A DNA stretch of 64,000 nucleotides. Source: Nemertoderma westbladi (lineage: Eukaryota; Animalia; Xenacoelomorpha). Shown here piece by piece: positions 1 to 64,000 of the stretch. The position numbers and the translations under genes are program-made. The stretch lies in contig JAUCBJ010007342.1 of assembly GCA_032718475.1 (NCBI GenBank), forward strand, positions 28,948-92,947, written 5' to 3'. The notes beneath the pieces are model-generated. The model had not been told where the DNA came from and searched no databases. It saw nothing but the letters and a program-made list of their open reading frames with translations. How positions within the stretch are numbered: the stretch's first letter is position 1; the number at the start of each line of letters is the position of its first letter.

Positions 1-1
1 C

Positions 2-1798
2 AAACGGTCTCGGCAATCTATCTTCCAGATCAGTCATGGCGTTGAAGTCGCTCTCCAAATCGCTCTGGACTCCCGATCCCACCTTGACGTAATCTTGGTT
101 GAGAATAGCCTCTCTAACTTTCTTTGGTAACATCCTGGCGTCGATACGCTCCGCTCCGTGCATACCTCCTCGCCTGCATACCTCCAAAATCTGCTCCCTA
201 GGATCCTTCCCCTTCCGATATTGTGTCGTTATGATGGGCTCCGGTCTCTCTCGATCCGCCCTCACACGCATAAACACATGAGTCACACCATCGGCCGCAC
301 GAATTTGAATACACTTGCTGGTCAAACATTCCTGATGGGACCCTCCTTCATTGTCGTAGAACATCACCCTCCAATCCTGCAGTGATTCCTCCGTCTTCCT
401 CCACTGACGCTGAATCTCGTCTGATGGGGTCCACATGCGCTCGATAGCCTTGTGGTCATCATATCGGGTATAAGAACCCTTCCTCCTCAGCCACGTCTGG
501 TCTACCTCCTGGAATGTAGCCACCACGACCCATACCTTGATGTACTTATCCAACCATCCAAATAGCTTACTCTCCTTCCCCGGAGCTCCAATCTTATCCA
601 ACGTGTCATAATCTGTGATCTGCATTGGGACATCACGCAAGAACTTCGCGCATAAAACTTCCCGTAGACAGTCAACGTTCCAATGGTCCGCCATTCTTAC
701 CATCGGCAAGAATCGTATCGCTTCTCGCGACTCCGGATGATCTACTAATATCGCAGGTTCGGTGCCGTCGGAATAATACACCGGTCCGGGTTGAGATACG
801 ACCTGTGGAACAAATCCGGTCACTCTCCTCGTCTCCTCTTGATGTCTATCCGCGGTCTTATTATACTCCGCTATCCTGTTCTCAAATAACTCTTTCGCCT
901 TCGCCGCTCGCTCCTCCTGCCGCAACGCGTCTATGTCGTCCTGATGCTCAGGCGTGAGGCTTCTCACTCGGTGAGGTGAAGTAAACGTAGTCCAGGGACT
1001 CGAGAGCTCCAAACCCGCGGGTTTGGTACCCGAGTCCCGCGCCGCTTCGCGCCGCGCCTCTAGATCCTTGTAGGCTTGGTACAGCGAAATGGCCGCTGCC
1101 GTCTCTATCAAACTGGGTGTCGAACAGGGTTTAATCTCCGTATACGGATCTAATGTCGTAACGGTCGGCGTAATGGGTCTCGGAGGTCGCTTTCCGCTGA
1201 AGTCGATACTGATCATCGGGTTGCTCATCGGGTAACCTCCCTCGTTGTATCTAAGGAATTGGTGAGCTGGACATCGCGTTAATATCGGTTCCGGATGTTG
1301 CTCGTCTAATCGGTCGGGAATCGCTACGTCCTGTTTATTCATGCATTCACCACACTTGTAGAACAGCTTGTACACGCTGAAGACTTTCGGCGTCTCCTGA
1401 TCCTCACCTCGAGTCCTCCGGTACAGATGCATTCCGTCGAACTGATCTCGGACTGCAGGTAGAGGCTCCTCGTGTCGTAAATACATATTCATATGGTATA
1501 GTCGTGCGATTTCCTCGTCCGGGTCTGCGCTAATGTCACACACGTCCAAAGCGAAGTCGTAGGGATACCGCGTGCGATACTCTTTCCGCAAAACTTCCAT
1601 CCGGTCCCCCAACGCTCTCATTCTTTCTCTCCGTAATTCTTTATCATAACTTGGTTTGTACTTTCCATTTAGCTCCATCACGGACCGCCCATGGTAGTAA
1701 ACGTTAGAGTCTTTACATCCTGGTCGCGCGAATGGTAGCTCCGCCTCCTCTCTGGCAGTAAATCCTCTGCGCGGTTGCGCTCTAATATCCCTCTCCAT
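2..1798 (-). CDS. ORF3 of element 1 (3'-partial): CxxC...CxxH domain plus DEDDy-type 3'-5' exonuclease
   Basis: Absent from the ORF track because it runs off the window. Hand translation from ATG 1798 gives MERDIRAQPRRGFT...FSVYKLFYKCGEC...RCPAH...MFYDNEGGSHQ...MLPKKVREAILNQDYVKVGSGVQSDL, colinear with ORF 41344..39374; frame is consistent at both ends. Confidence 0.85.
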   Translation of the reverse strand, partial: MERDIRAQPRRGFTAREEAELPFARPGCKDSNVYYHGRSVMELNGKYKPSYDKELRRERMRALGDRMEVLRKEYRTRYPYDFALDVCDISADPDEEIARLYHMNMYLRHEEPLPAVRDQFDGMHLYRRTRGEDQETPKVFSVYKLFYKCGECMNKQDVAIPDRLDEQHPEPILTRCPAHQFLRYNEGGYPMSNPMISIDFSGKRPPRPITPTVTTLDPYTEIKPCSTPSLIETAAAISLYQAYKDLEARREAARDSGTKPAGLELSSPWTTFTSPHRVRSLTPEHQDDIDALRQEERAAKAKELFENRIAEYNKTADRHQEETRRVTGFVPQVVSQPGPVYYSDGTEPAILVDHPESREAIRFLPMVRMADHWNVDCLREVLCAKFLRDVPMQITDYDTLDKIGAPGKESKLFGWLDKYIKVWVVVATFQEVDQTWLRRKGSYTRYDDHKAIERMWTPSDEIQRQWRKTEESLQDWRVMFYDNEGGSHQECLTSKCIQIRAADGVTHVFMRVRADRERPEPIITTQYRKGKDPREQILEVCRRGGMHGAERIDARMLPKKVREAILNQDYVKVGSGVQSDLESDFNAMTDLEDRLPRPF

Positions 1799-2556
1799 TA
1801 TGTTACGCGTATATACATATATATATATCCCAATAAGTGCCGTTACGTAACCAATTACACTGTGGGTAAATCAGTTAGATGTCGCCGAAAGACAGACCTC
1901 CCGAACCCCCCCCCGCCTTCCAGCAGTTCAGGTTCGACTCTCTAGATCCCGTCTCTTCCTAACTAACTATCCTCTAACCTATTCCCATGCATAGCGCAAA
2001 AACTTTGGAGATAAACTGGCCGTGACCAACTCACTTTTTGATGCCCAAACTACTCCCATTACTCGTACTAAACTACAGTAGTTAGAAAGGACCATAGCCA
2101 CAATACTCGACTATACCAAACCCACAGGTTTGATAATCGAACATCACACATCCTGCAAACTACTGAGTGGGGTCCATGTACGCCTCTGGTGCTACTAACC
2201 TTTAGCACCCTAGTTGCACCGTTGGCACCAATCTGTGGAAGTTGCTAAACTCAATTTACACTCCTACGTAATATAGCCGTCACCATGGTTTCTAAATGCT
2301 ATTTTCCAGGCTTCACGACTTTTCAAATTACTGTTATCTATAGACGAATTCTAAAACGCGTCTATACACAGCGTCTGGAATTGTCTTGGGTTCACTTTTA
2401 ATTTTTAAAATTTTCTAATTTTCCAAAAATTTTGAAATAAAATTTTGTTTTGATACCCACTAGACAAAACTCAACGCAAATCACCACAACCCCGCTCCTA
2501 TGCATTTCCTTGTATTTGCATACGAGGAATGCATACGAAGTGAGTTGCGTCTAACA

Positions 2557-4446
2557 CTATCTCTGTTTTGAGGCAGGAGACAAATTATAATCTCCCGTCT
2601 CGATACGTGTCTCCTCTAATAACACGATATCTTGGACTGGTCGGTCCAAGGTGTGTAAACCATTAGTTTTACACTTCTTTGGGTGCGGACACTTGCACCT
2701 AATTTTCACAGTGACTGTGCGCACTATGTTTTGCACGTCTGGGTGTGTGTGCAAGATCACTCCTGTCTCCCAATACTTTCTCTTGACAATGGGTTCGGTT
2801 ATCAACACGTAATCTCCTCTTTGGAGACTCCGAACCGTTTTGTACCACTTTGTTCTGGTAGATATGGTGGGAAGATAGTATTCCCGCCAATATTCCCAGA
2901 ATGTGTACGCCACAAATTGTGTCACCTTCCAGCTCTTACGACTATATAGGTCGGCACTAACGGGTTCTGATGCCGGCACAAGAAATGCTGGACTCTGCAT
3001 TAGCAAATGATTCGGCGTTAATGCAACACCGTCTGGCAACATAGCTATCGGCCTCGAGTTTAGGGTATGCTCGATTTCAATGAAAGCTGTGACCAGTTCG
3101 TCGTCGGTAAGTTGTTTGTTCACAGGCAATGTTTTGGCAATGGCCTGTTTTACAGAGCGAACTAAACGCTCCCAACTTCCTCCTCTCCAAGGACTTTCTG
3201 GAGTATTAAATCTCCATTCTACTCTTTGCGGCAAAAGTGCTGCAGAAATTTCCTTATTCTGTGCTGCTTTATGAGCCGCGTTCAACTCGCTATTCCCTCC
3301 GACAAAGTTTGTACCCTTATCGGAGTAGAACGCCTTTACTAGTCCTCTCCTGGCCATAAATCTCTTCAAGGCCAGGAGCAGAGATTTGGTCGACATGTCT
3401 GCCACACGCTCGATATGTATGGCTCTACTCGCCATACATGTCAGTAGCAGGCCCCATCTCTTGTGGGTCAGCCGTCCACTCTTTGCTTCAATCGGACCAA
3501 AACAATCCACCCCTGTGTTCGTAAAGGGTGGGTCATATGCCTGCACTCTCGCTTCCGGGAGTTCAGCCATCTCCTGTTCCAATACTCTGGCGTTCACTCT
3601 CTTGCAAACCAGACAGGCGTCGTACATAGTGCCGACTGCCCTGCTTGGCTGCAATAGAATGAATCGCTGTCTCGCTGCCGACAAACAGTGTAACTTTCCA
3701 GCGTGATGCAACCTCTTATGTATATCCCATAGAATCGCTCTTTGCAATTCTATTGGGTGACTAGGGATTATCACTGGGAATCGAAACTGTGAGTTTATGT
3801 CGACAGTCTGGATTCTCGATCTATGACAAATTAAACCCTTATGGATTAATGGACTCCATTTTCTAAGGGGTTTGTAGAGAACTGGTCGCTGAGCCGATAA
3901 TAGATGGAATTCTTTGGGGAAGGCACACATTTGATAATGCTTCAAATGCTTTAATTCCGCTTGATCAATCTCATCCTCTGTCAGAGGTTGTTTCAATTTC
4001 CGAATTCGCTCACTATTGGTGCTCAATGGTTCTCTCAAATGTTTCGAATGTTTTATACAAAGGTACGAAATGTATCGGCTTAACCACGCAGTTCTTTTAC
4101 AAATTGTCAGCCAAGAGGCAGACGAATTTAGTAATTTGTCATAAACACTGCATGACTCTAATGCCAGCGACGGTTGTCCGCTAACTAATGGAAGTTTCGA
4201 ATCCAAACCCGCAGGTTTGGAAACCAAAGGATCCATTGTGTCGGTCATTTTCTGTCCGTCACTTACCAATTGTGACTCCGGTTTAGTCTGTAAGGGTGGT
4301 TTGATGTCATAACTTACCCTTCCGGACCTAGTAGTCAAGCTCCAATGACTCTTCAGGCCGCTCCAATGACTCTTCAGGCCGCTCCAATGACTTAAGTTTG
4401 GCTTTAGACTTCGACTTAGAGACTTTCTCCACCTTGACTTCTGCAT
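2557..4446 (-). CDS. pol: Integrase of element 1 (HHCC zinc finger, DDE core, BEL/Pao C-terminal domain)
   Basis: IHKRLHH...CLVC; TGVDCFGP, YSDKGTNF, GGSWERLV; LNSRP; FWEYWREYY. Confidence 0.92.
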   Translation of the reverse strand: MQKSRWRKSLSRSLKPNLSHWSGLKSHWSGLKSHWSLTTRSGRVSYDIKPPLQTKPESQLVSDGQKMTDTMDPLVSKPAGLDSKLPLVSGQPSLALESCSVYDKLLNSSASWLTICKRTAWLSRYISYLCIKHSKHLREPLSTNSERIRKLKQPLTEDEIDQAELKHLKHYQMCAFPKEFHLLSAQRPVLYKPLRKWSPLIHKGLICHRSRIQTVDINSQFRFPVIIPSHPIELQRAILWDIHKRLHHAGKLHCLSAARQRFILLQPSRAVGTMYDACLVCKRVNARVLEQEMAELPEARVQAYDPPFTNTGVDCFGPIEAKSGRLTHKRWGLLLTCMASRAIHIERVADMSTKSLLLALKRFMARRGLVKAFYSDKGTNFVGGNSELNAAHKAAQNKEISAALLPQRVEWRFNTPESPWRGGSWERLVRSVKQAIAKTLPVNKQLTDDELVTAFIEIEHTLNSRPIAMLPDGVALTPNHLLMQSPAFLVPASEPVSADLYSRKSWKVTQFVAYTFWEYWREYYLPTISTRTKWYKTVRSLQRGDYVLITEPIVKRKYWETGVILHTHPDVQNIVRTVTVKIRCKCPHPKKCKTNGLHTLDRPVQDIVLLEETRIETGDYNLSPASKQR

Positions 4447-7400
4447 CTTCAGGCATCGGATTGGTCACTATCTTTAGTCGCTCTGGCCAATGTTCCTGTG
4501 TCCTCGTTAGAAAATCAGGTCCATGCAACCAAAACTCCTGGGACTCTTCCTGACAGAATTCCGCCGGCATTGCACCTCTCGAAGTTATGTCGGCCGGGTT
4601 CAACACTCCCGGACAATGTCTCCATTGTTCCTTCGTCGAAAAATCAACGATCTGAGCGCGTCTATTGGCCACAAATGTCTTTAGTGCAATATTGTCGGCC
4701 GCAATGTATACTAACACTAAGGATGCGTCCGTCCAATAGAATAAGGTCAATGTCGTGTCTAACTCCTCAGTTATTTGCTTACTTACCTCGACTGAAACTA
4801 CAGCCGCCTGTAACTCTGCACGAGGGACAGTCATGTATTTGACCGGCATAGTCTTTGATCTAGAAGTCACAAAGGCCGTCTCAAACTTGTCCTGACTTAC
4901 CTCTCGGCGAAGGTAGGCTACCATACCAAAGCCGGTGTCACTTGCGTCACTAAATAGGTGGAGCTCTAAATCAGCTGGGAATACCAGCTGATTCGGGAAG
5001 TAGGAGCGGGGTACATCTATGTTTTTCAATAGATGTAACTCGGCTTCCCACTCTCTCCACTGCTTTGCATGTATAGGAGATATTGGTTCGTCCCACTCTA
5101 CGTCGGACAACCAAATTTTCCTCATGCACGCTCGTGCCTGTAATATTACCGGACTGATAAAGTTCATCGGGTCAAATAGTCTACTTAATGTCGATAAGCA
5201 AATCCTCTTTGTCAAAACTTTGTCTGGGCTACTGGGCTCAAATCTAACTCTTACCTGGAACTTATCTGAGTTCGGGTTCCAAGCGAGTCCCAGTACTCGC
5301 GCCATGGGGATTGGTTCTACCCCCAATTCTATGTCTCCGCTCCCGCGATCTTTCACCGGGAACGATTCTAATAGGGCCTCCGAATTCGTAGTGAACTTGG
5401 TCAGAGGAAAACCCCCTGTAGCCAAGCACTCTTGCAGGCCGTGAGCCACTTCTATGGCTTGTTCCGCCGTGTCCTTGGACACCAATCCGTCGTCCATATA
5501 GAAGTTTCTCAAGATGGACTCGATTACTTCTACTGGGTACTTACCAATTTGGGCTGTTGCCGTTTTCTTTAGAACAAACAGCGTGCCATTCGGACTATCG
5601 CGGGCGCCAAATATCCTAACGTACATTTGGTATGTAACCACTGGGCCGGATAAGTCTTCATTCTCGTACCAGAGAAAGCGAAGGCTATCCTGGTCTGCCT
5701 TACAGGCTCTTACCTGGTGGAACATCGCCTCGATGTCACAAGTAAATGCGAATCGCCGCTGTCTAAAACGCAACAGTATTCCTATCAAATAGTTATTCAG
5801 GTTGGGACCATCCATCAACTCTGAATTCAGGGACATACCTCTATAGACTGCTGCGCAGTCGTTGACTACTCGGACTTTGTCTGGCTTGTCAGGGTGAGTC
5901 ACATAGTGGTGCGGAAGGTAATAAGTCTGGTCTGTCACTAAGTCAGGGTCCTCTACCTTCCCAGCAAATCCCTTGGCGAAATAGTTGTTGATCTGGGCGC
6001 AATACTTCTCCCTAATGTCCGGATTCTTCAACAACCGAGCCCTTACTCCGTTTAATCTTTTCAAGGCTAAGTTGTAGTTGTTCTCCAACTTAGGTGGTTG
6101 TCGACGCCACAACATTCCAACTTCAAAATGTCCAGTCGGTAGCAGACGTATGGTATCTTCCATCATCTCCAGCGACCGTTTCTCATCAGTAGACATGGCT
6201 AGGTCATATCCACCGGGTTCCATTGCGTCCCTATCCAGCCATTCGACGGTTCTGGCTCCTGTCTCGAGGTCCTGGCGTATCAATTCTTTCTGCAATTCCT
6301 CCTCACTGTATTGGAAAATGTCGAGGTCTCGATATTTAGCCACTTGACCCTCCACTATGTCTGTATAAGTCAAAACGTTAGTCAGATAAGTAGCGTGGGC
6401 CGCTGAACCAGACCCACGGGTCTGATAACAGTCCTCGGGTTCACTATCTGTCCGGTTGTTATGAAGTGGTTCCGACAACCTAACATTATCGGGAATCAAC
6501 TCCTCGTCCGACTCGCTAAAGTCACTATAGTGGTCAATACAGGTTCTCCTAAACTCGTCTATGTCTGGTGGTTCTACTAACGGTGGTTGAATTATAGGCT
6601 GTAATTCATCGTATCTGTCTATTGGCTTGTCGCCACCTGTAAACTCATAAGACATGGGTACTCGTGTATACCAACCTAGTATAGTCCTATGGGCATGTGG
6701 TCCATTGACATGCGGCTCAGCTGGTCTCGTTTCCCATATTTGGTGTGCGATCAGCTGTTCTGCACCAATCAACATAGAAACATTCCTATAACCTACCTGG
6801 TGTCTGGGTATCCTGAGCTTGTCAAAATACTCCTGTGCTATGGGACTCATCGGCGGCACCTTACCTAACTGCCTGCCGAATCCCTTCATAGCTAGACACT
6901 TAAATCCGTCCAATGGCAAAGCTTTCCGTTCTTGTCGAGTGTGTTGGTCTCTCGGAAGTAGGGAATCTAGTTCTACCGAAATTCTGTGTCCCTTGAGGTC
7001 ACCTACCCCGTGCATAGACTTCAACTCTATTTGGATCTCCTCGGCGTCCTGGAAGCTAGAAACGGCTCTCGCCACTTCCTCGTCGATATACGATAATGTG
7101 GACGCAGTGTCCAACATCACATATATTCGCTTCGATCCCTTATCGCCAGTAAGTTTCACCGGAATCACGCTAAATATTTCCGACGTGGCCGATGATAAAT
7201 ACGTCCGCGCGCTGGTCGATGAACTATCCGCGGTGAAACCTTGGCAGGTCACTTCTCTCGCGCTCGACTCGCCATCCTCGTCCGACGAACCTGGTTGATA
7301 ACCATCGTCCTGGATGCCGGTATACGTATTCCTCCTTATCGATACGGGTTCTTTGCTCCCCTTCCTGTGAGGATTTCGCTGTAAGTAACGGTCCGTTGGG

Positions 7401-8605
7401 GTGTGGAAATCCGCATGTAGCAACTTGTGATGTAGTCTGCCGCACTCCATGCATCCGTCCTTGCTGTTCGGGCACTGCCGCCGTACATGGCCTGGCGCAA
7501 GACATGCCCAACAGGTGTCCAACGTCCGCACTTGAACTCTTCTCTGTTCCGAATTTAATTCCTTGAACCGTCTGCAACTATCTAACTTATGGTCGTCAGA
7601 TCTTACCTCCTTTAGTAAACAGTATTGGCAACCTACAAATCCATCCGGCAACTCCTGTTGCTTTAACCTAGGTCTATCTAACCGCTCACCTGACCATACT
7701 CGCGAGTCTGATCTAAAGGCTGGGGTACTCGAATTATATCTGTCTACTGAGTTAAATGTCACAGTGGTCCTGTCGTCGTCAAAACTTACCATAGACTTAC
7801 CGGTAACAGGTTTAGACTCCCTCATATTCTCTTCTGAGAAGTTTGATTTCATCTCTGCTACTGCGTCTGTGGCTATCATGTCATGAATATGCTGAAGTGT
7901 CAACACCTTACCTTGACCTTCCAGCTTATTCTCTAATTTGCGCCATTTCTGTCGGTAACGCATGTTTAGACGTCTTATTACGCTCTTTAAGACTTCGGCG
8001 TGATCACCATGCTGAGGTAGATTCACCGTCCTCAAGATGTCCAATGCGTTCGAAATAGCGTTCGCTAAGTTCAACAGCTCTAACGGAGTTGTAATCCTTC
8101 CGCCCTTACCCAAGTCTTCTACTATCGACTGCGCCATCTTGGTTTTATTCCCGTAGATGTCACTAAGCGTCTTCATCGCTAACTCGAATGCCCGTTCATT
8201 GCCGACGAAGTTATCAGCAATGGCTCTAGGTTCTCGATGGAGCATCTGAAGCAAATAGTTGAACTTCTCGTTGGGAGTAAAGGTGCTGTTGGTCAGCTGC
8301 TCGTCGACATAGGTTTTAAAGGTCCTCCAGTGCTTATGGTTGCCCATAAACTTCTGGGGTTGTTGCGTCGGCAGTCCTTGCCTAGCAGCAAACTTACCTA
8401 TGTCCCTAAGGGTTGCGTCGTTCCGGGTTAACAAATGGTTTAGTTCCGCAGGGTTATTAAGTCTGGTCCTTTCCCGGTGGTTCCAACTTACCTGCTCCGC
8501 GTCCGTCCTTCTTTCCTTATAGTTTCGGGACTTCTGACGTCTCATTTCTTCCTCTTCATCGCTTGACTCAGTGTCAGTCCTTAGCGCTCGCGATGGTTTG
8601 CGCAC
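4328..8605 (-). CDS. pol: Gag core, zinc knuckles, aspartic protease, RT and RNase H of element 1 (frame open up to about 8755)
   Basis: CQYC...HKLDSC, CWACLAPGHVRRQC, CMECGRLHHKLLH; MLDTAS protease; CDIEAMFHQV and FYMDD RT; LFSDAS and FYWTDAS RNase H. Confidence 0.93.
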   Translation of the reverse strand: MRKPSRALRTDTESSDEEEEMRRQKSRNYKERRTDAEQVSWNHRERTRLNNPAELNHLLTRNDATLRDIGKFAARQGLPTQQPQKFMGNHKHWRTFKTYVDEQLTNSTFTPNEKFNYLLQMLHREPRAIADNFVGNERAFELAMKTLSDIYGNKTKMAQSIVEDLGKGGRITTPLELLNLANAISNALDILRTVNLPQHGDHAEVLKSVIRRLNMRYRQKWRKLENKLEGQGKVLTLQHIHDMIATDAVAEMKSNFSEENMRESKPVTGKSMVSFDDDRTTVTFNSVDRYNSSTPAFRSDSRVWSGERLDRPRLKQQELPDGFVGCQYCLLKEVRSDDHKLDSCRRFKELNSEQRRVQVRTLDTCWACLAPGHVRRQCPNSKDGCMECGRLHHKLLHADFHTPTDRYLQRNPHRKGSKEPVSIRRNTYTGIQDDGYQPGSSDEDGESSAREVTCQGFTADSSSTSARTYLSSATSEIFSVIPVKLTGDKGSKRIYVMLDTASTLSYIDEEVARAVSSFQDAEEIQIELKSMHGVGDLKGHRISVELDSLLPRDQHTRQERKALPLDGFKCLAMKGFGRQLGKVPPMSPIAQEYFDKLRIPRHQVGYRNVSMLIGAEQLIAHQIWETRPAEPHVNGPHAHRTILGWYTRVPMSYEFTGGDKPIDRYDELQPIIQPPLVEPPDIDEFRRTCIDHYSDFSESDEELIPDNVRLSEPLHNNRTDSEPEDCYQTRGSGSAAHATYLTNVLTYTDIVEGQVAKYRDLDIFQYSEEELQKELIRQDLETGARTVEWLDRDAMEPGGYDLAMSTDEKRSLEMMEDTIRLLPTGHFEVGMLWRRQPPKLENNYNLALKRLNGVRARLLKNPDIREKYCAQINNYFAKGFAGKVEDPDLVTDQTYYLPHHYVTHPDKPDKVRVVNDCAAVYRGMSLNSELMDGPNLNNYLIGILLRFRQRRFAFTCDIEAMFHQVRACKADQDSLRFLWYENEDLSGPVVTYQMYVRIFGARDSPNGTLFVLKKTATAQIGKYPVEVIESILRNFYMDDGLVSKDTAEQAIEVAHGLQECLATGGFPLTKFTTNSEALLESFPVKDRGSGDIELGVEPIPMARVLGLAWNPNSDKFQVRVRFEPSSPDKVLTKRICLSTLSRLFDPMNFISPVILQARACMRKIWLSDVEWDEPISPIHAKQWREWEAELHLLKNIDVPRSYFPNQLVFPADLELHLFSDASDTGFGMVAYLRREVSQDKFETAFVTSRSKTMPVKYMTVPRAELQAAVVSVEVSKQITEELDTTLTLFYWTDASLVLVYIAADNIALKTFVANRRAQIVDFSTKEQWRHCPGVLNPADITSRGAMPAEFCQEESQEFWLHGPDFLTRTQEHWPERLKIVTNPMPEDAEVKVEKVSKSKSKAKLKSLERPEESLERPEESLELDY
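4338..4392. repeat. 21-bp tandem repeat (about 2.5 copies) at the RNase H/integrase junction
   Basis: gctccaatgactcttcaggcc repeated; encodes SLERPEE repeats. Confidence 0.85.
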
Positions 8606-8738
8606 CGAGGCCCTGACCCAAGCTTCCTCAATAAATCTTTCCGCCGAATTTTCGAAATTGTGATTATGGATATTCGGGACAGGCGTCCTTACCTGAGGTC
8701 TATGTGGTATAGTCTCCTCCGATATGCGTACTCGTTGA

Positions 8739-10940
8739 CTAGGTTGGACTTTTATCTAACTCAGGCCTGCTGGGATTAGAATTACTTCTTACCTGGGCTG
8801 CTTCCTTTAACCGTAGGTTGCTAAGCATGTCCGTTATAGGTTGGATGTGCGGCGATATAGCTTGCGCTAAACTAGCACTTAACTCATCCCTCGTAATAAA
8901 TTCCTGGCTAGGGTTCTGTTGTATAGTCGGCTCTATCTGAGTAATTCGCTGTCTCTCATATGATCCCTCTTCCGGTTTAACCCGGAAGTTCTCCGTCGAA
9001 CTGGGTCGGCGCTCCGTCCGCGTATTCCAAACCCGCGGGTTCGGTTCGCCAAGTACTCGTCCCGTCGGAGTTTCTTCTCTAAATTCTCCGTTGTCGCGTT
9101 CGGTATACAGTGGTGCGGTGTTCCGATGACGTAGATCCTGGGCGATGGGTGAAGCACTAATACCAACTGGCGTGCGATATGTAGAGAACGGTTTAACGAT
9201 CCGTGTACTCGTAATAGCTGGACCGGGTATAGGAATTCTGGTCGTCGTCGACTCGCGTATAGTCGGAGTTCTCGCTTCCTGTTCGGCCTTCTGCAGTGCG
9301 AACAGCTCTCGCAACTCTGTCCCTACACTCGCCCCACATTCTTCGATCATTCGCATCCCCTTCTCGGCGATTTCATTCGCCTTCCTAGTCCATTCTTCGC
9401 TCTCTAAACTTAATCTCGCACTTTCCAACTGCGCCAGTTTACGCTCTTCTTCTTCCCTCGCTCGTCTCGCTGCGCTCTCTTCTTCCACTCGCGCCTTTTC
9501 TTCATACAATGCGCGTCTTCTTTTTTCGATCTCGAGTTCGCGTTCCTTGCGTCCGCGTTCGAGTTGAAGCTCGCGCTCCTTCTGTTCACGATCGAGTTTC
9601 TTGCGCTCGCGTTCGGCTTGGAGTTCGCGTTTCTTCGCTTCCTGCTCGCGTTCGAGTTGGAGTTCGCGTTTCTTCGCTTCCCGCTCGCATTCAAGTTGGA
9701 GTTCGCATTCTCTCTGTTCGCGTTCGAGTTCCTCGCGCTCGCGCTCGGCTTGGAGTTCGCGTTCCCTTTGCTCGCGTTCCGCTCGCTCGCGCTTACTTAT
9801 CTCTTCCAACTCTCGTAACTCTGCATCCAACTTACGTGTGCGCTCCCGTTCCCGCTCGGCTTCCTTCCGTGCTTCCTGTGCACGCAAAACTTCCGCCTGC
9901 TGTTCGTCTAGTCGGCGTCTTCTCTCCTCCGCCGAGTTGTGAGAAACAAGGGATCTAGCACATATTACCTTACCTCGCGCGTGACTAACCTGGGAATCGC
10001 CGCTGTCTCTAGATGCATCGTCGGGTGGAGTCAACGTCCTCTGTTGGATGTTCTCCGTCGTCGGTAGCACCTGACCTGGTACCACCACTCCATTCTGCAT
10101 CAGCCAGCTAGTAACTTCCCTCTGATAACGGCGCCCTTCTTTATCCTGCGTCTCTTCACGCTCCACTAAGTCTCTCAACTCTGCGTCACTCACCTGAGTC
10201 GCCTGCGTTTGTGATGCCCATAGCAGCCAGTTCTCCGTCCTAACTCGTCGAAATCGCTCCGATAACTCGCGGTGCTCCAACAAGGCTGCTAAAACCCTGT
10301 CGTAAATCCTCGTTGCTACGTCGCTCGACTGAGACTCTACTGCCTTCTTCGCTAGGACTGCAAGCTCCTCCGTCTGCTTGAATAACGCTGAGTTATATCC
10401 TCTTCTAATTTCTACTAACTCTACCCTCCCGATGTTCGCTGAGTCGGCTAACATCTTCCTTACCTTGTCCGTCGTCCGAGTTATATGTCCGGCGTGCGCG
10501 CAAAGTTTCTTCTTTATCGCGATATCAAGTTCTCTCTCGCTTACCTGACTCACACTCGGTGGACTTGAAGGATTATTTCGGGAACTACGGGTACTCCTAA
10601 CAGCCGTCGGGACCACGGCACTTACCATACCCACAGGTCTGGAAACCGGGCTCCGGGCTCTCGCTTCTGCTACACTACTCTCCCTATCACTCACCTCTGT
10701 CCGGGCTGCTGTACAGTCCTTCCTATCAGTAGCGGTAGGGGATCCTAATACTATTACTTGAGGTTGCTCTTCTTCCTCACTAGTCACTGTCTCGTCCTCC
10801 TGTTCACTTACGTCAGCGTCGCTCGCTGCGTCGTCATAGTCGGGATTGTCGTCAACAGTAATGTTTACGCTATCGTCAGTCGGCGGTCCAGCCGCCGTCT
10901 CATAGCTGTCCTCTAGTGCCTCCTTGTCTGAGACACTCAT
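8739..10940 (-). CDS. gag: N-terminal Gag region of element 1 (acidic N-terminus, long E/R-rich coiled coil); joined to the next ORF by an apparent 1-bp indel
   Basis: Similar layout to the N-terminal part of the 2350-aa ORF of element 2 (AHAGHITRT vs GHMAQITRN). Removing one A from the A4 run at 8750-8753 fuses it in frame to ORF 8605..4328. Confidence 0.8.
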   Translation of the reverse strand: MSVSDKEALEDSYETAAGPPTDDSVNITVDDNPDYDDAASDADVSEQEDETVTSEEEEQPQVIVLGSPTATDRKDCTAARTEVSDRESSVAEARARSPVSRPVGMVSAVVPTAVRSTRSSRNNPSSPPSVSQVSERELDIAIKKKLCAHAGHITRTTDKVRKMLADSANIGRVELVEIRRGYNSALFKQTEELAVLAKKAVESQSSDVATRIYDRVLAALLEHRELSERFRRVRTENWLLWASQTQATQVSDAELRDLVEREETQDKEGRRYQREVTSWLMQNGVVVPGQVLPTTENIQQRTLTPPDDASRDSGDSQVSHARGKVICARSLVSHNSAEERRRRLDEQQAEVLRAQEARKEAERERERTRKLDAELRELEEISKRERAEREQRERELQAEREREELEREQRECELQLECEREAKKRELQLEREQEAKKRELQAERERKKLDREQKERELQLERGRKERELEIEKRRRALYEEKARVEEESAARRAREEEERKLAQLESARLSLESEEWTRKANEIAEKGMRMIEECGASVGTELRELFALQKAEQEARTPTIRESTTTRIPIPGPAITSTRIVKPFSTYRTPVGISASPIAQDLRHRNTAPLYTERDNGEFREETPTGRVLGEPNPRVWNTRTERRPSSTENFRVKPEEGSYERQRITQIEPTIQQNPSQEFITRDELSASLAQAISPHIQPITDMLSNLRLKEAAQVRSNSNPSRPELDKSPT

Positions 10941-12218
10941 AGTCTAAATAATGTTTGCCTTCCGGCAAAAATATCTCGCAAAAGTTCGAGATATAATTAT
11001 AATTTAACCGAAAATACGGTCAAATTATTTGTCAAATAATCAGTTGGTCCAAAATGTCAAAATAAATTCGCAATGCAATATTGTGAATTTAATGGGGTAT
11101 ATAGTTATAGCAAATACTAACACAATATTTAAACAAAATATTATTATTTAGCTATTATATAGCATTAAATACCGGTATAGCACAAAATAACTTTGAATCT
11201 AATACAAAATATTCAAAATAAACTTGCCGCCCGAATATTTCTAATTTTATATATATAGCTCTAATCAACGTAATTTTAATTTCAAATATTATATGTATCC
11301 ACTAGCGCGTGGCTACATCTTCGGGTTGCGACTCTCTCTAACTCTCTCTCTAACTTGAGCGATTCAAAACCATGGCCGGCTAAACCTAAATATCCTAACT
11401 AATAAATTGAGTTCAGCTTCGCAGTTAAACAACCGATAATTTTTTACTGCTTCCACAAACACACTGGTGCCAACAGAACAACTAACCTTGTTTGCTGTGA
11501 GATTCCACGTCCGCGTCCAAAGATTCAGGCCCTTCGCTGATTGCAAACCGAACCCGCAGACCCACACGAACCCCAAACTCAGAAGTTCCGTCTTGCCATG
11601 TATCTCCAGATGGTATAAAATAACTAAGCGGTTACCTAACATACCGGTACAAAACTCTAGAATTTTACAAATAATTTTGACCGAAAACTGAATTCTCGCA
11701 AACCTAGCTAAAATTTTCAAAAACTTACTAATTACTGTTTGCCCTAAGGCCTAAGGAACTGCTGTATTCGCAATTAGCAAAACGCACTACCGTACATTCA
11801 CTGTATGCAGTACAGTAAGTAAAACAGTACACCAACCTAACAGCCTAATGTACTACTGTACTATTGTACGCAGCCAGTGAATACAGTAATCTAAACTAAC
11901 AGCCTAAAGGAATATACTCAATGTCTTACTGTACGCTAGCCTATAGCCTACAGCAGACGATCACGTGCTCCAATTTATTGCCTAATACTATGATACTACT
12001 ATCAGCCTAAGAATACTCTATTGACCGCTGCAAGCAACAGCCAATAGCGCGTATTACTGATAAACAACCGCGACCTCTATACTAACAGCAGAACTGTTGA
12101 ACAGACCAATACCCGTTAATATCCTTCTGCCAACCTAATAAGTTCTCGTCTAACCAATAAGACACAAAGACTGCTCTACTGTTAAGTAAAGGGGATCAGG
12201 AGCGTGCTATTACTAAAT

Positions 12219-14448
12219 TGTAAGGGTTGCTAAATACAAAACCGCTACTTACCGTTGGATGGCGCTAATCTGCCGTCCGCTAATATATTTTACTAAATTT
12301 ACACAACTCCTGCAAAATCACTTGTTCCTTTCTCTACCGATCGCTCGATAGAGAGCTAACTGTTCGAATCTATGAGCCACGCGGGAATAACCAAAACAAT
12401 AAACCCGAGTCGGCTCCCTAAGCTTACTTAAGACGAGTGCGAGAGGCCTTGCACTCAGAGTATTCTTACGCCTAATTCTATCACTTATTAAAGCACGCTA
12501 TTACCTACGTCTTTCCTAATCGCGAATACTGGAGGTTCCCTAACGTAATGTGTGAATGCGAGAATATTTAAAATAATCAAAAATGGTACAGTAACTGTTT
12601 CTACGTGGATAGTACCACTCCGAGTCTAAAACTGCCCGCGGCTGGCTTTAGGCCAGCAAAACTACTAGCGTATCGTGCGTACCGAATAGTGCGTTCTAGC
12701 TGATTGCCCGCTAATGCAAATAACCGCTCAGCGTGAATAGTTTACAGTACACTAATTATTACCTTAGCTACTCTCCGCTATGCTGCGTACTAATTCTTAA
12801 TTTTTACTAATTAATTACAGTCACAAATATTTAACAGCGTACTAATTACTAAGAGTTCCAGAATACGTAATTCTAATTTATCACGCAACAGGTTTCGCTA
12901 GTAATAGCCTAAATTGCCGTATTACTTTGACCTAATCAATAACTAATTATTGTAACTAAGAAATAGAAATCAATCAAAGGGAAAAGAGCGCCTATCTAAG
13001 CATTCGTAATCATAGGCACACTTCAATAACACACCAATCAGCGTTAGAAATCACAGTTTACAATTGTGCAATTCACTACTCGTACTCCACACTCAACGTT
13101 GTAATACGCGCAGGCCTCTCCCAGATACATCTAGGATTCCTAACTAACCCAATTCCTGCCCCCCTAATACTAAATAGAGACAAAACCTGGATCATCAGCC
13201 CCCTAGATACTGTACCAGCGATTGGTCTGCGTGCCGCAGTGCAAGATACCCGCCCGCAACGGTGACCCTGGCCAGCGTTGCCCGCTTTGAATCCTCCGCT
13301 CTCTCCTAGTCGCTCAACCCCCCGATGCGCCCACCGCCCACTGGCACCTTAGCCCTCCATGATGCTAATAGCTACCGTAGCGGCGCATGCAAATCACAAA
13401 GTCTGACAGTCTCAGAAATCCCTTAGGATTATTGCGCAGAAAGGAATCACATAGAACCATTAATCAAAGGGTAGAAATCATAGTTCAATTGTAATTAGCA
13501 GCAATCGAAGGAATTATTGAGAAACACAAGCAAAGTAATCGCACTAGCAAATCATTCCAAGAAATTAATCAAAATTAGCAAATTGCAGAAAATACGATAT
13601 CCTAATACAAAATTAGAGACAGCTCAGCAAGTAAATTGTAACAGGGGTGTGTCATGTGATAAGTAAGGGTATACAGTATTAACAGCATGAACATATAGGT
13701 TCTACCGGCACACCGCCAATTTATAGGTGATCCGGATGGGGTGATGCAATAAGGTGACTCAATCGCTCTCCCATTGGCTCTCCAGTCCGTGCTAGCATTA
13801 AACCAACCTGGAAGCAGTTAGTCCAATAAGGAGGCCGGATTGTAGTCCTATCGCTTGCCCAAACCTCGAATTATTACCTTATATGGTAATGGTTCACGTC
13901 CCTGGCCGCTGAATGGCCAGGACAGCGTCCCTATGATAGCCCTACTGATGCTAATATCAGCAAGCACAAAAATCCAGGGTCCGAATAAACTTGCTACCCT
14001 GGGACTATCTACATATATCTTAATACAAAATTACGTAGGTAGGGCTACATACTATACAAAATGGATGGATGCAAAATATATGGGCGTTTTAACTTCCTTA
14101 CCTAAATGTCACCGCACTGTGCCTTATCTAAATAATTATACTGCACAACGGACTAATATTACGTACAGTATAACGGACTAATATTGCATACTGCATAACG
14201 GACTAATACTGCATACAGTATAACGACTAATAATGTGGATACAGCGCCATATACCGTAACACTGCCTGACACCTGATCCGACTTCGCTAGCGAAGTCCAT
14301 TCATTTCATACTGCACTATTGATGTAAGCTGTACTGCTACCGTAGAATGATTTATTAACCAGTATACTTAACCTACAAACAGACAGATAGACAGTTTACT
14401 GGTTTAGTATAGTCCTACCGCCTGACCGCTGCTGGTAGGCCTATATCA
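12219..14448 (-). repeat. Candidate 5' LTR of element 1 (about 2.23 kb)
   Basis: Plus-strand termini TGTAAGGGT...ATCA match those of the element 2 LTRs; length is nearly the same; shared accgct(a)cttacc motif near the inner end. The partner LTR is off-window, so boundaries are inferred. Confidence 0.65.
14140..14244. repeat. About 25-bp tandem repeat (4 copies) in U3 of the element 1 LTR
   Basis: Unit like ataacggactaatattgcatacagt, repeated with variants. Confidence 0.75.
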
Positions 14449-14465
14449 TATCGCTGGATGACGCA

Positions 14466-14760
14466 GAGTGTTGAAAAATAACGATAATAACGCTGAGTTC
14501 AAAAAATATCGAGAGGAAAAATATCGAGAGTAAAAATATCGAGTGTTGAAAAATATCGAGAGTAAAAATATCGAGTGTTGAAAAATATCGAGAGTAAAAA
14601 TATCGAGTGTTGAAAAATATCGAGAGTAAAAATATCGAGTGTTGAAAAATATCGAGAGTAAAAATATCGAGTGTTGAAAAATATCGAGAGTAAAAATATC
14701 GAGTGTTGAAAAATATCGAGAGTAAAAATATCGAGTGTTGAAAAATATCGAGAGTAAAAA
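14466..14760 (-). repeat. 15/17-bp satellite, left (inverted) arm
   Basis: Alternating gagtgttgaaaaatatc and gagagtaaaaatatc units; reverse complement of the 15277-20069 array. Confidence 0.92.
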
Positions 14761-15276
14761 TTTAAAAAGTAAAAAAATTTTTAATAAGGGTTGTATGATA
14801 TTTTTTTTCATAGAAATGATCTAGAACAAAAAAAAGTGTTCTAGAAAAAAATTATTTATCTAAATTGGTAGCTTACACGTGTTCTATAACATTTATAAAA
14901 AGAAGTTGAAACTTCCTGCTACTACCAGGTAACTAATACCAGGTACTAACAAGTATAAAACATTGAAAATGTGATCTAGAACTAAAAAATGTGTTCTATA
15001 ACAAAAAAATTTATCAAAATTTATAGCTAGCACATCTTCTATAATATTTATTAAAAAATAGCAAAAACTAGCTAGTATAATAAATCTGGTAAATGGGTAC
15101 CCAAGGTGTATTACATAATGCCATTCACTTGCACTTGCACTGTTGTAACCCATGCACTGCAACAGCCGGCACAGCATTCTTAAAAATGCAGCTGCAATGC
15201 AGCATGCCGATCCTAGTAGTAGTATGCACTGCAATATTGTCCCATAATTCTAAATAAAATGCTCAAGCAAAATGCA

Positions 15277-18200
15277 ATATTTTTACTCTCGATAGTTTTC
15301 AACACCCGATATTTTTACTCTCGATATTTTTCAACACTCGATATTTTTACTCTCGATATTTTTCAACACTCGATATTTTTACTCTCGATATTTTTCAACA
15401 CTCGATATTTTTACTCTCGATATTTTTCAACACTCGATATTTTTACTCTCGATATTTTTCAACACTCGATATTTTTACTTTCGATATTTTTCAACACTCT
15501 CAACACTCGATATTTTTCAACACTCGTTAATTTTACTCTCGATATTTTTCAACACTCGATATTTTACTCTCGATATTTTTACTCTCGATATTTATCAACA
15601 CTCGATATTTTTCAACACTCGAGATTTTTCAACACTCGATATTTTTACTCTCGATATTTTACAACTCTCGATATTTTTCAACACTCGATATTTTTACTCT
15701 CGATATTTTTACCCTCGATATTTTTCAACACTCGATATTTTTACTCTCGATATTTTTCAACACTCGATATTTTTCAACACTCGAGATTTTTCAACACTCG
15801 ATATTTTTACTCTCGATATTTTTCAACACTCGATATTTTTACTCCCGATATTTTTACCCTCGATATTTTTCAACACTCGATATTTTTACTCTCGATATTT
15901 ATCAACACTCGATATTTTTACTCCCGATATTTTTACCCTCGATATTTTTCAACACTCGATATTTTTACTCTCGATATTTTTCAACACTCGATATTTTTAC
16001 TCTCGATATTTTTCAACACTCGATATTTTTACTCTCGATATTTTTCAACACTCGATACCTCTTTTTACTCTCGATATTTTTCAACACTCGATATTTTTAC
16101 TCTCGATATTTTTCAACTCTCGATATTTTTCAACACTCGAGATTTTTCAACACTCGATATTTTTACTCTCGATATTTTACAACTCTCGATATTTTTCAAC
16201 ACTCGATATTTTTCACTCTCGATATTTTACAACTCTCGATATTTTTCAACACTCGATATTTTTACCCTCGATATTTTTCAACACTCGATATTTTTACTCT
16301 CGATATTTATCAACACTCGATATTTTTCAACACTCGAGATTTTTCAACACTCGATATTTTTACTCTCGATATTTATCAACACTCGATATTTTTCAACACT
16401 CGAGATTTTTCAACACTCGATATTTTTACTCTCGATATTTTACAACTCTCGATATTTTTCAACACTCGATATTTTTACTCTCGATATTTTACAACTCTCG
16501 ATATTTTTCAACACTCGATATTTTTACTCTCGATATTTTACAACTCTCGATATTTTTCAACACTCGATATTTTTACTCTCGATATTTTACAACTCTCGAT
16601 ATTTTTCAACACTCGATATTTTTACCCTCGATATTTTTCAACACTCGATATTTTTACTCTCCATATTTATCAACACTCGATATTTTTCAACACTCGAGAT
16701 TTTTCAACACTCGATATTTTTACTCTCGATATTTTACAACTCTCGATATTTTTCAACACTCGATATTTTTACTCTCGATATTTTTACCCTCGATATTTTT
16801 CAACACTCGATATTTTTACTCTCGATATTTTTCAACATTCGATATTTTTACTCTCGATATTTTTCAACACTCAATATTTTTACTCCCGATATTTTTACCC
16901 TCGATATTTTTCAACACTCGATATTTTTACTCTCGATATTTATCAACACTCGATATTTTTACTCTCGATATTTTTACCCTCGATATTTTTCAACACTTGA
17001 TATTTTTACTCTCGATATTTTTCAACACTCGATATTTTTACTCCCGATATTTTTACCCTCGATATTTTTCAACACTCGAGATTTTTCAACACTCGATATT
17101 TTTAAACGCTCTATATTTTTCAACATTCGATATTTTACTCTCGATATTTTTCAACACTCGATATTTTTACTCTCGATATTTTTCAACACTCGATATTTTT
17201 ACTCCCGATATTTTTACCCTCGATATTTTTCAACACTCGATATTTTTACTCTCGATATTTATCAACACTCGATATTTTTCAACACTCGATATTTTTACTA
17301 TCGATATTTTTCAACACTCGATATTTTTACTCTCGATATTTTTCAACACTCGATATTTTTACTCTCGATATTTTTCAACACTCGATATTTTTACTCCCGA
17401 TATTTTTACCCTCGATATTTTTATTCTCGATATTTTTCAACACTCGATATTTTTACTCTCGATATTTATCAACACTCGATATTTTTCAACACTCGAGATT
17501 TTTCAACACTCGATATTTTTACTCTCGATATTTTACAACACTCGATATTTTTACTCTCGATATTTTTACCCTCGATATTTTTCAACACTCGATATTTTTA
17601 CTCTCGATATTTTTCAACACTCGATATTTTTACTCTCGATATTTTTCAACACTCCATGTTTTTACTCTCGATATTTTTCAACACTCGATATTTTTATTCT
17701 CGATATTTTTCAACACTCCATGTTTTTACTCTCGATATTTATCAACACTCGATATTTTTCAACACTCGAGATTTTTCAACACTCGATATTTTTACCCTCG
17801 ATATTTTTCAACACTCGATATTTTTACTCTCGATATTTTTCAACACTCCATGTTTTTACTCTCGATATTTATCAACACTCGATATTTTTCAACACTCGAG
17901 ATTTTTCAACACTCGATATTTTTACTCTCGATATTTTTCAACACTCGATATTTTTACTCTCGATATTTTTACTCTCGATATTTTTCAACACTCGATATTT
18001 TTACTCTCGATATTTTTCAACACTCGATATTTTTACTCTCGATATTTTTCAACACTCCATGTTTTTACTCTCGATATTTTTCAACACTCGATATTTTTCA
18101 ACACTCGATATTTTTCAACACTCGATATTTTTACTCTCGATATTTTTACCCTCGATATTTTTCAACACTCGATATTTTTACTCTCGATATTTTTCAACAC

Positions 18201-20069
18201 TCGATATTTTTACTCTCGATATTTTTCAACACTCCATGTTTTTACTCTCGATATTTTTCAACACTCGATATTTTTATTCTCGATATTTTTCAACACTCCA
18301 TGTTTTTACTCTCGATATTTATCAACACTCGATATTTTTCAACACTCGAGATTTTTCAACACTCGATATTTTTACCCTCGATATTTTTCAACACTCGATA
18401 TTTTTACTCTCGATATTTTTCAACACTCCATGTTTTTACTCTCGATATTTATCAACACTCGATATTTTTCAACACTCGAGATTTTTCAACACTCGATATT
18501 TTTACTCTCGATATTTTTCAACACTCGATATTTTTACTCTCGATATTTTTCAACACTCGATATTTTTACTCTCGATATTTTTACCCTCAATATTTTTCAA
18601 CACTCGATATTTTTACTCTCGATATTTTTCAACACTCGATATTTTTACTCTCGATATTTTTCAACACTCGATATTTTTACTCTCGATATTTTTCAACACT
18701 CCATGTTTTTACTCTCGATATTTTTCAACACTCGATATTTTTACTCTCGATATTTTTCAACACTCGATATTTTTACTCTCGATATTTTTCAACACTCGAT
18801 ATTTTTACTCTCGATATTTTTCAACACTCGATATTTTTACTCTCGATATTTTTCAACACTCCATGTTTTTACTCTCGATATTTTTCAACACTCGATATTT
18901 TTACTCTCGATATTTATCAACACTCGATATTTTTCAACACTCGATATTTTTCAACACTCGATATTTTTACTCTCGATATTTTTCAACACTCCATGTTTTT
19001 ACTCTCGATATTTATCAACACTCGATATTTTTCAACACTCGAGATTTTTCAACACTCGATATTTTTACTCTCGATATTTTACAACTCTCGATATTTTTCA
19101 ACACTCGATATTTTTACTCTCGATATTTTTACCCTCGATATTTTTCAACACTCGATATTTTTACTCTCGATATTTTTCAACACTCGATATTTTTACTCTC
19201 GATATTTTTCAACACTCCATGTTTTTACTCTCGATATTTTTCAACACTCGATATTTTTACTCTCGATATTTATCAACACTCGATATTTTTCAACACTCGA
19301 GATTTTTCAACATTCGATATTTTTACTCTCGATATTTTGCAACCCTCGATATTTTTCAACACTCATTAATTGTACTCTCGATATTTTTCAACACTCGATA
19401 TTTTTCAACACTCGAGATTTTTCAACACTCGAGATTTTTCAACACTCGATATTTTTACTCTCGATATTTATCAACACTCGAGATTTTTCAACACTCGAGA
19501 TTTTTCAACACTCGATATTTTTACTCTCGATATTTATCAACACTCGATATTTTTCAACACTCGAGATTTTTCAACACTCGAGAATTTTTAACACTCGATA
19601 TTTTTCAACACTCGATATTTTTACTCTCGATATTTATCAACACTCGATATTTTTCAACACTCGAGATTTTTCAACACTCGAGATTTTTCAACACTCGATA
19701 TTTTTCAACACTCTAGATTTTTCAACACTCGATATTTTTACTCTCGATATTTTTCAACACTCGATATTTTTACTCTCGATATTTTTCAACACTCGATATT
19801 TTTCAACACTCGATATTTTTACTCTCGATATTTTTACCCTCGATATTTTTCAACACTCGATATTTTTCAACACTCGTTATTTTCGATATTTTTCATCTCG
19901 CGTTATTTTTACTCTCGATATTTTTTAATCACGTTAATTTTCAACACTCGTTATTTTTACTCTCGATATTTTTTAATCACGTTAATTTTCAACACTCGTT
20001 ATTTTTACTCTCGATATTTTTACTCTCGTTATTTTTACTCTCGATATTTTTGAGTCTCGATATTTTTCA
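15277..20069 (+). repeat. 15/17-bp satellite, right arm (about 4.8 kb) with higher-order variants
   Basis: Units ttactctcgatattt and ttcaacactcgatattt; marker variants (ctccatgttttt, ctcgagattttt, atttatcaac) recur in blocks. Confidence 0.97.
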
Positions 20070-21307
20070 CCATTACCCTTGTAAAACACCTAGTACATAT
20101 TTGCACAATTGCACTACTTTTCAGATAACCATCGAACACATACAGTATATCAGATTAAAAAGAATGATAAATCTCACTGATCTCAGTAAAGAAATCATAC
20201 TACCTCGAATACCCAAATTACATGCTAGTTTGTGGAGGAGGTAATTTCGTGTAACACTGTCGAAAGCTGGTTAAAGCGGCGGGTTGAAAAGAATCAAAAC
20301 AATAAACGAGAGTTAAGAATTGTTTTGACTTTTCCGCGTAGCGAGCAGGTGTAGACGTTACGCTCACTGTCTTACACCGCGCCAGTAGTGGCGGGTCCGA
20401 AATCGCGCCAATAGGGGGTACCACCCTACTAAAAAATTAAAACAAAAAAATAAGACATGAAACACAGTTTCAAGCCATTCGATAATAAATTGTATTGCCC
20501 CGGGTTCTCTCCTTAAACCATGTTGATCTGATCCATATGTTTATGGTACAAGTTGACATTTTTTCTTCCAGGCCTGTTAAATTTTTTCTTCACTGATGTA
20601 AAAGCCTAAGGTTTTTCGCTGAAATCCGCATTTTAACACGCAGAGAGAATATAATATTTTTTAAGATAAGATTGCAATTGTGAATTTATTATTTACAAAA
20701 ATTGAGTTTACTTAGGACTGGGAAAAGGGATTGGTGTTTTGGGTGAATGAGTGGTTTAATATTGCTAGTGACCTGCCTAGAATGCCCGATAAGGAACCGA
20801 CCTTTTATTTCATAAAAAACAGTCAATTGGTAGCGGTTACGAAATTGAGTTTCTAGTTACAAATGTGAGAGTGCTGTACTAAATTGGAGTTCCTGATTAC
20901 ATATGTGTTTCTGGTTACAATTCAGTATTGTGGTTACAAATATGAGCACCCAGTTACAAATTAAACTGCCTAGTTCCAATTTAAAGTAAACAGTAATAAA
21001 TCCAAGCTCCATGTAACAAAATATGTAGGCCTAACATAAATAGATATAGAGAGTGGCTTTGCAGCAAGTTGTAGTAGTTTGACATATCGAATTTGCGTGG
21101 GCCTTAAAGTTGGAAATCAAAAAAATATATTATACAATTGAAAGTGCCGGGCTACCTTTATGTAATTGATGTTTTATTGAAATTGTAATTAATTAATTGT
21201 TATATGTTTTCTATAATTAATTATATTGGCTGAAGTCGTTTACTATATTTGTCATGCGGGAAACTTTATCATAACAATATTTATTAGCAAGTCGTTAGAC
21301 TTGATTA

Positions 21308-23100
21308 CTAGAGACGGGCCTAGCGGCCCGTGAAGCAAGTCGTAGGAGACAGTAAAAGCTTTTTGTTCTGTCTGATAATAAATTAGCGTGAGGGTAGTCC
21401 CGGTGGTGTACAATAAATTTTCTAGACAACTTCAAACTATAATTATTATGTTGTAATTAATCATCTAATGAATTATAAAAGCTGTTGTGATTATAGAAGA
21501 TAAGAGAGCAGTTAGCGAAATGATTATTTTATTCTATCGGATAGAGTAGTCAGAGTCTCAGAGAGGAGTCGAGGTGTCAATTGATTAATAATAATAACAG
21601 CAGTTGTCATGAATTCAATACAATCGCGCACAAGAAGTGATAAGACAAATTCGTTCTTATTTTTGTAATAAATAAAACAAGTTGAGATGTTTCAATGTAA
21701 ACCGCGATTAACAATTTACACTGTTCAATGTTAGCCGTATGGAGAATCATTATGAGGCTGAGTAAACATACAGCCTCCACAGTATTATTAATTCCTGTAA
21801 GAAAAAAGCTACTGACTACTGCTACTGGCTATACTGACTACTGACTACAGACCTAGAGCAAAAACGGCGCTAACGATTTTGATGAAATTTTGCATGGACC
21901 ATGAAAATGGATTTCTAAGGGTACTTGTGAAATCGCGGTTTAAATTGAAACATCTCAACTTATTTTATTTCGAAAAGAAGCCCCAAAGCACGAAAATTGC
22001 CATAGGCGCATTGATAAAAACACCAGCTGGCACTCATGAAAAATGTATAGAGATATGGCCTGGTAATGCATTCAATAGGAAGGGCAACTAACATAGAAGT
22101 ACTTTCTCTGCCAAGTATTATCACTCGACTCTGCAACCCAGACAGTAAGCAAACCTTAACGGGTGTAAACGCTACGCCGACAACCGACAGCCGACAACCA
22201 ACGCCGACAACCATTATTAAAGCTAATTAATGTTAATTATTAATTGAGGGAACGGAACAGGTTACAGTTTAAGGTTATTCTAACCAAAACAATAAACGAG
22301 AGTCACGAACTCAAGTTACATTTTCATTTTTGCTGTTGTCGGCAGTGGTTGTCGGCTGTTGGTTGTCGGCGTAGCGTTTACACCCAACATTAACTGGTTT
22401 AGCTGGCTATTACAGTCTCAGCTGAATAACTCTTCCCAATGTTAATTAATTGGCGTGCAAGCTAAATGACTGTTAGTTTCACAGTGTGTTGGCTACACAG
22501 TGTATTGTACTGTTGTACTATTGTATTGTATGATCTCATTGAATTATTGTTTTATTTTGAAATCTTTGTGCCAACATTAATACTGTGGAGGCTGTATGTG
22601 GAGGCTGTAAGGCTGAATTTTTACTCAGCCTCATAATGATTCTCCATAAAGGCTAACATTATTGTTTGAAATATAAAAATCTGTTATAATAATAATATAA
22701 TTGTTGTATTTAATTAATATCGAGGTTTACAGTGAACAGTGTAAATTGTTAATCGCGTTTTACATTGAAACATCACATCTTGTGCTCGAGTGTATTGAAT
22801 TCATGACAACTGCTGTTATTATTATTAATCAATTGACACCTCGACTCCTCTCTGAGACTCCGACTACTCTATCCGATAGAATAAAATAATCATTTCGCTA
22901 ACTGCTCTCTATCTTCTATAATCACAACAGCTTTTATAATTCATTAGATGATTACAACATAATAATTATAGTTTGAAGTTGTCTAGAAAATTTTTCGTAC
23001 ACCACCGGGACTACCCTCACACTAATTTATTATCAGACAGAACAAAAAGCTTTTACTGTCTCCTACGACTTGCTTCACGGGCAGCTAGGCCCGTCTCTAG
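21308..23100. mobile_element. Non-autonomous DNA transposon with about 490-bp terminal inverted repeats
   Basis: 21308-~21795 (ctagagacgggcctagc...cagcctccacagtatt) is the near-perfect reverse complement of ~22580-23100; flanked by TA on both sides. Confidence 0.85.
22161..22385. mobile_element. Small MITE nested in the larger TIR element
   Basis: About 40-bp TIR GGGTGTAAACGCTACGCCGACAACC...; AAC direct repeat at 22158-22160 and 22386-22388 (3-bp TSD candidate). Confidence 0.8.
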
Positions 23101-23705
23101 TATATTATATGTCATGACAACTAGAGGCCGCCGCCGCCCACTTGTTTAGGAGAACTCTCTAGTGGATGCTACTTTTAAAATATCATGAATGATAACTGCA
23201 CATGTCGTCCCTTTGCCTACGCTTTACAATTGTACCACTTTTATGGTACCACTTACTAAACTGTAGGTTTACCAAGATATAAACATTAATCGACAGACTT
23301 ACTTCGCTAGCAATGTTATTTTTGATAGTATTTATCCATATTAAATGGTTCATTTTAATGTATATAAATTATTGTTCATATTTATTGAAAAATTATTAAA
23401 TATTTTAAAGGTACAGTAAATTAATTTGCAGTGAGTATTTATTTACTATAGATATTATATTATAATAGGGCAGTAAGTCATTTGGTGCCAAAATATTCCG
23501 CCTTTTTTCGTTGTTAAAGTAATCTCCACGGCAGGATAAATTTAATTAAATGCAAATAAATGCAAAATAAGTGTAAATTCATTTACAAATTACAAGTGTT
23601 GTAAAATGCATTAAATGCAGTGTAAATGTAAAATTTGCATTTATTTAATGCAAAACAGTATAAATTAATTGAGAACATCGGAGGGCAGGCCTTGTGGTAA
23701 TACAT

Positions 23706-24851
23706 TACGCCCACCCCTACCCTTGGGTAGCAGATAGGAGTAACGCCCACCCCTACCCTCGGGTAGCAGATAGGAGTAGCGCCTAGCCCTACCCTCGGGT
23801 AGCAGATAGGAGTAACGCCCACCCCTACCCTCGGGTAGCAGATAGGAGTAGCGCCTAGCCCTACCCTCGGGTAGCAGATAGGAGTAGCGCCCACCCCTAC
23901 CCTCGGGTAGCAGATAGGAGTAGCGCCCACCCCTACCTTCGGGTAGCAGATAGGAGTAGCGCCCACCCCTACCTTCGGGTAGCAGATAGGAGTAGCGCCC
24001 ACCCCTACCCTCGGGTAGCAGATAGGAGTAGCGCCCACCCCTACCCTCGGGTAGCATATAGGAGTAGCGCCCACCCCTACCTTCGGGTAGCAGATAGGAG
24101 TAGCGCCCACCCCTACCCTCGGGTAGCATATAGGAGTAGCGCCCACCCCTACCCTCGGGTAGCAGATAGGAGTAGCGCCCAGCCTTACCCTCGGGTAGCA
24201 GATAGGAGTAGCGCCCATCCTTACCTTTGGGTAGCAGGTAGGAGGAGTAGCGCCCACCCCTACCTTCGGGTAGCAGATAGTAGTAGCGCCCATCCTTACC
24301 CTCGGGTAGCAGATAGGAGTAGCGCCCATCCTTACCCTCGGGTAGCAGATAGGAGTAGCGCCCATCCTTACCCTCGGGTAGCAGATAGGAGTAGCGCCCA
24401 TCCTTACCCTCGGGTAGCAGATAGGAGTAGCGCCCCCCCTTACCCTCGGGTAGCAGATAGGAGTAGCGCCCATCCTTACCCTCGGGTAGCAGATAGGAGT
24501 AGCGCCCATCCTTACCCTCGGGTAGCAGATAGGAGTAGCGCCCATCCTTACCCTCGGGTAGCAGATAGGAGTAGCGCCCATCCTTACCCTCGGGTAGCAG
24601 ATAGGAGTAACGCCAATCCCTACCTTCGGGTAGCAGATATGTGTAGCGCCCACCCCTACATTCGGGTAGCAGATAGGAGTAGCGCCCACCCCTACCTTCG
24701 GGTAGCAGATAGGAGTAGCGCCTACACCTTCGGGTAGCAGATAGGAGTAGCGCCCACCCCTACCCTCAGGTAGCAGATTGGAGTAGCGCCCACCCCTACC
24801 TTTGGGTAGCAGATAGGAGTAGCGCCTACCCCTACCTTCGGGTAGCAGATA
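23706..24851. repeat. 36-bp satellite, left block (about 31 units)
   Basis: Unit gtagcagataggagtagcgcccacccctaccttcgg in tandem. Confidence 0.97.
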
Positions 24852-25166
24852 TTTTTTTTTTGATTGATGCGCTTGTTGGCGCCATCATCCGGACCAGCCG
24901 GCATTTAATTAGACTTCACTTTAGTAAAAACCAAAAATTACAGTATAGGTACACATCAAAATTGCACTAATAGCACATCAAACACGTTATTAATAATGCA
25001 TAACAAAACAGCATAATAAAATCATGGATCGTGATAAAAGTATAGTACAGTATTGTTATAGGATAACATTAGACACATACCAACATTATTAACAATCATC
25101 ATTAAATATATCACTACACACAGAACTCAATCGATATTTGTTGCAATGAGACATTAATGCTTCCAC

Positions 25167-27161
25167 CTAAAATTGAAAGTAGTTGTGGACCAGGCTTACT
25201 TTGTTAGCGAAGGTTAAACCATTTGTAGCATAACAGGCTCTCAGAAAGTTGTAGCTACCAAAGTCTGTGGTAGTTGCTGCACCTTCATCCATCCGTGATC
25301 TCAGTTCCTCATTGGAGTAGGTATAGTTTAGCATATTAAACATGGATGGAAGGCCTGATGTCTGTCTAGCAATCTCGTATGTGTGACTCAGCCCCATCTT
25401 CACGTTATTTGACGCAAGTGAATTCGTCATCAACAAGTACCGCAGATTCTGCTGGAGTGACTCCTTTGGACATCGAGATATCCGTCTAATCAATCCAATT
25501 GAGCGTTCTGACACAAGATTACTAAGTGAAGATGCTCCATACAGCAAGCATAGAGCTGAGTTTGACACACGATTATTACAGTACATGAGACCACGCATGA
25601 TTTTACGAAACTGTCCATTCAGCGATTCCACTTCAGTACCTGAAAGCATTCCAAAATTAAATTCTAGGCCATAAAGGATACCAGGCACAGCGACAGCATT
25701 CCATAGCCTGGCAATGCATTCCGCAGGAAATTGCCGTACTGTCCAACCCCTGGTGTGGAAGATCGCCCCCATTGACGATATCCTGCGTCGACATTCATTT
25801 AGAAGCTGGTATGGAGATTGGTAGAAAGTAAATCCAAGGAAAGATATTGACTTAGTGAACAGTACATTTGTACCAAGGATTGATAGCGTTCTGTCAGAGA
25901 GACTCTGCACTTTAGATGACCCATTTACCATTGTCCAGTGAGTTTTACTTATGGAGATAGAAAGTCCAATTTTCTTTAGCTCGGTATCCAGAAGTACCAT
26001 CATATTGTCGATGTCCCCACCGCATTCAGCAAATAAAATGATATCGTCGGCATAGTTGAGGATGGAGACACTGCGATTCATAATAATTCTACACCCCAGT
26101 CCAGAATTCTTAACAGCCTCAATTGCATCAGAAATATAAAAATTAAACAGGATCGGTGAAAGGATAGATCCTTGCTTAACTCCATTTCTTGGAGTGAAGC
26201 TATTGATGTCAACCTCCTCACCAAATTTGAAAAAGAAACGGCCACTAAGGTAATACTGCAGAAGGAGTCTACACACTGATGGATTTATAACACTGGATAA
26301 CTTCTCAAACAGAACTCTGAAGTCAACTGTGTCGAATGCTGAGTCAATATCTGTCTGGCACAAGTACACTGGAGCTCGGCTACTGTTAAAGTGGTTTATA
26401 ATCTCATATGCTAGACTGATAGAAGTGTCACACCCAATGCCTTTCTGGTACGCCATCGACAGCTCATGCGGTTTTATGACACTCCGAAGAAATTCTGAGA
26501 GGCAAATCGCTTCCAAGATCTTTGCAATAATATTGACCGTAGACACCGGACGATATGAGGATGGATGAAATCTATCTTTCCTGTGACCCTTATAGATACA
26601 TGTAATTATCGTCTCCCCAAGAAGTTGGGGACAATGACCTAGGCGCAACGATGTTCTAAAGATATTGTGGAGAACCCCTACAACAAGAGTTGGATTAAGA
26701 GCTAGTAGGTGCTCCACTACTAGTGATGCAGAGTCTGGCGACTTATTTTTGTTCAACGAGAGAATCGCAGTCCTTATGGTTTCTGATGAAATTTCGGGTA
26801 CAGTTGAGTTGTTACAGATGAGATCAAGTTTGCTTTTGATATCGGTATAAACCTGTTTATCTTTTTTCTGTAGCTGATTCTGAATATGAGCCCGCACGGA
26901 GTCCCTTGAGTTTGCAGGAACATTATTACCACCATCATCTTTCAGACGACCTTTTGTGTCCATAGTTCTCCAGAAGGATCTATCGTTGTTTAGGTTTTTG
27001 ACGAGGTGGCACTCTGCTAAGTTCCGAAACAATTTATTCTTCAGTCTCCGAGTAGCTTTCCGTGATGCCTTAATGTCCTTCAATAGAGGATCCTGTGGAT
27101 CAGACCCATTCCGGAGCCAAAGGTGGTGCAGTTTGGATGTTGTTTTAGAGTAGTCCTTCAA
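25167..27161 (-). CDS. LINE ORF2, reverse transcriptase part
   Basis: SYRPVS, DIDSAFDTV, GVKQGSILSPILFN, YADD, FLG. In frame with 28337..27186 across one TGA at 27188-27186. Confidence 0.93.
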   Translation of the reverse strand: MKDYSKTTSKLHHLWLRNGSDPQDPLLKDIKASRKATRRLKNKLFRNLAECHLVKNLNNDRSFWRTMDTKGRLKDDGGNNVPANSRDSVRAHIQNQLQKKDKQVYTDIKSKLDLICNNSTVPEISSETIRTAILSLNKNKSPDSASLVVEHLLALNPTLVVGVLHNIFRTSLRLGHCPQLLGETIITCIYKGHRKDRFHPSSYRPVSTVNIIAKILEAICLSEFLRSVIKPHELSMAYQKGIGCDTSISLAYEIINHFNSSRAPVYLCQTDIDSAFDTVDFRVLFEKLSSVINPSVCRLLLQYYLSGRFFFKFGEEVDINSFTPRNGVKQGSILSPILFNFYISDAIEAVKNSGLGCRIIMNRSVSILNYADDIILFAECGGDIDNMMVLLDTELKKIGLSISISKTHWTMVNGSSKVQSLSDRTLSILGTNVLFTKSISFLGFTFYQSPYQLLNECRRRISSMGAIFHTRGWTVRQFPAECIARLWNAVAVPGILYGLEFNFGMLSGTEVESLNGQFRKIMRGLMYCNNRVSNSALCLLYGASSLSNLVSERSIGLIRRISRCPKESLQQNLRYLLMTNSLASNNVKMGLSHTYEIARQTSGLPSMFNMLNYTYSNEELRSRMDEGAATTTDFGSYNFLRACYATNGLTFANKVSLVHNYFQF

Positions 27162-27185
27162 CCTTTCATTGCGAATACGTAGATT

Positions 27186-28337
27186 TCATGTTCTTTTCTG
27201 CATCTTCTTGTGAGGTATATTCTCAATGGCTGAACGGAAAATCGCTACAGAGACTTCCAGAGTGAAGGAGTCCAGGTCATTTTTTGACCATGAGTCTGAT
27301 GGGGGATAACATTCTAAGATTTTAGACATTTTCTGCTCGAAGGCATTATTATATACTAGTATCTGACTAGAGGTAGCTTTCCCCCAGTGAAATCGAGTTA
27401 ATTTACGAATATTTAAGCTTTCAGGTACGGTAGCACCACCAGGCAAGTCAAGTTCCATTGTAATTGCAAAATGATCTGAGAAGTTCATTTTATCTGGGGC
27501 TGAATTCACTGGATCCTCAAAGAGTACCTTACCTGAGAGTACCCGAAGCTGGTTAGTGCCAACAATATGGTCGATGTAAGATGTAGCTCCACTGGTATCA
27601 CAGTGGAAGGTAAATTGGGGACCACTGATACATGATTTCGTATCTAGACATGATGCATGTATGTTTTCTAAGAATTCTAAAAGGTTTCTTCCACGTTGAG
27701 TAGGCACTGTTCTACAGAATCGTGTGCAATTTGAACTACCAATATCAGCATTAAAATCACCCAGTACAATAGGCACTGCTGATGGATGTGCCACAATGGT
27801 ATCCTCGAGTCTTCCAATAAAATCAGTGTACTCTTCTTGGGGCTTAGAAGCATCAGGAGCATAAACACTAAGCATAAGAAGTTGTGACCCCATGAAGGAG
27901 GTTAGGGCACCAACAATGTCATCCTTGGAGCGTACCGGGCAGATATTTTTGAAAATTTTTGTATCAAGGATAAGAGCTACACCACCAACTCCTCTTTTCC
28001 TATTAGGATTGTTCATTTTTTCAGATACAGAAAATAGGCATCTAAAATTGCTGGACAGCCTTTTATTAAAAACTCCAGCCATCTCCTGGTGATCACACCA
28101 GTGTTCCTGTAGTGCTAGAATACAATTAGTACGTAGTAGTTCATCAACATAGGCAAGGTTTGTCGCAATTCCATGACAATTAAGAGTTGCGCAGTGTAAA
28201 GAGTTAGTATCGGTATCTTCTCGGCACACCAAATTCCCCTCCTGTACGACTTCCCCCCCTACATCTGGCAATGTGTCCTTGACGTCCATAAAAGGGCACC
28301 GTTTGTTCCATCTTGTCTGTTGCATCAGTAAAAGCAT
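27186..28337 (-). CDS. LINE ORF2, apurinic-like endonuclease part (ends at a premature in-frame TGA)
   Basis: TLNCHG, LALQEHW, GGVAL, SVYAP, GDFNAD, SYIDHI and SDH motifs. Confidence 0.92.
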   Translation of the reverse strand: MLLLMQQTRWNKRCPFMDVKDTLPDVGGEVVQEGNLVCREDTDTNSLHCATLNCHGIATNLAYVDELLRTNCILALQEHWCDHQEMAGVFNKRLSSNFRCLFSVSEKMNNPNRKRGVGGVALILDTKIFKNICPVRSKDDIVGALTSFMGSQLLMLSVYAPDASKPQEEYTDFIGRLEDTIVAHPSAVPIVLGDFNADIGSSNCTRFCRTVPTQRGRNLLEFLENIHASCLDTKSCISGPQFTFHCDTSGATSYIDHIVGTNQLRVLSGKVLFEDPVNSAPDKMNFSDHFAITMELDLPGGATVPESLNIRKLTRFHWGKATSSQILVYNNAFEQKMSKILECYPPSDSWSKNDLDSFTLEVSVAIFRSAIENIPHKKMQKRT

Positions 28338-31300
28338 ACTGGCGGTATTCCCATTCTACACATACAAATCCTTGTGGCCAGAATCCTGTTGAGGTTAGAG
28401 CACTGGCATCATTTGCATTCACCACTAACTGCATGTTCTTATCCCTATTGTAGAACCTTGTAGAAATTTTTAGCACTTTAATTCCCACCTCGTTACAGTA
28501 TCCATCAATCAAACCCTCGGCACAGTCAGCCTTCATTCCAGTGAGATATAAGGTTTTAGTCTGAGCACACGTATCACCTTGATTTAACTGCCTTTTATTG
28601 TGATTGTATAATACTGGGTTAACCTTATCACTCTCACTACCTGGTCGTTTAAATCTGTGGCCTGATGTCATTGATGACCCAAAAGGATGTGAGATAGGTT
28701 TAGAGTCTTCCAAATCATCAGGTGTATGACTAAGGACCGTGAACCTATTGTCACAATTTACAGCCGGTCTACTGTTGTGTAGTCTTGTTTGGTGATGTAA
28801 CTCATCTCTGGGCCTATGTGACTGCCTGACCATATGAAAAGGCTTTTCTATATTACCTTCTATAACTCTGCTTTGTCTGACCTTATCACCATCAAGAATC
28901 TTTAGATCCCCATTGATACCAGGGCGAGATCTACCATGACCATGTGAAACTTGCATATTTCTGTTGAATGGACCTGTTGACACTGTTCTACTCTTACCCA
29001 TATTCATTTCAAGACTCTGTGTTTGGTTGCTAGTATGACTCTCTATCGGTTTCCCCCATGCATTGTGGGTTAGTTTTCCTGTGGGGTTTTGAACATCTAT
29101 GGGTTTGTCTGATACAATGTGCTGAACATGCTTCACATACTCATTATTACAATCGCCCCTCTCAGTTACAGTATGTCTTCCTTGTGAGACCCTCAACGGA
29201 TTACTCGCAACAGCACTATCACACATAACCGATCTTGTTATATGTCGTGTACGTCTCTCATTTTCAAGCTGATCCCTTAGATCTATATTTTCTTGCTCAA
29301 GAGACTTTACCCTTAGTTCCATTCCTGATAGTCTACTTTGTATGTGACCAATAAGTGCATGAATCTCCATGCTAGCAGGTGGTTGGGCAGGAAGGAATTC
29401 TCGCTTCAAACGTTTCTTACAGGCCGCTGTTAAGGTTCCATTTACACGTGATCTATGAAGCTCGAAAATGTCCTGTGCCAGTTGCGCTTCTGATGATCTA
29501 TGGTTCAAGTGAAAGGTAACTGTCTCCGAAGCACTCAGAGTTGGTTTGATCTCTGAGAAAAGGCAGATGCGTGCATTCATGAGTTCATTAAACTTCCTAT
29601 TACTTAACTTTGACACAGCATATTTACGGGGCAGTTGAAGAATCCTCTGTATACTTTGGCTGATTGGTGAGACCATTAGTTTGGAAGGCGAGATGTGTTT
29701 CGATTCGTCCCTTCCTTGACAATTGGGTATCAAAGAACCAACCAGTACATCAGTTGACTTCCTAGTATTTGACGTCGGTGGTTCAAATTCATCGGGGGCA
29801 TAGTATTTCACATTGTCCAGGCATTTAGAAATCCAATTTCTACATCTATCACTGTCAGTGTGAAAATGTGAAACTTTGGAGTTAGTGGCGATTGCGTTAG
29901 CAAAGAGGCAGACGTAAACTCCACAGTCATAAGAGTTCTCCTGTGTTGGGTACTTGTGACCGCTAGGGGTAGTTGTAACTTTCCATGCATGCTGTCTTTC
30001 CCGGTTTTCATATTTGTCTATTGCCGGCTCACTGGTGGTCAGGTTGTCCATTAGGTTTAATAACTCACAGATTTGGAAAGCTATTTTACCTGGCAGTGAT
30101 GCGGTTGATGAGATGGTGTATACAAGTCGCATCTTCAGATCAGCCACATGAAGAACAAAATGTTCTTTGTTATAACATTCTGGTATCAGTAAAAACTCAG
30201 GTCTGGCAGACATGTATTTGCCGAAATATGGAATGGCCATAAGTTGGATGGCGAATAAAGTATCGTATTTTTCCACTGCTAGTTTCTGACATAAATCACT
30301 TTGAACTGATGCCACATGTGGGAATTGCTTTCTAAGTAAGCCAAGAAAACTATCCACTACAGTGTCGCTCAGCCACTCTTTACATTCTAGGGTTTTCATA
30401 TCCTTTCGCTCAGGAAGGACGTTTGGTGGCTGATCATTGTTCAGTTGATTTAGGTATATGGTAATTTGTTCAAGATCAGCCATTTTGGGTTGTAAGTTTT
30501 TGTCAATTTTTTTGACAAAGTGTATATCTACATCATCCTCATTTTTATGAGCCCCAATTTTGTCCACGAAATGCACATCCGCTTCATCTACCTTAGTTTT
30601 ATTTTCACTATGTCTCTTAGTGTTATCGCTTTCATTGAAAGTATAAACAATATTTGTTTTACTAAAAGTTACCTTTTTTGTGAAAATTATGTCGTCTGTA
30701 CATGATGAAACTTTTGGTTTAAAAAAATGAGTTATCAGATTTTTAGGATTAGGCATATACTGGGTTCCCCAGTTCTTTATAGCTAGAGTATCTGTTTGCA
30801 AACCCGGAGGGTCCATGGAAGACATTGGCGAGCGCCCACTCGTAGAATGGGGATCCGCTGGTGATCCACTCGGAGGCGTGGTAACCGCTGGTGAACCACT
30901 CGGAGGTGGGGGAACCTCTGGCGAGCCACTCGTAGGCGGGAGATCCACTGGTGAACCACTCGGAGGCGTGGGAACCACTGGCGAACCACTCATAGGCGAG
31001 AGATCCGCTGGTGAACCACTCAGAGGCGTGGGAACCGCTGGCGAACCACACGTAGACGGCAGATCCGCTGGCGAACCACTCGTAGGCCGGAGATCCGCTG
31101 GCAAGCCACTCGGAGGCGTGGGAACCTCTGGTGAACCACTCATAGGTTGTGGAACCGCTGGCGACCCACTCGTAGGCGGGAGACCCGCTGACGAACCACT
31201 CAGTGGTGGGGGAACTGCTGGCGAAACACTCGTAGGCGGGAGATCCGCTGGCGAATCATTCGGAGGCGTTGGAACCTCTGGCGAACCACTCATAGGTTGT

Positions 31301-32841
31301 GGAACCGCTGGTGAACCACTCATAGGTGGGTGATCCGCTGTCGAACCACTCAGAGGTGGGGAAACCGCTGGAGAACCACTCGTAGGCGGGAGATCCGCTG
31401 GTGAACCACTCAGAGGTGGGGAAACCACTGGCGGACCACTCGTAGGCGGGAGATCCGCTGACGATCCACTCGGAGGCGTGGGAACCGCTGGCAAAACACT
31501 CGGAGGCGTGGGAACCGCTGACGAACCACTCAAAGGTGGGGGAACCGCTGGCGAACCACTCAAAGGTGGGGGAACCGCTGGGGAACCACTTGGGGGCGTG
31601 GTATCTGATGGCGAACCATTCGGAGGCATGGGAACCGCTGTCGAACCACTCGGAGGCATGGGAACCACTGGCGAACCACTCGGAGGCGTGGGAACCGCCG
31701 GCGACACACTCTGAGGTGGGGGAACCGCTGGCGAACCACTCAGAGGTGGGGGAACCACTGGGGAACCACTCGGAGGCGTGGTATCCGATGACAAACCATT
31801 CCGAGGTGTGGGAAACGCTGGCGAACCACTAGGAGGCGTGGGAACCGCTGACGAACCACTCAAAGTTGGGGGAATCGCTGGGGAACCACTCAGAAGTGGG
31901 GGAAACGCTGGCGAACCATTCGGAGGCGAAGGATCTGATGGCGAACCACTCGGAGGCGTTGGAACCGCTGGCGAACCACTCGGAGGCGTGGGAACCGATG
32001 ACAAACCACTCAAAGGTGGGGGAATCGCTGGGGAACCACTCGGAGGCGTGGTATCTGATGGCGAACCATTCGGAGGTGTGGGAACCACTGTCGAACCACT
32101 AGGAGGCGTGGGAACTGCTGGCAAACCACTCGGAGGCGTGGGAACCGCAGGCGACCCATTCTGAGGTGGGGGAACCACTGGCGTCCCACTCAGTGGTGGA
32201 GGAACCGCTGGCGACCCACTCAGAGGTGGGGGAACTGCTGGCGAACCACTCAGAGGCGTGGGAACCGCTGGCGACCCACTCAGAGGTGGGGGAACCGCTG
32301 GCGAACCACTCAGAGGCGAGGGAAGCGCTGGCGATGAAATGTTACATGTTACCACGGCCGCTGGATGTTTATAGAAATGAGTTATCAGGTTATTAGATTT
32401 ATGCATTTCCTGGGGTCCCCAGTTCTTTGTAGCCGGTAGGTCCATGGGATCTGTTGGCGAGACCACCGCAGTCGATGGATCCCTTAGCGAACCCTCCGCA
32501 GTTGAGGGATCCTTAGGCGAACCCGCCGTGGTTGAGGAATCCTTTAGCGAACCCGCCGATGTCGAGGAATCCTTTAGAGCACCCGCCGCGGTCGATTTGA
32601 TCAAACTCGGCGGGTCCCGGAGTCCCTCGGAACCGGACTTCGCGTCGGCGTTAACTCCGTTGGTAGAGCCTGATAGATCCTCTGGAAAGATTGCATTACT
32701 CTTTCGATCCAAGAGTGATAACGCACGCTTTAGTTTCTCTGCACGAGTTCCTGCAGTCGGCAAATCATTTTTGTCGAGAAACCGTTTAAGATTGTTGGTG
32801 TTCATCTTCCGAATGCGTACATATTCCATTTTCTTCGGCAC
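28204..32841 (-). CDS. LINE ORF1 (1545 aa): SAP-like motif, Pro/Ser 10-aa array, Ulp1/C48 protease-like domain, coiled coil, RRM-like C-terminus
   Basis: LKRFLDKNDLPTAGTRAEKLKRAL (SAP-like); WLSDTVVDSFL, HFVLHVADL, QENSYDCGVYVC (C48-like); LYLTGM...FWPQGFVCVEW (CR1/L2 ORF1 RRM-like). Confidence 0.85.
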   Translation of the reverse strand: MPKKMEYVRIRKMNTNNLKRFLDKNDLPTAGTRAEKLKRALSLLDRKSNAIFPEDLSGSTNGVNADAKSGSEGLRDPPSLIKSTAAGALKDSSTSAGSLKDSSTTAGSPKDPSTAEGSLRDPSTAVVSPTDPMDLPATKNWGPQEMHKSNNLITHFYKHPAAVVTCNISSPALPSPLSGSPAVPPPLSGSPAVPTPLSGSPAVPPPLSGSPAVPPPLSGTPVVPPPQNGSPAVPTPPSGLPAVPTPPSGSTVVPTPPNGSPSDTTPPSGSPAIPPPLSGLSSVPTPPSGSPAVPTPPSGSPSDPSPPNGSPAFPPLLSGSPAIPPTLSGSSAVPTPPSGSPAFPTPRNGLSSDTTPPSGSPVVPPPLSGSPAVPPPQSVSPAVPTPPSGSPVVPMPPSGSTAVPMPPNGSPSDTTPPSGSPAVPPPLSGSPAVPPPLSGSSAVPTPPSVLPAVPTPPSGSSADLPPTSGPPVVSPPLSGSPADLPPTSGSPAVSPPLSGSTADHPPMSGSPAVPQPMSGSPEVPTPPNDSPADLPPTSVSPAVPPPLSGSSAGLPPTSGSPAVPQPMSGSPEVPTPPSGLPADLRPTSGSPADLPSTCGSPAVPTPLSGSPADLSPMSGSPVVPTPPSGSPVDLPPTSGSPEVPPPPSGSPAVTTPPSGSPADPHSTSGRSPMSSMDPPGLQTDTLAIKNWGTQYMPNPKNLITHFFKPKVSSCTDDIIFTKKVTFSKTNIVYTFNESDNTKRHSENKTKVDEADVHFVDKIGAHKNEDDVDIHFVKKIDKNLQPKMADLEQITIYLNQLNNDQPPNVLPERKDMKTLECKEWLSDTVVDSFLGLLRKQFPHVASVQSDLCQKLAVEKYDTLFAIQLMAIPYFGKYMSARPEFLLIPECYNKEHFVLHVADLKMRLVYTISSTASLPGKIAFQICELLNLMDNLTTSEPAIDKYENRERQHAWKVTTTPSGHKYPTQENSYDCGVYVCLFANAIATNSKVSHFHTDSDRCRNWISKCLDNVKYYAPDEFEPPTSNTRKSTDVLVGSLIPNCQGRDESKHISPSKLMVSPISQSIQRILQLPRKYAVSKLSNRKFNELMNARICLFSEIKPTLSASETVTFHLNHRSSEAQLAQDIFELHRSRVNGTLTAACKKRLKREFLPAQPPASMEIHALIGHIQSRLSGMELRVKSLEQENIDLRDQLENERRTRHITRSVMCDSAVASNPLRVSQGRHTVTERGDCNNEYVKHVQHIVSDKPIDVQNPTGKLTHNAWGKPIESHTSNQTQSLEMNMGKSRTVSTGPFNRNMQVSHGHGRSRPGINGDLKILDGDKVRQSRVIEGNIEKPFHMVRQSHRPRDELHHQTRLHNSRPAVNCDNRFTVLSHTPDDLEDSKPISHPFGSSMTSGHRFKRPGSESDKVNPVLYNHNKRQLNQGDTCAQTKTLYLTGMKADCAEGLIDGYCNEVGIKVLKISTRFYNRDKNMQLVVNANDASALTSTGFWPQGFVCVEWEYRQYAFTDATDKMEQTVPFYGRQGHIARCRGGSRTGGEFGVPRRYRY
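30830..32335. repeat. 30-bp coding minisatellite in LINE ORF1 (about 50 units, GSPAVPTPPS)
   Basis: Unit ggaaccgctggcgaaccactcggaggcgtg with exact 30-bp period and no frame-breaking indels. Confidence 0.95.
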
Positions 32842-33058
32842 TCAAGAGTACTCGGCCTTCGCTCGAATGGCGTCGTAGTTCGCAGAAACGCAGATATTGT
32901 AATTAAAATGTAATAAAATGTAAATAAAAGTGTATTGGCACCAATACAGTACACGGTACAGCAGTATTGTAGTAGCACAGCAGTACGGTACAGCAGCAAT
33001 TCAACGCAGTCTTCAGTACGCTACACAAATGAATGCCAATAGAAGTCGCTGAATATCA

Positions 33059-34699
33059 ATAGGAGTAACGCCAATCCCTACCTTCGGGTAGCAGATATGT
33101 GTAGCACCCACCCCTACATTCGGGTAGCAGATAGGAGTAGGAGTAGCGCCCATCCCTACCCTCGGGTAGCAGATAGGAGTAACGCCAATCCCTACCTTCG
33201 GGTAGCAGATATGTGTAGCACCCACCCCTACATTCGGGTAGCAGATAGGAGTAGCGCCCACCCCTACCCTCGGGTAGCAGAGAGGAGTAGCGGCCACCCC
33301 TACCCTCGGGTAGCAGATAGGAGTAGCGCCCACCCCTACCCTCGGGTAGCAGATAGGAGTAACACCAATCCCTACCTTCGGGTAGCAGATATGTGTAGCG
33401 CCGACCCCTACATTCGGGTAGCAGATAGGAGTAGCGCCCACCCCTACCCTCGGGTAGCAGAGAGGAGTAGCGCCCACCCCTACCCTCGGGTAGCAGATAG
33501 GAGTAGCGCCCACCCCTACCCTCGGGTAGTATATAGGAATAGCGCCCATCCCTACCTTCGGGTAGCAGATGTGTAGCGCCCACCCCCACCTTCGGGTAGC
33601 AGATAGGAGTAGCGCCCAGCCTTATCTTCGGGTAGCAGATAGGAGTAGCGCCCACCCCTACCTTCGGGTAGCAGATAGGAGTAGCGCCCACCCCTACCTT
33701 CGGGTAGCAGATAGGAGTAGCGCCTACCCCTACCTTCGGGTAGCAGATAGGAGTAGCGCCCACCCCTACCTATGGGTAGCAGATAGAAGTAGCGCCCACC
33801 CTTACCTTCGGGTAGCAGATAGGAATAGCGCCCACCCCTACCTTCGGGTGGCAGATAGGAGTAGCGCCTACCCCTACCTTCGGGTAGCAGATAGGAGTAG
33901 CGCCCACCCCTACCTTCGGGTAGCAGATAGGAGTAGCGCCCACCCCTACCTTCGGGTAGCAGATAGGAGTAGCGCCCACCCCTACCTTCGGGTAGCAGAT
34001 ACGAGTAGCGCCCACCCCTACCTTCGGGTAGCAGATAGGAGTAGCGCCCACCCCTACCGTCGGGTAGCAGATAGGAGTAGCGCCCACCCCTACCTTCGGG
34101 TAGCAGATAGGAGTAGCGCCCACCCTTACCCTCGGGTAGCAGATAGGAGTAGCGCCCACCCCTACCTTCGGGTAGCAGATAGGAGTAGCGCCTACCCCTA
34201 CCTTCGGGTAGCAGATAGGAGTAGCGCCCACCCCTACCTTATGGTAGCAGATAGGAGTAGCGACCATCCCTACCTTATGGTAGCAGATAGGAGTAGCGCC
34301 CACCCCTACCTTCGGGTAGCAGATAGGAGTAGCGCCTACCCCTACCTTCGGGTAGCAGATAGGAGTAGCGCCCACCCCTACCTTCGGGTAGCAGACAGGA
34401 GTAGCGCCTACCCCTACCTTCGGGTAGCAGATAGGAGTAGCGCCTACCCCTACCTTCGGGTAGCAGATAGGAGTAGCGCCCACCCCTACCTTCGGGTAGC
34501 AGACAGGAGTAGTGCCTACCCCTACCTTCGGGTAGCAGATAGGAGTAGCGCACACCCCTACCTTCGGGTAGCAGATAGGAGTAGCGCACACCCCTACCTT
34601 CGGGTAGCAGATAGGAGTAGCGCCCACCCCTACCCTCGGGTAGCAGAGAGGAGTAGCGCCCACCCCTACCCTCGGGTAGCAGATAGGAGTAGCGCCCAC
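33059..34699. repeat. 36-bp satellite, right block (about 45 units)
   Basis: Same unit and orientation as 23706-24851. Confidence 0.97.
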
Positions 34700-36488
34700 T
34701 GTAAGGGTCCAGTAGTATACCGCTTACCAGATCCTAGTAACGATGTATCTTACTATGAGACTCTAGTAATGTATACGGGCTTGTACAGTATCTGACAACA
34801 AATCCCAGTCCAGGATATCTAAACAAACAGATATAGTACACAAACGACTACTGGCGAGGAACAGAGCCTTGTATCTATTCTATGTACGTGAGCGGGTCGA
34901 ATGCCTACGTACTAGACAGAAGGATACCTGTCCTCTAACCGGTGAGGCAGATGTACAGTTACAGTAACAGACCAAACTCACGGGAAAACAATCCCCGCGC
35001 AGCGAATCCTAACTATCACTGACAGTCCTAAATACAGTAACTTGCCGCGGTGTGATTTATATGGTTTATATACGAACTAGGTGGTTAACAGACCTAGTGT
35101 AACAATGCTGATCATCCCTGTCGAAATCAGCCTAAAGGTCGTGCCTAAATGTAACAATAACTGATCCCCCTGTACGAAATCAGTCTAAAAGGTCAGGCCT
35201 AAATGTAACAATACCGTTGTCCAGACAAACAACAGTTTAATAACGAAAGTGAAATACTCCTTATCTTGCCGCAACTAAATCAGATCCTAATTTTACAAAT
35301 ACAGATAATTTCTACCTAACGTAATGTATAGTACGCTATAGCTAGTAGAACTTTAAGGGCGATATGTTTTAGGGCGTGTGTGTGTGGGTGTGTTACAAAT
35401 AAAACAATTTCGTGTAATTCCTTTTACTAGGTTTTAATGATTTTCTGACTAAAATGATACCGTGCGCTAGCTACTAAAATAAACTAGTCGCGTTTGTAGA
35501 ACTTTATACTCACGAATGACGTCAAAGCTCTCTCCTTCCTATCCACAACCCAATGGGCAACCACAGTGTTAGTAACTACACCCGTGATCGGCACTAATAC
35601 CAGATTCTGGTTGTAAGATAAGAATAGGGGTTAATCGCTACCGTACGTTAGCTGATCTGGTATACTAATTTAATTCTAGAACTTTGTTGCTGCGGTAGTT
35701 AGCAGCAATACCTATCAGTACGTGGCAAGGCGCGGTAGGATATTAATAAACCTCCCTAGGCCAAGCAGTGTGCCGGTAGCAGAAATGCTCCTTGCCTGAT
35801 CAAATAGCTAACTCCAGACAGGGGGGGGGGGGGGGTACTAATGTACATTCTACAAAGCGAACCGGTACCAAACAGTCAGTGCTATGAATCACTAAATTAT
35901 GGAACGTATGCTGTCCGTACCTAATATGTACTCGCGTACTGACGAATGGCAATAGTTCGCACCTGTAGGAAGTACAGGTTAACCCAGGGATTCGTAGGAC
36001 TTGACAAAGGGGGGGTGTCTGGATATAATTATTTGATCCTAAATTTGCGGCGTCCAGTACGGTGTCACGCTTACCCTGATCTATAGGTCTTACGGCGGGC
36101 AAGGGCGTCGAACAAAGTCTTACCTTCTCACAAAGCGGGCGCTGCATAGCAAGTGGAGTATTTCGAAGGGGCAAAGGGGGTGCGCGGTCAATCCAAATGT
36201 GGGCGCTAGCGTGTTGTGGACATCCCTTCCCTGCGTTGCTTACGGCCTAACGATCTAGGCTGCCATCTCCCTGGTGTTCGGCTGTCCCGAAGTCGGACCA
36301 AAAGAAAACATGTCAGGAAATTGCAGTATATTTACAGTTTTACAAAAGGATTTATCAAATAAAGTTTCAACAAGAAACCGAATTAACTAATTTTACAAGA
36401 ATAAACGATATCAGGATGATAACATGAGTAAGGAGTGATAACCGAAGGCAAACCGGCCTTTTATACTAGAAATTGCACATGGAAACTA

Positions 36489-36690
36489 AACAGAATTTTC
36501 CACAGCTTCACAATTGAGCAATAAAGTGCTTCGTGCTCTATGATTGGCCCAGCTCATCGTTCAACGCAGTCCGGCCCTTACACTAATCTGGGACATGGAA
36601 TCCTAACAGAATTTTCCACTGCCTCACATTTGAGCAATAAGATAATTTATGCCCTATGATTAGCCTGGCTCATCATTCGCTACGCTGTAC
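36489..36690. promoter_or_regulatory. About 116-bp tandem duplication with CCAAT-like boxes in U3 (also in the 5' LTR)
   Basis: aacagaattttccac...tgagcaataa...ctatgatt(g/a)gc...gctcatc occurs twice; the enhancer role is inference. Confidence 0.5.
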
Positions 36691-36750
36691 GCTTCTCATT
36701 GGCCTACCAATTAGCACCACACGAAAATAAATGGCCCCAAAATACAAATT

Positions 36751-36819
36751 TCCCGACTGGGATTCGAACTCGTAACCTACGTAATGTAACCAACGCCTTA
36801 ACCATCTGACCACTACGCC
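36751..36819 (-). other. tRNA-derived Pol III-like cassette inside the 3' LTR
   Basis: A box TGGTCAGATGG, B box GAGTTCGAATCC, TTTT about 10 nt downstream; acceptor and anticodon arms do not pair. Confidence 0.65.
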
Positions 36820-36963
36820 ACGAGAGTACCTAAGGGTTTTATGTGTACAAATATGAATAGGCATATTACATTACTGTAACTTAATCAAAATACGTCGGAT
36901 TTTCAAAAGTTTTTACGTTAAAGTTAAACTACAAATGCTACCTTATAGTGAAATAATTCATCA

Positions 36964-36973
36964 CCGCTCCATG
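36964..36973 (-). promoter_or_regulatory. Polypurine tract of element 2
   Basis: Sense strand CATGGAGCGG immediately before the TGATG start of the 3' LTR. Confidence 0.6.
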
Positions 36974-37588
36974 AAAACAGTAAGTAAGACTGTTTTCACC
37001 AATCGAAATATAAAATATTTACAAACTATTTCTAAATTTACTAGTAGGGCCTAAAATATAAAATATAATCACTATCTAATTATTGCATACTTAATATTGC
37101 AGATACGGCGTAAATACAATCGATCGTACATATAAATACAAATTTACGAATTAACTTTAGTGCCTAAAATACAAAAAAAAGGCTTTCGGTTATCAAGGTA
37201 AACAAATTAAACAAATCAGAACAAATAAATCAAACAAATCAAACAAATAAATCAAACTCTTTCGATAAATCTTTATATATTGTAAATATACATAATAAAC
37301 CTTCACCAAATTAAATCTGTCCAAATATAATATAAACATAATGCGCTAATAACTTTCAAATGAGTCCTCCTGACGATCTAAAAAGTTCGTCCTGCTGGTC
37401 TGGATATCTTCTCCTGAGCACTAATTGCTAACGGTAGGCTCGCAAGCCTTCCTTCCATATCTCGCTCCTCCAAACCCAACATTCAAACATAATGTCCAAT
37501 ATAAATATCCAAATAAAATATCCAAATATAACATCCAAATATAATATCCAAAATCGGTAGGCTCGCAAGCCTTCCTTCCACTCGCTTC

Positions 37589-39358
37589 CTATTCCTTCGC
37601 TGAGCGGGCTCGTCCACGTCCTCTAGTGCGATTGGGGGGTGGTCGAGGTCGAACTGGGCTCGGACTTCGGCGTCGAGTCGTCGGTGGTTCCAAAACGCTA
37701 GGAAAGGGGACGACGGGAGTTTCGCACATCCGTCGTGCGCTCAATCCTCTAAATCCTCGTCCGATTCCAACTGTCGACTTAACATCGGATCGAGTTTCTA
37801 CAACGCTAGGAGGAAGTCGAAAGGGTAGGACTGTTCCGTCCGTTGACACCTCGCTCTCTGACGTCGTTTGAATCCTAATGGGTTCAGTCAAAGCGTATCC
37901 TGTCCCTCCGCGTGGTTCTCTAGCAAGGGAAACCGTGCCCCGAGTCATCCGGATTTGCGACTTCGATGTCGTCCTCTCGGCGACATTCACTATCTTCTTA
38001 ATCTCTTGTCCGGCCTTCTGGGCTTTGAGTATACGAAATTGCTGATCATCCTGTGGGTGACGCGTCTTCTCCGCTAACGGCGTGGCCTTGAAGCCAGTCT
38101 CACGCAAAACGTCGGTCTCGTCCAGAATGCACGAGGTTACGCGTTTGTGATAAAATGCGCTCCGGTATGCCCAAGCTATCGAATGCCAGGCTCCTCGATT
38201 CCGCTGTTCAACTCGCAGTTTATCGAATTCTCCGGCGGTAATCTTGTTCACCACAGTTTGAAAGTTCCAAGTATTCTTGTTGTCCGGGTGCACTTGTAAG
38301 AAATAGTCCCGCACAACTTTGAATCCACTGTCCAACGGCAATATATCCAATACCTCCAACAATTCATCGTACTGAGGCATAGCCGATACATATCCTTCCT
38401 TTGACATTATGAGAGGGTTTACGGCCCAAAATCCCAAATGTGCTCTCATAGGGAAGCGGCGTCGCTGCGTCGATACATGCTCGTCTGCTAGATCCTCCCA
38501 ATGGTCGAATAATTGTCGAACGATTTTAACTGACATGTGCTCATAGGGGACGTCTCTAAGTTGACATTCAGATGCCCTATGGCCCTTAATATTACAATAA
38601 ATACACTGCGCCACGAAACGCCAGCAAGTGTAGAAAGTGTGCGAACGTTGATCCCCGCACCAGTTGCATACTAGATCCGGTAGAGATATGTGCTTCGCTC
38701 CGCACTTCTTTGCGTGATGGCCAGTTGCTCCACATCTGCCACATATAGTGTTGGCAGGATACCAAACTCGCTCATAGATGAGGTCTCCGATGGGGCGAGC
38801 GCTACCGTCCACGTGATAATTCTCATCATCCGGGTCAGTCGGTATGTTCGTCTCCGTAGGTTGTACACAAACCATGGCATCGCTTTTCTCTAACTCGCGT
38901 ATCTCAGTTCGCGTCTTCCTTGGAAGGTTCTCTTCTATTTCTATGAGTTGCCGTAACGGTTCGTCTATTAGCGCCAACTCGGTCGGATCCACATCGTCAT
39001 GATGGGCGGTAGGCTCGCGAGCCTTCCAGGATCCTTCCGGGCGTTCGAATTCCGCGTGGCGTTCCCCGTCATAGGGTACTAACGTTAACATCGACGGTCT
39101 GTCAACTAGACTTCCCGCGTGAGTGAGATAGACGTCCCTGAAAACGCTAAGTCCCGCTCGCGTGAAAACTTCGCAGTGCGCATCGGTGTTATAAAAGGGT
39201 TGGAGAAATCGTCGGAATACATCAGTATGCGTCCTTCCTCCATCGTAAAAGGTATGTCCTTCGCCAAGACATAACGGGTGTCGCTTTAAGGTTCTGGATA
39301 CTACGTCCGCGATGAAACAAACGTTAACCGAAGATTCTATCGCTAAATAGTATTGCAA
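37589..39358 (-). CDS. ORF3 of element 2, C-terminal part: ExoIII-like motif, three CCHC zinc knuckles, basic R/S/P tail
   Basis: QYYLAIE; CGRCGATGHHAKKC, CNWCGDQRSHTFYTC, CIYCNIKGHRASEC. In frame with 41344..39374 across a single TGA. Confidence 0.82.
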   Translation of the reverse strand: MQYYLAIESSVNVCFIADVVSRTLKRHPLCLGEGHTFYDGGRTHTDVFRRFLQPFYNTDAHCEVFTRAGLSVFRDVYLTHAGSLVDRPSMLTLVPYDGERHAEFERPEGSWKAREPTAHHDDVDPTELALIDEPLRQLIEIEENLPRKTRTEIRELEKSDAMVCVQPTETNIPTDPDDENYHVDGSARPIGDLIYERVWYPANTICGRCGATGHHAKKCGAKHISLPDLVCNWCGDQRSHTFYTCWRFVAQCIYCNIKGHRASECQLRDVPYEHMSVKIVRQLFDHWEDLADEHVSTQRRRFPMRAHLGFWAVNPLIMSKEGYVSAMPQYDELLEVLDILPLDSGFKVVRDYFLQVHPDNKNTWNFQTVVNKITAGEFDKLRVEQRNRGAWHSIAWAYRSAFYHKRVTSCILDETDVLRETGFKATPLAEKTRHPQDDQQFRILKAQKAGQEIKKIVNVAERTTSKSQIRMTRGTVSLAREPRGGTGYALTEPIRIQTTSESEVSTDGTVLPFRLPPSVVETRSDVKSTVGIGRGFRGLSARRMCETPVVPFPSVLEPPTTRRRSPSPVRPRPPPNRTRGRGRARSAKE

Positions 39359-39373
39359 GATTATCCGCGGAGG

Positions 39374-41344
39374 TCAAGTAATCGCCCAATACACGCAACC
39401 TCGCCACTTCAACTGTGACTCGAACTCATTTACGCCGGGGGTATCTCCCTCTCCGTATACGTCCGTGTATTTGTTCCTCTTACTCTCCTTGTAATCCCAA
39501 CTGAACATCAGATATGAGATATAACCCGTCCCAGTTTTTAGCGTGTTATACTCTCTAAAGTATCCTTGCTCAATAGCCCAAAGCAACAATGGTCTAGTAT
39601 CCACGTATGGCGTAGGCAATCGGTCCTCTTCCGTGGGCATCCCTGCAAAGTCGCTAATGAGGTCATCCCGTACACCGGATCCGATCTTGACGATGCTCTT
39701 ATCCAACACAACGTCTCGCACGGCCTTTGGCAACATCCTAGCTTCTATGCTACAAGCCAGGTCCATGGATTTAACTATCCGTTTTATCATCGCGTGTCTT
39801 TGCGTCGTTCCTTCCGGCATAGGCATCTTCCTATCACTCCTCTGTCGGCTGAAGACATGTAACACGCCATCTGGTGCTCTAATCTGTATCGTCTTTGAAG
39901 TGAGGCTTTGCTGATGGCTTCCTCCTTCATTATCGTAAAACATATATCCATTCTCTTTCAGAGATCGGCTAGTCACGTCCCAATCGTCGAGTAAATCATC
40001 GGTAGGGTTCCAAATTCTCCCGATCGACTTTTCATCATCGAAACTAATAGGTTTACCAGTCCAATTGGTCGCGATATCGGTGTCGGTCTCAAACGTCCCA
40101 ACTCCGATCCATAATCGAATCGTTTTCGTCAGATATCCTCGCAAGATACAAGGTGCGATATCCGTCCCCGCGCGATCCACTTCCTTAAAGTCCGTGATAT
40201 GTGGAGGCACGTTGCGTACGATTTTTTGAACTATTACTTTACGCAACTCGGTTGATTCTAACACATCACCGAAGGTGACCGATGGGAGGAAATCCAGGTT
40301 CGAGATGATCTCCGGGTGTTCAACTATAGGGATCTCGTAAGTTGTCTCCTTCCGGGTCGGTATACTAATAGGAAAACTAGTTGGTCTCGCAACCGGTACT
40401 ATTGCTCCAGTAGAATGGGGCTGAGGTTCTCGCGTCATCTCAACGTGAGGTATCTGTAGTCTCTGCGACAAACGCTGAGCAAAGGTGATACTATCGAAGA
40501 GCTCGGGTGTCATCTCCTTGGGTTCGGTTTGATCGTGGGATATCCAATAGAATGGTAGGCTCGCAAGCCTTCCGCCGAACTCCTCGATCTCGCCTTTCTC
40601 GTACGCCTTGTACGCCCTGTAGAGGCTCAAAGCTTCCCGTTTCTCTTGTGTCGACTTGTTAGACTCGTCCACTACCATGCTGTAGACGTCTGGTTCGACT
40701 AATTTAGGTTCGTAAATAACGATCTCACCCGCGTTCGGTCCACTCATCTTAAATGAATGATACGGATTTGTCAAAGGGTATCCGCCTTCTTGGTAACGTA
40801 GACTTTGGTGGTGTGAACATCGCGCTAATATCGGCTCGGGGTTCTCCGAATTCAACCGCATAGGAATCGCGTTGTCTTGCTCGCGCATACACGCTCCACA
40901 TTTATAAAACAGTTTGTATACGGAAAACGCGTCCTTGGTCTCTGGATCCGCTCCTCGAGCGCGTCTATAAAGATGCATTCCTTCAAATTCGTCTCTAGCT
41001 GCAGGTAAAGGTTCGTTTACCGTCAAATATTGCAGCGTATGATACAATCGGCGTATTTCGGTGTCTGGATCCTCGCAAATGTCGCTAGCGTCGCATAACG
41101 CATCGTAGGGATATAACGCATTGTATTCCGCGCGTAATTCCTCCGTTCTTTTGTTGTATGCGTCCAACCGCTGTCGCGTAACATTCGGGTCCGCCTTGGA
41201 TTTAGCGAGCTTGGCCGTACTCCTAGCCATACTCTCCACTCCAAACACACTAAAGTTTTTAGCTCCATAACGATTGAATGGCGCCTGGTGCTCCTGTTCT
41301 TGCGTAAACCCTTGACGTAACTCTTTATACATCTTCTCCGCCAT
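39374..41344 (-). CDS. ORF3 of element 2, N-terminal part: CxxC...CxxH domain plus DEDDy-type (WRN/EXD/RNase D-like) exonuclease
   Basis: ExoI FYDNEG; LPKAVRDVVLDKSIVKIGSGVRDDL fits the LP..L..ll.d..i.KvG.gi..D ExoII pattern; YVDT; homologous to ORF 1798..2. Confidence 0.82.
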   Translation of the reverse strand: MAEKMYKELRQGFTQEQEHQAPFNRYGAKNFSVFGVESMARSTAKLAKSKADPNVTRQRLDAYNKRTEELRAEYNALYPYDALCDASDICEDPDTEIRRLYHTLQYLTVNEPLPAARDEFEGMHLYRRARGADPETKDAFSVYKLFYKCGACMREQDNAIPMRLNSENPEPILARCSHHQSLRYQEGGYPLTNPYHSFKMSGPNAGEIVIYEPKLVEPDVYSMVVDESNKSTQEKREALSLYRAYKAYEKGEIEEFGGRLASLPFYWISHDQTEPKEMTPELFDSITFAQRLSQRLQIPHVEMTREPQPHSTGAIVPVARPTSFPISIPTRKETTYEIPIVEHPEIISNLDFLPSVTFGDVLESTELRKVIVQKIVRNVPPHITDFKEVDRAGTDIAPCILRGYLTKTIRLWIGVGTFETDTDIATNWTGKPISFDDEKSIGRIWNPTDDLLDDWDVTSRSLKENGYMFYDNEGGSHQQSLTSKTIQIRAPDGVLHVFSRQRSDRKMPMPEGTTQRHAMIKRIVKSMDLACSIEARMLPKAVRDVVLDKSIVKIGSGVRDDLISDFAGMPTEEDRLPTPYVDTRPLLLWAIEQGYFREYNTLKTGTGYISYLMFSWDYKESKRNKYTDVYGEGDTPGVNEFESQLKWRGCVYWAIT

Positions 41345-41384
41345 CGTATACGAATATATGCGGTTACATATCGTTACGTTTCTA

Positions 41385-41415
41385 CTAGATGAAGCACAAA
41401 ATAGAGGTTAGATGT
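41385..41415 (-). promoter_or_regulatory. Candidate 3' splice site upstream of ORF3
   Basis: Sense ACATCTAAC branch point, pyrimidine tract, TAG/TAG. The same ACATCTAAC...CAG occurs at 1882-1860 in element 1. Confidence 0.6.
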
Positions 41416-42077
41416 GAGGTGACTCCAGAGTTTGTTGGTTTTTGGCTCAACTCTGCTCTAAACCCCAACCCATTTTGCCTAATGATTTCGGGTTCGCGTG
41501 ATTTCGCACTGGCTCCTAATCCAAAATTGTGCCGATAAAAAACGAATTCCGGGTAAACTAGCCGCGAGTCTAAAATACTCACCTTTTAATTTCCCAAACT
41601 ACGTTTCCCAAGAAAATAATGCAGTCGAGAATTAATTGGTCAAAATAATAGTAGACACGACTACGTAGAACAAGACCGATTTTCTTTTCCAAAAAAAAAT
41701 TTATCGGTAGGCTCGCAAGCCTTCCATCCGCTCTTGTCCTCCCCAATTTTAATTTTATCTAGCTGTATTCTAGAATTTGCTTTCACTGGAGAATCGTTTT
41801 TCTTAAATTTAAATCCAAATAAATGGATTTGTCTAATAATTTTTGAAAAATTGTCTCACTTGTGGGTTCCAAGTGGAATTCCATTCCTACTGTACACACA
41901 ATCCCGCTCCTATGTGATACATAAGGGTACTACCCTCCATGTTCACGTATAAAGACAATGGAATTCCACCGCTGTCTCTATCTACAGTGAAGAGGATTAC
42001 AAATGCACGTACAGTAATACAAATACAAATAACTAAAATACAGTAGGTCTATGTGGCGGCCAACAAAGGTCCCACAT

Positions 42078-43922
42078 CTATTTACTAATATTGGGTGGAG
42101 ATTTGTAGTCTCCTGTCTCGTTTCTAGTCTCCTCAAGGAGTACGAGACGTTGTACAGGTCTGTCTACGGTACGTCCGTCGATAGTCCGTACAGTAACTGT
42201 CCTCACTACGCCAGATGTAGGGTGCGTGGTCAAAATGACTCCAGTCAGCCAAAACCGTCTTCTCAGATTAGCTTCAGCCAATAAGACATGGTCACCACGT
42301 CTTAAACACCGGGTATTTAGATACCAAGAGGTTCTGGTCGAAATAGAGGGCAAATAATATTTCTGCCATATTTCCCAGAATTTATTTGCAAGCAATTGAG
42401 TGATTTTCCAAGCCTTGTTGCCGTATCCGTCACTATCAACGGGTACCGAAATGGGCAACAATGTCGTCGGCGCCTGCATAAGCAGGTGCGCTGGTGTCAA
42501 GGCAAACTGTACGTCGTTATTGTCTGGGATCAAAGCGATCGGTCTGGTATTTAAGATTGCTTCGATTTCTATTAGTAACGTCGTTAGTTGGTCGTCTGTC
42601 AAGATGTGTTGCGTCGGTACGACTTTAGCCATAGCTGTCTTTATTGAGCCAATCAGCCTTTCCCAAACGCCGCCTCTCCACGGACTGTCTGGAGTATTAA
42701 AAACCCAAACAATACGGTGAGGACGTAGTTCCTCGGAAATCTGGTTTTGGTCCAATTTTCTCAAAGCTCTGGTTATCTCGTTCCGTGCACCCACAAAGTT
42801 TGTCCCTTGGTCGCAGTATATGGATTTGACCAATCCACGTCTAGCGATAAATCGCCGTAAGGCTAGGATAAAGGCATTGGTGGACAAGTCTGTCACTCGC
42901 TCTATATGGACAGCTCTGCTGGCCATGCAAGTGAAGATCAATCCCCAACGTTTTACCTGTACCCTTCCGCGTTTCGCGATTATGGGTCCAAAACAGTCTA
43001 TCCCTGTCTCAGTGAAAGGGGGTCTAAACGCCTGTAATCTAGCTAATGGTAGTTCACTCATTTCTTGGTGTCCTATCCTCGCGTGCACCTTCTTACAAAT
43101 AATACAGTTCCGTGTTACCGAACTCAGTGCCTTACTAGGTCTAATCAGTACAAACCTCGAGCGTAAGTGTGATAGACAGTGGTGTCTACCTACGTGTTTG
43201 AGTTGTACATCTGCGTCCAGTATCATAGCGCGCTGTAATTCATGGTGTTGCGGTATGATGATAGGATACCTAAAGTCAAGTGCAAAGTCGATGTTTTGGA
43301 GTCTGGACTTGTGACAATGTAAGCCCCGGTAAATAATCGGACTCCAACTCAAAATCGGTGAAGACTTAATCTGTTTACCTTGTTTGATCGCTGTGAACTC
43401 TCGTGCGAAATATCGCAATTGATAATGTCTAATGATATCAACTTCACAGTGGCCAATTTCCTTTAAGGTAAGTCTTCTAGGAAAGTCGCGTTTGCCTCTG
43501 GCATATTGTCTCAATCGTTTGAGCCATGCTAACTTGCGGCACGCGTCAGTCCATGATCTAGTTAGGTTCACTATCCTGTCTACGTAAGTGTTAGTGACGT
43601 CATCGGGTAAGGTGTAGTCGTAGTGTGGATACTTGTCTGGACTTGGTAGGCCCACGGGCCTTCCGGTAGGTTTATCTGAGTCCCCAAGTACGTCAATCTC
43701 TACGGTCTTACCTTTGCCGTCCGCACCTAATGTGTCGACTGGCAGTAATGGTTTCAACTCTACAGTGTCAGTGTGTTCCTGTGAGCCTGTAAGCTTCCTA
43801 ACCTTAGTCACCACTTTACCTGTAGGTAAGTCAAGTACCTTCTTCGAGCGGAGTGTAATCCCTGTGGCCACCGCTTGTGTCCTTCTGGGCTCCTCCCCGA
43901 GGCGCACCCACGAGGCGGACAC
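42078..43922 (-). CDS. pol: Integrase of element 2 (separate ORF; frame open from 44072, no ATG before the zinc-finger region)
   Basis: CIIC; TGIDCFGP, YCDQGTNF, GGVWERLI; LNTRP; C-terminal LLEETRNETGDY shared with element 1. Confidence 0.92.
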   Translation of the reverse strand: MSASWVRLGEEPRRTQAVATGITLRSKKVLDLPTGKVVTKVRKLTGSQEHTDTVELKPLLPVDTLGADGKGKTVEIDVLGDSDKPTGRPVGLPSPDKYPHYDYTLPDDVTNTYVDRIVNLTRSWTDACRKLAWLKRLRQYARGKRDFPRRLTLKEIGHCEVDIIRHYQLRYFAREFTAIKQGKQIKSSPILSWSPIIYRGLHCHKSRLQNIDFALDFRYPIIIPQHHELQRAMILDADVQLKHVGRHHCLSHLRSRFVLIRPSKALSSVTRNCIICKKVHARIGHQEMSELPLARLQAFRPPFTETGIDCFGPIIAKRGRVQVKRWGLIFTCMASRAVHIERVTDLSTNAFILALRRFIARRGLVKSIYCDQGTNFVGARNEITRALRKLDQNQISEELRPHRIVWVFNTPDSPWRGGVWERLIGSIKTAMAKVVPTQHILTDDQLTTLLIEIEAILNTRPIALIPDNNDVQFALTPAHLLMQAPTTLLPISVPVDSDGYGNKAWKITQLLANKFWEIWQKYYLPSISTRTSWYLNTRCLRRGDHVLLAEANLRRRFWLTGVILTTHPTSGVVRTVTVRTIDGRTVDRPVQRLVLLEETRNETGDYKSPPNISK

Positions 43923-45050
43923 CTTTCCACCACCCCTGGGGCCAGTCTGACTGATGTTATTATCAGACCGGGCCGGAGGGTGGCCTGATGCTTCCCGGGT
44001 TCTGTTTTCGGTCCCCCGATCACACCAGCACAGCTCGTCGAACGTGTAGCCAGATGGGCGGCTACTGTCAACTTACTGTGGCCTGACTGTACATTGAGCC
44101 AACTCAAAGTATAACAAAGAGTCAACCGGCAGGTGGACCAGTCGATAGCGATCGAGCACCAAGGTCGCCCTTGGGCCTAACCGACGGTCTTGTCCCATGT
44201 GGGCTTGCGCTACCCAACATTGGAATTTTGACACGTTTTCACCTGCCTCGCCGGCAGTATTTAAAAAACAATACTGTCTGTAGCTCAAAAGCTACTGAAC
44301 AAGTAACCACTTACCAGTCACTGTACACGTGTACTCAACAGATGTTCACAAAATCAAGTACACAATGGTAAGCACAAAATCGAACACATACCATGCACAC
44401 ACAGAAGACAAAATCAGGAAAGACAAAATCGGGGTCAAATCAGAGGGGACAAATTGTATCGACCAAGTAGCAAATCGAGAGTACCTTATTTTACCGACAG
44501 GGTAAAATAACTTTGTGTGCACAAAGTATGCTGGGGCGCAGTAGAGATATGGTCCTACTAATACCAGCGGCGTCTTGTCCAACTGGCAAGGGTTCCCATA
44601 CCCACTCGCAGTGGCCACACATACAATCACGTGTACTCACGTACCCACAGCAACAGAAAACTCAAGACCCGACGGTTTTTCCAATGCCACCAAAGACCAA
44701 TCAGCTGAACATGGAGACAATAACATATAGTATCAAAAAAACGGAACAGCTGACGGTCAATGGAACCATCCAAGCCCCAAGCAAACTGCCACTGATCGCC
44801 CACATACAAAACATAGTTCACGCCACATGAGCCACAAATCACGCCATGCCACCACCCCTACTGTGTACAGGACTGGCAGTACGGCAACAGGCCGACTAGA
44901 CGGTACCACGGCACCATGGCAATTCATGGTTCGTTAGACACGAGGGCCTTAAGTATCTCCCTTGCACTTAGACGACAATTTAACGTGCCCCCGGACCCTC
45001 ACGAGTCCGCCGCCGCCTGCTAAAGGCACCCCTATAGAGACCTCACCTCT

Positions 45051-48000
45051 TTAGGTACCTCTGTCGTCCAAAGAAGTCAAATTTGGTACGTCTCTAAACG
45101 TCCGCTCCAATGGGTCTTCTAATGGAGTGTCTAGTAGACAGTCTGGTGAAGCGTCTGGTGAACAGTCTGGTGAGACGTCTGGTGAGACATAGCGCGGAAC
45201 ATCCGGCGAAATGTCCTGTCGTCGGTCCCAAAGTCTGTCTAGCGTAACTTCTGTCAGAAAGTCTGGTCTAAAATCTGGTAGACAGTCTGGTGGACAGTCT
45301 GTCGAGATGTCTGGTGAACAGTCTGGTGAGACGTCCGGTAGACATTCTGTCGAGAGTTCCATCAAACAATCTGGCGAACAATCCGGAGAACAATCTGGTG
45401 TCTCTTCTGGTGAATAGTCTGGCGAGTAATCTGGTGTACAATCCGGCGAAACGTCTGGTGAAATCTCCCGCGGAACATCCGGCGAAAGATTCGTACAAGC
45501 GTCTGGTCGAGTGTCTGGCGAGACGTCTGGCGTAATGTCAGGTCTGGCATCCAGGTCATCAGATTTCGTCCGTCCTTTTTTCCTCTTGACCTTGGCGTTG
45601 GCTTTCGCTTTAGACTTGACAACCTTGTCGAGTTTTATCTCGGCACCCTCTGGTATGGTGTTGGTTGTCGCGTCGAATAACGGTGGCCATTCGTCTGATG
45701 GTCGCTGCAGGAAATCGGGTCCTCTAAACCAAAAGGATTTATTGTCCGGTTTACAAAAGTCAAGTGGTTGCATCCCCCGTGACGCAATGTCAGCTGGGTT
45801 CAGCTTCCCTGGACAGTGACGCCAATCTTGTTTGAGCGACCGGTCTAGTATTTCAGCCCGTCTGTTGGCTACGAAAGTCTTGAACTCGAATGTTTCGTTG
45901 TTTATGTACCAAAGTACCAACGTCGCATCCGTCCAATATGTGACCTTCAAGTTAGCCTCCAGCTCGCGTTGAACTAGACTGACAATATCGGTGGATATCG
46001 TCCCGGCTTGCAGCTCCCCACGAGGTACAGTCATATACTTCAATGGCATTGTTCTAGCCCTTGAAGTAACGAGAGACACATCGTAGCTGTCCGATGTCAC
46101 TTGTCGTCTAAGGTATAAAGTAACCCCCAATCCATCCTTGCTAGCGTCACTAAAGCTGTGAAGCTCTAAATCAGCAGGAAAGGTGGTTTGCAAAGGAAAG
46201 TATACCCTTGGTATGGTATAGTCTTGTAGGAACGTCAGTTGGGCTTCCCAGTCCCTCCATCGCTCAGCTAACTTTTCTGGGATGGGATCGTCCCATTCCA
46301 GTCCGGCTTGCCAAATGCTGCGGAGTATGATCCTGGCATGTAGGATCACTGGACTAATGAAACACAATGGGTCATACAATCGACTCATAGTCGATAAGCA
46401 AGTCCTCTTAGTGAGAGGTCTAGTCTGGTCGTTGGACCTTACACGTACCCTAAAATTGTCGGTGTTAGGGTCCCAACTAAGTCCTAGTACTTTGGTCGTC
46501 GGCAGTGGTTCTAGGTCTAAGTCTAAATCACCTCCGCTACGATCCATCGGGTCAAATGAGTTCACCAGTTCGGGTTCGTTGGAAGCGAACTTCGTCAGGT
46601 GAAATCCGCCCTCAGCGAGACAATCCTGGAGTTGGTGTGCTACGGTTGTAGCGCGCTCCAAGGTGTCACAACTCTTGAGGCCGTCATCCACGTAGAAATC
46701 TCGTTCCACGGTCCGAACTACTTCTGGGTCAAATTGGTCTCGTCTGTCCAATGCTGTCTGCTTCAATGCGTACATGGTGCAGTTGGGGCTGTCCCTGGCT
46801 CCGAATACTCTTACCTGCATTTGGTAAGTTTCTGGCGGAAGTTGTAAGTTTCCGTCCGGATACCAAAGAAACCTCAAACTGTCCCTGTCCCGCTCCAAAG
46901 CCTTAACCTGGTGAAACATGGCCTCTACGTCACAGGTGAAAGCCACTTTGCGTTGTCTAAAATGCATTAGGACTCCCATGAGGTAATTATTCATATTCGG
47001 CCCGTCCATCAGTTCGCTGTTCATAGACATCCCTTGGTAAAGCGCAGCGCAGTCGTTGACTACACGCACCTTGCCAGGTTTGTCCGGGTGTCGAACAAAA
47101 TGATGTGGCAGGTAATATGTCTGGTCTGTAGTTACCTCAGGATTTAACATCCTAATGGCGTATCCCTTTTGGAGATACGTCTGAAGTTGTGCATTGTATT
47201 GCATATGGGCCGTCTCGTCTCGCAACAATCGCTGCCTTATTGATTTGAGTCGCCTCAAAGCAAGCGGGTAATTGTTAACGAGTTTTGGTTGTCCATCGCG
47301 CCACAACATACCAACCTCATAGTGGCCATTCGCGGTCTGGCGAATGGTATCTCTCATAATATTTAATGACCGTTTTTCCTGTTCTGACATAGCGGTCTCG
47401 TAACTACCGGGTTCTGCTGAGTCCTGTTCCAACCATTGTATGGTCCGTTCAGTCAGCAGTCGGTCAAGCGCTGCTTGCACTGCGCCATGGTCCTCGTCCA
47501 CGTCTTCGTCCGCTGCGGTGGCTAGTGTCAATGTGTCTGGTAGGCTCGCAAGCCTTCCGGTGTCACTAGTCGGCGTCGAATTGTCGTGCGGCGGTTTGAC
47601 AACTTCTTGATCTATCGGTAGGCTCGCAAGCCTTCCAAGATCAACGACCGGTGTCGAAGCCTGGTGGGTGGGGTCAATGACCTTCGGATTTTTCGGTAGG
47701 CTCGCAAGCCTTCCAAAATCCTCGTTCATCGAGTCATCCACAGCAACAACCCTCAGGTCTTCAGTAGTCAATACAACCTGGTCTACTGCAAGTAGTTGTA
47801 AGTCAGAGGTCCGTATGGTCGTGTCCAGATCGGTTACGTCAGTATCGGTGGCGTCTGCGTTAGTGACGCAAGTCTGTCGTAGTGCCGTCCGTACAATTGG
47901 ACCACGGGAGTGTGAAGGAGAATTATCTATCGTGTTAGTCAATAAACTACACGTACTCAAAACGTCGTCCTCCTGGTCACTTACCTCTAGTGAACGTATT

Positions 48001-51000
48001 GGTGCTCTAGTATACCAACCTATGGGAGTTCTACATGCGTAGGGGTTGCCCGCTGTAATAACAGATGGGCGTGTCTCCCATACCTGATGTAAGTTAAACT
48101 GGTCTGTCCCAATTAACATCGCAATGGAACGATAATTAACAGGACATTCCGGTATTCCAAGGTGTCGGAAATACTTACGATCTTCCGGAGATTGCTCTGG
48201 CACAGGGCCGAGCAAGTTACTAAAGTCCTTCGTAGCTGCAAAGGTCAAATTTCTTACCGGAAGTAATGAGCGCTCCTCCTTGCTGTGTTCCGCTTTGGAA
48301 AGAAGAGTGTCTAAAGTTAGTTTTACTCTTGTCACAGGAATCGCTCTCTTACCATGCATGCTGCTTACAGTATACTGAGCAGTCTTACCTTGACTCAAGT
48401 CCGTAACTACGTCGGCTACTTGTTCGTCGACATAGCTATGCGATGACGCAGAGTCTAAGATGGCGTATATACGCTTGCTCCCTCGGGTTCCGGTAATCTT
48501 TATAGGAATCACGCTAAACCCTTTCAATTGGTTCTGTGTGAGGAGCGTTATCGATGGCTGTTCCTCACCTGCATGCACGTAGAAAGTGTCGTCTTCCTCC
48601 TCGTCCTCGTCCGATGATCCTGACTGATCCATACAGTCGGTATAAAAGGTACGGATCTCGCGCGGCGCACGCTCCTTATAAAGCGCGTCGCATCTAGCCG
48701 CTTTATCTGGATGCTCTCGTCGAAAGCGTCTGGTCGGAGTATGACTGGTTGTGTGAAGCAACGCGTCATGGTTACGTCCACACAGAGAACATGTATCATC
48801 GCTCGGGCAATCCTTCCGGACGTGTCCTGGCTTCATACATCTCCAACAGGAATCTAGAGATCGGATTTGGAGTCTCCTTTCCTCGATCCCTAACTCTTTA
48901 AAAGCGCGACATCCACGTAGTTTATGTCCGCTATGGTTTCTGCCGTTCCGCTCGCAGTATGAGCATCCCACAAAGTCCGCCGGCAACTGTTGTCGTGGCT
49001 GCGTGGTGCCGATAGGCGTCAGAACTTTAGAAGTCTCAGTAGGGGTGGCGTAAGTAACGGCTTTCGCGTTCGTCGGAAACGGTTTAGTCCGATTCGGCGC
49101 AGAAACAGTTATCCCTTCCGCCGCGATATGGTGATCGGTATAGTTCGATCGAGTCTCGATCACGGCCTCCCGTGAAATAAGTTGATAGACATCGGTGAGT
49201 TTTAATAACCCTCCGGCCTCTTCGCGCTGGTACTCGATGCGTCGCCATTCTCGTCGTAGTCGATGATGAAGTCGACCGATTATTCGAATGAGAACCGTCG
49301 GTGCGTTAGCGTACTCGAGTTGTCCAATGGACCGTAAAGTCCCTATAGCGTTCTTTATTTCGTCCGCGAGTCGTAAAAGGTCGATCGGTCTCGAAATGTT
49401 GCCTCCTCTGCAGAGGTCTTCAATAATGGATTTAGCCATGGCGACATTACCGCCGTAAATCGAATACAAACGGTCGTACGCCAACTCAAAGGCATCGGGA
49501 ACTCCAATAAAGGTTTCCGCTAATCGTTTCGGCTCACCAGACAGAACTTGGAGCAAGTAGTTAAACTTCTCCGTCGAGGTGAAAGCACACTTAGCGATCT
49601 GGGACTCTACGTAGTCTACCAGTGTGCGCCAGTGTTTCGCGTTGCCAGAGAACTTCGGCGGTTGCTGTGCCGGTAATCCGTGTCTAGCCGCGAATTTCGC
49701 AATCTCGCTAACTAAATCCAACTGTCCGCGTCCCTGTTCGGCGGCGTCGTCCAGTCGCTCCCTTCCGCGCGTTGTTCGTCGGTAGGAATTATTAACGGGA
49801 TCTTCTTCTCGATGTGTCGGAGTCCGTCTAGTCTCCTGTTCTCTCCTCGGTGGTCGATGTTGTCTAGGTTGTTCCAACTCCACGCTGGTCCGTGATCGAT
49901 CCGACGGTTGCGCTTCGAGTCGTTCTTCGAGTTGAGCTATTCTGTCCGTCATCTCGGTGAACTGTTTAGCGCTGATCGTTTCCGCTGGTTTCAACGTGGG
50001 TTTCTGTTGGGGTGTTTCTCGTGGAGGATTGTCGATATAGGGGTTCGTCGATCTCTCCTCTCGTTTGCAATCTTCCGCCGCTCCAGTACGGAATATTTCC
50101 CGTTCCGTCGACTCCGAGTCACTAGATGAATCGCTGTCGTCCGGATAAGGTGGTTGGCGGGTTCGTGTCCGGCGTATTATCCTCGATTTCGTCCGTTGCG
50201 GTCCGGAATCTACGGCTCTCCGTTGTTCGGTAGGCTCGCAAGCCTTCCACGAAGTCGTAGGTCTCGCTATACGTTGTCCGATCCCGTGGGTACTACCCAC
50301 CTCCATCCTCCTTCGTAGTTCGGTAGGCTCGCAAGCCTTCCACGAAGTCGTAGGTTGCGTCGAACATTGTGTCAACGGTCGAGTGAAATAGTCGGGTTTC
50401 GTAGTCGGTCTGTAAATAACTGGATTTGCACAGCACGTCACAGGTTTAACTTGTAATGGTTTACTCACCTGTTTAATGGTCATAAACGCAGGTTCCTCTC
50501 TTCCTACAAGTAGACTACGACTTACTGTAGGTGGACTAGTAATGTTACCTGCTAAAATTGGCGATGAAGTCGCCCTAGGTTGCGGTATTTCCGTCACAAC
50601 AAACCTGTTGCCTTGCGTCGAACGCACAGGCGTTATTTCCTTAGGTTTCGTAACGAAGACCGGTTTTATCGGAGTCGTGGGTTTGAGCATAGGAATAACT
50701 TGGGGAAAACGTTTACAGTAATCCTCGACGAACTCCTCTCCTTGATCTATCGCTCCCACGCTTCCTTCCTCGATCCGCTTCTGTATTCCGCGATATCGAG
50801 CTTCCATACGATCCAGGGCAGACAAGTCGTGTCCAGTTCGCGATCTCATAGATCTATCTCTCGCGTCGAGTTCGAGGTCCGCTTGCGCGTTCGCTGTCTC
50901 GCGCGATCTTCGATTCAATTCGAACTGTAGTTGCATCTCCCTTTCGCGTCGATCTGCATCCTGTTGTTGTGCCGCTAATTCCGCTTCCTGTATAGCTAAT

Positions 51001-52103
51001 CGAGCGTTTATTTGCCGCGCCTCCAACTTGGCACGAACGTCGGATGCTGCTTTCTGCCGTGCTAACTCGTCGGCTGCCGCTTCTCGCACTAAGTCCTCCT
51101 CCAGTCTGCGCATTTCTGATGCTTCGAATTCAGCTTGCGCCTTGAGTTGTGCAATTCTTGCCTTGTCTTCTCTACGTTGTTTCTCTCCTTCGATGGCGAT
51201 CTGTGCCATCTGGTGTCGCGCTTCTTCCTCGGCGACTTGTTGTCGGCGTGCAACCTCCTGTTGTTGTCGAGTAATTCCAGACGCTGTTCTACTAACGTCG
51301 CCAACGTCGCCAACGTCGCTCCGTACGCTAACGAACGATCTATCCAGTGGTGGATGTTGGTAGGCTCGCGAGCCTTCCATAGTGAGAACTTCCGTCGTCC
51401 CTCGCGGTTCGACTTCCGGTTCGTCGATCGGTACGCCGCATCTACGAAGAAAATTGGTCAGCGTTTCCAACCTTCCGTCCAGGCAGTAGAGTTCTTCTTC
51501 CTCTTCGGGTTGTAACAACGCGTCCGAAACTGACTCACCTAGCAGTTGGTCGAACTGCTCCTGTTGAGCCAATCTTATCACCGACTTAAACTGGATAAGG
51601 CTTTCTCTCGCACTTACCAATTTATCTACTATCTTTACCTGAGTAAAGTTGTCGCCACGCAACTCTGCAAGTTCGTGCAAACCTTTAAGTTTATCTACGG
51701 AGGCATGTACCCTACTTTCTATCCTTACCTGTAAGGTGTAGAACTCGTATCTCGACATCGGGGCGGTTAACTCGCGTAAAACGCGAAAACCTTCTCCGAG
51801 GTTCCGAGTAATCTGGGCCATGTGTCCTCCTATACTTCTAATAACGTTCTCCTGGCTTCCAGTCGAACTTACCATGTCCGGTTCCCGTGATCTAGTCTGC
51901 GGGACGGTAAGGAAATCTTCGATCCTGCCGTCGCCACGCGTTGCGGCTTCCGGTATTTCCGTTCGGGGTACCGGCGACGCAAGCGGTGTGACATCGGTGG
52001 AATCTCGGGTTCTCCTTCTCGGTTCGTCTACTGTCGATCTGTCCGGGTCGCACGAGTCATAGTCGGTAGGTGGGTATCTCGTCGAATGGGGTGTGTCACT
52101 CAT
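45051..52103 (-). CDS. pol: Gag-PR-RT-RNase H polyprotein of element 2 (2350 aa) with a D-x-S-P repeat tail
   Basis: Coiled coil; CSYC...HKLRGC, CWRCMKPGHVRKDC, CSLCGRNHDALLH; ILDSAS; YLPHHFV; FYVDD; FSDAS; HCPGKLNPAD. Confidence 0.95.
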   Translation of the reverse strand: MSDTPHSTRYPPTDYDSCDPDRSTVDEPRRRTRDSTDVTPLASPVPRTEIPEAATRGDGRIEDFLTVPQTRSREPDMVSSTGSQENVIRSIGGHMAQITRNLGEGFRVLRELTAPMSRYEFYTLQVRIESRVHASVDKLKGLHELAELRGDNFTQVKIVDKLVSARESLIQFKSVIRLAQQEQFDQLLGESVSDALLQPEEEEELYCLDGRLETLTNFLRRCGVPIDEPEVEPRGTTEVLTMEGSRAYQHPPLDRSFVSVRSDVGDVGDVSRTASGITRQQQEVARRQQVAEEEARHQMAQIAIEGEKQRREDKARIAQLKAQAEFEASEMRRLEEDLVREAAADELARQKAASDVRAKLEARQINARLAIQEAELAAQQQDADRREREMQLQFELNRRSRETANAQADLELDARDRSMRSRTGHDLSALDRMEARYRGIQKRIEEGSVGAIDQGEEFVEDYCKRFPQVIPMLKPTTPIKPVFVTKPKEITPVRSTQGNRFVVTEIPQPRATSSPILAGNITSPPTVSRSLLVGREEPAFMTIKQVSKPLQVKPVTCCANPVIYRPTTKPDYFTRPLTQCSTQPTTSWKACEPTELRRRMEVGSTHGIGQRIARPTTSWKACEPTEQRRAVDSGPQRTKSRIIRRTRTRQPPYPDDSDSSSDSESTEREIFRTGAAEDCKREERSTNPYIDNPPRETPQQKPTLKPAETISAKQFTEMTDRIAQLEERLEAQPSDRSRTSVELEQPRQHRPPRREQETRRTPTHREEDPVNNSYRRTTRGRERLDDAAEQGRGQLDLVSEIAKFAARHGLPAQQPPKFSGNAKHWRTLVDYVESQIAKCAFTSTEKFNYLLQVLSGEPKRLAETFIGVPDAFELAYDRLYSIYGGNVAMAKSIIEDLCRGGNISRPIDLLRLADEIKNAIGTLRSIGQLEYANAPTVLIRIIGRLHHRLRREWRRIEYQREEAGGLLKLTDVYQLISREAVIETRSNYTDHHIAAEGITVSAPNRTKPFPTNAKAVTYATPTETSKVLTPIGTTQPRQQLPADFVGCSYCERNGRNHSGHKLRGCRAFKELGIEERRLQIRSLDSCWRCMKPGHVRKDCPSDDTCSLCGRNHDALLHTTSHTPTRRFRREHPDKAARCDALYKERAPREIRTFYTDCMDQSGSSDEDEEEDDTFYVHAGEEQPSITLLTQNQLKGFSVIPIKITGTRGSKRIYAILDSASSHSYVDEQVADVVTDLSQGKTAQYTVSSMHGKRAIPVTRVKLTLDTLLSKAEHSKEERSLLPVRNLTFAATKDFSNLLGPVPEQSPEDRKYFRHLGIPECPVNYRSIAMLIGTDQFNLHQVWETRPSVITAGNPYACRTPIGWYTRAPIRSLEVSDQEDDVLSTCSLLTNTIDNSPSHSRGPIVRTALRQTCVTNADATDTDVTDLDTTIRTSDLQLLAVDQVVLTTEDLRVVAVDDSMNEDFGRLASLPKNPKVIDPTHQASTPVVDLGRLASLPIDQEVVKPPHDNSTPTSDTGRLASLPDTLTLATAADEDVDEDHGAVQAALDRLLTERTIQWLEQDSAEPGSYETAMSEQEKRSLNIMRDTIRQTANGHYEVGMLWRDGQPKLVNNYPLALRRLKSIRQRLLRDETAHMQYNAQLQTYLQKGYAIRMLNPEVTTDQTYYLPHHFVRHPDKPGKVRVVNDCAALYQGMSMNSELMDGPNMNNYLMGVLMHFRQRKVAFTCDVEAMFHQVKALERDRDSLRFLWYPDGNLQLPPETYQMQVRVFGARDSPNCTMYALKQTALDRRDQFDPEVVRTVERDFYVDDGLKSCDTLERATTVAHQLQDCLAEGGFHLTKFASNEPELVNSFDPMDRSGGDLDLDLEPLPTTKVLGLSWDPNTDNFRVRVRSNDQTRPLTKRTCLSTMSRLYDPLCFISPVILHARIILRSIWQAGLEWDDPIPEKLAERWRDWEAQLTFLQDYTIPRVYFPLQTTFPADLELHSFSDASKDGLGVTLYLRRQVTSDSYDVSLVTSRARTMPLKYMTVPRGELQAGTISTDIVSLVQRELEANLKVTYWTDATLVLWYINNETFEFKTFVANRRAEILDRSLKQDWRHCPGKLNPADIASRGMQPLDFCKPDNKSFWFRGPDFLQRPSDEWPPLFDATTNTIPEGAEIKLDKVVKSKAKANAKVKRKKGRTKSDDLDARPDITPDVSPDTRPDACTNLSPDVPREISPDVSPDCTPDYSPDYSPEETPDCSPDCSPDCLMELSTECLPDVSPDCSPDISTDCPPDCLPDFRPDFLTEVTLDRLWDRRQDISPDVPRYVSPDVSPDCSPDASPDCLLDTPLEDPLERTFRDVPNLTSLDDRGT
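45130..45550. repeat. Degenerate 12-bp coding tandem repeat (DVSP/DCSP)
   Basis: gtctggtgaaca / gtctggtgagac units, about 35 copies. Confidence 0.85.
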
Positions 52104-52134
52104 GTCTTATTATATACGTCAAGTACGGGTAATA

Positions 52135-52322
52135 AAATGTCAAAGTGTCTGAATGTTGAAGTGTCAAACTTACCTTGGTATATATAGTATCTATATACCC
52201 TAACCGGTACAAATAAATCAACAAGTCAGAACGTCGAAATGTCAAAATGTCGAAATGTACAAATGTCAAACTTACCTTGATATATATATATATCATATAT
52301 ATACCCTAACCGGTACAAATAA
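52135..52322 (-). promoter_or_regulatory. Duplicated leader segment, each copy with a consensus splice donor
   Basis: CAAG/GTAAGT with GT at 52275 and 52173, upstream of the gag ATG (52103). Confidence 0.5.
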
Positions 52323-53108
52323 AACTAACAAGGTATATAATAAAATAAGTAGTAATCTAGCCTACCGGCTAAATTTGTACGAATAAGTGAGATAACGGTA
52401 TACGTTAACAAAATATAGATCAACAAGTATAAACAATAGGCCAAACAGCAATGTCCAAAGGGAAAATATGTACCAACAACACTACTAAATAGACAGTGAA
52501 ACCCACAAATTTTGAGTACTACTGTGCTTTCTTAAGTTTGAACGACGCGAGTCGTAAAACTTACGTTCCTTTGATCTTCCAGTCGTACAAATTCCCAAAT
52601 ACAAACCGGACGTGGGTCTTTCCGTTTTTCGGCGGCGCGGACGAATTTATTGTCTCCCAAACTTTGCGAAAAGCGGTCTAATCCTTGAAGCGGTCCAGAA
52701 ATGAGTCCTTGAGTCCTGAAAAGGTCGAAGGTGAGAGTTTTACTTCTACGCTTACGAAAATCTTCCTAGGTACCGATACAAATTGGTCTTTAAACCCTAT
52801 GTACCTTTTCAAGTACCGAAAAGTAACACCGCACACACACGGCGTAAAACAAAGTGCTACAAACTAACTGTTAGCTAGTCAAAGATTAAATACGAAAGTA
52901 CTAGCTACCCTAAAAGCCTACTGAAGCAGGGGACGTTCTAAATTACTAAATTTACTAACCTTAGATTTTAAATATCTCCTACTTTCAATAGCTAACAGTT
53001 CGAAATAATACTATACGCTAATTTATATAGTACTTCCTACTGTAAGGTAGGAATACTATACACTATGGTAGAAATATTATATACTAATTTATATAAAATA
53101 CTTCCTAC

Positions 53109-55381
53109 TGTAAGGGTCCAGTAGTATACCGCTTACCAGATCCTAGTAACGATGTATCTTACTATGAGACTCTAGTAATGTATACGGGCTTGTACAGTAT
53201 CTGACAACAAATCCCAGTCCAGGATATCTAAACAAACAGATATAGTACACAAACGACTACTGGCGAGGAACAGAGCCTTGTATCTATTCTATGTACGTGA
53301 GCGGGTCTAATGCCTACGTACTAGACAGAAGGATACCTGTCCTCTAACCGGTGAGGCAGATGTACAGTTACAGTAACAGACCAAACTCACGGGAAAACAA
53401 TCCCCGCGCAGCGAATCCTAACTATCACTGACAGTCCTAAATACAGTAACTTGCCGCGGTGTGATTTATATGGGTTATATACGAACTAGGTTGTTAACAG
53501 ACCTAGTGTAACAATGCTGATCATCCCTGTCGAAATCAGCCTAAAAGTCGTGCCTAAATGTAACAATAACTGATCCCCCTGTACGAAGTCAGTCTAAAAG
53601 GTCAGGCCTAAATGTAACAATACCGTTGTCCAGACAAACAACAGTTTAATAACGAAAGTGAAATACTCCTTATCTTGCCGCAACTAAATCAGATCCTAAT
53701 TTTACAAATACAGATAATTTCCACCTAAAGTAATGTATAGTACGCTATAGCTAGTAGAACTTTAAGGGCAATATGTTTTAGGGCGTGTGTGTGTGGGTGT
53801 GTTACAAATAAAACAATTTCGTGTAATTCCTTTTACTAGGTTTTAGTGATTTTCTGACTAAAATGATACCGTGCGCTAGCTACTAAAATAAACTAGTCGC
53901 GTTTGTAGAACTTTATACTCACGAATGACGTCAAAGCTCTCTCCTTCCTATCCACAACCCAATGGGCAACCACAGTGTTAGTAACTACACCCATGATCGG
54001 CACTAATACCAGATTCTGGTTGTAAGATAAGAATAGGGGTTAATCGCTACCGTACGTTAGCTGATCTGGTATACTAATACTTTGTTGCTGCGGTAGTTAG
54101 CAGCAATACCTATCAGTACGTGGCAAGGCGCGGTAGGATATTAATAAACCTCCCTAGGCCAAGCAGTGTGCCGGTAGCAGAAATTCTCCTTGCCTGATCA
54201 AATAGCTAACTCCAGTCAGGGGGGGGGGGGGGGGGGTACTAATGTACGTTCTACAAAGCGAACCGGTACCAAACAGTCAGTGCTATGAATCACTAAATTA
54301 TGGAACGTATGCTGTCCGTACCTAATATGTACTCGCGTACTGACGAATGGCAATAGTTCGCACCTGTAGGAAGTACAGGTTAACCCAGGGATTCGTAGGA
54401 CTTGACAAAGGGGGGGTGTCTGGATATAATTATTTGATCCTAAATTTGCGGCGTCCAGTACGATGTCACGCTTACCCTGATCTATAGGTCTTACGGCGGG
54501 CAAGGGCGTCGAACAAAGTCTTACCTTCTCACAAAGCGGGCGCTGCATAGCAAGTGGAGTATTTCGAAGGGGCAAAGGGGGTGCGCGGTCGATCCAATGT
54601 GGGCGCTAGCGTGTTGTGGACATCCCTTCCCTGCGTTGCTTACGGCCTAACGATCTAGGCTGCCATCTCCCTGGTGTTCGGCTGTCCCGAAGTCGGACCA
54701 CAAGAAAACATGTCAGGAAATTGCAGTATATTTACAGTTTTACAAAAGGATTTATCAAATAAAGTTTCAACAAGAAACCGAATTAACTAATTTTACAAGA
54801 ATAAACGATCTAAGAAGGGGGTAAGATGTGTAAAAAATGACAATAATATCAGGTGATAACCGAAGGCAAACCGGCCTTTTATACTAGAAATTGCACATGG
54901 AAACTAAACAGAATTTTCCACAGCTTCACCATTGAGCAATGAAGTGCTTCGTGCTCTATGATTGGCCCAGCTCATCGTTCAACGCAGTCCGGCCCTTACA
55001 CTAATCTGGGACATGGAATCCTAACAGAATTTTCCACTGCCTCACATTTGAGCAATAAGATAATTTATGCCCTATGATTGGCCTGGCTCATCATTCGCTA
55101 CGCTGTACGCTTCTCATTGGCCTAACAATTAGCACCACACGAAAATAAATGGCCCCAAAATACAAATTTCCCGACTGGGATTCGAACTCGTAACCTACGT
55201 AATGTAACCAACGCCTTAACCATCTGACCACTACGCCACGAGAGTACCTAAGGGTTTTATGTGTACAAATATGAATAGGCATATTACATTACTGTAACTT
55301 AATCAAAATACGTCGGATTTTCAAAAGTTTTTACGTTAAAGTTAAACTACAAATGCTACCTTATAGTGAAATAATTCATCA
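53109..55381 (-). repeat. 5' LTR of element 2 (2273 bp)
   Basis: Direct repeat of 34700-36963 with the same termini. Confidence 0.93.
55169..55237 (-). other. tRNA-derived Pol III-like cassette inside the 5' LTR
   Basis: Identical to 36751-36819. Confidence 0.65.
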
Positions 55382-56624
55382 CTGTGCCCTCTCGGTGTCA
55401 GACTAATGGCGCGACATCTCCCTGCACTAAATTAATTATTCAATGGTCTAGGCTCGTCCATCCATATACCCATCCACTCCCATACACTCCATGAACCTCC
55501 ATGTGGTTTTGTATGTAGTTCTCTCTCTACCAATACAGCCCATTGTCCGCAATGTTACGCCCTGTGGGCTCTCTCATCTACCTGATATCAGACATACAGG
55601 CGCACCGCACACTAAGCCTTTGTCGGTCCCGGCAAGTTAGCTAGATAACTCGCCATAACCTGCCAATCAGATGACTTGAACAAATGTGTCAATGGTCAAT
55701 GTTCACATGTGATCACATTGGGTGAAATCTGCTTTTTCTGGTGGCCTGTACTGTATTATTCTTACCAAAACAATAAACTGAAGTCAATAGCACATGTTAC
55801 AGTTTATTTTTTGCTAGAAATCAGTTGTAAATAAAAGTTCGGGTGCCATAAATTATAATAATTATATTTGTTGAAAAGTGATAACATTTTAAATGATTTT
55901 TAGTGAAATATGATGTTTAAATTTGGTTGATACAAATTTAGAAATAGTTGAAACACAGTTATTTTTCGTGGAAATCCAATTATAAATAGTAGAGAATTAA
56001 TAAATAATTTTTAGTGATATAATAATTATTTAAGTGAAAAAAAATTATTGGAAAATTGACTAATTTTATTAGGAGATAAATTTGTTGCGGTAGTTAATTG
56101 TAATTTCATGCAATAATTGGTAACAGTAATTCTATAATAAGTGTCACATAATTAAATATTGTCAGAGAGTCTGCCAGAACCTTAAACGATACCCAATGCA
56201 GTTTCGTTTTTTACTTAATTTTTTTTGGAAATTATTTTCACACCTTATTTAATTACACCCCGTAAGTAAGTTTATAATCGTATATATATATTTATTTTTG
56301 ATGTTTGTATTTTGTGTGATTATTTGTGGAACCATTTAAATAACCATTTAATTATTTTAGAAACAAAACAAATATCTATAATAGTTTATACTGTACAACA
56401 AGTATTTCTTATTATTTCGATATATGCGTTGTTACCTTGGTTCCTATTATATTACCTGATTTGGTATTCTATTTGCCTTCCAGTTTTATTTTGGCTACAA
56501 TCGAAACGGAATATATTAATTTTTTTATAGTTTTTGAATATTCTTTTTATCTTATTTAGTTTGAATTTACATAGATTGTTGGAAGAACAATAACTCTATT
56601 ACTGTATAAATAGACATGAATTAG

Positions 56625-56696
56625 TCACCAGCGGGGATCGAACCCACGCCCCCCAATAATCTTTCAGGTATGCTGAACACTCAATCATGGAGGCTC
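56625..56696 (-). mobile_element. Degenerate tRNA-derived SINE-like head
   Basis: Sense GAGCCTCCATGATTGAGTGTTCAGC...GTGGGTTCGATCCCCGCTGGTGAC, with a clear B box and a decayed A box. Confidence 0.5.
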
Positions 56697-57699
56697 GTAT
56701 TTTTTGATTGATTTGCTATGTTGGTAAGCTGCCTTAGTGGCTGGGAATACAGTCAGCCCTTATATTAATGTGAATATCTGGAGAAATATAAACTTATTGT
56801 TCACAGATTGACTGCCGGGTGTATAGATAGCAGGACCGACAACCGTTCAAAATTAGGAAGTTAAAAGCGAAACGCAACAATTTATATTTAGTTTAGGTTC
56901 AAATCCAATTATTATTACTAAAAAATGGGGTCGTATCTCCCTTGAAACATCGTGATGTTATCTTAATATTTGCTAAATTCCTCTTTATCACAACTCGTCT
57001 ACACCGATATAAGTTTTGAATATTCATTAAGTTGTTACCCCCCCCCCCCCCCCCTCCTACCTGTTATTGTCTTACATATCTATATTACTAAAACAAAGTG
57101 TGTGTGTGTGTGTGTGCATTTTATTTATATCCCCTTCTGTTTATTTTTTCTGAGATCTGGCATGCAGGTTTGGTTTGGGCGTAGACGCTGTGCCGACACA
57201 GGTGCCGACGCAGGTGCCGACACGCCAAAAAAAGGTAGGGGTGACCTACAAGAGCAAAATTAAAAAAGCGGCAACAAACAATCTCATTCTACCCGGTATA
57301 ATATGTTGTACACCCCCCCCCCCCCCCCCCCCCCAACACCCCCACATTGTACAGTATAACTTCCACTGGTACTTATACTGTACAATTACGTAAACTACAG
57401 TAATTGTAATTATTATTATTGTCTCAAATTTCCAATTGTTATTTTTTGGCTTTAAAAAAATAATTTTCAATTTCAATTTATTCTCCTGTATATTACAGCT
57501 CCCTCTCTCTTTACTATTTCTCCCCAATAATTGGTTCCGGGGGCACACCGTACCCAAAGGAGTAGCAACACACATATGGCTGTTGCGTTGGATACGGATT
57601 GGGTAGTTTTTTTCATTGCGATATGAATCACATTTGAAGTGCTGGGTAAACACATTGGTGAGAACCATGGTTCGTTATTACCACTATTGGGATCAATAT

Positions 57700-59216
57700 G
57701 AGGAGAAATATATATGTTGGGAGTATCACGTAACGAATCAGGGACTTCTATCTCTAAGGAGCTCTGGGGCCATAAATGAGATGGAGCCCTTAGCAGCGGT
57801 AAAGAAATTGATGTTTGACGAACAGATGTTCTATGGTGGGATCTAGGCAGGAAAAGTGATGAGTTGGAGTGAAGTGCGTAAGCTTATATCGTTTTGGCAA
57901 AGAAATGATGCCCCACCAAGCACATCACACCCTAAGTTGCTAACTACAAGGGCATCAAAGGAAAAGGATAAGTTACCACGAGTAAATGTGGTGAAAATCT
58001 CGCCGACAACTCCGAGCCTGGATACACCATCAGCTTGACTAGGGATCTGTTGGGAATTTGGATATATATGGGTATGTCCAAATTCTTTAGAAAGGTGGAG
58101 TTAATTAGGTTAGATTCTGTACCAGAATCAAGTATCATGCGTAGTGGTGTAGACTGAAAGTGTAAGTCAACATAAGGAGATCTGCCAACACTGACACGGG
58201 ATATCGCTGGGGGGTCATCCACTGTACATACATATCTTGGTGAATGTCAGTATCCTCATCAATAACCTCAATGGTTCGAGTGCGGCCCAAAAATCGTTTA
58301 TCCTGGTCTGGAAGGAAGTGGCATTGGCTGAGAAAATGTGTAAAATCACTGCGACCAGCATGTTTGCATAGTGGGCAAATTTTTTGCATGCGAGGTTGTT
58401 CATGTGTTTGTGGCCGAAAGGGCTTGGGGGCAGTAGGTCTATGTGAATATTGTTGTGGGCGACTAGAAGTGGATCGCATAGTACTGTACGTACTTCATCG
58501 CTAGCTTGGAGCTCGTCTAATAAGGATGGGAGAGCCTGAGAAATCTCAGGTTTTATGGAAGACAGAGTCTGATGTCGCAATTCTGTACCATGACGCTGTT
58601 TAACTAGCTTTGGTAAATCGTTGTTGATTAATCGAAACCAAGTAAGAACAACAAGGTTTTCAACAGTAGGACATAATTCCTCATCTTCAGGAATAGGGAC
58701 ACCATGGTGAGAAATGCCACCATCCTTTTTAAGCAGATTGTCATCTACAAAGGCTACCAATCTTTGGTATAGATCCTCTGGTTTTTCATCATATTCAAGC
58801 TTAATGGATGCTAGGTCCAAAAAATGTGCACAAGAGATTTGAAAGCCAAAGTGCAAACGTATGGTATTCCAGATAGATTGGAGAGAAGTGGACGTTTTAA
58901 CTATTGAATTTCTAGATACAATGGGGCAATAATTTGCTATTTGCCCTAGCATAAATTCTAGGGTTATTACCTTTTGTGCTGCAGTGCGGCGCGATGTAGC
59001 CGGAATATCAGTCCCATCATCCACAAAGCCACGGATAGGAGAAAGGCGAGATTTCTTTTCCCAGTGGGCAGAATCAAGGGTGAATGGGGCAAAGGCTGGG
59101 TCTAAAGCTAAAGTGTATAAAAGATTCTGTCTCCATGTTTCAAAGGTATTAATGGTTTCAACTTTAGAGAGAGGTATAATTTTTGGAGTACGTAGGGAAC
59201 CTGTCGCTGTGGACAT
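57700..59216 (-). pseudogene. Decayed Gypsy-like gag-protease fragment
   Basis: Gag-like ORF 59216..58215; knuckle-like [19 protein letters not shown] in a second frame; protease motif ILDSGTESNLI after another frameshift; left boundary approximate. Confidence 0.7.
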
Positions 59217-59673
59217 ATCGGTGTTCTATGCGGATACTGGATATCGGCTGACCAGTTTAACAGGAGCTTTTTTTTGTGGTAGGTACTGGGGTACTGGTAG
59301 TAATAATGCTAAGTAGAGTCGGACTAGCAGACTGAGCTGTACGACGTATATCAGTCAGTATATCGATGTTTACATAGACAGGCAACTGTGAACTGATAAG
59401 ATAGGTATGGTTATCCGGCAGTCTGGTAAGGACGGTAATTATTGTCTGTGAATCCGAATCTTGTTATGGCTATATAGGTAATATTCACAGTTTGGTTGTT
59501 GGTTGTCCTTGTCAGTTGGCTCAACCAGCAACCGGTAGTAGTAAGTAGTACAGTTCTGGGTTAGTTCTGCAGTTGAGACGCGGTATTAGGTAGGCCTATA
59601 TCACAGCCTATGATTTAGGCTACGACGGTAAGAAGATATACCTGCTGACCTGTATGCCATATGCTGACGCACT

Positions 59674-60234
59674 TGTCGTGTTGAGATGACGGAGCAAGGC
59701 GAGGCAAAGGTAAGATATTGCTGCCACCACGCCAATAAGTGGTAAGAGGTAAAACTCCAATATGCAATAGGTGTGTATCGAGTTTGATAAAACTCATTTT
59801 ATTAATGAAAGTAAAATCCAAGAAAAGTCATACTTGTCAACCATTCAGTCTATAATCAGTTATATTTAATTGTTACATCTGTACATTCAGACATTTGACC
59901 ATGAATCTACCGTTTGATGATGCGATGCTGATGCTAATGTTCACAAGTATTGACACATTTACATATTAACTATAAACCGGTAACTATTGCAGTTTGCAAA
60001 AATATATAGGCCTGTAGGAATTATTTCCCGCTAGCGGTAACATTATAGTGCTGCACAGTACAGCAGTTTGTAGGCTACGGTAGTGCAGTAAGTAGGCCTA
60101 AAACCAATAACAGTTAATAACCCTACAACATCAGATACAAGATCATTATACTGCATAGCTAATAATAATAATCGGGTTTTTTAATAGTCCGCCCAGATGA
60201 AGTTTTAATCGGTCCACTATCAGACTCTGCTACA
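59674..60234 (-). repeat. Candidate 3' LTR of BEL/Pao element 3
   Basis: Sense GCCGGGAGGA (PPT) followed by TGTAGCAG starting at 60234; AATAAA near 59800. The distal end is a guess. Confidence 0.45.
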
Positions 60235-63200
60235 TCCTCCCGGCTCGAAACTATATCAGGAGTTTCATCAATCCGTTTCTTCCTATAATTAATCCGATCA
60301 CCCAAATCATCCGAATCCTTGGGAGAATCTTGTAAGCGCGTTTCATAATATCTCTCAAATAGATGGAGACGCTGAACTGGGCGCGAAAATTTGCCCTTTT
60401 TAGTTTCAACAGTCACTGTGCGAATTATACCATCTTTACTGGGATGAGTTTCTGTCACACGACCCATAGGCCAGGAATTACGTCGAGTTCTATCTTCTGA
60501 AATAAGTACAATGTCATTGATCTTTATTGGTTCCTTCTCAAGTTGCCACTTTTGTCTTGGTTGCAACTGGTGGAGATACTCTGTCTGCCAACGTCGCCAA
60601 AAGTTATCTAATAATCCCTGTAAATACACATATCTCTTTGTCAATGAAACTTCTTTACCACCAAGATCATGCAAAGGACGCAATGGTCTTCCAAGTGCTA
60701 AATGAGCAGGTGTAATAGGTAGTATGTCCTTCGTATCTGGACTATGATAGGTCAATGGCCGTGAGTTTATCATCGCTTCTACATCAGTGAGAACAGTGTA
60801 CATCTCAGTATAAGTCAATAATGACTTTGACAATATCTTCCGTAGGGGTTCCTTGAGACTACGATTAATTCTTTCCCAGTAACCTCCTCGGAAAGGACTT
60901 CGTTCCACAATAAAATTCCATGATATCTTACGCTCATTCATAAATGATGCAATAGCTTCTTTGTCTAAATGTTTCCAGATATTGTCTGAAAAATTTAGTT
61001 TGAAAACTTTGGAGGCTTTCTTAAACGTTTTCTGGTTATCAGAAGTCACTGTTTTACAAAGACCTCTACGATTTACCATTCTACGAAAGCATTGTAGAAA
61101 TTCAGAAGTCTCCATATTTAAAGCTAATTCAAAGTGACACATACGGCTAGCTGCACAAGTGAAAACACAAATGTAAGCTTTATGTGTAGAAGATCCTTCT
61201 TTGATAAGTAGTGCACCAGTAAAATCAATTCCAATATTCCAAAATGCTGGTGATATCTGTAAGCGTTCAGGTGGCAAGTTGCCCATAATTTGTTCCATTG
61301 GGACAGTCTTATGATGGTTACAAACATTGCAGAGATGAACTGCTTTTCTTATCTCATGACGTGAATTAATAATCCAATACTTTTGTTTGAGGAGTGATAA
61401 TAAAACCTCCTGTGGTGCATGTTGATTTGAAATATGCACCTGTAGTATAAGTTTTTGAACCAAACCTTCACCTTTAGGAAGAAGAATTTGATGTTTAGCA
61501 GACAAGGGTAGATCGGAAAATTCAAGTCGCCCACCAACTACCAACAATTGTCGATCAATATCATATTGAGGATTCAAAGGCAACAAATGATGTTTATTAG
61601 GCAATGGTTTATTCTGCGATAATAAATTATAAGCCTCCATGAAATAGTGCTTCTGCAGAATTTTCCACCAATGCATTTCTGTGGCTTCCATCTCCTCCAG
61701 AGTAACCAAATAAGGATGTAATGATGTCAGTGTTGTCGGCTGTTTATCCAGAGCCACTTCATCACTGTTCTCAACCCCCTGGGACAATTTCTTCCTAGCT
61801 CTAGCTAGCCAACGAAAGCATCTCACAGTAAATCGAATAAGATTACTAAACCTCCCATAATATTCAGTAATATAGTTACTAAATTGAGTAACATTTGCTG
61901 ATTTTAGGTTAGATACAAGGCATATAGATTCTGATGCCTCATCATCCTGAACCAAATGTTCAGAGCTATTTATGGTAGGTGTTGACAAACCTTGAATAAT
62001 TCTTTTCACATATTTATGTTGTTTAATAGGTCTCTTCTCTGGTAGTTCAATTTCAACATTCAATGAAGATTTCGGCCAATCATCATTATTCTTAATAAGC
62101 CAGTCTGGACCTTGCCAATAAAATGCACTGTCTTTCATCTCCATTAGACTGGTACCTCTAGAGAGGAGATCTGCTGGGTTTTGATCTCCGGGCACAAATC
62201 GCCATACTTCGATAGGACTTAGGTCATGTATCTCTTGTACACGATTTTGAACGAATGTGTTCCATGTGTAGCTCTCTTTCGCTATCCAACCCAATGCAAT
62301 TTCAGAATCTGACCATAAATAATAGGAGTTTATATCGACACGTTGATGAAGAGCATCTAAAATATACTTAACAAGACGCGCTGCCAGGACAGCACCAAGA
62401 AGTTCCAATCGTGCTAACCTGAGTCGTTTAAGTGGAGCTACTCTTGATCTCGCCATGACGAAATGAGAAGAGGTATTGCTATCACAGAATTCAGTTCGCA
62501 TATATACTACTGCTCCATACGCAACTTCTGAAGCATCAGAAAAAGCGTGTAATTGTACTATAGTTGGGTTTCCTTTATAGAAGAGTCTAGGAACCTTAAT
62601 CGTTTGAAGTAGATAAAGTTCACGTTCCCATTCTCGAAATGAGTTAATTATGCCATCTGTTAATTCGTCATCCCAACCACATTTGTTAAGCCACATATTT
62701 TGCAAAATAATCTTGCCTCGAATTACAAAAGGGCTAACAAATCCAAAAACATCATAGATCTGAGATATCTTACTAAGCATCAATCTTTTTGTTCGAGAAT
62801 AGGTGCTCAAATCAGTTAATCTGTCAGTGACAACCAAACTGAAAGTATCATCAGTCTCATAATTCCAACCAAGACCCAGTGCCTTAGTATTTCCTAAATC
62901 AGATTGATCAGTAAAGCTCACAAAGTTTCCTACTAAACGATCTTTCTCTGGTATAAGTGATAATAGTTTAGCCGAATTCGAACCAAATTTTGTTAGCTCA
63001 TAACCAGCCATTTTACACATATCTACTAACTCTATATATAATTGCTCAGCTTGAATCTCATTGTCGGCTCCACCTAACAGATCATCAACATAGAAACTGT
63101 CAGATGCTTCTTTTGCAGCCAATGGAAACTTAGCTATCATGTCTGGTCTTTCACAATGATGAATTCGTATTCTTTGTGCTAAATAAGGACAAGGACTAAC

Positions 63201-63998
63201 TCCAAACATCAACACAGTCATACAATATTTTTCAATGGGTTCATCTTTATTATTTCGCCACAAATACTGCTGATAACAATGCTGATCTGATACCAGTTTA
63301 GTTTGTAAAAACATCTTGCGTATATCTGCTACAAGAGCTATAGGTTTTGTCCTGAAACGAAGTAAAATTTGAGCAATATCAGGTTGCAGAATAGGCCCAG
63401 GTAGTAGACAATCATTCAGTGAGTTCCCATTCTTGTCTTTGGTGCTTGCATTATAAACTATTCTAACTTTGGTAGAAGAGCTGCCTGGTTTATAAACTGG
63501 ATGATGTGGAAGAAAGAACTGTTCACCATTCATGAATTGTTCTTCTTCTTCAGCTGAAACTTTATGGGCAAATCCCTTTTCAACATAATCATTAATAGTC
63601 TCCCTATAAATCTGTTTCTCAACTTGAGATTTCTCCAGTCTTTTCTCAAGTGATTCTAATAGTTTCTTAGCTCGATGGTAATTAGATACAAGAGTTGGTG
63701 CTTGAGGCTTGAAAGGTAGAGCAACAGAATAATGGCAGTTCTGGTCATCATAATTAAGTGAGATTTTGAACTGCTCCTCTGCCTCTCTTTCATCTTTGGT
63801 AAGCACCTTGGAAGAATTAACAATGCCAATTGTTTCTATATCCCAAAACCGTTCCATTGAATTCAACAGTTTTTCATTAATCCTGGTTTGGGTAATATAA
63901 CATGACTTTGGTCTTGGTTTAATTCGCTTATTGCTAGTATCTGGGCCACAAACAACATATCCAAAGACTGTGGCCATAGCGCAAGGAAGTTTATTGTT
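60159..63998 (-). CDS. pol: BEL/Pao RT-RNase H-integrase, element 3 (5'-partial, uninterrupted)
   Basis: FLPHHPV, ADIRKMF, FYVDD, FSDAS, WSDS, VPGDQNPAD, GIDFTG, SDNQ, GGYWER, INSRP; frame open to the window edge. Confidence 0.95.
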   Translation of the reverse strand, partial: NNKLPCAMATVFGYVVCGPDTSNKRIKPRPKSCYITQTRINEKLLNSMERFWDIETIGIVNSSKVLTKDEREAEEQFKISLNYDDQNCHYSVALPFKPQAPTLVSNYHRAKKLLESLEKRLEKSQVEKQIYRETINDYVEKGFAHKVSAEEEEQFMNGEQFFLPHHPVYKPGSSSTKVRIVYNASTKDKNGNSLNDCLLPGPILQPDIAQILLRFRTKPIALVADIRKMFLQTKLVSDQHCYQQYLWRNNKDEPIEKYCMTVLMFGVSPCPYLAQRIRIHHCERPDMIAKFPLAAKEASDSFYVDDLLGGADNEIQAEQLYIELVDMCKMAGYELTKFGSNSAKLLSLIPEKDRLVGNFVSFTDQSDLGNTKALGLGWNYETDDTFSLVVTDRLTDLSTYSRTKRLMLSKISQIYDVFGFVSPFVIRGKIILQNMWLNKCGWDDELTDGIINSFREWERELYLLQTIKVPRLFYKGNPTIVQLHAFSDASEVAYGAVVYMRTEFCDSNTSSHFVMARSRVAPLKRLRLARLELLGAVLAARLVKYILDALHQRVDINSYYLWSDSEIALGWIAKESYTWNTFVQNRVQEIHDLSPIEVWRFVPGDQNPADLLSRGTSLMEMKDSAFYWQGPDWLIKNNDDWPKSSLNVEIELPEKRPIKQHKYVKRIIQGLSTPTINSSEHLVQDDEASESICLVSNLKSANVTQFSNYITEYYGRFSNLIRFTVRCFRWLARARKKLSQGVENSDEVALDKQPTTLTSLHPYLVTLEEMEATEMHWWKILQKHYFMEAYNLLSQNKPLPNKHHLLPLNPQYDIDRQLLVVGGRLEFSDLPLSAKHQILLPKGEGLVQKLILQVHISNQHAPQEVLLSLLKQKYWIINSRHEIRKAVHLCNVCNHHKTVPMEQIMGNLPPERLQISPAFWNIGIDFTGALLIKEGSSTHKAYICVFTCAASRMCHFELALNMETSEFLQCFRRMVNRRGLCKTVTSDNQKTFKKASKVFKLNFSDNIWKHLDKEAIASFMNERKISWNFIVERSPFRGGYWERINRSLKEPLRKILSKSLLTYTEMYTVLTDVEAMINSRPLTYHSPDTKDILPITPAHLALGRPLRPLHDLGGKEVSLTKRYVYLQGLLDNFWRRWQTEYLHQLQPRQKWQLEKEPIKINDIVLISEDRTRRNSWPMGRVTETHPSKDGIIRTVTVETKKGKFSRPVQRLHLFERYYETRLQDSPKDSDDLGDRINYRKKRIDETPDIVSSREDVAESDSGPIKTSSGRTIKKPDYYY

Positions 63999-64000
63999 AG

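Follow-up and report, generated by a model that had tools for sequence, protein, structure and literature searches.

Known systems and comparison with the present locus

In C. elegans, the LTR element Cer1 produces the accessory protein CERV from a spliced mRNA, and CERV is needed for export of the unspliced genomic RNA (PMC10309623, excerpt). The locus described here lies in a 64,000-nt stretch of Nemertoderma westbladi DNA (the window; contig JAUCBJ010007342.1, positions 28,948 to 92,947) and resembles CERV and HIV Rev in that an LTR element encodes an accessory protein, ORF3, carrying a Cys-rich putative RNA-binding module; a spliced ORF3 mRNA is predicted. It differs in that the candidate signal consists of 7-12 dispersed, family-specific hairpins of 18-20 nt rather than one structured region such as the RRE, in that ORF3 combines an exonuclease-like domain with knuckles, and in that the element belongs to BEL/Pao.

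Other described systems share single traits with this one. ssRNA viruses and HBV likewise have dispersed packaging signals, many short stem-loops that share a loop motif and lie inside coding sequence (PMC6281560, excerpt); here, however, the stems are near-invariant within a family and unlike between sisters, and the carrier is a nuclear-transcribed retrotransposon. RSV SL-C (UGCG) and HIV-1 SL2 and SL3 also present a tetraloop with exposed Gs, but as single copies inside a larger 5'-leader structure, whereas the present hairpins are scattered along the element and the leader has none (PMC5035970, PMC7599994, excerpts). In VANDAL transposons, the encoded VANC protein recognizes short family-specific motifs multiplied by tandem duplication; these are sites in non-coding double-stranded DNA (PMC5735166, excerpt), unlike the motif here, which behaves as a sense-strand RNA hairpin and lies mostly in coding linkers. 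The bdelloid LTR elements Juno and Vesta, of another lineage, have an extra ORF3 with a DEDDy-type domain, comparable to the likely one here; the word "hairpin" is absent from the main text of that paper (PMC5408684).

How an LTR retrotransposon recognizes its own RNA among sister families, and by what route long unspliced RNA passes nuclear surveillance, are known mainly from a few models. The locus offers a candidate signal, a 20-nt hairpin in two natural spellings, and candidate readers in the ORF3 domains and the Gag NC. If reciprocal specificity is true, these would be natural orthogonal RNA tag-reader modules, for which MS2/PP7 is the comparison, and would clearly exemplify RNA motifs that are scattered through protein-coding sequence and evolve in concert. 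New relative to the preliminary description of this DNA are the donor richness upstream of ORF3, the predicted acceptor, and the exonuclease-like domain, knuckles and Arg-rich tail of ORF3.

Element architecture and ORF3

Elements 1 and 2 are sister BEL/Pao LTR retrotransposons. Gag has three Cys-His knuckles and is followed by PR-RT-RH-IN, and both elements match PF03564, PF05380, PF17921 and PF18701 in Pfam; the closest proteins have the same domains at no more than 39% identity. Their main features are:

2..1800, minus strand: element 1 ORF3, truncated by the window edge
2557..4464, minus strand: element 1 integrase ORF, in a frame differing from gag-pol
4328..8755, minus strand: element 1 capsid-knuckles-PR-RT-RH ORF, 12 consensus splice donors
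8739..10943, minus strand: element 1 N-terminal gag ORF, 8 consensus splice donors; in this copy not in one continuous frame with the following ORF
34700..36964, minus strand: element 2 3' LTR, hairpin-free
37589..41344, minus strand: element 2 ORF3, with a stop at 39374-39376 in this copy
42078-44072, minus strand: element 2 separate integrase ORF
45051-52106, minus strand: element 2 gag-pol ORF

Element 2 is about 20.7 kb long; its 3' LTR is 97.3% identical to the 5' LTR at 53109-55382, both with TG/CA ends, and no matching target-site duplication was seen around it. The second LTR of element 1 lies beyond the window. In a quick tree of 79 of 83 rows (matches of at least 330 residues), which puts element 3 on a long branch, elements 1 and 2 form one long-branch clade, so that the joint presence of hairpins and ORF3 counts as one evolutionary event. 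Viral contigs yielded no BEL loci.

The ORF3 proteins of the two elements are 43% identical. That of element 2 has an N-terminal domain, a likely DEDDy exonuclease, three CCHC-like knuckles (about 38540-38800) and an Arg-rich tail; that of element 1 has an N-terminal domain without known family, a linker and the start of the likely exonuclease domain, its knuckle region being beyond the window, and the knuckles are thus known from element 2 only. The DEDDy assignment is likely on the basis of sequence features: DxE, D and YxxxE were picked out by eye and are presumably the acidic motifs ExoI, ExoII and ExoIII of an RNase H-like fold, and the Atlas look-alikes of the domain are WRN-like (score 0.92, 171 shared features), with the best named matches falling in one family or clan in 10 of 10 cases. 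The domain matched neither PF01612 nor any other Pfam or PDB entry, Atlas gave no relative of the N-terminal domain, and AlphaFold models of ORF3 were unusable (pLDDT 33 and 35). Homologues of ORF3 were found neither by a word search of 5.8 billion proteins, nor by HMMER over 1.84 billion representatives, nor in viral and metagenome contigs, PDB and Pfam, blanks that do not prove absence; a comparison with phages returned one chance match only (E 4).

Hairpin inventory

The hairpins of element 1 are as follows:

1009..1026, minus strand: loop CGCG, ORF3 linker, orthologous to 40554
2116..2133, minus strand: loop UGUG, non-coding IN-ORF3 spacer, outer U-G pair
4203..4220, minus strand: loop UGCG, RH-IN linker, orthologous to 43645
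6408..6425, minus strand: loop CGUG, PR-RT linker, compensatory G-C at pair 4
7694..7711, minus strand: loop CGCG, capsid-knuckles interval, compensatory U-A closing pair, G-A mismatch
9027..9044, minus strand: loop CGCG, N-terminal gag ORF, G-U at pair 5
10625..10642, minus strand: loop UGUG, N-terminal gag ORF, G-A mismatch at pair 4

Those of element 2 are:

37433-37452 and 37556-37575, minus strand: two hairpins, 3' untranslated region
39008..39027, minus strand: distal ORF3
40554..40573, minus strand: ORF3 linker
41706..41725, minus strand: IN-ORF3 spacer
43645..43664, minus strand: RH-IN linker, compensatory C-G closing pair, loop CGUG
47539..47714, minus strand: three hairpins at 78-nt spacing, PR-RT linker
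50229..50341, minus strand: two hairpins at 93-nt spacing, gag
51359..51378, minus strand: N-terminal gag

The preliminary description had listed six hairpins in element 1, all of which were found within 1 nt of their given positions and with the sense loops claimed (CGCG, UGUG, UGCG, CGUG, CGCG and UGUG); the copy at 7694-7711 is a seventh that it overlooked. The stem consensus proposed there is inexact for two copies, 10625 (G-A at pair 4) and 9027 (G-U at pair 5). The ORF3 hairpin does lie shortly after YxAYK in both elements, about 11-13 codons past the K, with the loop starting 20 (element 1) or 18 (element 2) codons past the Y, and the two sites coincide in the ORF3 alignment. Similarly, the hairpins at 4203 and 43645 are 33 and 34 codons ahead of the same SW motif in elements 1 and 2, respectively.

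The number of hairpins is far above chance. Element 1 has 7 against a mean of 0.23 and a maximum of 2 in 200 dinucleotide shuffles, and its 6 coding copies compare with a mean of 0.32 and a maximum of 2 in 300 synonymous-codon shuffles; for element 2 the figures are 12 observed and 0.56 on average in shuffles. By the same count, no YGYG hairpins are present in element 3, the LINE or the element 2 LTR, and 80 other BEL/Pao loci, none with an ORF3 match, hold at most 2 per locus, only 24 of them reaching at least 1.5 kb beyond integrase. Across the hairpin set both sides have changed at 5 of 8 pairs, which gives covariation support. The earlier observation is thereby confirmed, and is stronger than first noted; its reading as an RNA-level hairpin with a conserved loop and a family-specific stem is supported by the shuffles, by the loci with no ORF3 match and by covariation.

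Spacing is even in element 1 (CV 0.26, P 0.003) and, once tandem copies are collapsed, in element 2 (CV 0.48, P 0.046), and the 5' leader contains no hairpins. Local folding counts against the hairpin in part: of 15 copies folded as 58-nt segments, 13 have it as their minimum-energy structure, the exceptions being 9027 and 43645, and 8 of the 15 folds have z-scores weaker than -1.5. The window has no Rfam match at gathering score and no tRNA.

Conservation and strand asymmetry

All 19 copies have one orientation, on the sense strand of elements 1 and 2. Loop G2 and G4 are invariant (19/19), loop positions 1 and 3 alternate between C and U, and UGCG is the commonest loop (10/19). Deviations in the stem are confined to sense-strand G-U pairs or purine mismatches, each of the four purine-pyrimidine non-Watson-Crick pairs being G-U on that strand, and three compensatory pairs occur within the elements. 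The arm-plus-loop half-sites of element 2 are without exception part of a full hairpin (12 of 12). The 12 copies of element 2 share one stem with a fixed A-A mismatch, which differs from the stem of element 1. The claim of a different stem with the same loop holds insofar as the stem is family-specific and the loop conserved, but the stems are homologous rather than unrelated: the inner five pairs (ARRCY-loop-RGYYT) correspond, differing between the elements by compensatory transitions. Orthologous sites are retained across a split at 57% RT-RH identity.

Constraint is also seen among copies within element 2. The tandem copies agree in the core at 20 of 20 positions and in the flanks at only 16-36 of 58; the three hairpins at 47539..47714, with the same cores and diverged flanks, have no listed variant in the inner 18 nt among genomic copies. 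One sequencing run gave no coverage of this part of element 2. In the variant comparison, in which two of the three hairpins have an inflated depth denominator, variable positions number 0 of 54 in the inner hairpin vs 37 of 137 in neighbours, variable third codon positions 0 of 18 vs 14 of 45, and low-level variants at CpGs 0 of 3 in the loop vs 11 of 13 in the flanks. CpG observed/expected is higher in element 1 (1.06) and element 2 (1.19) than in a flank, the LINE and element 3 (0.55-0.67), and is 0.94 in the element 2 LTR.

Two simple causes of the pattern were rejected. Coding constraint is contradicted by the synonymous shuffles and by the distribution of the copies, which occupy all three frames plus spacers, 15 of 19 lying inside ORFs. 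An origin of YGYG from CpG decay alone does not fit the loop pattern, because the loop Gs would then change as often as the Cs.

Splice signals

Upstream of ORF3, consensus splice donors number 23 sense vs 2 antisense in element 1 and 16 vs 4 in element 2, and the gag-pol counts exceed those of all 200 synonymous shuffles; the density in element 2 (9.9 per 10 kb) is near that of the highest control (9.2). ORF3 itself has no consensus donors. Directly ahead of it, weak predictions place a branch point and acceptor in each element:

1860..1878, minus strand: both predicted signals for element 1 ORF3
41385..41411, minus strand: both predicted signals for element 2 ORF3

A loose acceptor rule gives 5 and 11 sense matches and 19 and 12 antisense matches in elements 1 and 2, respectively. 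A consensus donor overlaps the 3' end of the hairpin at 10625..10642; hairpin-donor distances of 12 nt or less occur for 2 of 7 hairpins in element 1 and 0 of 12 in element 2, too weak a tendency to use. AATAAA is not depleted. In human cells, a 5' splice site together with a poly(A) junction triggers nuclear decay (bioRxiv 10.1101/2024.07.23.604837, excerpt). A role of the donors in HUSH evasion is unsupported, as intron protection is described in the excerpt of PMC8770142 without need of a 5' splice site.

Candidate readers of the hairpins

It is likely that the hairpin tags element RNA for an element-encoded protein, since the stem is family-specific and invariant, and the stem may be co-evolving with a protein reader. 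The preferred reading, given a probability of about 0.4 and drawn by analogy with HIV Rev and Cer1 CERV, is that the hairpins bind the element's own ORF3 and so license unspliced genomic RNA. By default, transcripts would be spliced from one donor of the array to the predicted acceptor ahead of ORF3, and ORF3 would build up from the spliced RNA. Loop G2 and G4 would be recognized by its zinc knuckles and the family-specific stem by another ORF3 domain, and full-length RNA coated by ORF3 would be exported instead of being spliced, retained in the nucleus or degraded. In each family the stem would change together with its reader, and new hairpin copies would arise by local duplication within protein linkers. 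Suitable binding is known elsewhere: HIV NC knuckles bind G2 and G4 of a tetraloop (PMC7599994, excerpt), RSV NC binds a UGCG tetraloop (PMC5035970, excerpt), and the exonuclease-homology domain of Egalitarian binds stem-loops (PMC13186709, excerpt). Six hairpins lie within or downstream of the predicted ORF3 exon and would therefore mark more than unspliced RNA. More tentatively, the two sets of signals may form a two-layer RNA code, embedded in the coding sequence of giant LTR retrotransposons, in which a U1-binding donor array would by default keep the genomic RNA spliced or in the nucleus, and family barcodes read by the exonuclease-like, zinc-knuckle ORF3 would release only the element's own RNA; if true, an animal genome would here harbour a co-evolving and orthogonal system of RNA self-recognition. 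Against ORF3 as the reader, Gag likewise has knuckles, and the co-occurrence of hairpins with ORF3 is limited to one clade, where it is confounded with element size. The loose acceptor rule, the closeness of the element 2 donor density to the highest control and the lack of Pfam and PDB matches to the exonuclease-like domain also weaken this reading.

The main rival, possible if doubtful, is that Gag reads the hairpins as dispersed packaging or condensation signals, selecting and folding long genomic RNA into the particles of its family. Many stem-loops with a common loop motif are indeed spread evenly over the genomic strand of both elements, element 2 is very long, the three Gag knuckles are at hand, the loop matches the NC targets cited above, and some RNA viruses are known to carry packaging signals of this scattered kind (PMC6281560, excerpt). 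Protein-linker spacing could, however, itself yield the evenness, and the Gag knuckles appear ordinary by eye next to those of hairpin-less BEL loci. Retroviral packaging signals are usually found in the 5' leader, which is here devoid of hairpins, and the six copies in or past the predicted spliced ORF3 exon fit packaging poorly, as does the donor array, which it leaves unexplained. Moreover, in the excerpt of PMC5035970 the RSV UGCG loop mattered to NC and not to Gag specificity. An unlikely alternative would make the motif a double-stranded DNA site for a VANC-like anti-silencing protein that keeps the element unmethylated or transcribed. The motif is a near-palindrome with a CpG core, family-specific and present in many copies, and tandem amplification of such motifs is the VANC pattern (PMC5735166, excerpt); CpG is high in both elements, and a DNA-bound protein would also explain the missing loop-CpG variants, although the inflated depth denominator weakens that comparison. 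A DNA-binding dimer should not see the fixed orientation, the sense-only C/U loop changes or the G-U pairs, 15 of 19 copies are coding, unlike VANC sites, and the LTR is high in CpG even though it is free of hairpins.

Less plausible still is a host RNA-binding protein, an Egalitarian-like transport adaptor or stability factor, that would read the hairpins and move or protect the RNA. The loop and five inner pairs common to both families would suit such a protein, but a shared reader leaves the family-specific stem with its fixed A-A mismatch unexplained, and element 3, in the same host, has no hairpins. A parallel in favour of such a protein is the ILS signal, probably linked to the I factor. 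It is among the stem-loops bound by Egl-BicD (PMC13186709, excerpt). Neutral spread and homogenization of a short palindrome by template switching or slippage is highly improbable and largely refuted: element 2 does have tandem duplicates, and contigs that differ in unit number and have loose ends close to the edges of hairpins agree with it, yet the cores are identical while duplicated flanks decay, no variation is listed among genomic copies, compensatory pairs are present, and orthologous sites have outlasted the split between the elements.

Elements of the Window

The window holds repeat-rich eukaryotic DNA with three stretches of BEL/Pao LTR retrotransposon and one LINE, all on the minus strand; the three stretches are:

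base 1 to about 14100, minus strand, element 1, its ORF3 truncated at the window edge
34700-55382, minus strand, element 2, laid out as element 1, LTRs 97.3% identical
58200-64000, minus strand, element 3, an ordinary BEL fragment

Element 1 has four ORFs: one for N-terminal gag, one running from capsid and knuckles through PR and RT to RH, one for integrase on its own, and ORF3, an extra reading frame 3' of integrase. Elements 1 and 2 are members of BEL/Pao and form a single long-branch clade (SH-aLRT 100) in a tree built quickly from 79 rows; they share 57% identity in RT-RH and 43% in ORF3, and the closest integrases in databases reach no more than 39% identity with theirs. In both, the pol frame continues beyond RNase H into a Lys-rich stretch and short tandem repeat, where it ends (4328-4464; 44072-45051), with a unit of 21 nt in element 1 and 12 nt in element 2, and the separate integrase ORF is preceded by a 980-nt spacer in element 2. 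Contigs on 1-14500 and 47500-47750 show that both families look highly repeated in the host genome, with diverged relatives at 80-87% identity, and loose contig ends at about 12126 and 14107 may mark the limits of the element 1 LTR.

Number and Anatomy of the Hairpins

The preliminary description reported six stem-loops in element 1 whose loops read YGYG in the sense direction, between 1009 and 10642; all are present, together with a seventh at 7694-7711. Under a rule blind to family, which asks for a YGYG loop of 4 nt closed by three Watson-Crick pairs, with six of seven pairs formed, the sense strand of element 1 carries 7 hairpins against a mean of 0.23 and maximum of 2 in 200 shuffles, and that of element 2 carries 12 against a mean of 0.56 and maximum of 4. 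Coding copies likewise number 6 against 0.32 (element 1) and 9 against 0.45 (element 2) in synonymous-codon shuffles. The same rule finds none in element 3, the LINE or the element 2 LTR, and a single unrelated match in 11000-14450. A covariance model built from all 19 hairpins, which match it by construction, gives no other match above 9.8 bits in the window. Halves of the element 1 hairpin also occur without a pairing partner, two of loop plus 3' arm in the leader (11549-11570) and one of 5' arm plus loop in ORF3 (752).

For the control set, 472 BEL/Pao loci were confirmed on metagenome contigs and the best 80 taken; these total 572,329 nt and include many near-duplicates. YGYG hairpins in the 80 number 25 on the sense strand and 20 on the antisense strand, with none in 57 loci, one in 21 and two in 2; with loops of 3-7 nt, they contain no repeated hairpin family of more than 3 copies, and the covariance model finds four matches in them, each with an E of 4 or worse. 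None has a match to ORF3, with only 24 reaching at least 1.5 kb past integrase. Five control loci (L056, L058, L031, L062 and L022) have long plus-strand ORFs of 683-1117 aa past integrase, none resembling ORF3, and L031 and L058 have a second gag copy.

The loop proposed to be common to both elements is so, as its second and fourth positions are G in all 19 copies, while C and U exchange at positions 1 and 3; at least 8 such swaps against zero changes at the Gs corresponds to about 1 in 250, a rough count of events that are not fully independent. The stems had been called different, which holds for the outer pairs, including a fixed A-A mismatch in element 2, but not for the five inner ones, which from the loop outwards are Y-R, C-G, R-Y, R-Y and A-U in both families; this makes the stems homologous, set apart by compensatory transitions. 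The ORF3 and RH-IN sites are indeed analogous, being orthologous in position and frame, thus the family-specific stems were acquired at orthologous sites. The 15 coding copies lie in linker positions and use all three frames.

Purine-pyrimidine pairs depart from the Watson-Crick rule four times, each time as sense-strand G-U; the other non-Watson-Crick pairs are G-A (2) and A-A (12). Among 10 distinct rows 90% of cells are paired and five of eight pairs changed on both sides, giving a covariation score reached by none of 500 shuffles, but the pair count was reached by 100 of 500. Most double-sided changes stem from the single split between the families; three compensatory pairs arose within elements, at 6408, 7694 and 43645. 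Folded in 58-nt context, 13 of 15 copies adopt the hairpin. Folding energy hardly tells the strands apart, favouring sense in 6 of 10 comparisons and antisense in 2, with 2 ties, the comparison at 6415 also being equal and rounding the same.

Conservation of the Hairpins

Tandem duplicates in element 2 retain all 20 core bases, against matches at only 16-36 of 58 positions in their flanks, compared without gaps. Variation was examined in element 2, not element 1, using public contigs over 47500-47750, which came from three runs on two samples (40 of 41 variant rows); at two of the three hairpins their summed depth is too high by a factor of about 1.5-2.5. Among the variants listed for 47530-47720, none of 54 inner hairpin positions is variable at a 1% share against 37 of 137 others (p = 9e-7), nor at a 5% share against 9 of 137 (p = 0.047). 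Among the same variants, third codon positions vary at 0 of 18 in hairpins and 14 of 45 outside (p = 0.004), and both variants touching an element 2 hairpin fall on the outermost pair. The hairpins are real and under selection, and they are most likely an RNA self-tag.

The hairpin array of elements 1 and 2 would work like dispersed packaging signals (PMC6281560) or like a distributed response element. In a largely open-access literature, searched by title and abstract opening, no listed paper reports dispersed family-specific hairpins or donor arrays for BEL/Pao.

Splice Donors

A second dispersed RNA signal is the excess of 5' splice donors, defined by an 8/9 consensus match. Element 1 has 23 sense donors against 2 antisense and element 2 has 16 against 4 (2034-10694 and 41582-52959, minus), or 21.0 and 9.9 per 10 kb; in the best 80 of 472 control loci each strand averages 2.5 per 10 kb, the top control reaching 9.2. 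Gag-pol donors exceed all 200 synonymous shuffles (8 against 2.9, 12 against 3.2 and 9 against 1.4), integrase donors are at chance level and ORF3 has none. A CTAAC-type branch point and acceptor are predicted directly upstream of both ORF3s, under a loose rule that gives hits in other places as well. In both elements the predicted acceptor and the ORF3 start are separated by a very short upstream ORF (1798-1860 in element 1, 41344-41385 in element 2).

In human cells, intact 5' splice sites favour nuclear retention and decay, according to PMC11629677 and bioRxiv 10.1101/2024.07.23.604837. For Cer1, PMC10309623 states that export of unspliced RNA requires the spliced accessory protein CERV, and that without it the RNA is likely spliced by default.

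ORF3 and the Proposed Reading of the Hairpins

ORF3 has no detectable homologues in protein, viral and metagenome contig searches. In the ESM Atlas its middle part looks like DEDDy exonucleases of the WRN type (score 0.92, 171 shared features), a likeness unsupported by Pfam, PDB or structure models. In element 2, a stop interrupts this copy, and the distal part of ORF3 contains three CCHC-like knuckles (E 0.019 against Pfam zf-CCHC, below the cut-off) and an Arg-rich tail. Bdelloid LTR elements are reported to carry DEDDy-type ORF3s, with function untested (PMC5408684). In HIV-1, NC knuckles bind the SL2 and SL3 tetraloops at their second and fourth G (PMC7599994), and RSV NC binds a UGCG tetraloop, a loop that nevertheless did not determine Gag specificity in vitro (PMC5035970). 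Egalitarian grips stem-loops via its exonuclease-homology domain, not its catalytic residues (PMC13186709). Gag knuckles occur in elements 1 and 2 and also in hairpin-less controls.

A Rev/CERV-like switch is the favoured reading, with a probability of about 0.4. It starts from what is observed, namely hairpins that are conserved and obey rules of strand and pairing, and the excess of donors; from these we infer splicing, reader, binding mode and outcome. ORF3 would be produced from a spliced mRNA and would coat the element RNA at the hairpins, and this coating would license the unspliced form.

That Gag instead reads the hairpins as dispersed packaging signals is somewhat unlikely: their even spacing and loop accord with it, but the leader is empty of hairpins, and both the copies inside the predicted ORF3 exon and the donors are left unaccounted for. 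More doubtful is a DNA site resembling that of VANC (PMC5735166), which clashes with the strand rules even though the loop CpGs are invariant and CpG content is high. The CpG o/e is 1.06 in element 1 (1-10943) and 1.19 in element 2 (37000-53100), showing no depletion, against depleted values of 0.55-0.67 in element 3, the LINE and a flank; 20300-23500 stands at 0.91. A host protein as reader is improbable and neutral homogenisation as the source of the hairpins highly so, these two fitting most poorly among the readings.

Other Features of the Window

By eye, a tRNA-like stretch is seen in the element 2 LTR at 36740-36810, and at the equivalent place in its partner LTR, uncalled by ARAGORN and by Rfam. 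The first ORF of the LINE-like element (25167-32841, minus) encodes a protease domain of the Ulp1/C48 kind along with a long Pro/Ser repeat of 30 nt, and a stop separates the element's endonuclease from its RT. The LINE is flanked on both sides by 36-nt tandem arrays (23560-24870 and 33035-34690), most units of which contain a 5-bp hairpin with a YTCG loop, and the end of the second array is the start of the element 2 LTR. The regions 14469-20300 and 21306-23102 contain a satellite of 15/17 nt and an element whose inverted ends measure 336 nt.

Follow-up and report, generated by a model that had tools for sequence, protein, structure and literature searches.

Introduction

According to the part of PMC7599994 that deals with retroviral RNA signals, the nucleocapsid (NC) knuckles of HIV-1 bind G2 and G4 in the tetraloops of SL3 and SL2 (GGAG/GGUG), and the pseudo-palindromes of MoMuLV form extended duplexes, with SL-D kissing via two G-C pairs. 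The NC of RSV binds the SL-C tetraloop UGCG, as described in sections of PMC5035970; an exchange of UGCG for GAGA lowered NC binding, not the selectivity of Gag, and a GC to UU exchange left packaging unreduced. In the portion of PMC5454406 devoted to them, the packaging and dimer signals of retroviruses and Ty1 are located in the leader.

Here, we describe short hairpins dispersed along two sister retrotransposons in a window of 64,000 nucleotides (the whole stretch of DNA analysed) from Nemertoderma westbladi. Outside Ty1/Ty3, little has been established on how an LTR retrotransposon picks out and dimerises its own RNA when dozens of families share the genome, and a literature search on Bel/Pao RNA signals found nothing. 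As judged from the DNA, the hairpins likely tag the element RNA as 'self' for pairing and packaging.

Results

Element 2 is a Bel/Pao LTR retrotransposon, and element 1 is its sister (57% RT-RH identity). Terminal direct repeats flank the gag-pol of element 2, with the order PR-RT-RH-IN, and the Pfam profiles Peptidase_A17, DUF1759 and DUF5641 all matched above cut-off in both elements. Their RT-RH is 38-44% identical to that of Bel/Pao elements from marine invertebrates and fish. No TSD was present at the ends of the 2.28-kb repeats, and the 3′ repeat, which a satellite interrupts, apparently continues into a second leader. A PBS-like TGG at 54700 suggests that the LTR proper may already end near 54711. 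A tRNA gene search returned no gene.

The sense strand of element 2 contains 12 copies of a 20-nt hairpin, distributed over three reading frames and non-coding parts (Table 1). Nine copies are exact, two have the loop CGCG, and one (43645, with four differences) has a compensatory pair and the loop CGUG. In the preliminary description ten starts had been listed, nine exact ones and the one-base variant at 51359; all of them were correct, but the copies at 39008 and 43645 had been missed. The reading frames given there (GRLASLP, WKACEPT/WKAREPT and EGSRAYQ) were verified. The hairpin had not been seen there in the LTRs or outside the element, and indeed both terminal direct repeats, the third Bel/Pao piece in the window and the LINE-like element are all free of it; within 6 mismatches, no other site occurs in the 64 kb, bar reverse-strand echoes of palindromes. 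The leader and 5′ repeat (52107-55382) are equally devoid of element 2 hairpins, the first copy lying approximately 720 nt inside gag. Exact copies were never obtained by chance (expectation 0.00; 0/100 shuffles), and an unfiltered covariance model search returned no additional copy (next match E 0.68). Four further CYYGYGRG cores without a stem in element 2 were left out of the count; about 1.7 are expected at the outgroup rate.

Element 1 carries seven copies of a hairpin of its own. The stem differs from that of element 2, the core CY-YGYG-RG is common to both, and several copies are found at positions aligned with element 2 copies. This sister, with its own stem and the same loop core, supports the earlier suggestion that the hairpins may mark 'self' RNA. 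An eighth YGYG hairpin, in the terminal region of element 1 and with a stem unrelated to the others, was excluded. Along each element the hairpins are spaced by about 1-4 kb, on the coding strand only. The comparison within the ORF3-bearing clade covers these two families only.

Table 1. Positions of the hairpins and of the main features of elements 1 and 2 in the window.
Feature	Positions	Strand	Loop	Location and remarks
Element 2 5′ terminal direct repeat	53104..55382	-		97.25% to 3′ copy; no hairpin
gag-PR-RT-RNaseH ORF	45051..52106	-		2351 aa; DUF1759, CCHC knuckle at aa 1087, Peptidase_A17
Integrase ORF	42078..44072	-		Integrase_H2C2, DUF5641
Putative branch point ACATCTAAC, pyrimidine tract and AG acceptor	41384..41415	-		before ORF3; presumed splicing
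ORF3	37589..41344	-		one in-frame stop at 39374-39376 breaks this copy
Element 2 3′ terminal direct repeat	34695..36964	-		no hairpin
Element 2 hairpin	51359..51378	-	CGCG	one-base variant; gag N-terminal part, frame EGSRAYQ
Element 2 hairpin	50322..50341	-	UGCG	mid gag, frame WKACEPT
Element 2 hairpin	50229..50248	-	UGCG	mid gag, frame WKACEPT
Element 2 hairpin	47695..47714	-		PR-RT linker, first in triplet with 78-nt spacing, frame GRLASLP
Element 2 hairpin	47617..47636	-		PR-RT linker
Element 2 hairpin	47539..47558	-		PR-RT linker
Element 2 hairpin	43645..43664	-	CGUG	closing pair C-G for U-A; integrase ORF N-terminal linker, GRPVGLP
Element 2 hairpin	41706..41725	-		IN-ORF3 spacer; putative branch point 291 nt downstream
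Element 2 hairpin	40554..40573	-		ORF3 linker, frame GRLASLP
Element 2 hairpin	39008..39027	-	CGCG	one-base variant identical to 51359; ORF3, frame WKAREPT
Element 2 hairpin	37556..37575	-		3′ UTR
Element 2 hairpin	37433..37452	-		3′ UTR
Element 1 hairpin	10625..10642	-	UGUG	gag N-terminal part
Element 1 hairpin	9027..9044	-	CGCG	mid gag
Element 1 hairpin	7694..7711	-	CGCG	closing pair U-A; between DUF1759 and knuckles
Element 1 hairpin	6408..6425	-	CGUG	PR-RT linker
Element 1 hairpin	4203..4220	-	UGCG	integrase N-linker; aligns with element 2 copy 43645
Element 1 hairpin	2116..2133	-	UGUG	IN-ORF3 spacer; putative branch point (ACATCTAAC) 234 nt downstream
Element 1 hairpin	1009..1026	-	CGCG	ORF3 linker; aligns with element 2 copy 40554

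Tandem copies in element 2 are identical at 20/20 hairpin positions and at only 30/58 positions of the spacers between them, which bears out the earlier claim that conservation acts at the nucleotide level. When other genomic copies were compared over 47505-47750, none of the seven variable sites fell within the 60 hairpin bases (P ~0.14, weak). The element-wide read comparison yielded 1406 variable sites. An abutting repeat was absent at 11 of the 12 element 2 copies and measured 3 bp at the remaining one. Polymorphic insertion with TSDs, named in the preliminary description as one finding that would speak against RNA tags, was therefore not encountered, and an origin as micro-transposon was rejected on the same count and on the absence of copies outside the elements in the window.

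Over the 19 hairpins of both elements, the loops are UGCG (10), CGCG (5), CGUG (2) and UGUG (2). The consensus is thus YGYG, with G2 and G4 fixed in all 19, and the second C-G pair of the stem is invariant in both families. Stable tetraloops of the UNCG (or YNMG) type are closed by a C-G pair. Here, UNCG fits 10 and YNMG 15 of the 19 loops, the closing pair is C-G in seven, and position 2 is G throughout (19/19). A thermostable UNCG loop was therefore rejected as the conserved trait. The sense RNA had been proposed to fold into a stem with an A-A mismatch and a loop of this type; the fold stood (mismatch in 12/12 element 2 copies, predicted energy -7.6 kcal/mol), the loop class did not.

Across the two families together, 89% of the stem cells pair, and five of the eight pairs are changed on both sides. 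Covariation reached 0.572 vs 0.253 in shuffles (0/500), while the number of doubly changed pairs was within the shuffle range (233/500), the shuffle ignoring relatedness. The closing pair swaps between U-A and C-G separately within each family (43645; 7694). At a minimum, five loop and two stem wobble changes are required. Read on the sense strand, every one of these loop and inner-stem changes creates a G·U pair and none an A·C pair, a bias indicative of single-stranded RNA; under a strand-blind model we estimate about (1/2)^7 for these seven changes. Loop positions 1-4 and 2-3 form standard pairs in 17/17 distinct rows, making the loop self-complementary. CpG observed/expected was 1.07 and 1.19, and since there is no depletion, decay of methyl-C fails to explain the loop changes; CpG deamination was rejected on this ground and on that of the one-strand bias.

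A Markov control produced 0.18-0.22 YGYG hairpins per element, with a maximum of 2 in 100. In local context, the hairpin was predicted at a value of at least 0.7 for 9/12 copies of element 2 and 4/7 of element 1. The predicted energy of a duplex minus that of two hairpins was -4 to -20 kcal/mol within families, and between families it was positive or near zero (above -1.5) in 25 of 28 pairs. Copy 7694 of element 1 would, by this prediction, also pair with three of the four element 2 hairpins tested (-7 to -9).

ORF3, an additional ORF on the 3′ side, is about 1250 codons long and encodes three CCHC knuckles (38743, 38668 and 38605). Residues ~465-660 probably adopt a WRN-type 3′-5′ exonuclease fold: in a comparison of Atlas features for aa 400-656, 24 of 30 matches were DNA_pol_A_exo1 (PF01612) clusters, the top match being 'Werner syndrome-like exonuclease' (score 0.92, 171/256 features shared). 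This region had no sequence match in Pfam or PDB, ORF3 gave chance-level matches only in NCBIfam, PHROGs and PDB, and two AlphaFold models of the exonuclease-like part (pLDDT 30.5 and 40.1) had no Foldseek match at E ≤0.001. Outside the window, homologues were found neither by word search (7328 candidates; 174 candidates at E up to 10) nor among 1.84 billion representatives, and 0/360 pattern matches in metagenomes were confirmed. ORF3 thus appears to be an orphan accessory protein, with the probable exonuclease fold as a separate lead.

The branch-point-like sequence upstream of ORF3 also occurs in element 1 (at 1874), and an AG precedes ORF3 in both elements. GGTAAG, which resembles a 5′ splice site, is enriched on the sense strand of gag-pol (21 vs 2.2 expected; 10 vs 2.0) and absent from the sense strand of element 2 ORF3. 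With such an enrichment, unspliced RNA may need help for export.

In 80 other Bel/Pao loci, no dispersed hairpin family was detected. Their 530 kb contained chance YGYG hairpins on both strands (22 sense vs 18 antisense), and two loose groups of three members (L054, L076) had unlike loops or reflected a contig repeat. The hairpins as a general Bel/Pao feature were consequently rejected. Sense-strand GGTAAG enrichment and ORF3 were likewise not found in these 80 loci, the latter being a weak test, as only 11 of 57 loci with an integrase end extend at least 2 kb beyond it. The motif was not found in viral contigs (0), and Rfam covariance models gave a single match (E 0.13, below gathering) away from the hairpins. 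RNA packaging in the 80 outgroup elements does without repeats of this kind, so the hairpins would be a clade-specific addition.

Discussion

We favour, at a probability of roughly 0.45, that the hairpins are dispersed packaging and dimer-linkage signals read by the Gag nucleocapsid, the family-specific stems favouring homodimers. This view draws on 19 hairpins from two families, every one of them sense-oriented. The stems would form within the genomic RNA, and by analogy with retroviruses the CCHC knuckles of the Gag nucleocapsid could dock on G2 and G4 of the loop. Where two genomes meet, NC would then turn their pseudo-palindromic hairpins into extended duplexes and so zip the two RNAs together lengthwise. 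In the energy model these duplexes would arise mostly within a family, so that the stem may serve as a barcode against co-packaging of sister families; such a barcode would explain why copies are homogenised inside each family. Several observations speak against this proposal: a leader of ~2.6 kb lacks any copy, a 4-nt loop is able to kiss via about two pairs only, and any near-palindrome will in part yield a favourable self-duplex energy. In addition, spliced RNA would carry tags too, given that 4/12 element 2 copies are situated 3′ of the putative ORF3 acceptor. The predicted cross-family pairing of copy 7694, the local-context folding, the number of doubly changed pairs, the RSV loop mutants and the lack of such repeats in the outgroup likewise count against it. 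We would go further only tentatively, namely that this Bel/Pao clade exchanged a single leader signal for an RNA barcode, a wobble-palindromic hairpin set at intervals of 1-4 kb in the coding sequence, with a knuckle-read loop and a stem swapped and rehomogenised in each family, such that a genome would zip only with one of its own family. ORF3, with its knuckles and a probable WRN-type exonuclease fold that would have been captured, may be a reader or a destroyer of untagged RNA.

The main rival, though rather less likely, is that the hairpins are response elements for ORF3. The protein, likely made from spliced mRNA, would coat the RNA through its three knuckles (and the probable exonuclease-fold domain), and the unspliced genome would be exported, localised or shielded in the manner of Rev/RRE or CERV, with dispersed sites. 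Hairpins and ORF3 go together in elements 1 and 2, and the 80 outgroup loci yielded neither; the knuckles, the Atlas matches, the branch-point-like sequence with AG in both elements and the distribution of GGTAAG fit this proposal, for which CERV, as presented in part of PMC10309623, is a precedent. However, the co-occurrence is based on two related elements only, and the outgroup absence of ORF3 was weakly tested. Four tags lie within the ORF3 exon and the 3′ UTR, and the exonuclease assignment is a lead only, with nothing from Pfam, NCBIfam, PDB and two low-confidence folds. Neither the self-complementary loop nor, unless ORF3 reads the stem, the near-identity of stems within families would be explained.

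The 8-nt core is common to two families whose neutral sites have diverged far, as expected if a host RNA-binding factor reads it for localisation, export or translational control, with stem identity as a by-product of copying. This is quite improbable: such a site is missing from unrelated Bel/Pao elements, among them the third one in the window, and identity at 20/20 positions, A-A mismatch included, beside spacers of 52% identity would go unexplained. Still less probable is a (near-)neutral spread, in which template switching by the reverse transcriptase carried a pause-inducing hairpin to new sites and kept its copies alike, with survival in flexible protein linkers only. The coding copies do lie in linkers or non-aligning regions, and local duplication is evident from copies clustered 78, 93 and 123 nt apart and from the 95.6% identity of the 45 nt surrounding the two gag copies. 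Yet the two families have different stems and the same loop at aligned positions, changes are compensatory or wobble-only, spacers decayed where hairpins did not, and TSDs are lacking. Finally, it is hardly credible that a dimeric protein with an insulator or anti-silencing role binds the integrated element at these palindromes as dsDNA sites: the CGCG variants are 14-bp perfect palindromes and sites scattered over the element body would be apt for protecting chromatin, but every copy has one orientation, all of the at least seven changes that break the symmetry of loops and wobble pairs allow G·U pairing on the sense strand alone, the arms differ between families and covary as pairs, and the LTR promoter region is free of copies.

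For the packaging and dimer-linkage proposal, the two sister families represent a natural swap experiment, in which the stem differs at corresponding positions while the loop is kept. If true, it would extend the idea of dispersed packaging signals to LTR retrotransposons and add concerted evolution as a mechanism that separates families. Such tags could then be sought across transposon libraries by their k-mers or hairpins.

Comparison with known systems

Elements 1 and 2 resemble Belpaoviridae in their LTRs, a gag with DUF1759 and CCHC, the order PR-RT-RH-IN, Peptidase_A17 and DUF5641, and differ from the 80 outgroup loci by the extra 3′ ORF3, the dispersed hairpins and the sense-strand GGTAAG enrichment.

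With Rev/RRE and CERV of C. elegans Cer1 they share an accessory protein, probably from a spliced mRNA, and many donor-like sites in the unspliced RNA. The RRE, however, is one large structure, whereas the candidate sites here are very small and scattered, and some of them lie beyond the putative intron of the regulator mRNA (4/12 past the putative acceptor). For CERV, no RNA element was found described in the available portion of PMC10309623, and ORF3 has no relative in the protein collections that were searched.

Micro-Psi SL-C of RSV and SL2/SL3 of HIV-1 are likewise short stem-tetraloops with G2 (RSV) or G2 and G4 (HIV-1) in CCHC pockets, according to parts of PMC7599994 and PMC5035970, and UGCG, the loop of SL-C, is that of 10/19 hairpins. 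Those sites are single and lie in the 5′ leader, in contrast to the 7-12 candidate sites here, which occupy coding regions and the 3′ UTR and not the leader; in element 2, none is in the 5′ leader or at the gag start.

A self-complementary loop and a hairpin able to pass into an intermolecular extended duplex are features of retroviral DIS (HIV-1; DIS-1/DIS-2 and SL-C/SL-D of MoMuLV) and of Ty1 PAL / SL1a-SL3a, and the hairpins are predicted to have both, with a pseudo-palindromic stem. Their loop is 4 nt long and wobble-tolerant, unlike the 6-nt palindrome of HIV-1. Where the known systems have one to three copies close to the 5′ end, numerous near-identical ones here extend over 14 kb.

The packaging signals of ssRNA viruses and HBV (the MS2 paradigm, as outlined in part of PMC6281560) are many stem-loops along the genome with a common loop motif. 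Multiple dispersed stem-loops of this MS2/STNV/HBV type, on the genome strand and with a common loop motif, are present in both elements. Viral signals share sparse features, whereas here the whole stem is near-identical within each family and replaced in the sister, and the carrier is an LTR retrotransposon.

Hairpin copies in element 2

The preliminary description reported a 20-nt hairpin at ten sites of element 2, a minus-strand LTR retrotransposon. All ten copies were present (chance expectation, 0.00 matches), and two further copies were found, making 12. No other site in the whole window lies within 6 mismatches, and a covariance model run with filters off returned zero additional element 2 copies. 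The 12 hairpins are spread over three reading frames, the spacer between integrase (IN) and the extra 3' ORF (ORF3), and the 3' UTR, and the first six residues of the encoded GRLASLP alone could be coded in 20,736 ways. Therefore, nucleotides and not the peptide are conserved, as had been proposed. The hairpin is indeed missing from the terminal repeats, the LINE-like element and the third Bel/Pao piece of the window. The same description raised the possibility of insertions with TSDs; 11 of the 12 copies have no flanking TSD.

Positions of the features discussed in the text
Feature	Position	Strand	Detail
Element 1	1-14300	-	3' end beyond the window
ORF3, element 1	1-1798	-	
ACATCTAAC + pyrimidine tract + AG, element 1	1861-1882	-	just ahead of ORF3
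gag-pol range for GGTAAG, element 1	2557-10943	-	
Element 1 hairpin	7694		no counterpart in element 2
AT-rich 15/17-nt satellite	14469-20300		long; adjoins element 1
LINE-like element	25167-34700	-	Ulp1 protease (Peptidase_C48), endonuclease, RT; broken by 30-nt and 36-nt satellites
Direct repeats, element 2	34695-36964; 53104-55382		97% identical
PBS-like TGG	36300-36316; 54700-54716	-	after CA + T-rich spacer, ~670 nt into each 2.28-kb repeat
ORF3, element 2	37589-41344	-	~1250 codons
Additional hairpin, element 2	39008		one-base change identical to that of 51359
In-frame stop in ORF3	39374-39376		
ACATCTAAC + pyrimidine tract + AG, element 2	41384-41415	-	just ahead of ORF3
gag-pol range for GGTAAG, element 2	42078-52106	-	
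Additional hairpin, element 2	43645		sense strand GGAAGGCC-CGUG-GGCCUACC; closing pair U-A to C-G
1.19-kb segment	43872-45058		between RNase H and integrase
Degenerate 12-nt repeat (family D18)	45051-45545	-	pol end; encodes SPD-x units
tRNA-like stretch	55170-55245	-	inside LTR; also at equivalent place in 3' repeat
Third Bel/Pao-like pol fragment	59700-64000	-	AT-rich; pol read from sequence; no hairpins or GGTAAG enrichment

By its coding content, element 2 is a Bel/Pao element, since it encodes DUF1759, a CCHC (zinc) knuckle, Peptidase_A17, Integrase_H2C2 and DUF5641. Its closest database relatives show 38-44% identity, and in public sequencing runs the family has many, polymorphic copies. 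Some contigs of runs X1, X2 and X5 skip the 1.19-kb segment and others keep it; its depth in X5 is far above that of its flanks. At the corresponding junction, element 1 has overlapping ORFs rather than this segment. The true LTR of element 2 may be short, and its 3' repeat copy may be the beginning of a second, truncated tandem element. The tRNA-like stretch contains look-alikes of the A and B boxes; ARAGORN called no tRNA there.

A second hairpin family in element 1

Element 1, with 57% identity to element 2 in RT-RH and 48% in integrase, is by sequence a sister family and supplied the decisive control. In protein alignments, the peptides encoded by the element 2 hairpins of the integrase linker and of ORF3 are matched by KPAGL in element 1, where the DNA is a different hairpin, CCAAACC-YGCG-GGUUUGG. 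A scan of element 1 found seven members, every one on the sense strand (0.18 expected by a Markov control). At four places the two elements have direct counterparts: the PR-RT linker, the integrase linker, the IN-ORF3 spacer and the ORF3 linker. The spacer hairpins lie 234 nt (element 1) and 291 nt (element 2) upstream of the shared ACATCTAAC. Two gag sites match by order only, because gag could not be aligned.

Conserved core, covariation and strand bias

All 19 hairpins share the core CY-YGYG-RG, with loops UGCG (10), CGCG (5), CGUG (2) and UGUG (2); loop positions G2 and G4 and the second C-G pair are invariant in 19/19. YNMG is a known tetraloop consensus. Stem cells are paired in 89%, and five of eight pairs have both-sided changes. 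The covariation score was 0.572 against 0.253 in shuffles (0/500), a control blind to relatedness; under the same control, doubly changed pairs were not in excess (233/500). We consider the U-A/C-G swap of the closing pair, which arises separately within each family, better evidence than this score. The leftover stem mismatches are A-A in element 2 and G-A in two element 1 copies. CpG is undepleted (1.07 and 1.19).

With G·U counted, the loop is self-complementary in 17/17 distinct rows. At least five loop and at least two stem wobble changes are required, each yielding G·U on the sense strand; on the opposite strand the same changes read A·C. In the tandem triplet, hairpins are identical at 20/20 positions and spacers at 30/58, a pattern that shows selection on the hairpins. 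Other genomic copies have 0/7 variable sites within these three hairpins, a weak signal (P about 0.14). In 160-nt context, the hairpin was predicted at 0.7 or higher for 9/12 element 2 and 4/7 element 1 copies. We conclude that the hairpins are a real, selected, strand-specific RNA feature. Because the sister family adds covariation, the case is stronger than that of the preliminary description.

The outgroup comprised the best 80 of 550 confirmed Bel/Pao loci from metagenomes (530 kb). In these 80 loci, YGYG hairpins numbered 22 on the sense and 18 on the antisense strand, with zero families of similar hairpins and zero dispersed 13-mers; the covariance model found no match in them (best E 1.4), and viral contigs and Rfam gave none.

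ORF3 and putative splicing

Both elements carry ORF3 after integrase (41-43% identity), with three CCHC knuckles. Its conserved N-terminal domain contains Cys/His residues. One in-frame stop splits ORF3 in the window copy; other copies lack it, and nearly all contig depth in X1, X2 and X5 shows a different letter there, so the stop appears private to this copy. No homologue was found in any protein collection searched. A WRN motif prompted a search with language-model (Atlas) features, in which 24/30 matches were WRN-type exonuclease (0.92). Searches by sequence and by fold gave no confirmation of the domain; from the model features, a WRN-type 3'-5' exonuclease fold is probable.

The 9-mer ACATCTAAC, a putative branch point, occurs only twice on the minus strand of the window, once per element. 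Together with the pyrimidine tract and AG, it suggests an env-like spliced mRNA for ORF3. In the two elements, sense-strand gag-pol contains the donor-like hexamer GGTAAG 21 and 10 times (2.2 and 2.0 expected). Element 2 ORF3 has none, and the 80 outgroup loci show no enrichment (64 vs 98.7 expected). This 5'-splice-site-like motif might serve, through U1 binding, as another RNA signal dispersed along the elements.

Possible functions of the hairpins

Any mechanism has to account for both the fixed loop and a stem that is family-specific and homogenised. We tentatively propose, with a probability of about 0.45, that the hairpins act as packaging and dimer-linkage signals dispersed along the RNA, that the Gag nucleocapsid (NC) reads them, and that the stem serves as a family barcode. 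The fixed G2 and G4 would be docking positions for NC knuckles, hairpins of two genomes would form extended duplexes helped by the self-complementary loop, and the homogenised, family-specific stem would favour within-family duplexes. We favour this reading because of NC-loop precedents and the predicted within-family duplex gain. According to PMC7599994, HIV-1 NC knuckles bind GGAG and GGUG tetraloops at positions equal to G2/G4, retroviral pseudo-palindromes form extended duplexes, and two G-C pairs suffice for tetraloop kissing. PMC5035970 describes binding of a UGCG tetraloop by RSV NC, with Gag selectivity unaffected in loop mutants and packaging unaffected for GC to UU. Hairpins of one family are predicted to gain -4 to -20 kcal/mol net by forming a duplex; for 25/28 across-family pairs the value is weaker than -1.5 (> -1.5), every exception including copy 7694. 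Speaking against packaging, the leader has no hairpin copy, 4/12 copies lie on the 3' side of the putative ORF3 acceptor, and only two families were seen.

Reading of the hairpins by ORF3 itself, in a Rev- or CERV-like manner (CERV: PMC10309623), is the main alternative and less likely. In its favour, hairpins and ORF3 co-occur, a putative acceptor precedes ORF3 and GGTAAG is strongly enriched in sense gag-pol; it is weakened in that just 11/57 outgroup loci reach at least 2 kb beyond integrase. A host reader fits worse and is improbable, and neutral copying, also a worse fit, still more so. Least probable is a DNA site, for which the sense-only G·U changes are expected at about (1/2)^7 by our own estimate if it is double-stranded.

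Relation to known systems

Titles and abstract openings of mostly open literature gave no description of hairpins that are dispersed through Bel/Pao elements and specific to a family, nor of a third ORF combining an exonuclease with knuckles. The hairpins differ from Psi/DIS members in position, and NC binding is putative here. They resemble a mixture of the Psi/DIS hairpins of retroviruses and the packaging signals that ssRNA viruses carry dispersed along their genomes (PMC6281560; for Ty1, PMC5454406).

Follow-up and report, generated by a model that had tools for sequence, protein, structure and literature searches.

Organisation of the locus

The window, the whole stretch of 64,000 nt analysed here, comes from Nemertoderma westbladi (assembly GCA_032718475.1, contig JAUCBJ010007342.1, positions 28,948–92,947 of the forward strand). 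Its features of interest belong to two LTR retrotransposons, element 2, for which paired LTRs are shown, and element 1, whose 3' end lies outside the window (Table 1). A LINE and a third BEL element are also present. The domains of element 2 follow the order PR-RT-RH-IN with gag and pol of BEL/Pao type, and all 120 of its best pol matches carry PF05380 (40–46% identity, with one exception at 31%). Like known BEL/Pao elements, it combines a DUF1759 gag, a Pao peptidase/RNase H and a DUF5641 integrase in this order (de la Chaux and Wagner 2011, PMC3118150). The additional frame, ORF3, follows the integrase and precedes the 3' LTR, and its placement within a BEL/Pao element, proposed in a preliminary description of this DNA, is borne out by the DUF1759, Peptidase_A17 and DUF5641 matches and by the enclosing TG...CA LTR pair, which is 97.25% identical (28 substitutions over 2247 sites, K2P 0.013). 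No target-site duplication was found for element 2, whose flanks differ, the 3' flank being a 36-bp satellite; recombination in this copy may be the cause.

In total, element 2 spans 20.7 kb, a figure that takes in both of its long LTRs as well as the 1.19-kb pol insertion missing from other copies. BEL/Pao elements have a median of 7.4 kb and a maximum of 22.8 kb in the family survey, and the LTR length of element 2 is within the family range (maximum 2,427 bp; PMC3118150). The earlier label 'giant' is generous, since the internal region of 16.1 kb is below the 20-kb internal-region limit by which the term is defined in PMC6431247. The family is abundant, with 33,928 contigs of sequencing run X1 on element 2. 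A quick RT tree of 40 rows, built without BEL/Pao reference families, groups element 1 with element 2 (SH-aLRT 100), and the branch leading to this clade is long and falls among BEL/Pao elements of invertebrates.

Table 1. Features of elements 1 and 2, in window positions
Feature	Positions	Strand	Details
3' LTR, element 2	34700..36963	-	TG...CA; purine-rich GGAGCGG immediately before; adjoins 36-bp satellite
12 hairpins, element 2	37433..51378	-	pattern search; 20 nt, GGAAGGC-Y-YGYG-R-GCCTACC; starts 37433, 37556, 39008, 40554, 41706, 43645, 47539, 47617, 47695, 50229, 50322, 51359
ORF3, element 2	37589..41344	-	open-frame analysis; 1251 codons, one TGA at codon 657 (39374-39376)
Basic tail of ORF3	37592..37777	-	Arg/Ser/Pro-rich; residues 1190-1251, 15 K/R vs 3 D/E
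Three CCHC zinc knuckles of ORF3	38564..38743	-	starts at residues 868, 893, 914
Likely DEDDy/WRN-like domain of ORF3	39275..40000	-	D471, E473 (ExoI), D561 (ExoII), candidate ExoIII Y666-x3-E670
Candidate zinc site in the N-terminal domain of ORF3	40808..40900	-	C-x2-C-x23-C-x2-H; kept in element 1
Integrase, element 2	42078..43871	-	DUF5641 2.9e-18, Integrase_H2C2 weak
Insertion of ~1.19 kb dividing pol from integrase, element 2 copy	43872..45056	.	contigs of runs X1, X2 and X4 join across
gag-protease-RT-RNase H, BEL/Pao type, element 2	45051..52106	-	Pfam DUF1759 3.7e-09, Peptidase_A17 1.4e-39
Primer-site position, element 2	53099..53108	-	exact 10-nt complement of LTR 54366-54375
5' LTR, element 2	53109..55381	-	2.27 kb with TG...CA ends; TATA-like box at 54883
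ORF3, element 1	2..1798	-	cut by window edge before ExoIII; 41% identical to element 2 ORF3 over 612 residues
Hairpins, element 1	1010..10644	-	CCAAACC/GGTTTGG-type stem, YGYG loop; starts 1010, 2117, 4204, 6409, 9028; weaker near 10626
Likely 5' LTR end, element 1	12206..12219	-	CCCTTACA, like element 2; then 10 nt complementary to 12899-12908

ORF3 is a selected gene that does not encode an envelope protein

The single long frame noted earlier proves genuine: it contains one stop, whereas its base composition predicts about 64 and the two alternative frames have 55 and 80. The TGA is private to the copy in the window, and programmed read-through was ruled out because other copies carry a sense codon at this position. 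The contigs of a further run, X5 (presumed to be an RNA run and carrying the label of another organism), do not cover the middle of ORF3 and are uninformative there; one of them begins exactly at 34700, the 3' LTR boundary.

The N-terminal Cys/His domain matched no family in searches that included Pfam and ESM Atlas. The three knuckles and basic tail could be located as previously described; the knuckle at residue 893 is a variant, CX2CX5HX4C, and Pfam zf-CCHC scores on the knuckles are below cut-off (E 0.026–0.043). The highest 19-residue hydropathy window reaches only 1.48 and coincides with the helix proposed for ExoIII, which makes a membrane anchor improbable. Pfam finds no env family in ORF3, and its identification as env was rejected, as in the preliminary description, with no transmembrane segment by hydropathy and no fusion-protein family.

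That the gene marks a lineage of elements agrees with its presence in two diverged members of one clade. Between them the exonuclease-like core of ORF3 is 54% identical, close to RT-RH (57%) and integrase (51%), and four-fold sites in the core agree at 6 of 23, silent sites being saturated. Among copies, 39 variant rows of the core were examined, and 29 of them are silent, giving a pN/pS of about 0.09. At the level of sequence, these comparisons show ORF3 to be under purifying selection as an accessory gene of the BEL/Pao clade, its linkage to pol resting on elements 1 and 2 of the window. A junction that skips 3062 bases of ORF3 was found in runs X2 and X4 (one contig each), which indicates that ORF3-deleted copies have spread.

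The exonuclease-like domain

The middle of ORF3 probably adopts a DEDDy/WRN-like fold of the WRN/EXD2/RNase D kind. As in the PF01612 family (WRN-exo/EXD2/MUT-7/Nibbler), an ExoI D-x-E, the next two strands, an ExoII of the form LP...K-x-G-x-G-x3-D and a V-D motif occur in order, with ExoI D-x-E and ExoII Asp in the order and spacing correct for DEDDy nucleases; unlike that family, ORF3 has long insertions and identities of 12–22%, matches nothing in Pfam and lacks a persuasive YAA-x-D ExoIII. When ORF3 is aligned by MAFFT to 68 PF01612 exonucleases from bacteria, the only invariant columns are D471, E473, G555 and D561. An ExoI–II half profile from bacterial PF01612, picked after inspection of the data, as was the hairpin pattern described below, gives ORF3 a score of 24.5, where shuffles average 6.0 ± 2.9; none of 500 shuffles and none of 120 BEL polyproteins reached the ORF3 score, an outcome unchanged under three gap settings; the score of element 1 ORF3 was matched by 1–4 of 500 shuffles. 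With the ExoII block as query, the two ORF3s rank second and third of 626 targets.

Standard searches were blank. No exonuclease match to ORF3 was found in Pfam, NCBIfam, PHROGs, PDB sequences or ESM Atlas, the last being blank also for the element 1 core and the N-terminal part of element 2 ORF3; hmmsearch gave E-values of only 0.19 and 0.53, HHalign gave 4%, and viral and mixed profiles did not separate ORF3 from shuffles (29–112 of 400). No homologue was found by word-index search among proteins of near and shorter length, nor in metagenome contigs, viral contigs or plasmids. An HMMER scan of residues 331–731 against 1.84 billion representatives returned a single match, to a repeat protein, which was set aside as spurious. 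These blanks, together with the two insertions of about 35–50 residues that the profile fit requires, would suit a chance likeness, with selection acting on a nucleic-acid-binding ORF3 protein of some non-DEDDy fold. The ordered ExoI–II match above every shuffle and BEL polyprotein, the invariant D, E, G and D, and the ExoII ranks of both ORF3s make this decidedly improbable.

An unbiased two-sequence AlphaFold model reached a pLDDT of 31, and a fold search from it was uninformative. A family-seeded model has a core pLDDT of 85–93 and places strands 2 and 3 on TIQIR and VLHVF, residues aligned to gaps in its input alignment; it matches EXD2 with Z 9.7 (rmsd 6.8, 126 aligned), a comparison that is circular.

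The names of the motifs are those of the preliminary description. ExoI (FYDNEG, residues 469–474) and ExoII (KIGSGVRDD, 553–561) are supported by the profile, but ExoIII (YLAIE, 666–670) is not: the ExoIII block had no positive placement on ORF3, the YLAIE register ranked third at −4.9 bits, and it offers Glu where Asp is expected. The seeded model draws Y666-x3-E670 as a helix (pLDDT about 70). ExoIII is thus no more than a candidate, and the protein a putative nuclease.

Comparison with known systems

The Juno and Vesta lineages of bdelloid rotifers are gypsy-like. In line with the earlier mention of bdelloid rotifer elements, Juno, Vesta and Terminons carry a DEDDy ORF3 (Rodriguez et al. 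2017, PMC5408684). In the available text of that study, the Juno/Vesta frames share with ours a DEDDy-type ORF in the env position, no membrane segment and an altered catalytic motif, their motif being DEED (PMC5408684) as against D-E-D plus an uncertain E here; a further difference is that our protein has 1251 aa with a Cys/His N-terminal domain, three knuckles and a basic tail. The host element differs too, being BEL/Pao here and of the Juno/Vesta lineages there.

The order of an exonuclease-like domain followed by CCHC knuckles recalls TbRND of Trypanosoma brucei, a 3'–5' exonuclease with CCHC fingers that hold RNA, a pairing its authors call 'very unusual'; TbRND is a host mitochondrial enzyme with four fingers that trims U-tailed guide RNAs, according to the available text (PMC7797062). 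ORF3 has no sequence match to it. A DEDDy ORF3 had also been attributed to Cer1 of C. elegans, which did not hold up: in the available text of the paper on its CERV protein, 'exonuclease' has 0 occurrences, no dispersed hairpins are mentioned, and the ORF of this Gypsy/Ty3 element is described as lacking obvious homology beyond Caenorhabditis (PMC10309623).

For BEL/Pao, we found no report of a DEDDy ORF3 in literature searches of limited reach, and the main text of the family survey, as available, uses 'exonuclease' 0 times (PMC3118150). None of the best 120 pol relatives has PF01612 annotated in its polyprotein, the portion covered by this comparison.

Dispersed hairpins with a shared loop

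Both elements carry short hairpins on the sense strand, 12 in element 2 and 6 in element 1 against 0.22 and 0.15 expected. The YGYG loop is common to both and the stems are family-specific. Those of element 2 occupy all three reading phases plus non-coding DNA, and none was found in its LTRs, nor in the window's LINE or third BEL element. In ORF3 the loops of the two elements share an alignment column, and their positions also correspond within integrase, the PR-RT linker, gag and the spacer. G is kept at loop positions 2 and 4 in every hairpin, and each element has one compensatory stem pair. Three G.U pairs favour the sense RNA; of three hairpins folded, the opposite strand was clearly weaker in two (−5.6 vs −9.9 and −6.3 vs −9.3 kcal/mol) and slightly weaker in the third (−9.9 vs −10.4 kcal/mol). 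No matching paper on dispersed retrotransposon hairpins was found, as judged by title and abstract. We regard the hairpins as predicted RNA structures which the ORF3 protein may recognise; gag, which also has knuckles, could be an alternative reader.

The motifs are near-palindromic and might instead be DNA sites, with ORF3 proofreading cDNA or processing its ends while an oversized genome is reverse-transcribed. DNA is indeed a substrate of DEDDy domains of the WRN and Pol A types (PMC5408684, in the available text), and element 2 has roughly three times the median length of BEL/Pao elements (PMC3118150), but the G.U pairs and loop asymmetry favour sense RNA, ORF3 and RT are unfused, and ORF3-deleted copies have spread, which together make such a role very improbable indeed.

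ORF3 might also be a counter-defence factor, as the preliminary description suggested, one that would shorten or degrade piRNAs or siRNAs which the host directs against the element. Nibbler, a host DEDDy enzyme, trims piRNAs (PMC13269885, in the available text), and the abundance of the family would accord with such a function; the element-specific hairpins are left unexplained by it, and the seeded model is no nearer to Nibbler (Z 7.1, in a circular search) than to other DEDD enzymes. We consider this improbable.

An unusual primer site

BEL/Pao elements are expected to have a tRNA primer-binding site after the 5' LTR. In both elements TGG is absent after the 5' LTR end, so that there is no tRNA-type site, and ARAGORN and Rfam find no tRNA in the LTR. 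The primer-site position instead holds 10 nt that could pair with the LTR of the same element, a length reached in element 2 by 26 of 2000 LTR shuffles and 0 of 40 control 20-mers, and in element 1 by 29 of 2000 shuffles, with 3 of 40 control 20-mers likewise reaching 10 nt. From this we infer that the primer site of element 2 is self-priming-like, with its own LTR as the putative source. An origin of the primer from an intron end was discarded, elements 1 and 2 being inconsistent with each other.

A possible role for ORF3 in RNA maturation

We tentatively read ORF3 as a selected gene with a likely DEDDy fold, whose product, by prediction, uses its zinc knuckles and basic tail to bind RNA of its own element and probably trims RNA 3' ends; the combination as a whole is possible rather than probable. 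The protein would be made from a sub-genomic message, and its knuckles would bind the G's left exposed in the YGYG loops that recur along the genomic RNA, the family-specific stem distinguishing one family from another. Within this RNP the nuclease domain might mature or clean a 3' end, for instance that of a tailed genomic RNA or of a primer derived from the element itself. ORF3 would act in trans, because copies without most of it have spread.

The same domains would serve an RNA adaptor in which the DEDD domain is inactive, a pseudo-nuclease on the hairpins that exports, localises or protects unspliced genomic RNA in the manner of Cer1 CERV, HIV Rev, Egalitarian, EXD1 or Maelstrom. The unconfirmed ExoIII, with Glu in the Asp position, and the spread of hairpins over the entire internal RNA are in keeping with this, as are the need for the env-position ORF of Cer1 in genomic RNA export (PMC10309623) and the status of Maelstrom and EXD1 as inactive DEDD derivatives (PMC5408684), both taken from the available text. 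It does not account well for the conservation of D471, E473 and D561 in both elements across saturated silent divergence, nor for the lack of variants at codons 471, 473, 561, 666 and 670 among the 40 rows listed of 99; rotifer ORF3s with the altered motif DEED are, moreover, still considered possibly active in the available text of PMC5408684. We judge the adaptor unlikely, if deserving of real weight.

Extended to the clade, the trimming model would describe BEL/Pao elements with RNA handling of their own, in which an active exonuclease-knuckle protein reads a YGYG barcode of shared loop and family-specific stem and matures the RNA, including an LTR-derived primer that replaces tRNA; this wider picture is quite unlikely as it stands.

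New here are the hairpins with a shared YGYG loop and family-specific stems at matching positions, and the 10-nt stretch complementary to the LTR in place of a tRNA-type primer site. Since 2017, retrotransposon ORF3s resembling nucleases have been on record solely as sequence annotations, with no substrate assigned, and the present one is accompanied by candidate cis-acting partners, the hairpins and the self-complementary primer site. Short RNAs and a single protein domain would thereby suffice to test what a retrotransposon exonuclease acts on. If the reading is true, BEL/Pao joins the groups with nuclease cargo, and unrelated LTR lineages would seem to have recruited DEDD domains more than once.

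ORF3 and its setting in a BEL/Pao element

Between the integrase and the 3' LTR of element 2, a minus-strand BEL/Pao retrotransposon, lies ORF3, a frame of 1251 codons with a single internal TGA at codon 657. One stop compares with about 64 expected, and the other frames contain 55 and 80. In a preliminary description ORF3 had been taken for a DEDDy exonuclease carrying zinc knuckles; its frame and all of its motif positions were recovered when frame and motifs were checked. On the 5' side, a domain search found DUF1759 and Peptidase_A17 in a gag-PR-RT-RH frame, and DUF5641 in the integrase. These domains, together with a Pao domain in all of the best 120 relatives of the RT-RH region (identity 40-46% except one), confirm the BEL/Pao setting. 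Named relatives among the 120 are mostly from cnidarians and sea urchins, with a mussel and a pseudoscorpion also represented.

All three frames are enclosed by a 2.27-kb repeat with TG...CA ends, whose two copies differ by only 28 substitutions over 2247 sites, so the insertion is fairly young; no target-site duplication was found at its flanks. At 20,682 bp, element 2 is at the upper end of the surveyed BEL/Pao range (median 7,382 bp, maximum 22,762 bp in the accessible part of PMC3118150), but with an internal region of 16,144 bp it is not 'giant', as had been claimed, by the 20-kb internal-region limit in the accessible text of PMC6431247. At the RNase H end, element 2 carries a 12-bp coding repeat (SPD-x units), and in element 1, a related element at the window start, a 21-bp repeat accompanies a frame change in the same place. 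Both LTRs contain two tandem 118-bp units upstream of the TATA box, and a tRNA-like stretch that may be a Pol III promoter or what is left of a SINE. This stretch contains motifs resembling the A-box and B-box, and no tRNA was called there by ARAGORN or Rfam.

Features of the window
Feature	Position	Remarks
Element 2 ORF3	41344-37589	minus strand
Tandem LTR units	54863-55096	about 75% alike
tRNA-like stretch	55170-55243	and matching part of 3' LTR
12-bp coding repeat	45090-45570	element 2
Primer-site stretch	53031-53115	element 2
Insertion in pol	43872-45056	1.19 kb; X2 depth about 10x flanks
Third BEL/Pao pol	60159-63998	distant; 31-33% identity to elements 1 and 2
Non-LTR retrotransposon	25167-32841	endonuclease and RT (domain search); before it, a 1545-codon frame containing a Ulp1/Peptidase_C48 domain (E 5.6e-08) and a 30-bp coding repeat
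15/17/32-bp satellite	14469-20069	about 5 kb; 280-bp inverted block adjoins upstream end of element 1
36-bp satellite, two arrays	23708-24851; 33059-34699	either side of LINE; second adjoins 3' LTR of element 2
336-bp inverted repeat pair	21306-21641; 22772-23102	96% identical; possibly the ends of a DNA transposon or MITE

Evidence for a DEDD fold

No exonuclease match to ORF3 was found in Pfam, NCBIfam, PHROGs, PDB sequences or the ESM Atlas, and no relatives in the protein and contig collections searched. Because these standard tools were blank and a two-sequence AlphaFold model failed (pLDDT 31, best fold-match Z 4.3), reference exonuclease sets were built by a pattern scan that kept 151 of 221 loci (79 bacterial, 72 viral), with PF01612 present in 44 of 44 tested. 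HHalign gave 4%. In local HMMER, the bacterial profile ranked the two ORF3s second and third among 626 targets, with E only 0.19 and 0.53.

When the whole domain was aligned with cheap gaps, ExoI fell on D471/E473 and ExoII on D561, at a score reached by 1/400 shuffles and 0/120 BEL polyproteins; at a second gap setting 0/400 shuffles reached the score, but ExoI was misplaced. In this whole-domain comparison, scores with the viral and mixed profiles lacked significance. With an ExoI-II half profile, picked after the whole-domain result was known, the score of the element 2 ORF3 was reached by none of 500 shuffles or 120 BEL polyproteins at three gap settings, and that of element 1 by 1-4/500 and 3-13/120. 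When ORF3 was aligned by MAFFT with 68 bacterial proteins, the invariant columns were exactly D471, E473, G555 and D561. An alignment-seeded model reaches a core pLDDT of 85-93; it has fold matches to EXD2, RNase D, WRN and Nibbler, a circular result since the seed was the exonuclease alignment. The only detail free of this circularity is that strands 2-3 fall on residues that had been aligned against gaps. The DEDDy assignment is supported for ExoI and ExoII, but ExoIII has no positive placement (Y666-x3-E670 is in third rank). We consider a DEDD fold very probable and, set against the invariant columns, another fold unlikely. Given the DEDD fold, we lean slightly towards an active nuclease. 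An adaptor with a dead nuclease domain, which would sit easily with the unplaced ExoIII, is a possible but weaker reading.

A selected gene in a damaged copy

Element 1 begins near 14,470 and continues to the window edge, where its ORF3 is clipped before ExoIII. The two ORF3s are 41% identical over 612 residues; identity is 54% in the ExoI-II core, 57% in RT-RH and 51% in integrase. A quick tree of 40 rows (three window elements and 37 of the best 120 RT-RH relatives, without reference families) groups the two elements as a single clade with a long branch. Four-fold sites in the core match at 6/23, near chance, and among the listed core variant rows of element 2 copies 29 of 39 examined are silent (pN/pS about 0.09, with the break row left out, 59 further rows outside the count, and rows not independent events). 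This conserved core and the excess of silent rows argue that ORF3 is a real, long-selected gene. The third BEL/Pao element has no ORF3 match within its stretch.

The element 2 copy is damaged and its family is not. Codon 657 is a sense codon in nearly all contig depth (29 contigs from sequencing run X1, 26 from X3, 13 from X4 and one from X2; X1 and X3 are one sample, and one of the three studies is possibly the window's source). Contigs from three runs join across the pol insertion, which is probably a repeat of its own, given its depth relative to the flanks, and in contigs from two runs a 3062-base part of ORF3 is absent. The 33,928 X1 contigs on element 2 show an abundant, varied family and are not a copy number.

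Dispersed hairpins and the primer site

A 20-nt near-palindrome occurs 12 times in the internal region of element 2, in sense orientation only, in each of the three codon phases as well as in non-coding DNA; in element 1, another palindrome is present in five strong copies and a weak one. The stems are wholly different between the elements, and the loop is YGYG in every copy. Sense-strand hairpins number 12 and 6, where 100 shuffles of each gave 0.22 and 0.15, the pattern having been defined from the data in which it was counted; the LTR, the neighbouring LINE and the window's part of the third BEL element contain none. Loop positions share an ORF3 alignment column, lie four columns apart in integrase, and also match in the PR-RT linker, gag and the IN-ORF3 spacer. 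A single compensatory pair is present in each element, and element 1 contains three G.U pairs that favour sense RNA. CpG decay of CGCG could have given rise to the loops, but the sense strand shows only TpG forms, so that G is retained at positions 2 and 4. In HIV, the nucleocapsid knuckles hold the GGAG loop by G2 and G4. Unpaired purine loops are bound by retroviral Gag, according to the accessible text of PMC12789967. The hairpins described here could be read by either Gag or ORF3.

TGG is absent after the LTR end in both elements. The 10 nt after the element 2 LTR are the exact complement of LTR positions 54366-54375 (26/2000 shuffles; 0/40 controls), and in element 1, whose LTR end was provisionally placed via CCCTTACA, common to both elements, a different 10-mer pairs with 12899-12908 (29/2000 shuffles; 3/40 controls). 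As a self-priming signature this is suggestive only. In element 2 the LTR-end and primer-site stretch CCTTACA-GTAGGAAGTA recurs 68 bases downstream in the leader, where it pairs again with the LTR site at 54366-54375.

Possible function and significance

The simplest joint account, plausible if short of probable, casts ORF3 as a protein that binds the element's own RNA; the zinc knuckles and basic tail would dock on it, and the DEDD domain would act on RNA 3' ends. The self-complementary primer site is a possible substrate. TbRND, as described in the accessible text of PMC7797062, likewise joins exonuclease and RNA-docking finger domains. Counter-defence against piRNAs is an unlikely role for ORF3, and DNA proofreading a highly improbable one.

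DEDDy ORF3s are described in the rotifer Juno and Vesta elements and in Terminons (accessible text of PMC5408684), and a review, in its accessible part, describes the DnaQ-like domain as a familiar accessory in LTR elements (PMC6338049). A Cer1 exonuclease, mentioned in the preliminary description, finds no support in the accessible text of the CERV paper (PMC10309623). No report linking BEL/Pao to an exonuclease was found in the literature searched by terms able to join both, and an earlier catalogue entry in Repbase, GyDB or Dfam is possible. A nuclease-like ORF3 is of a kind already known from LTR elements; what appears to be new is its presence in BEL/Pao, its orphan sequence and the candidate cis-elements that accompany it.
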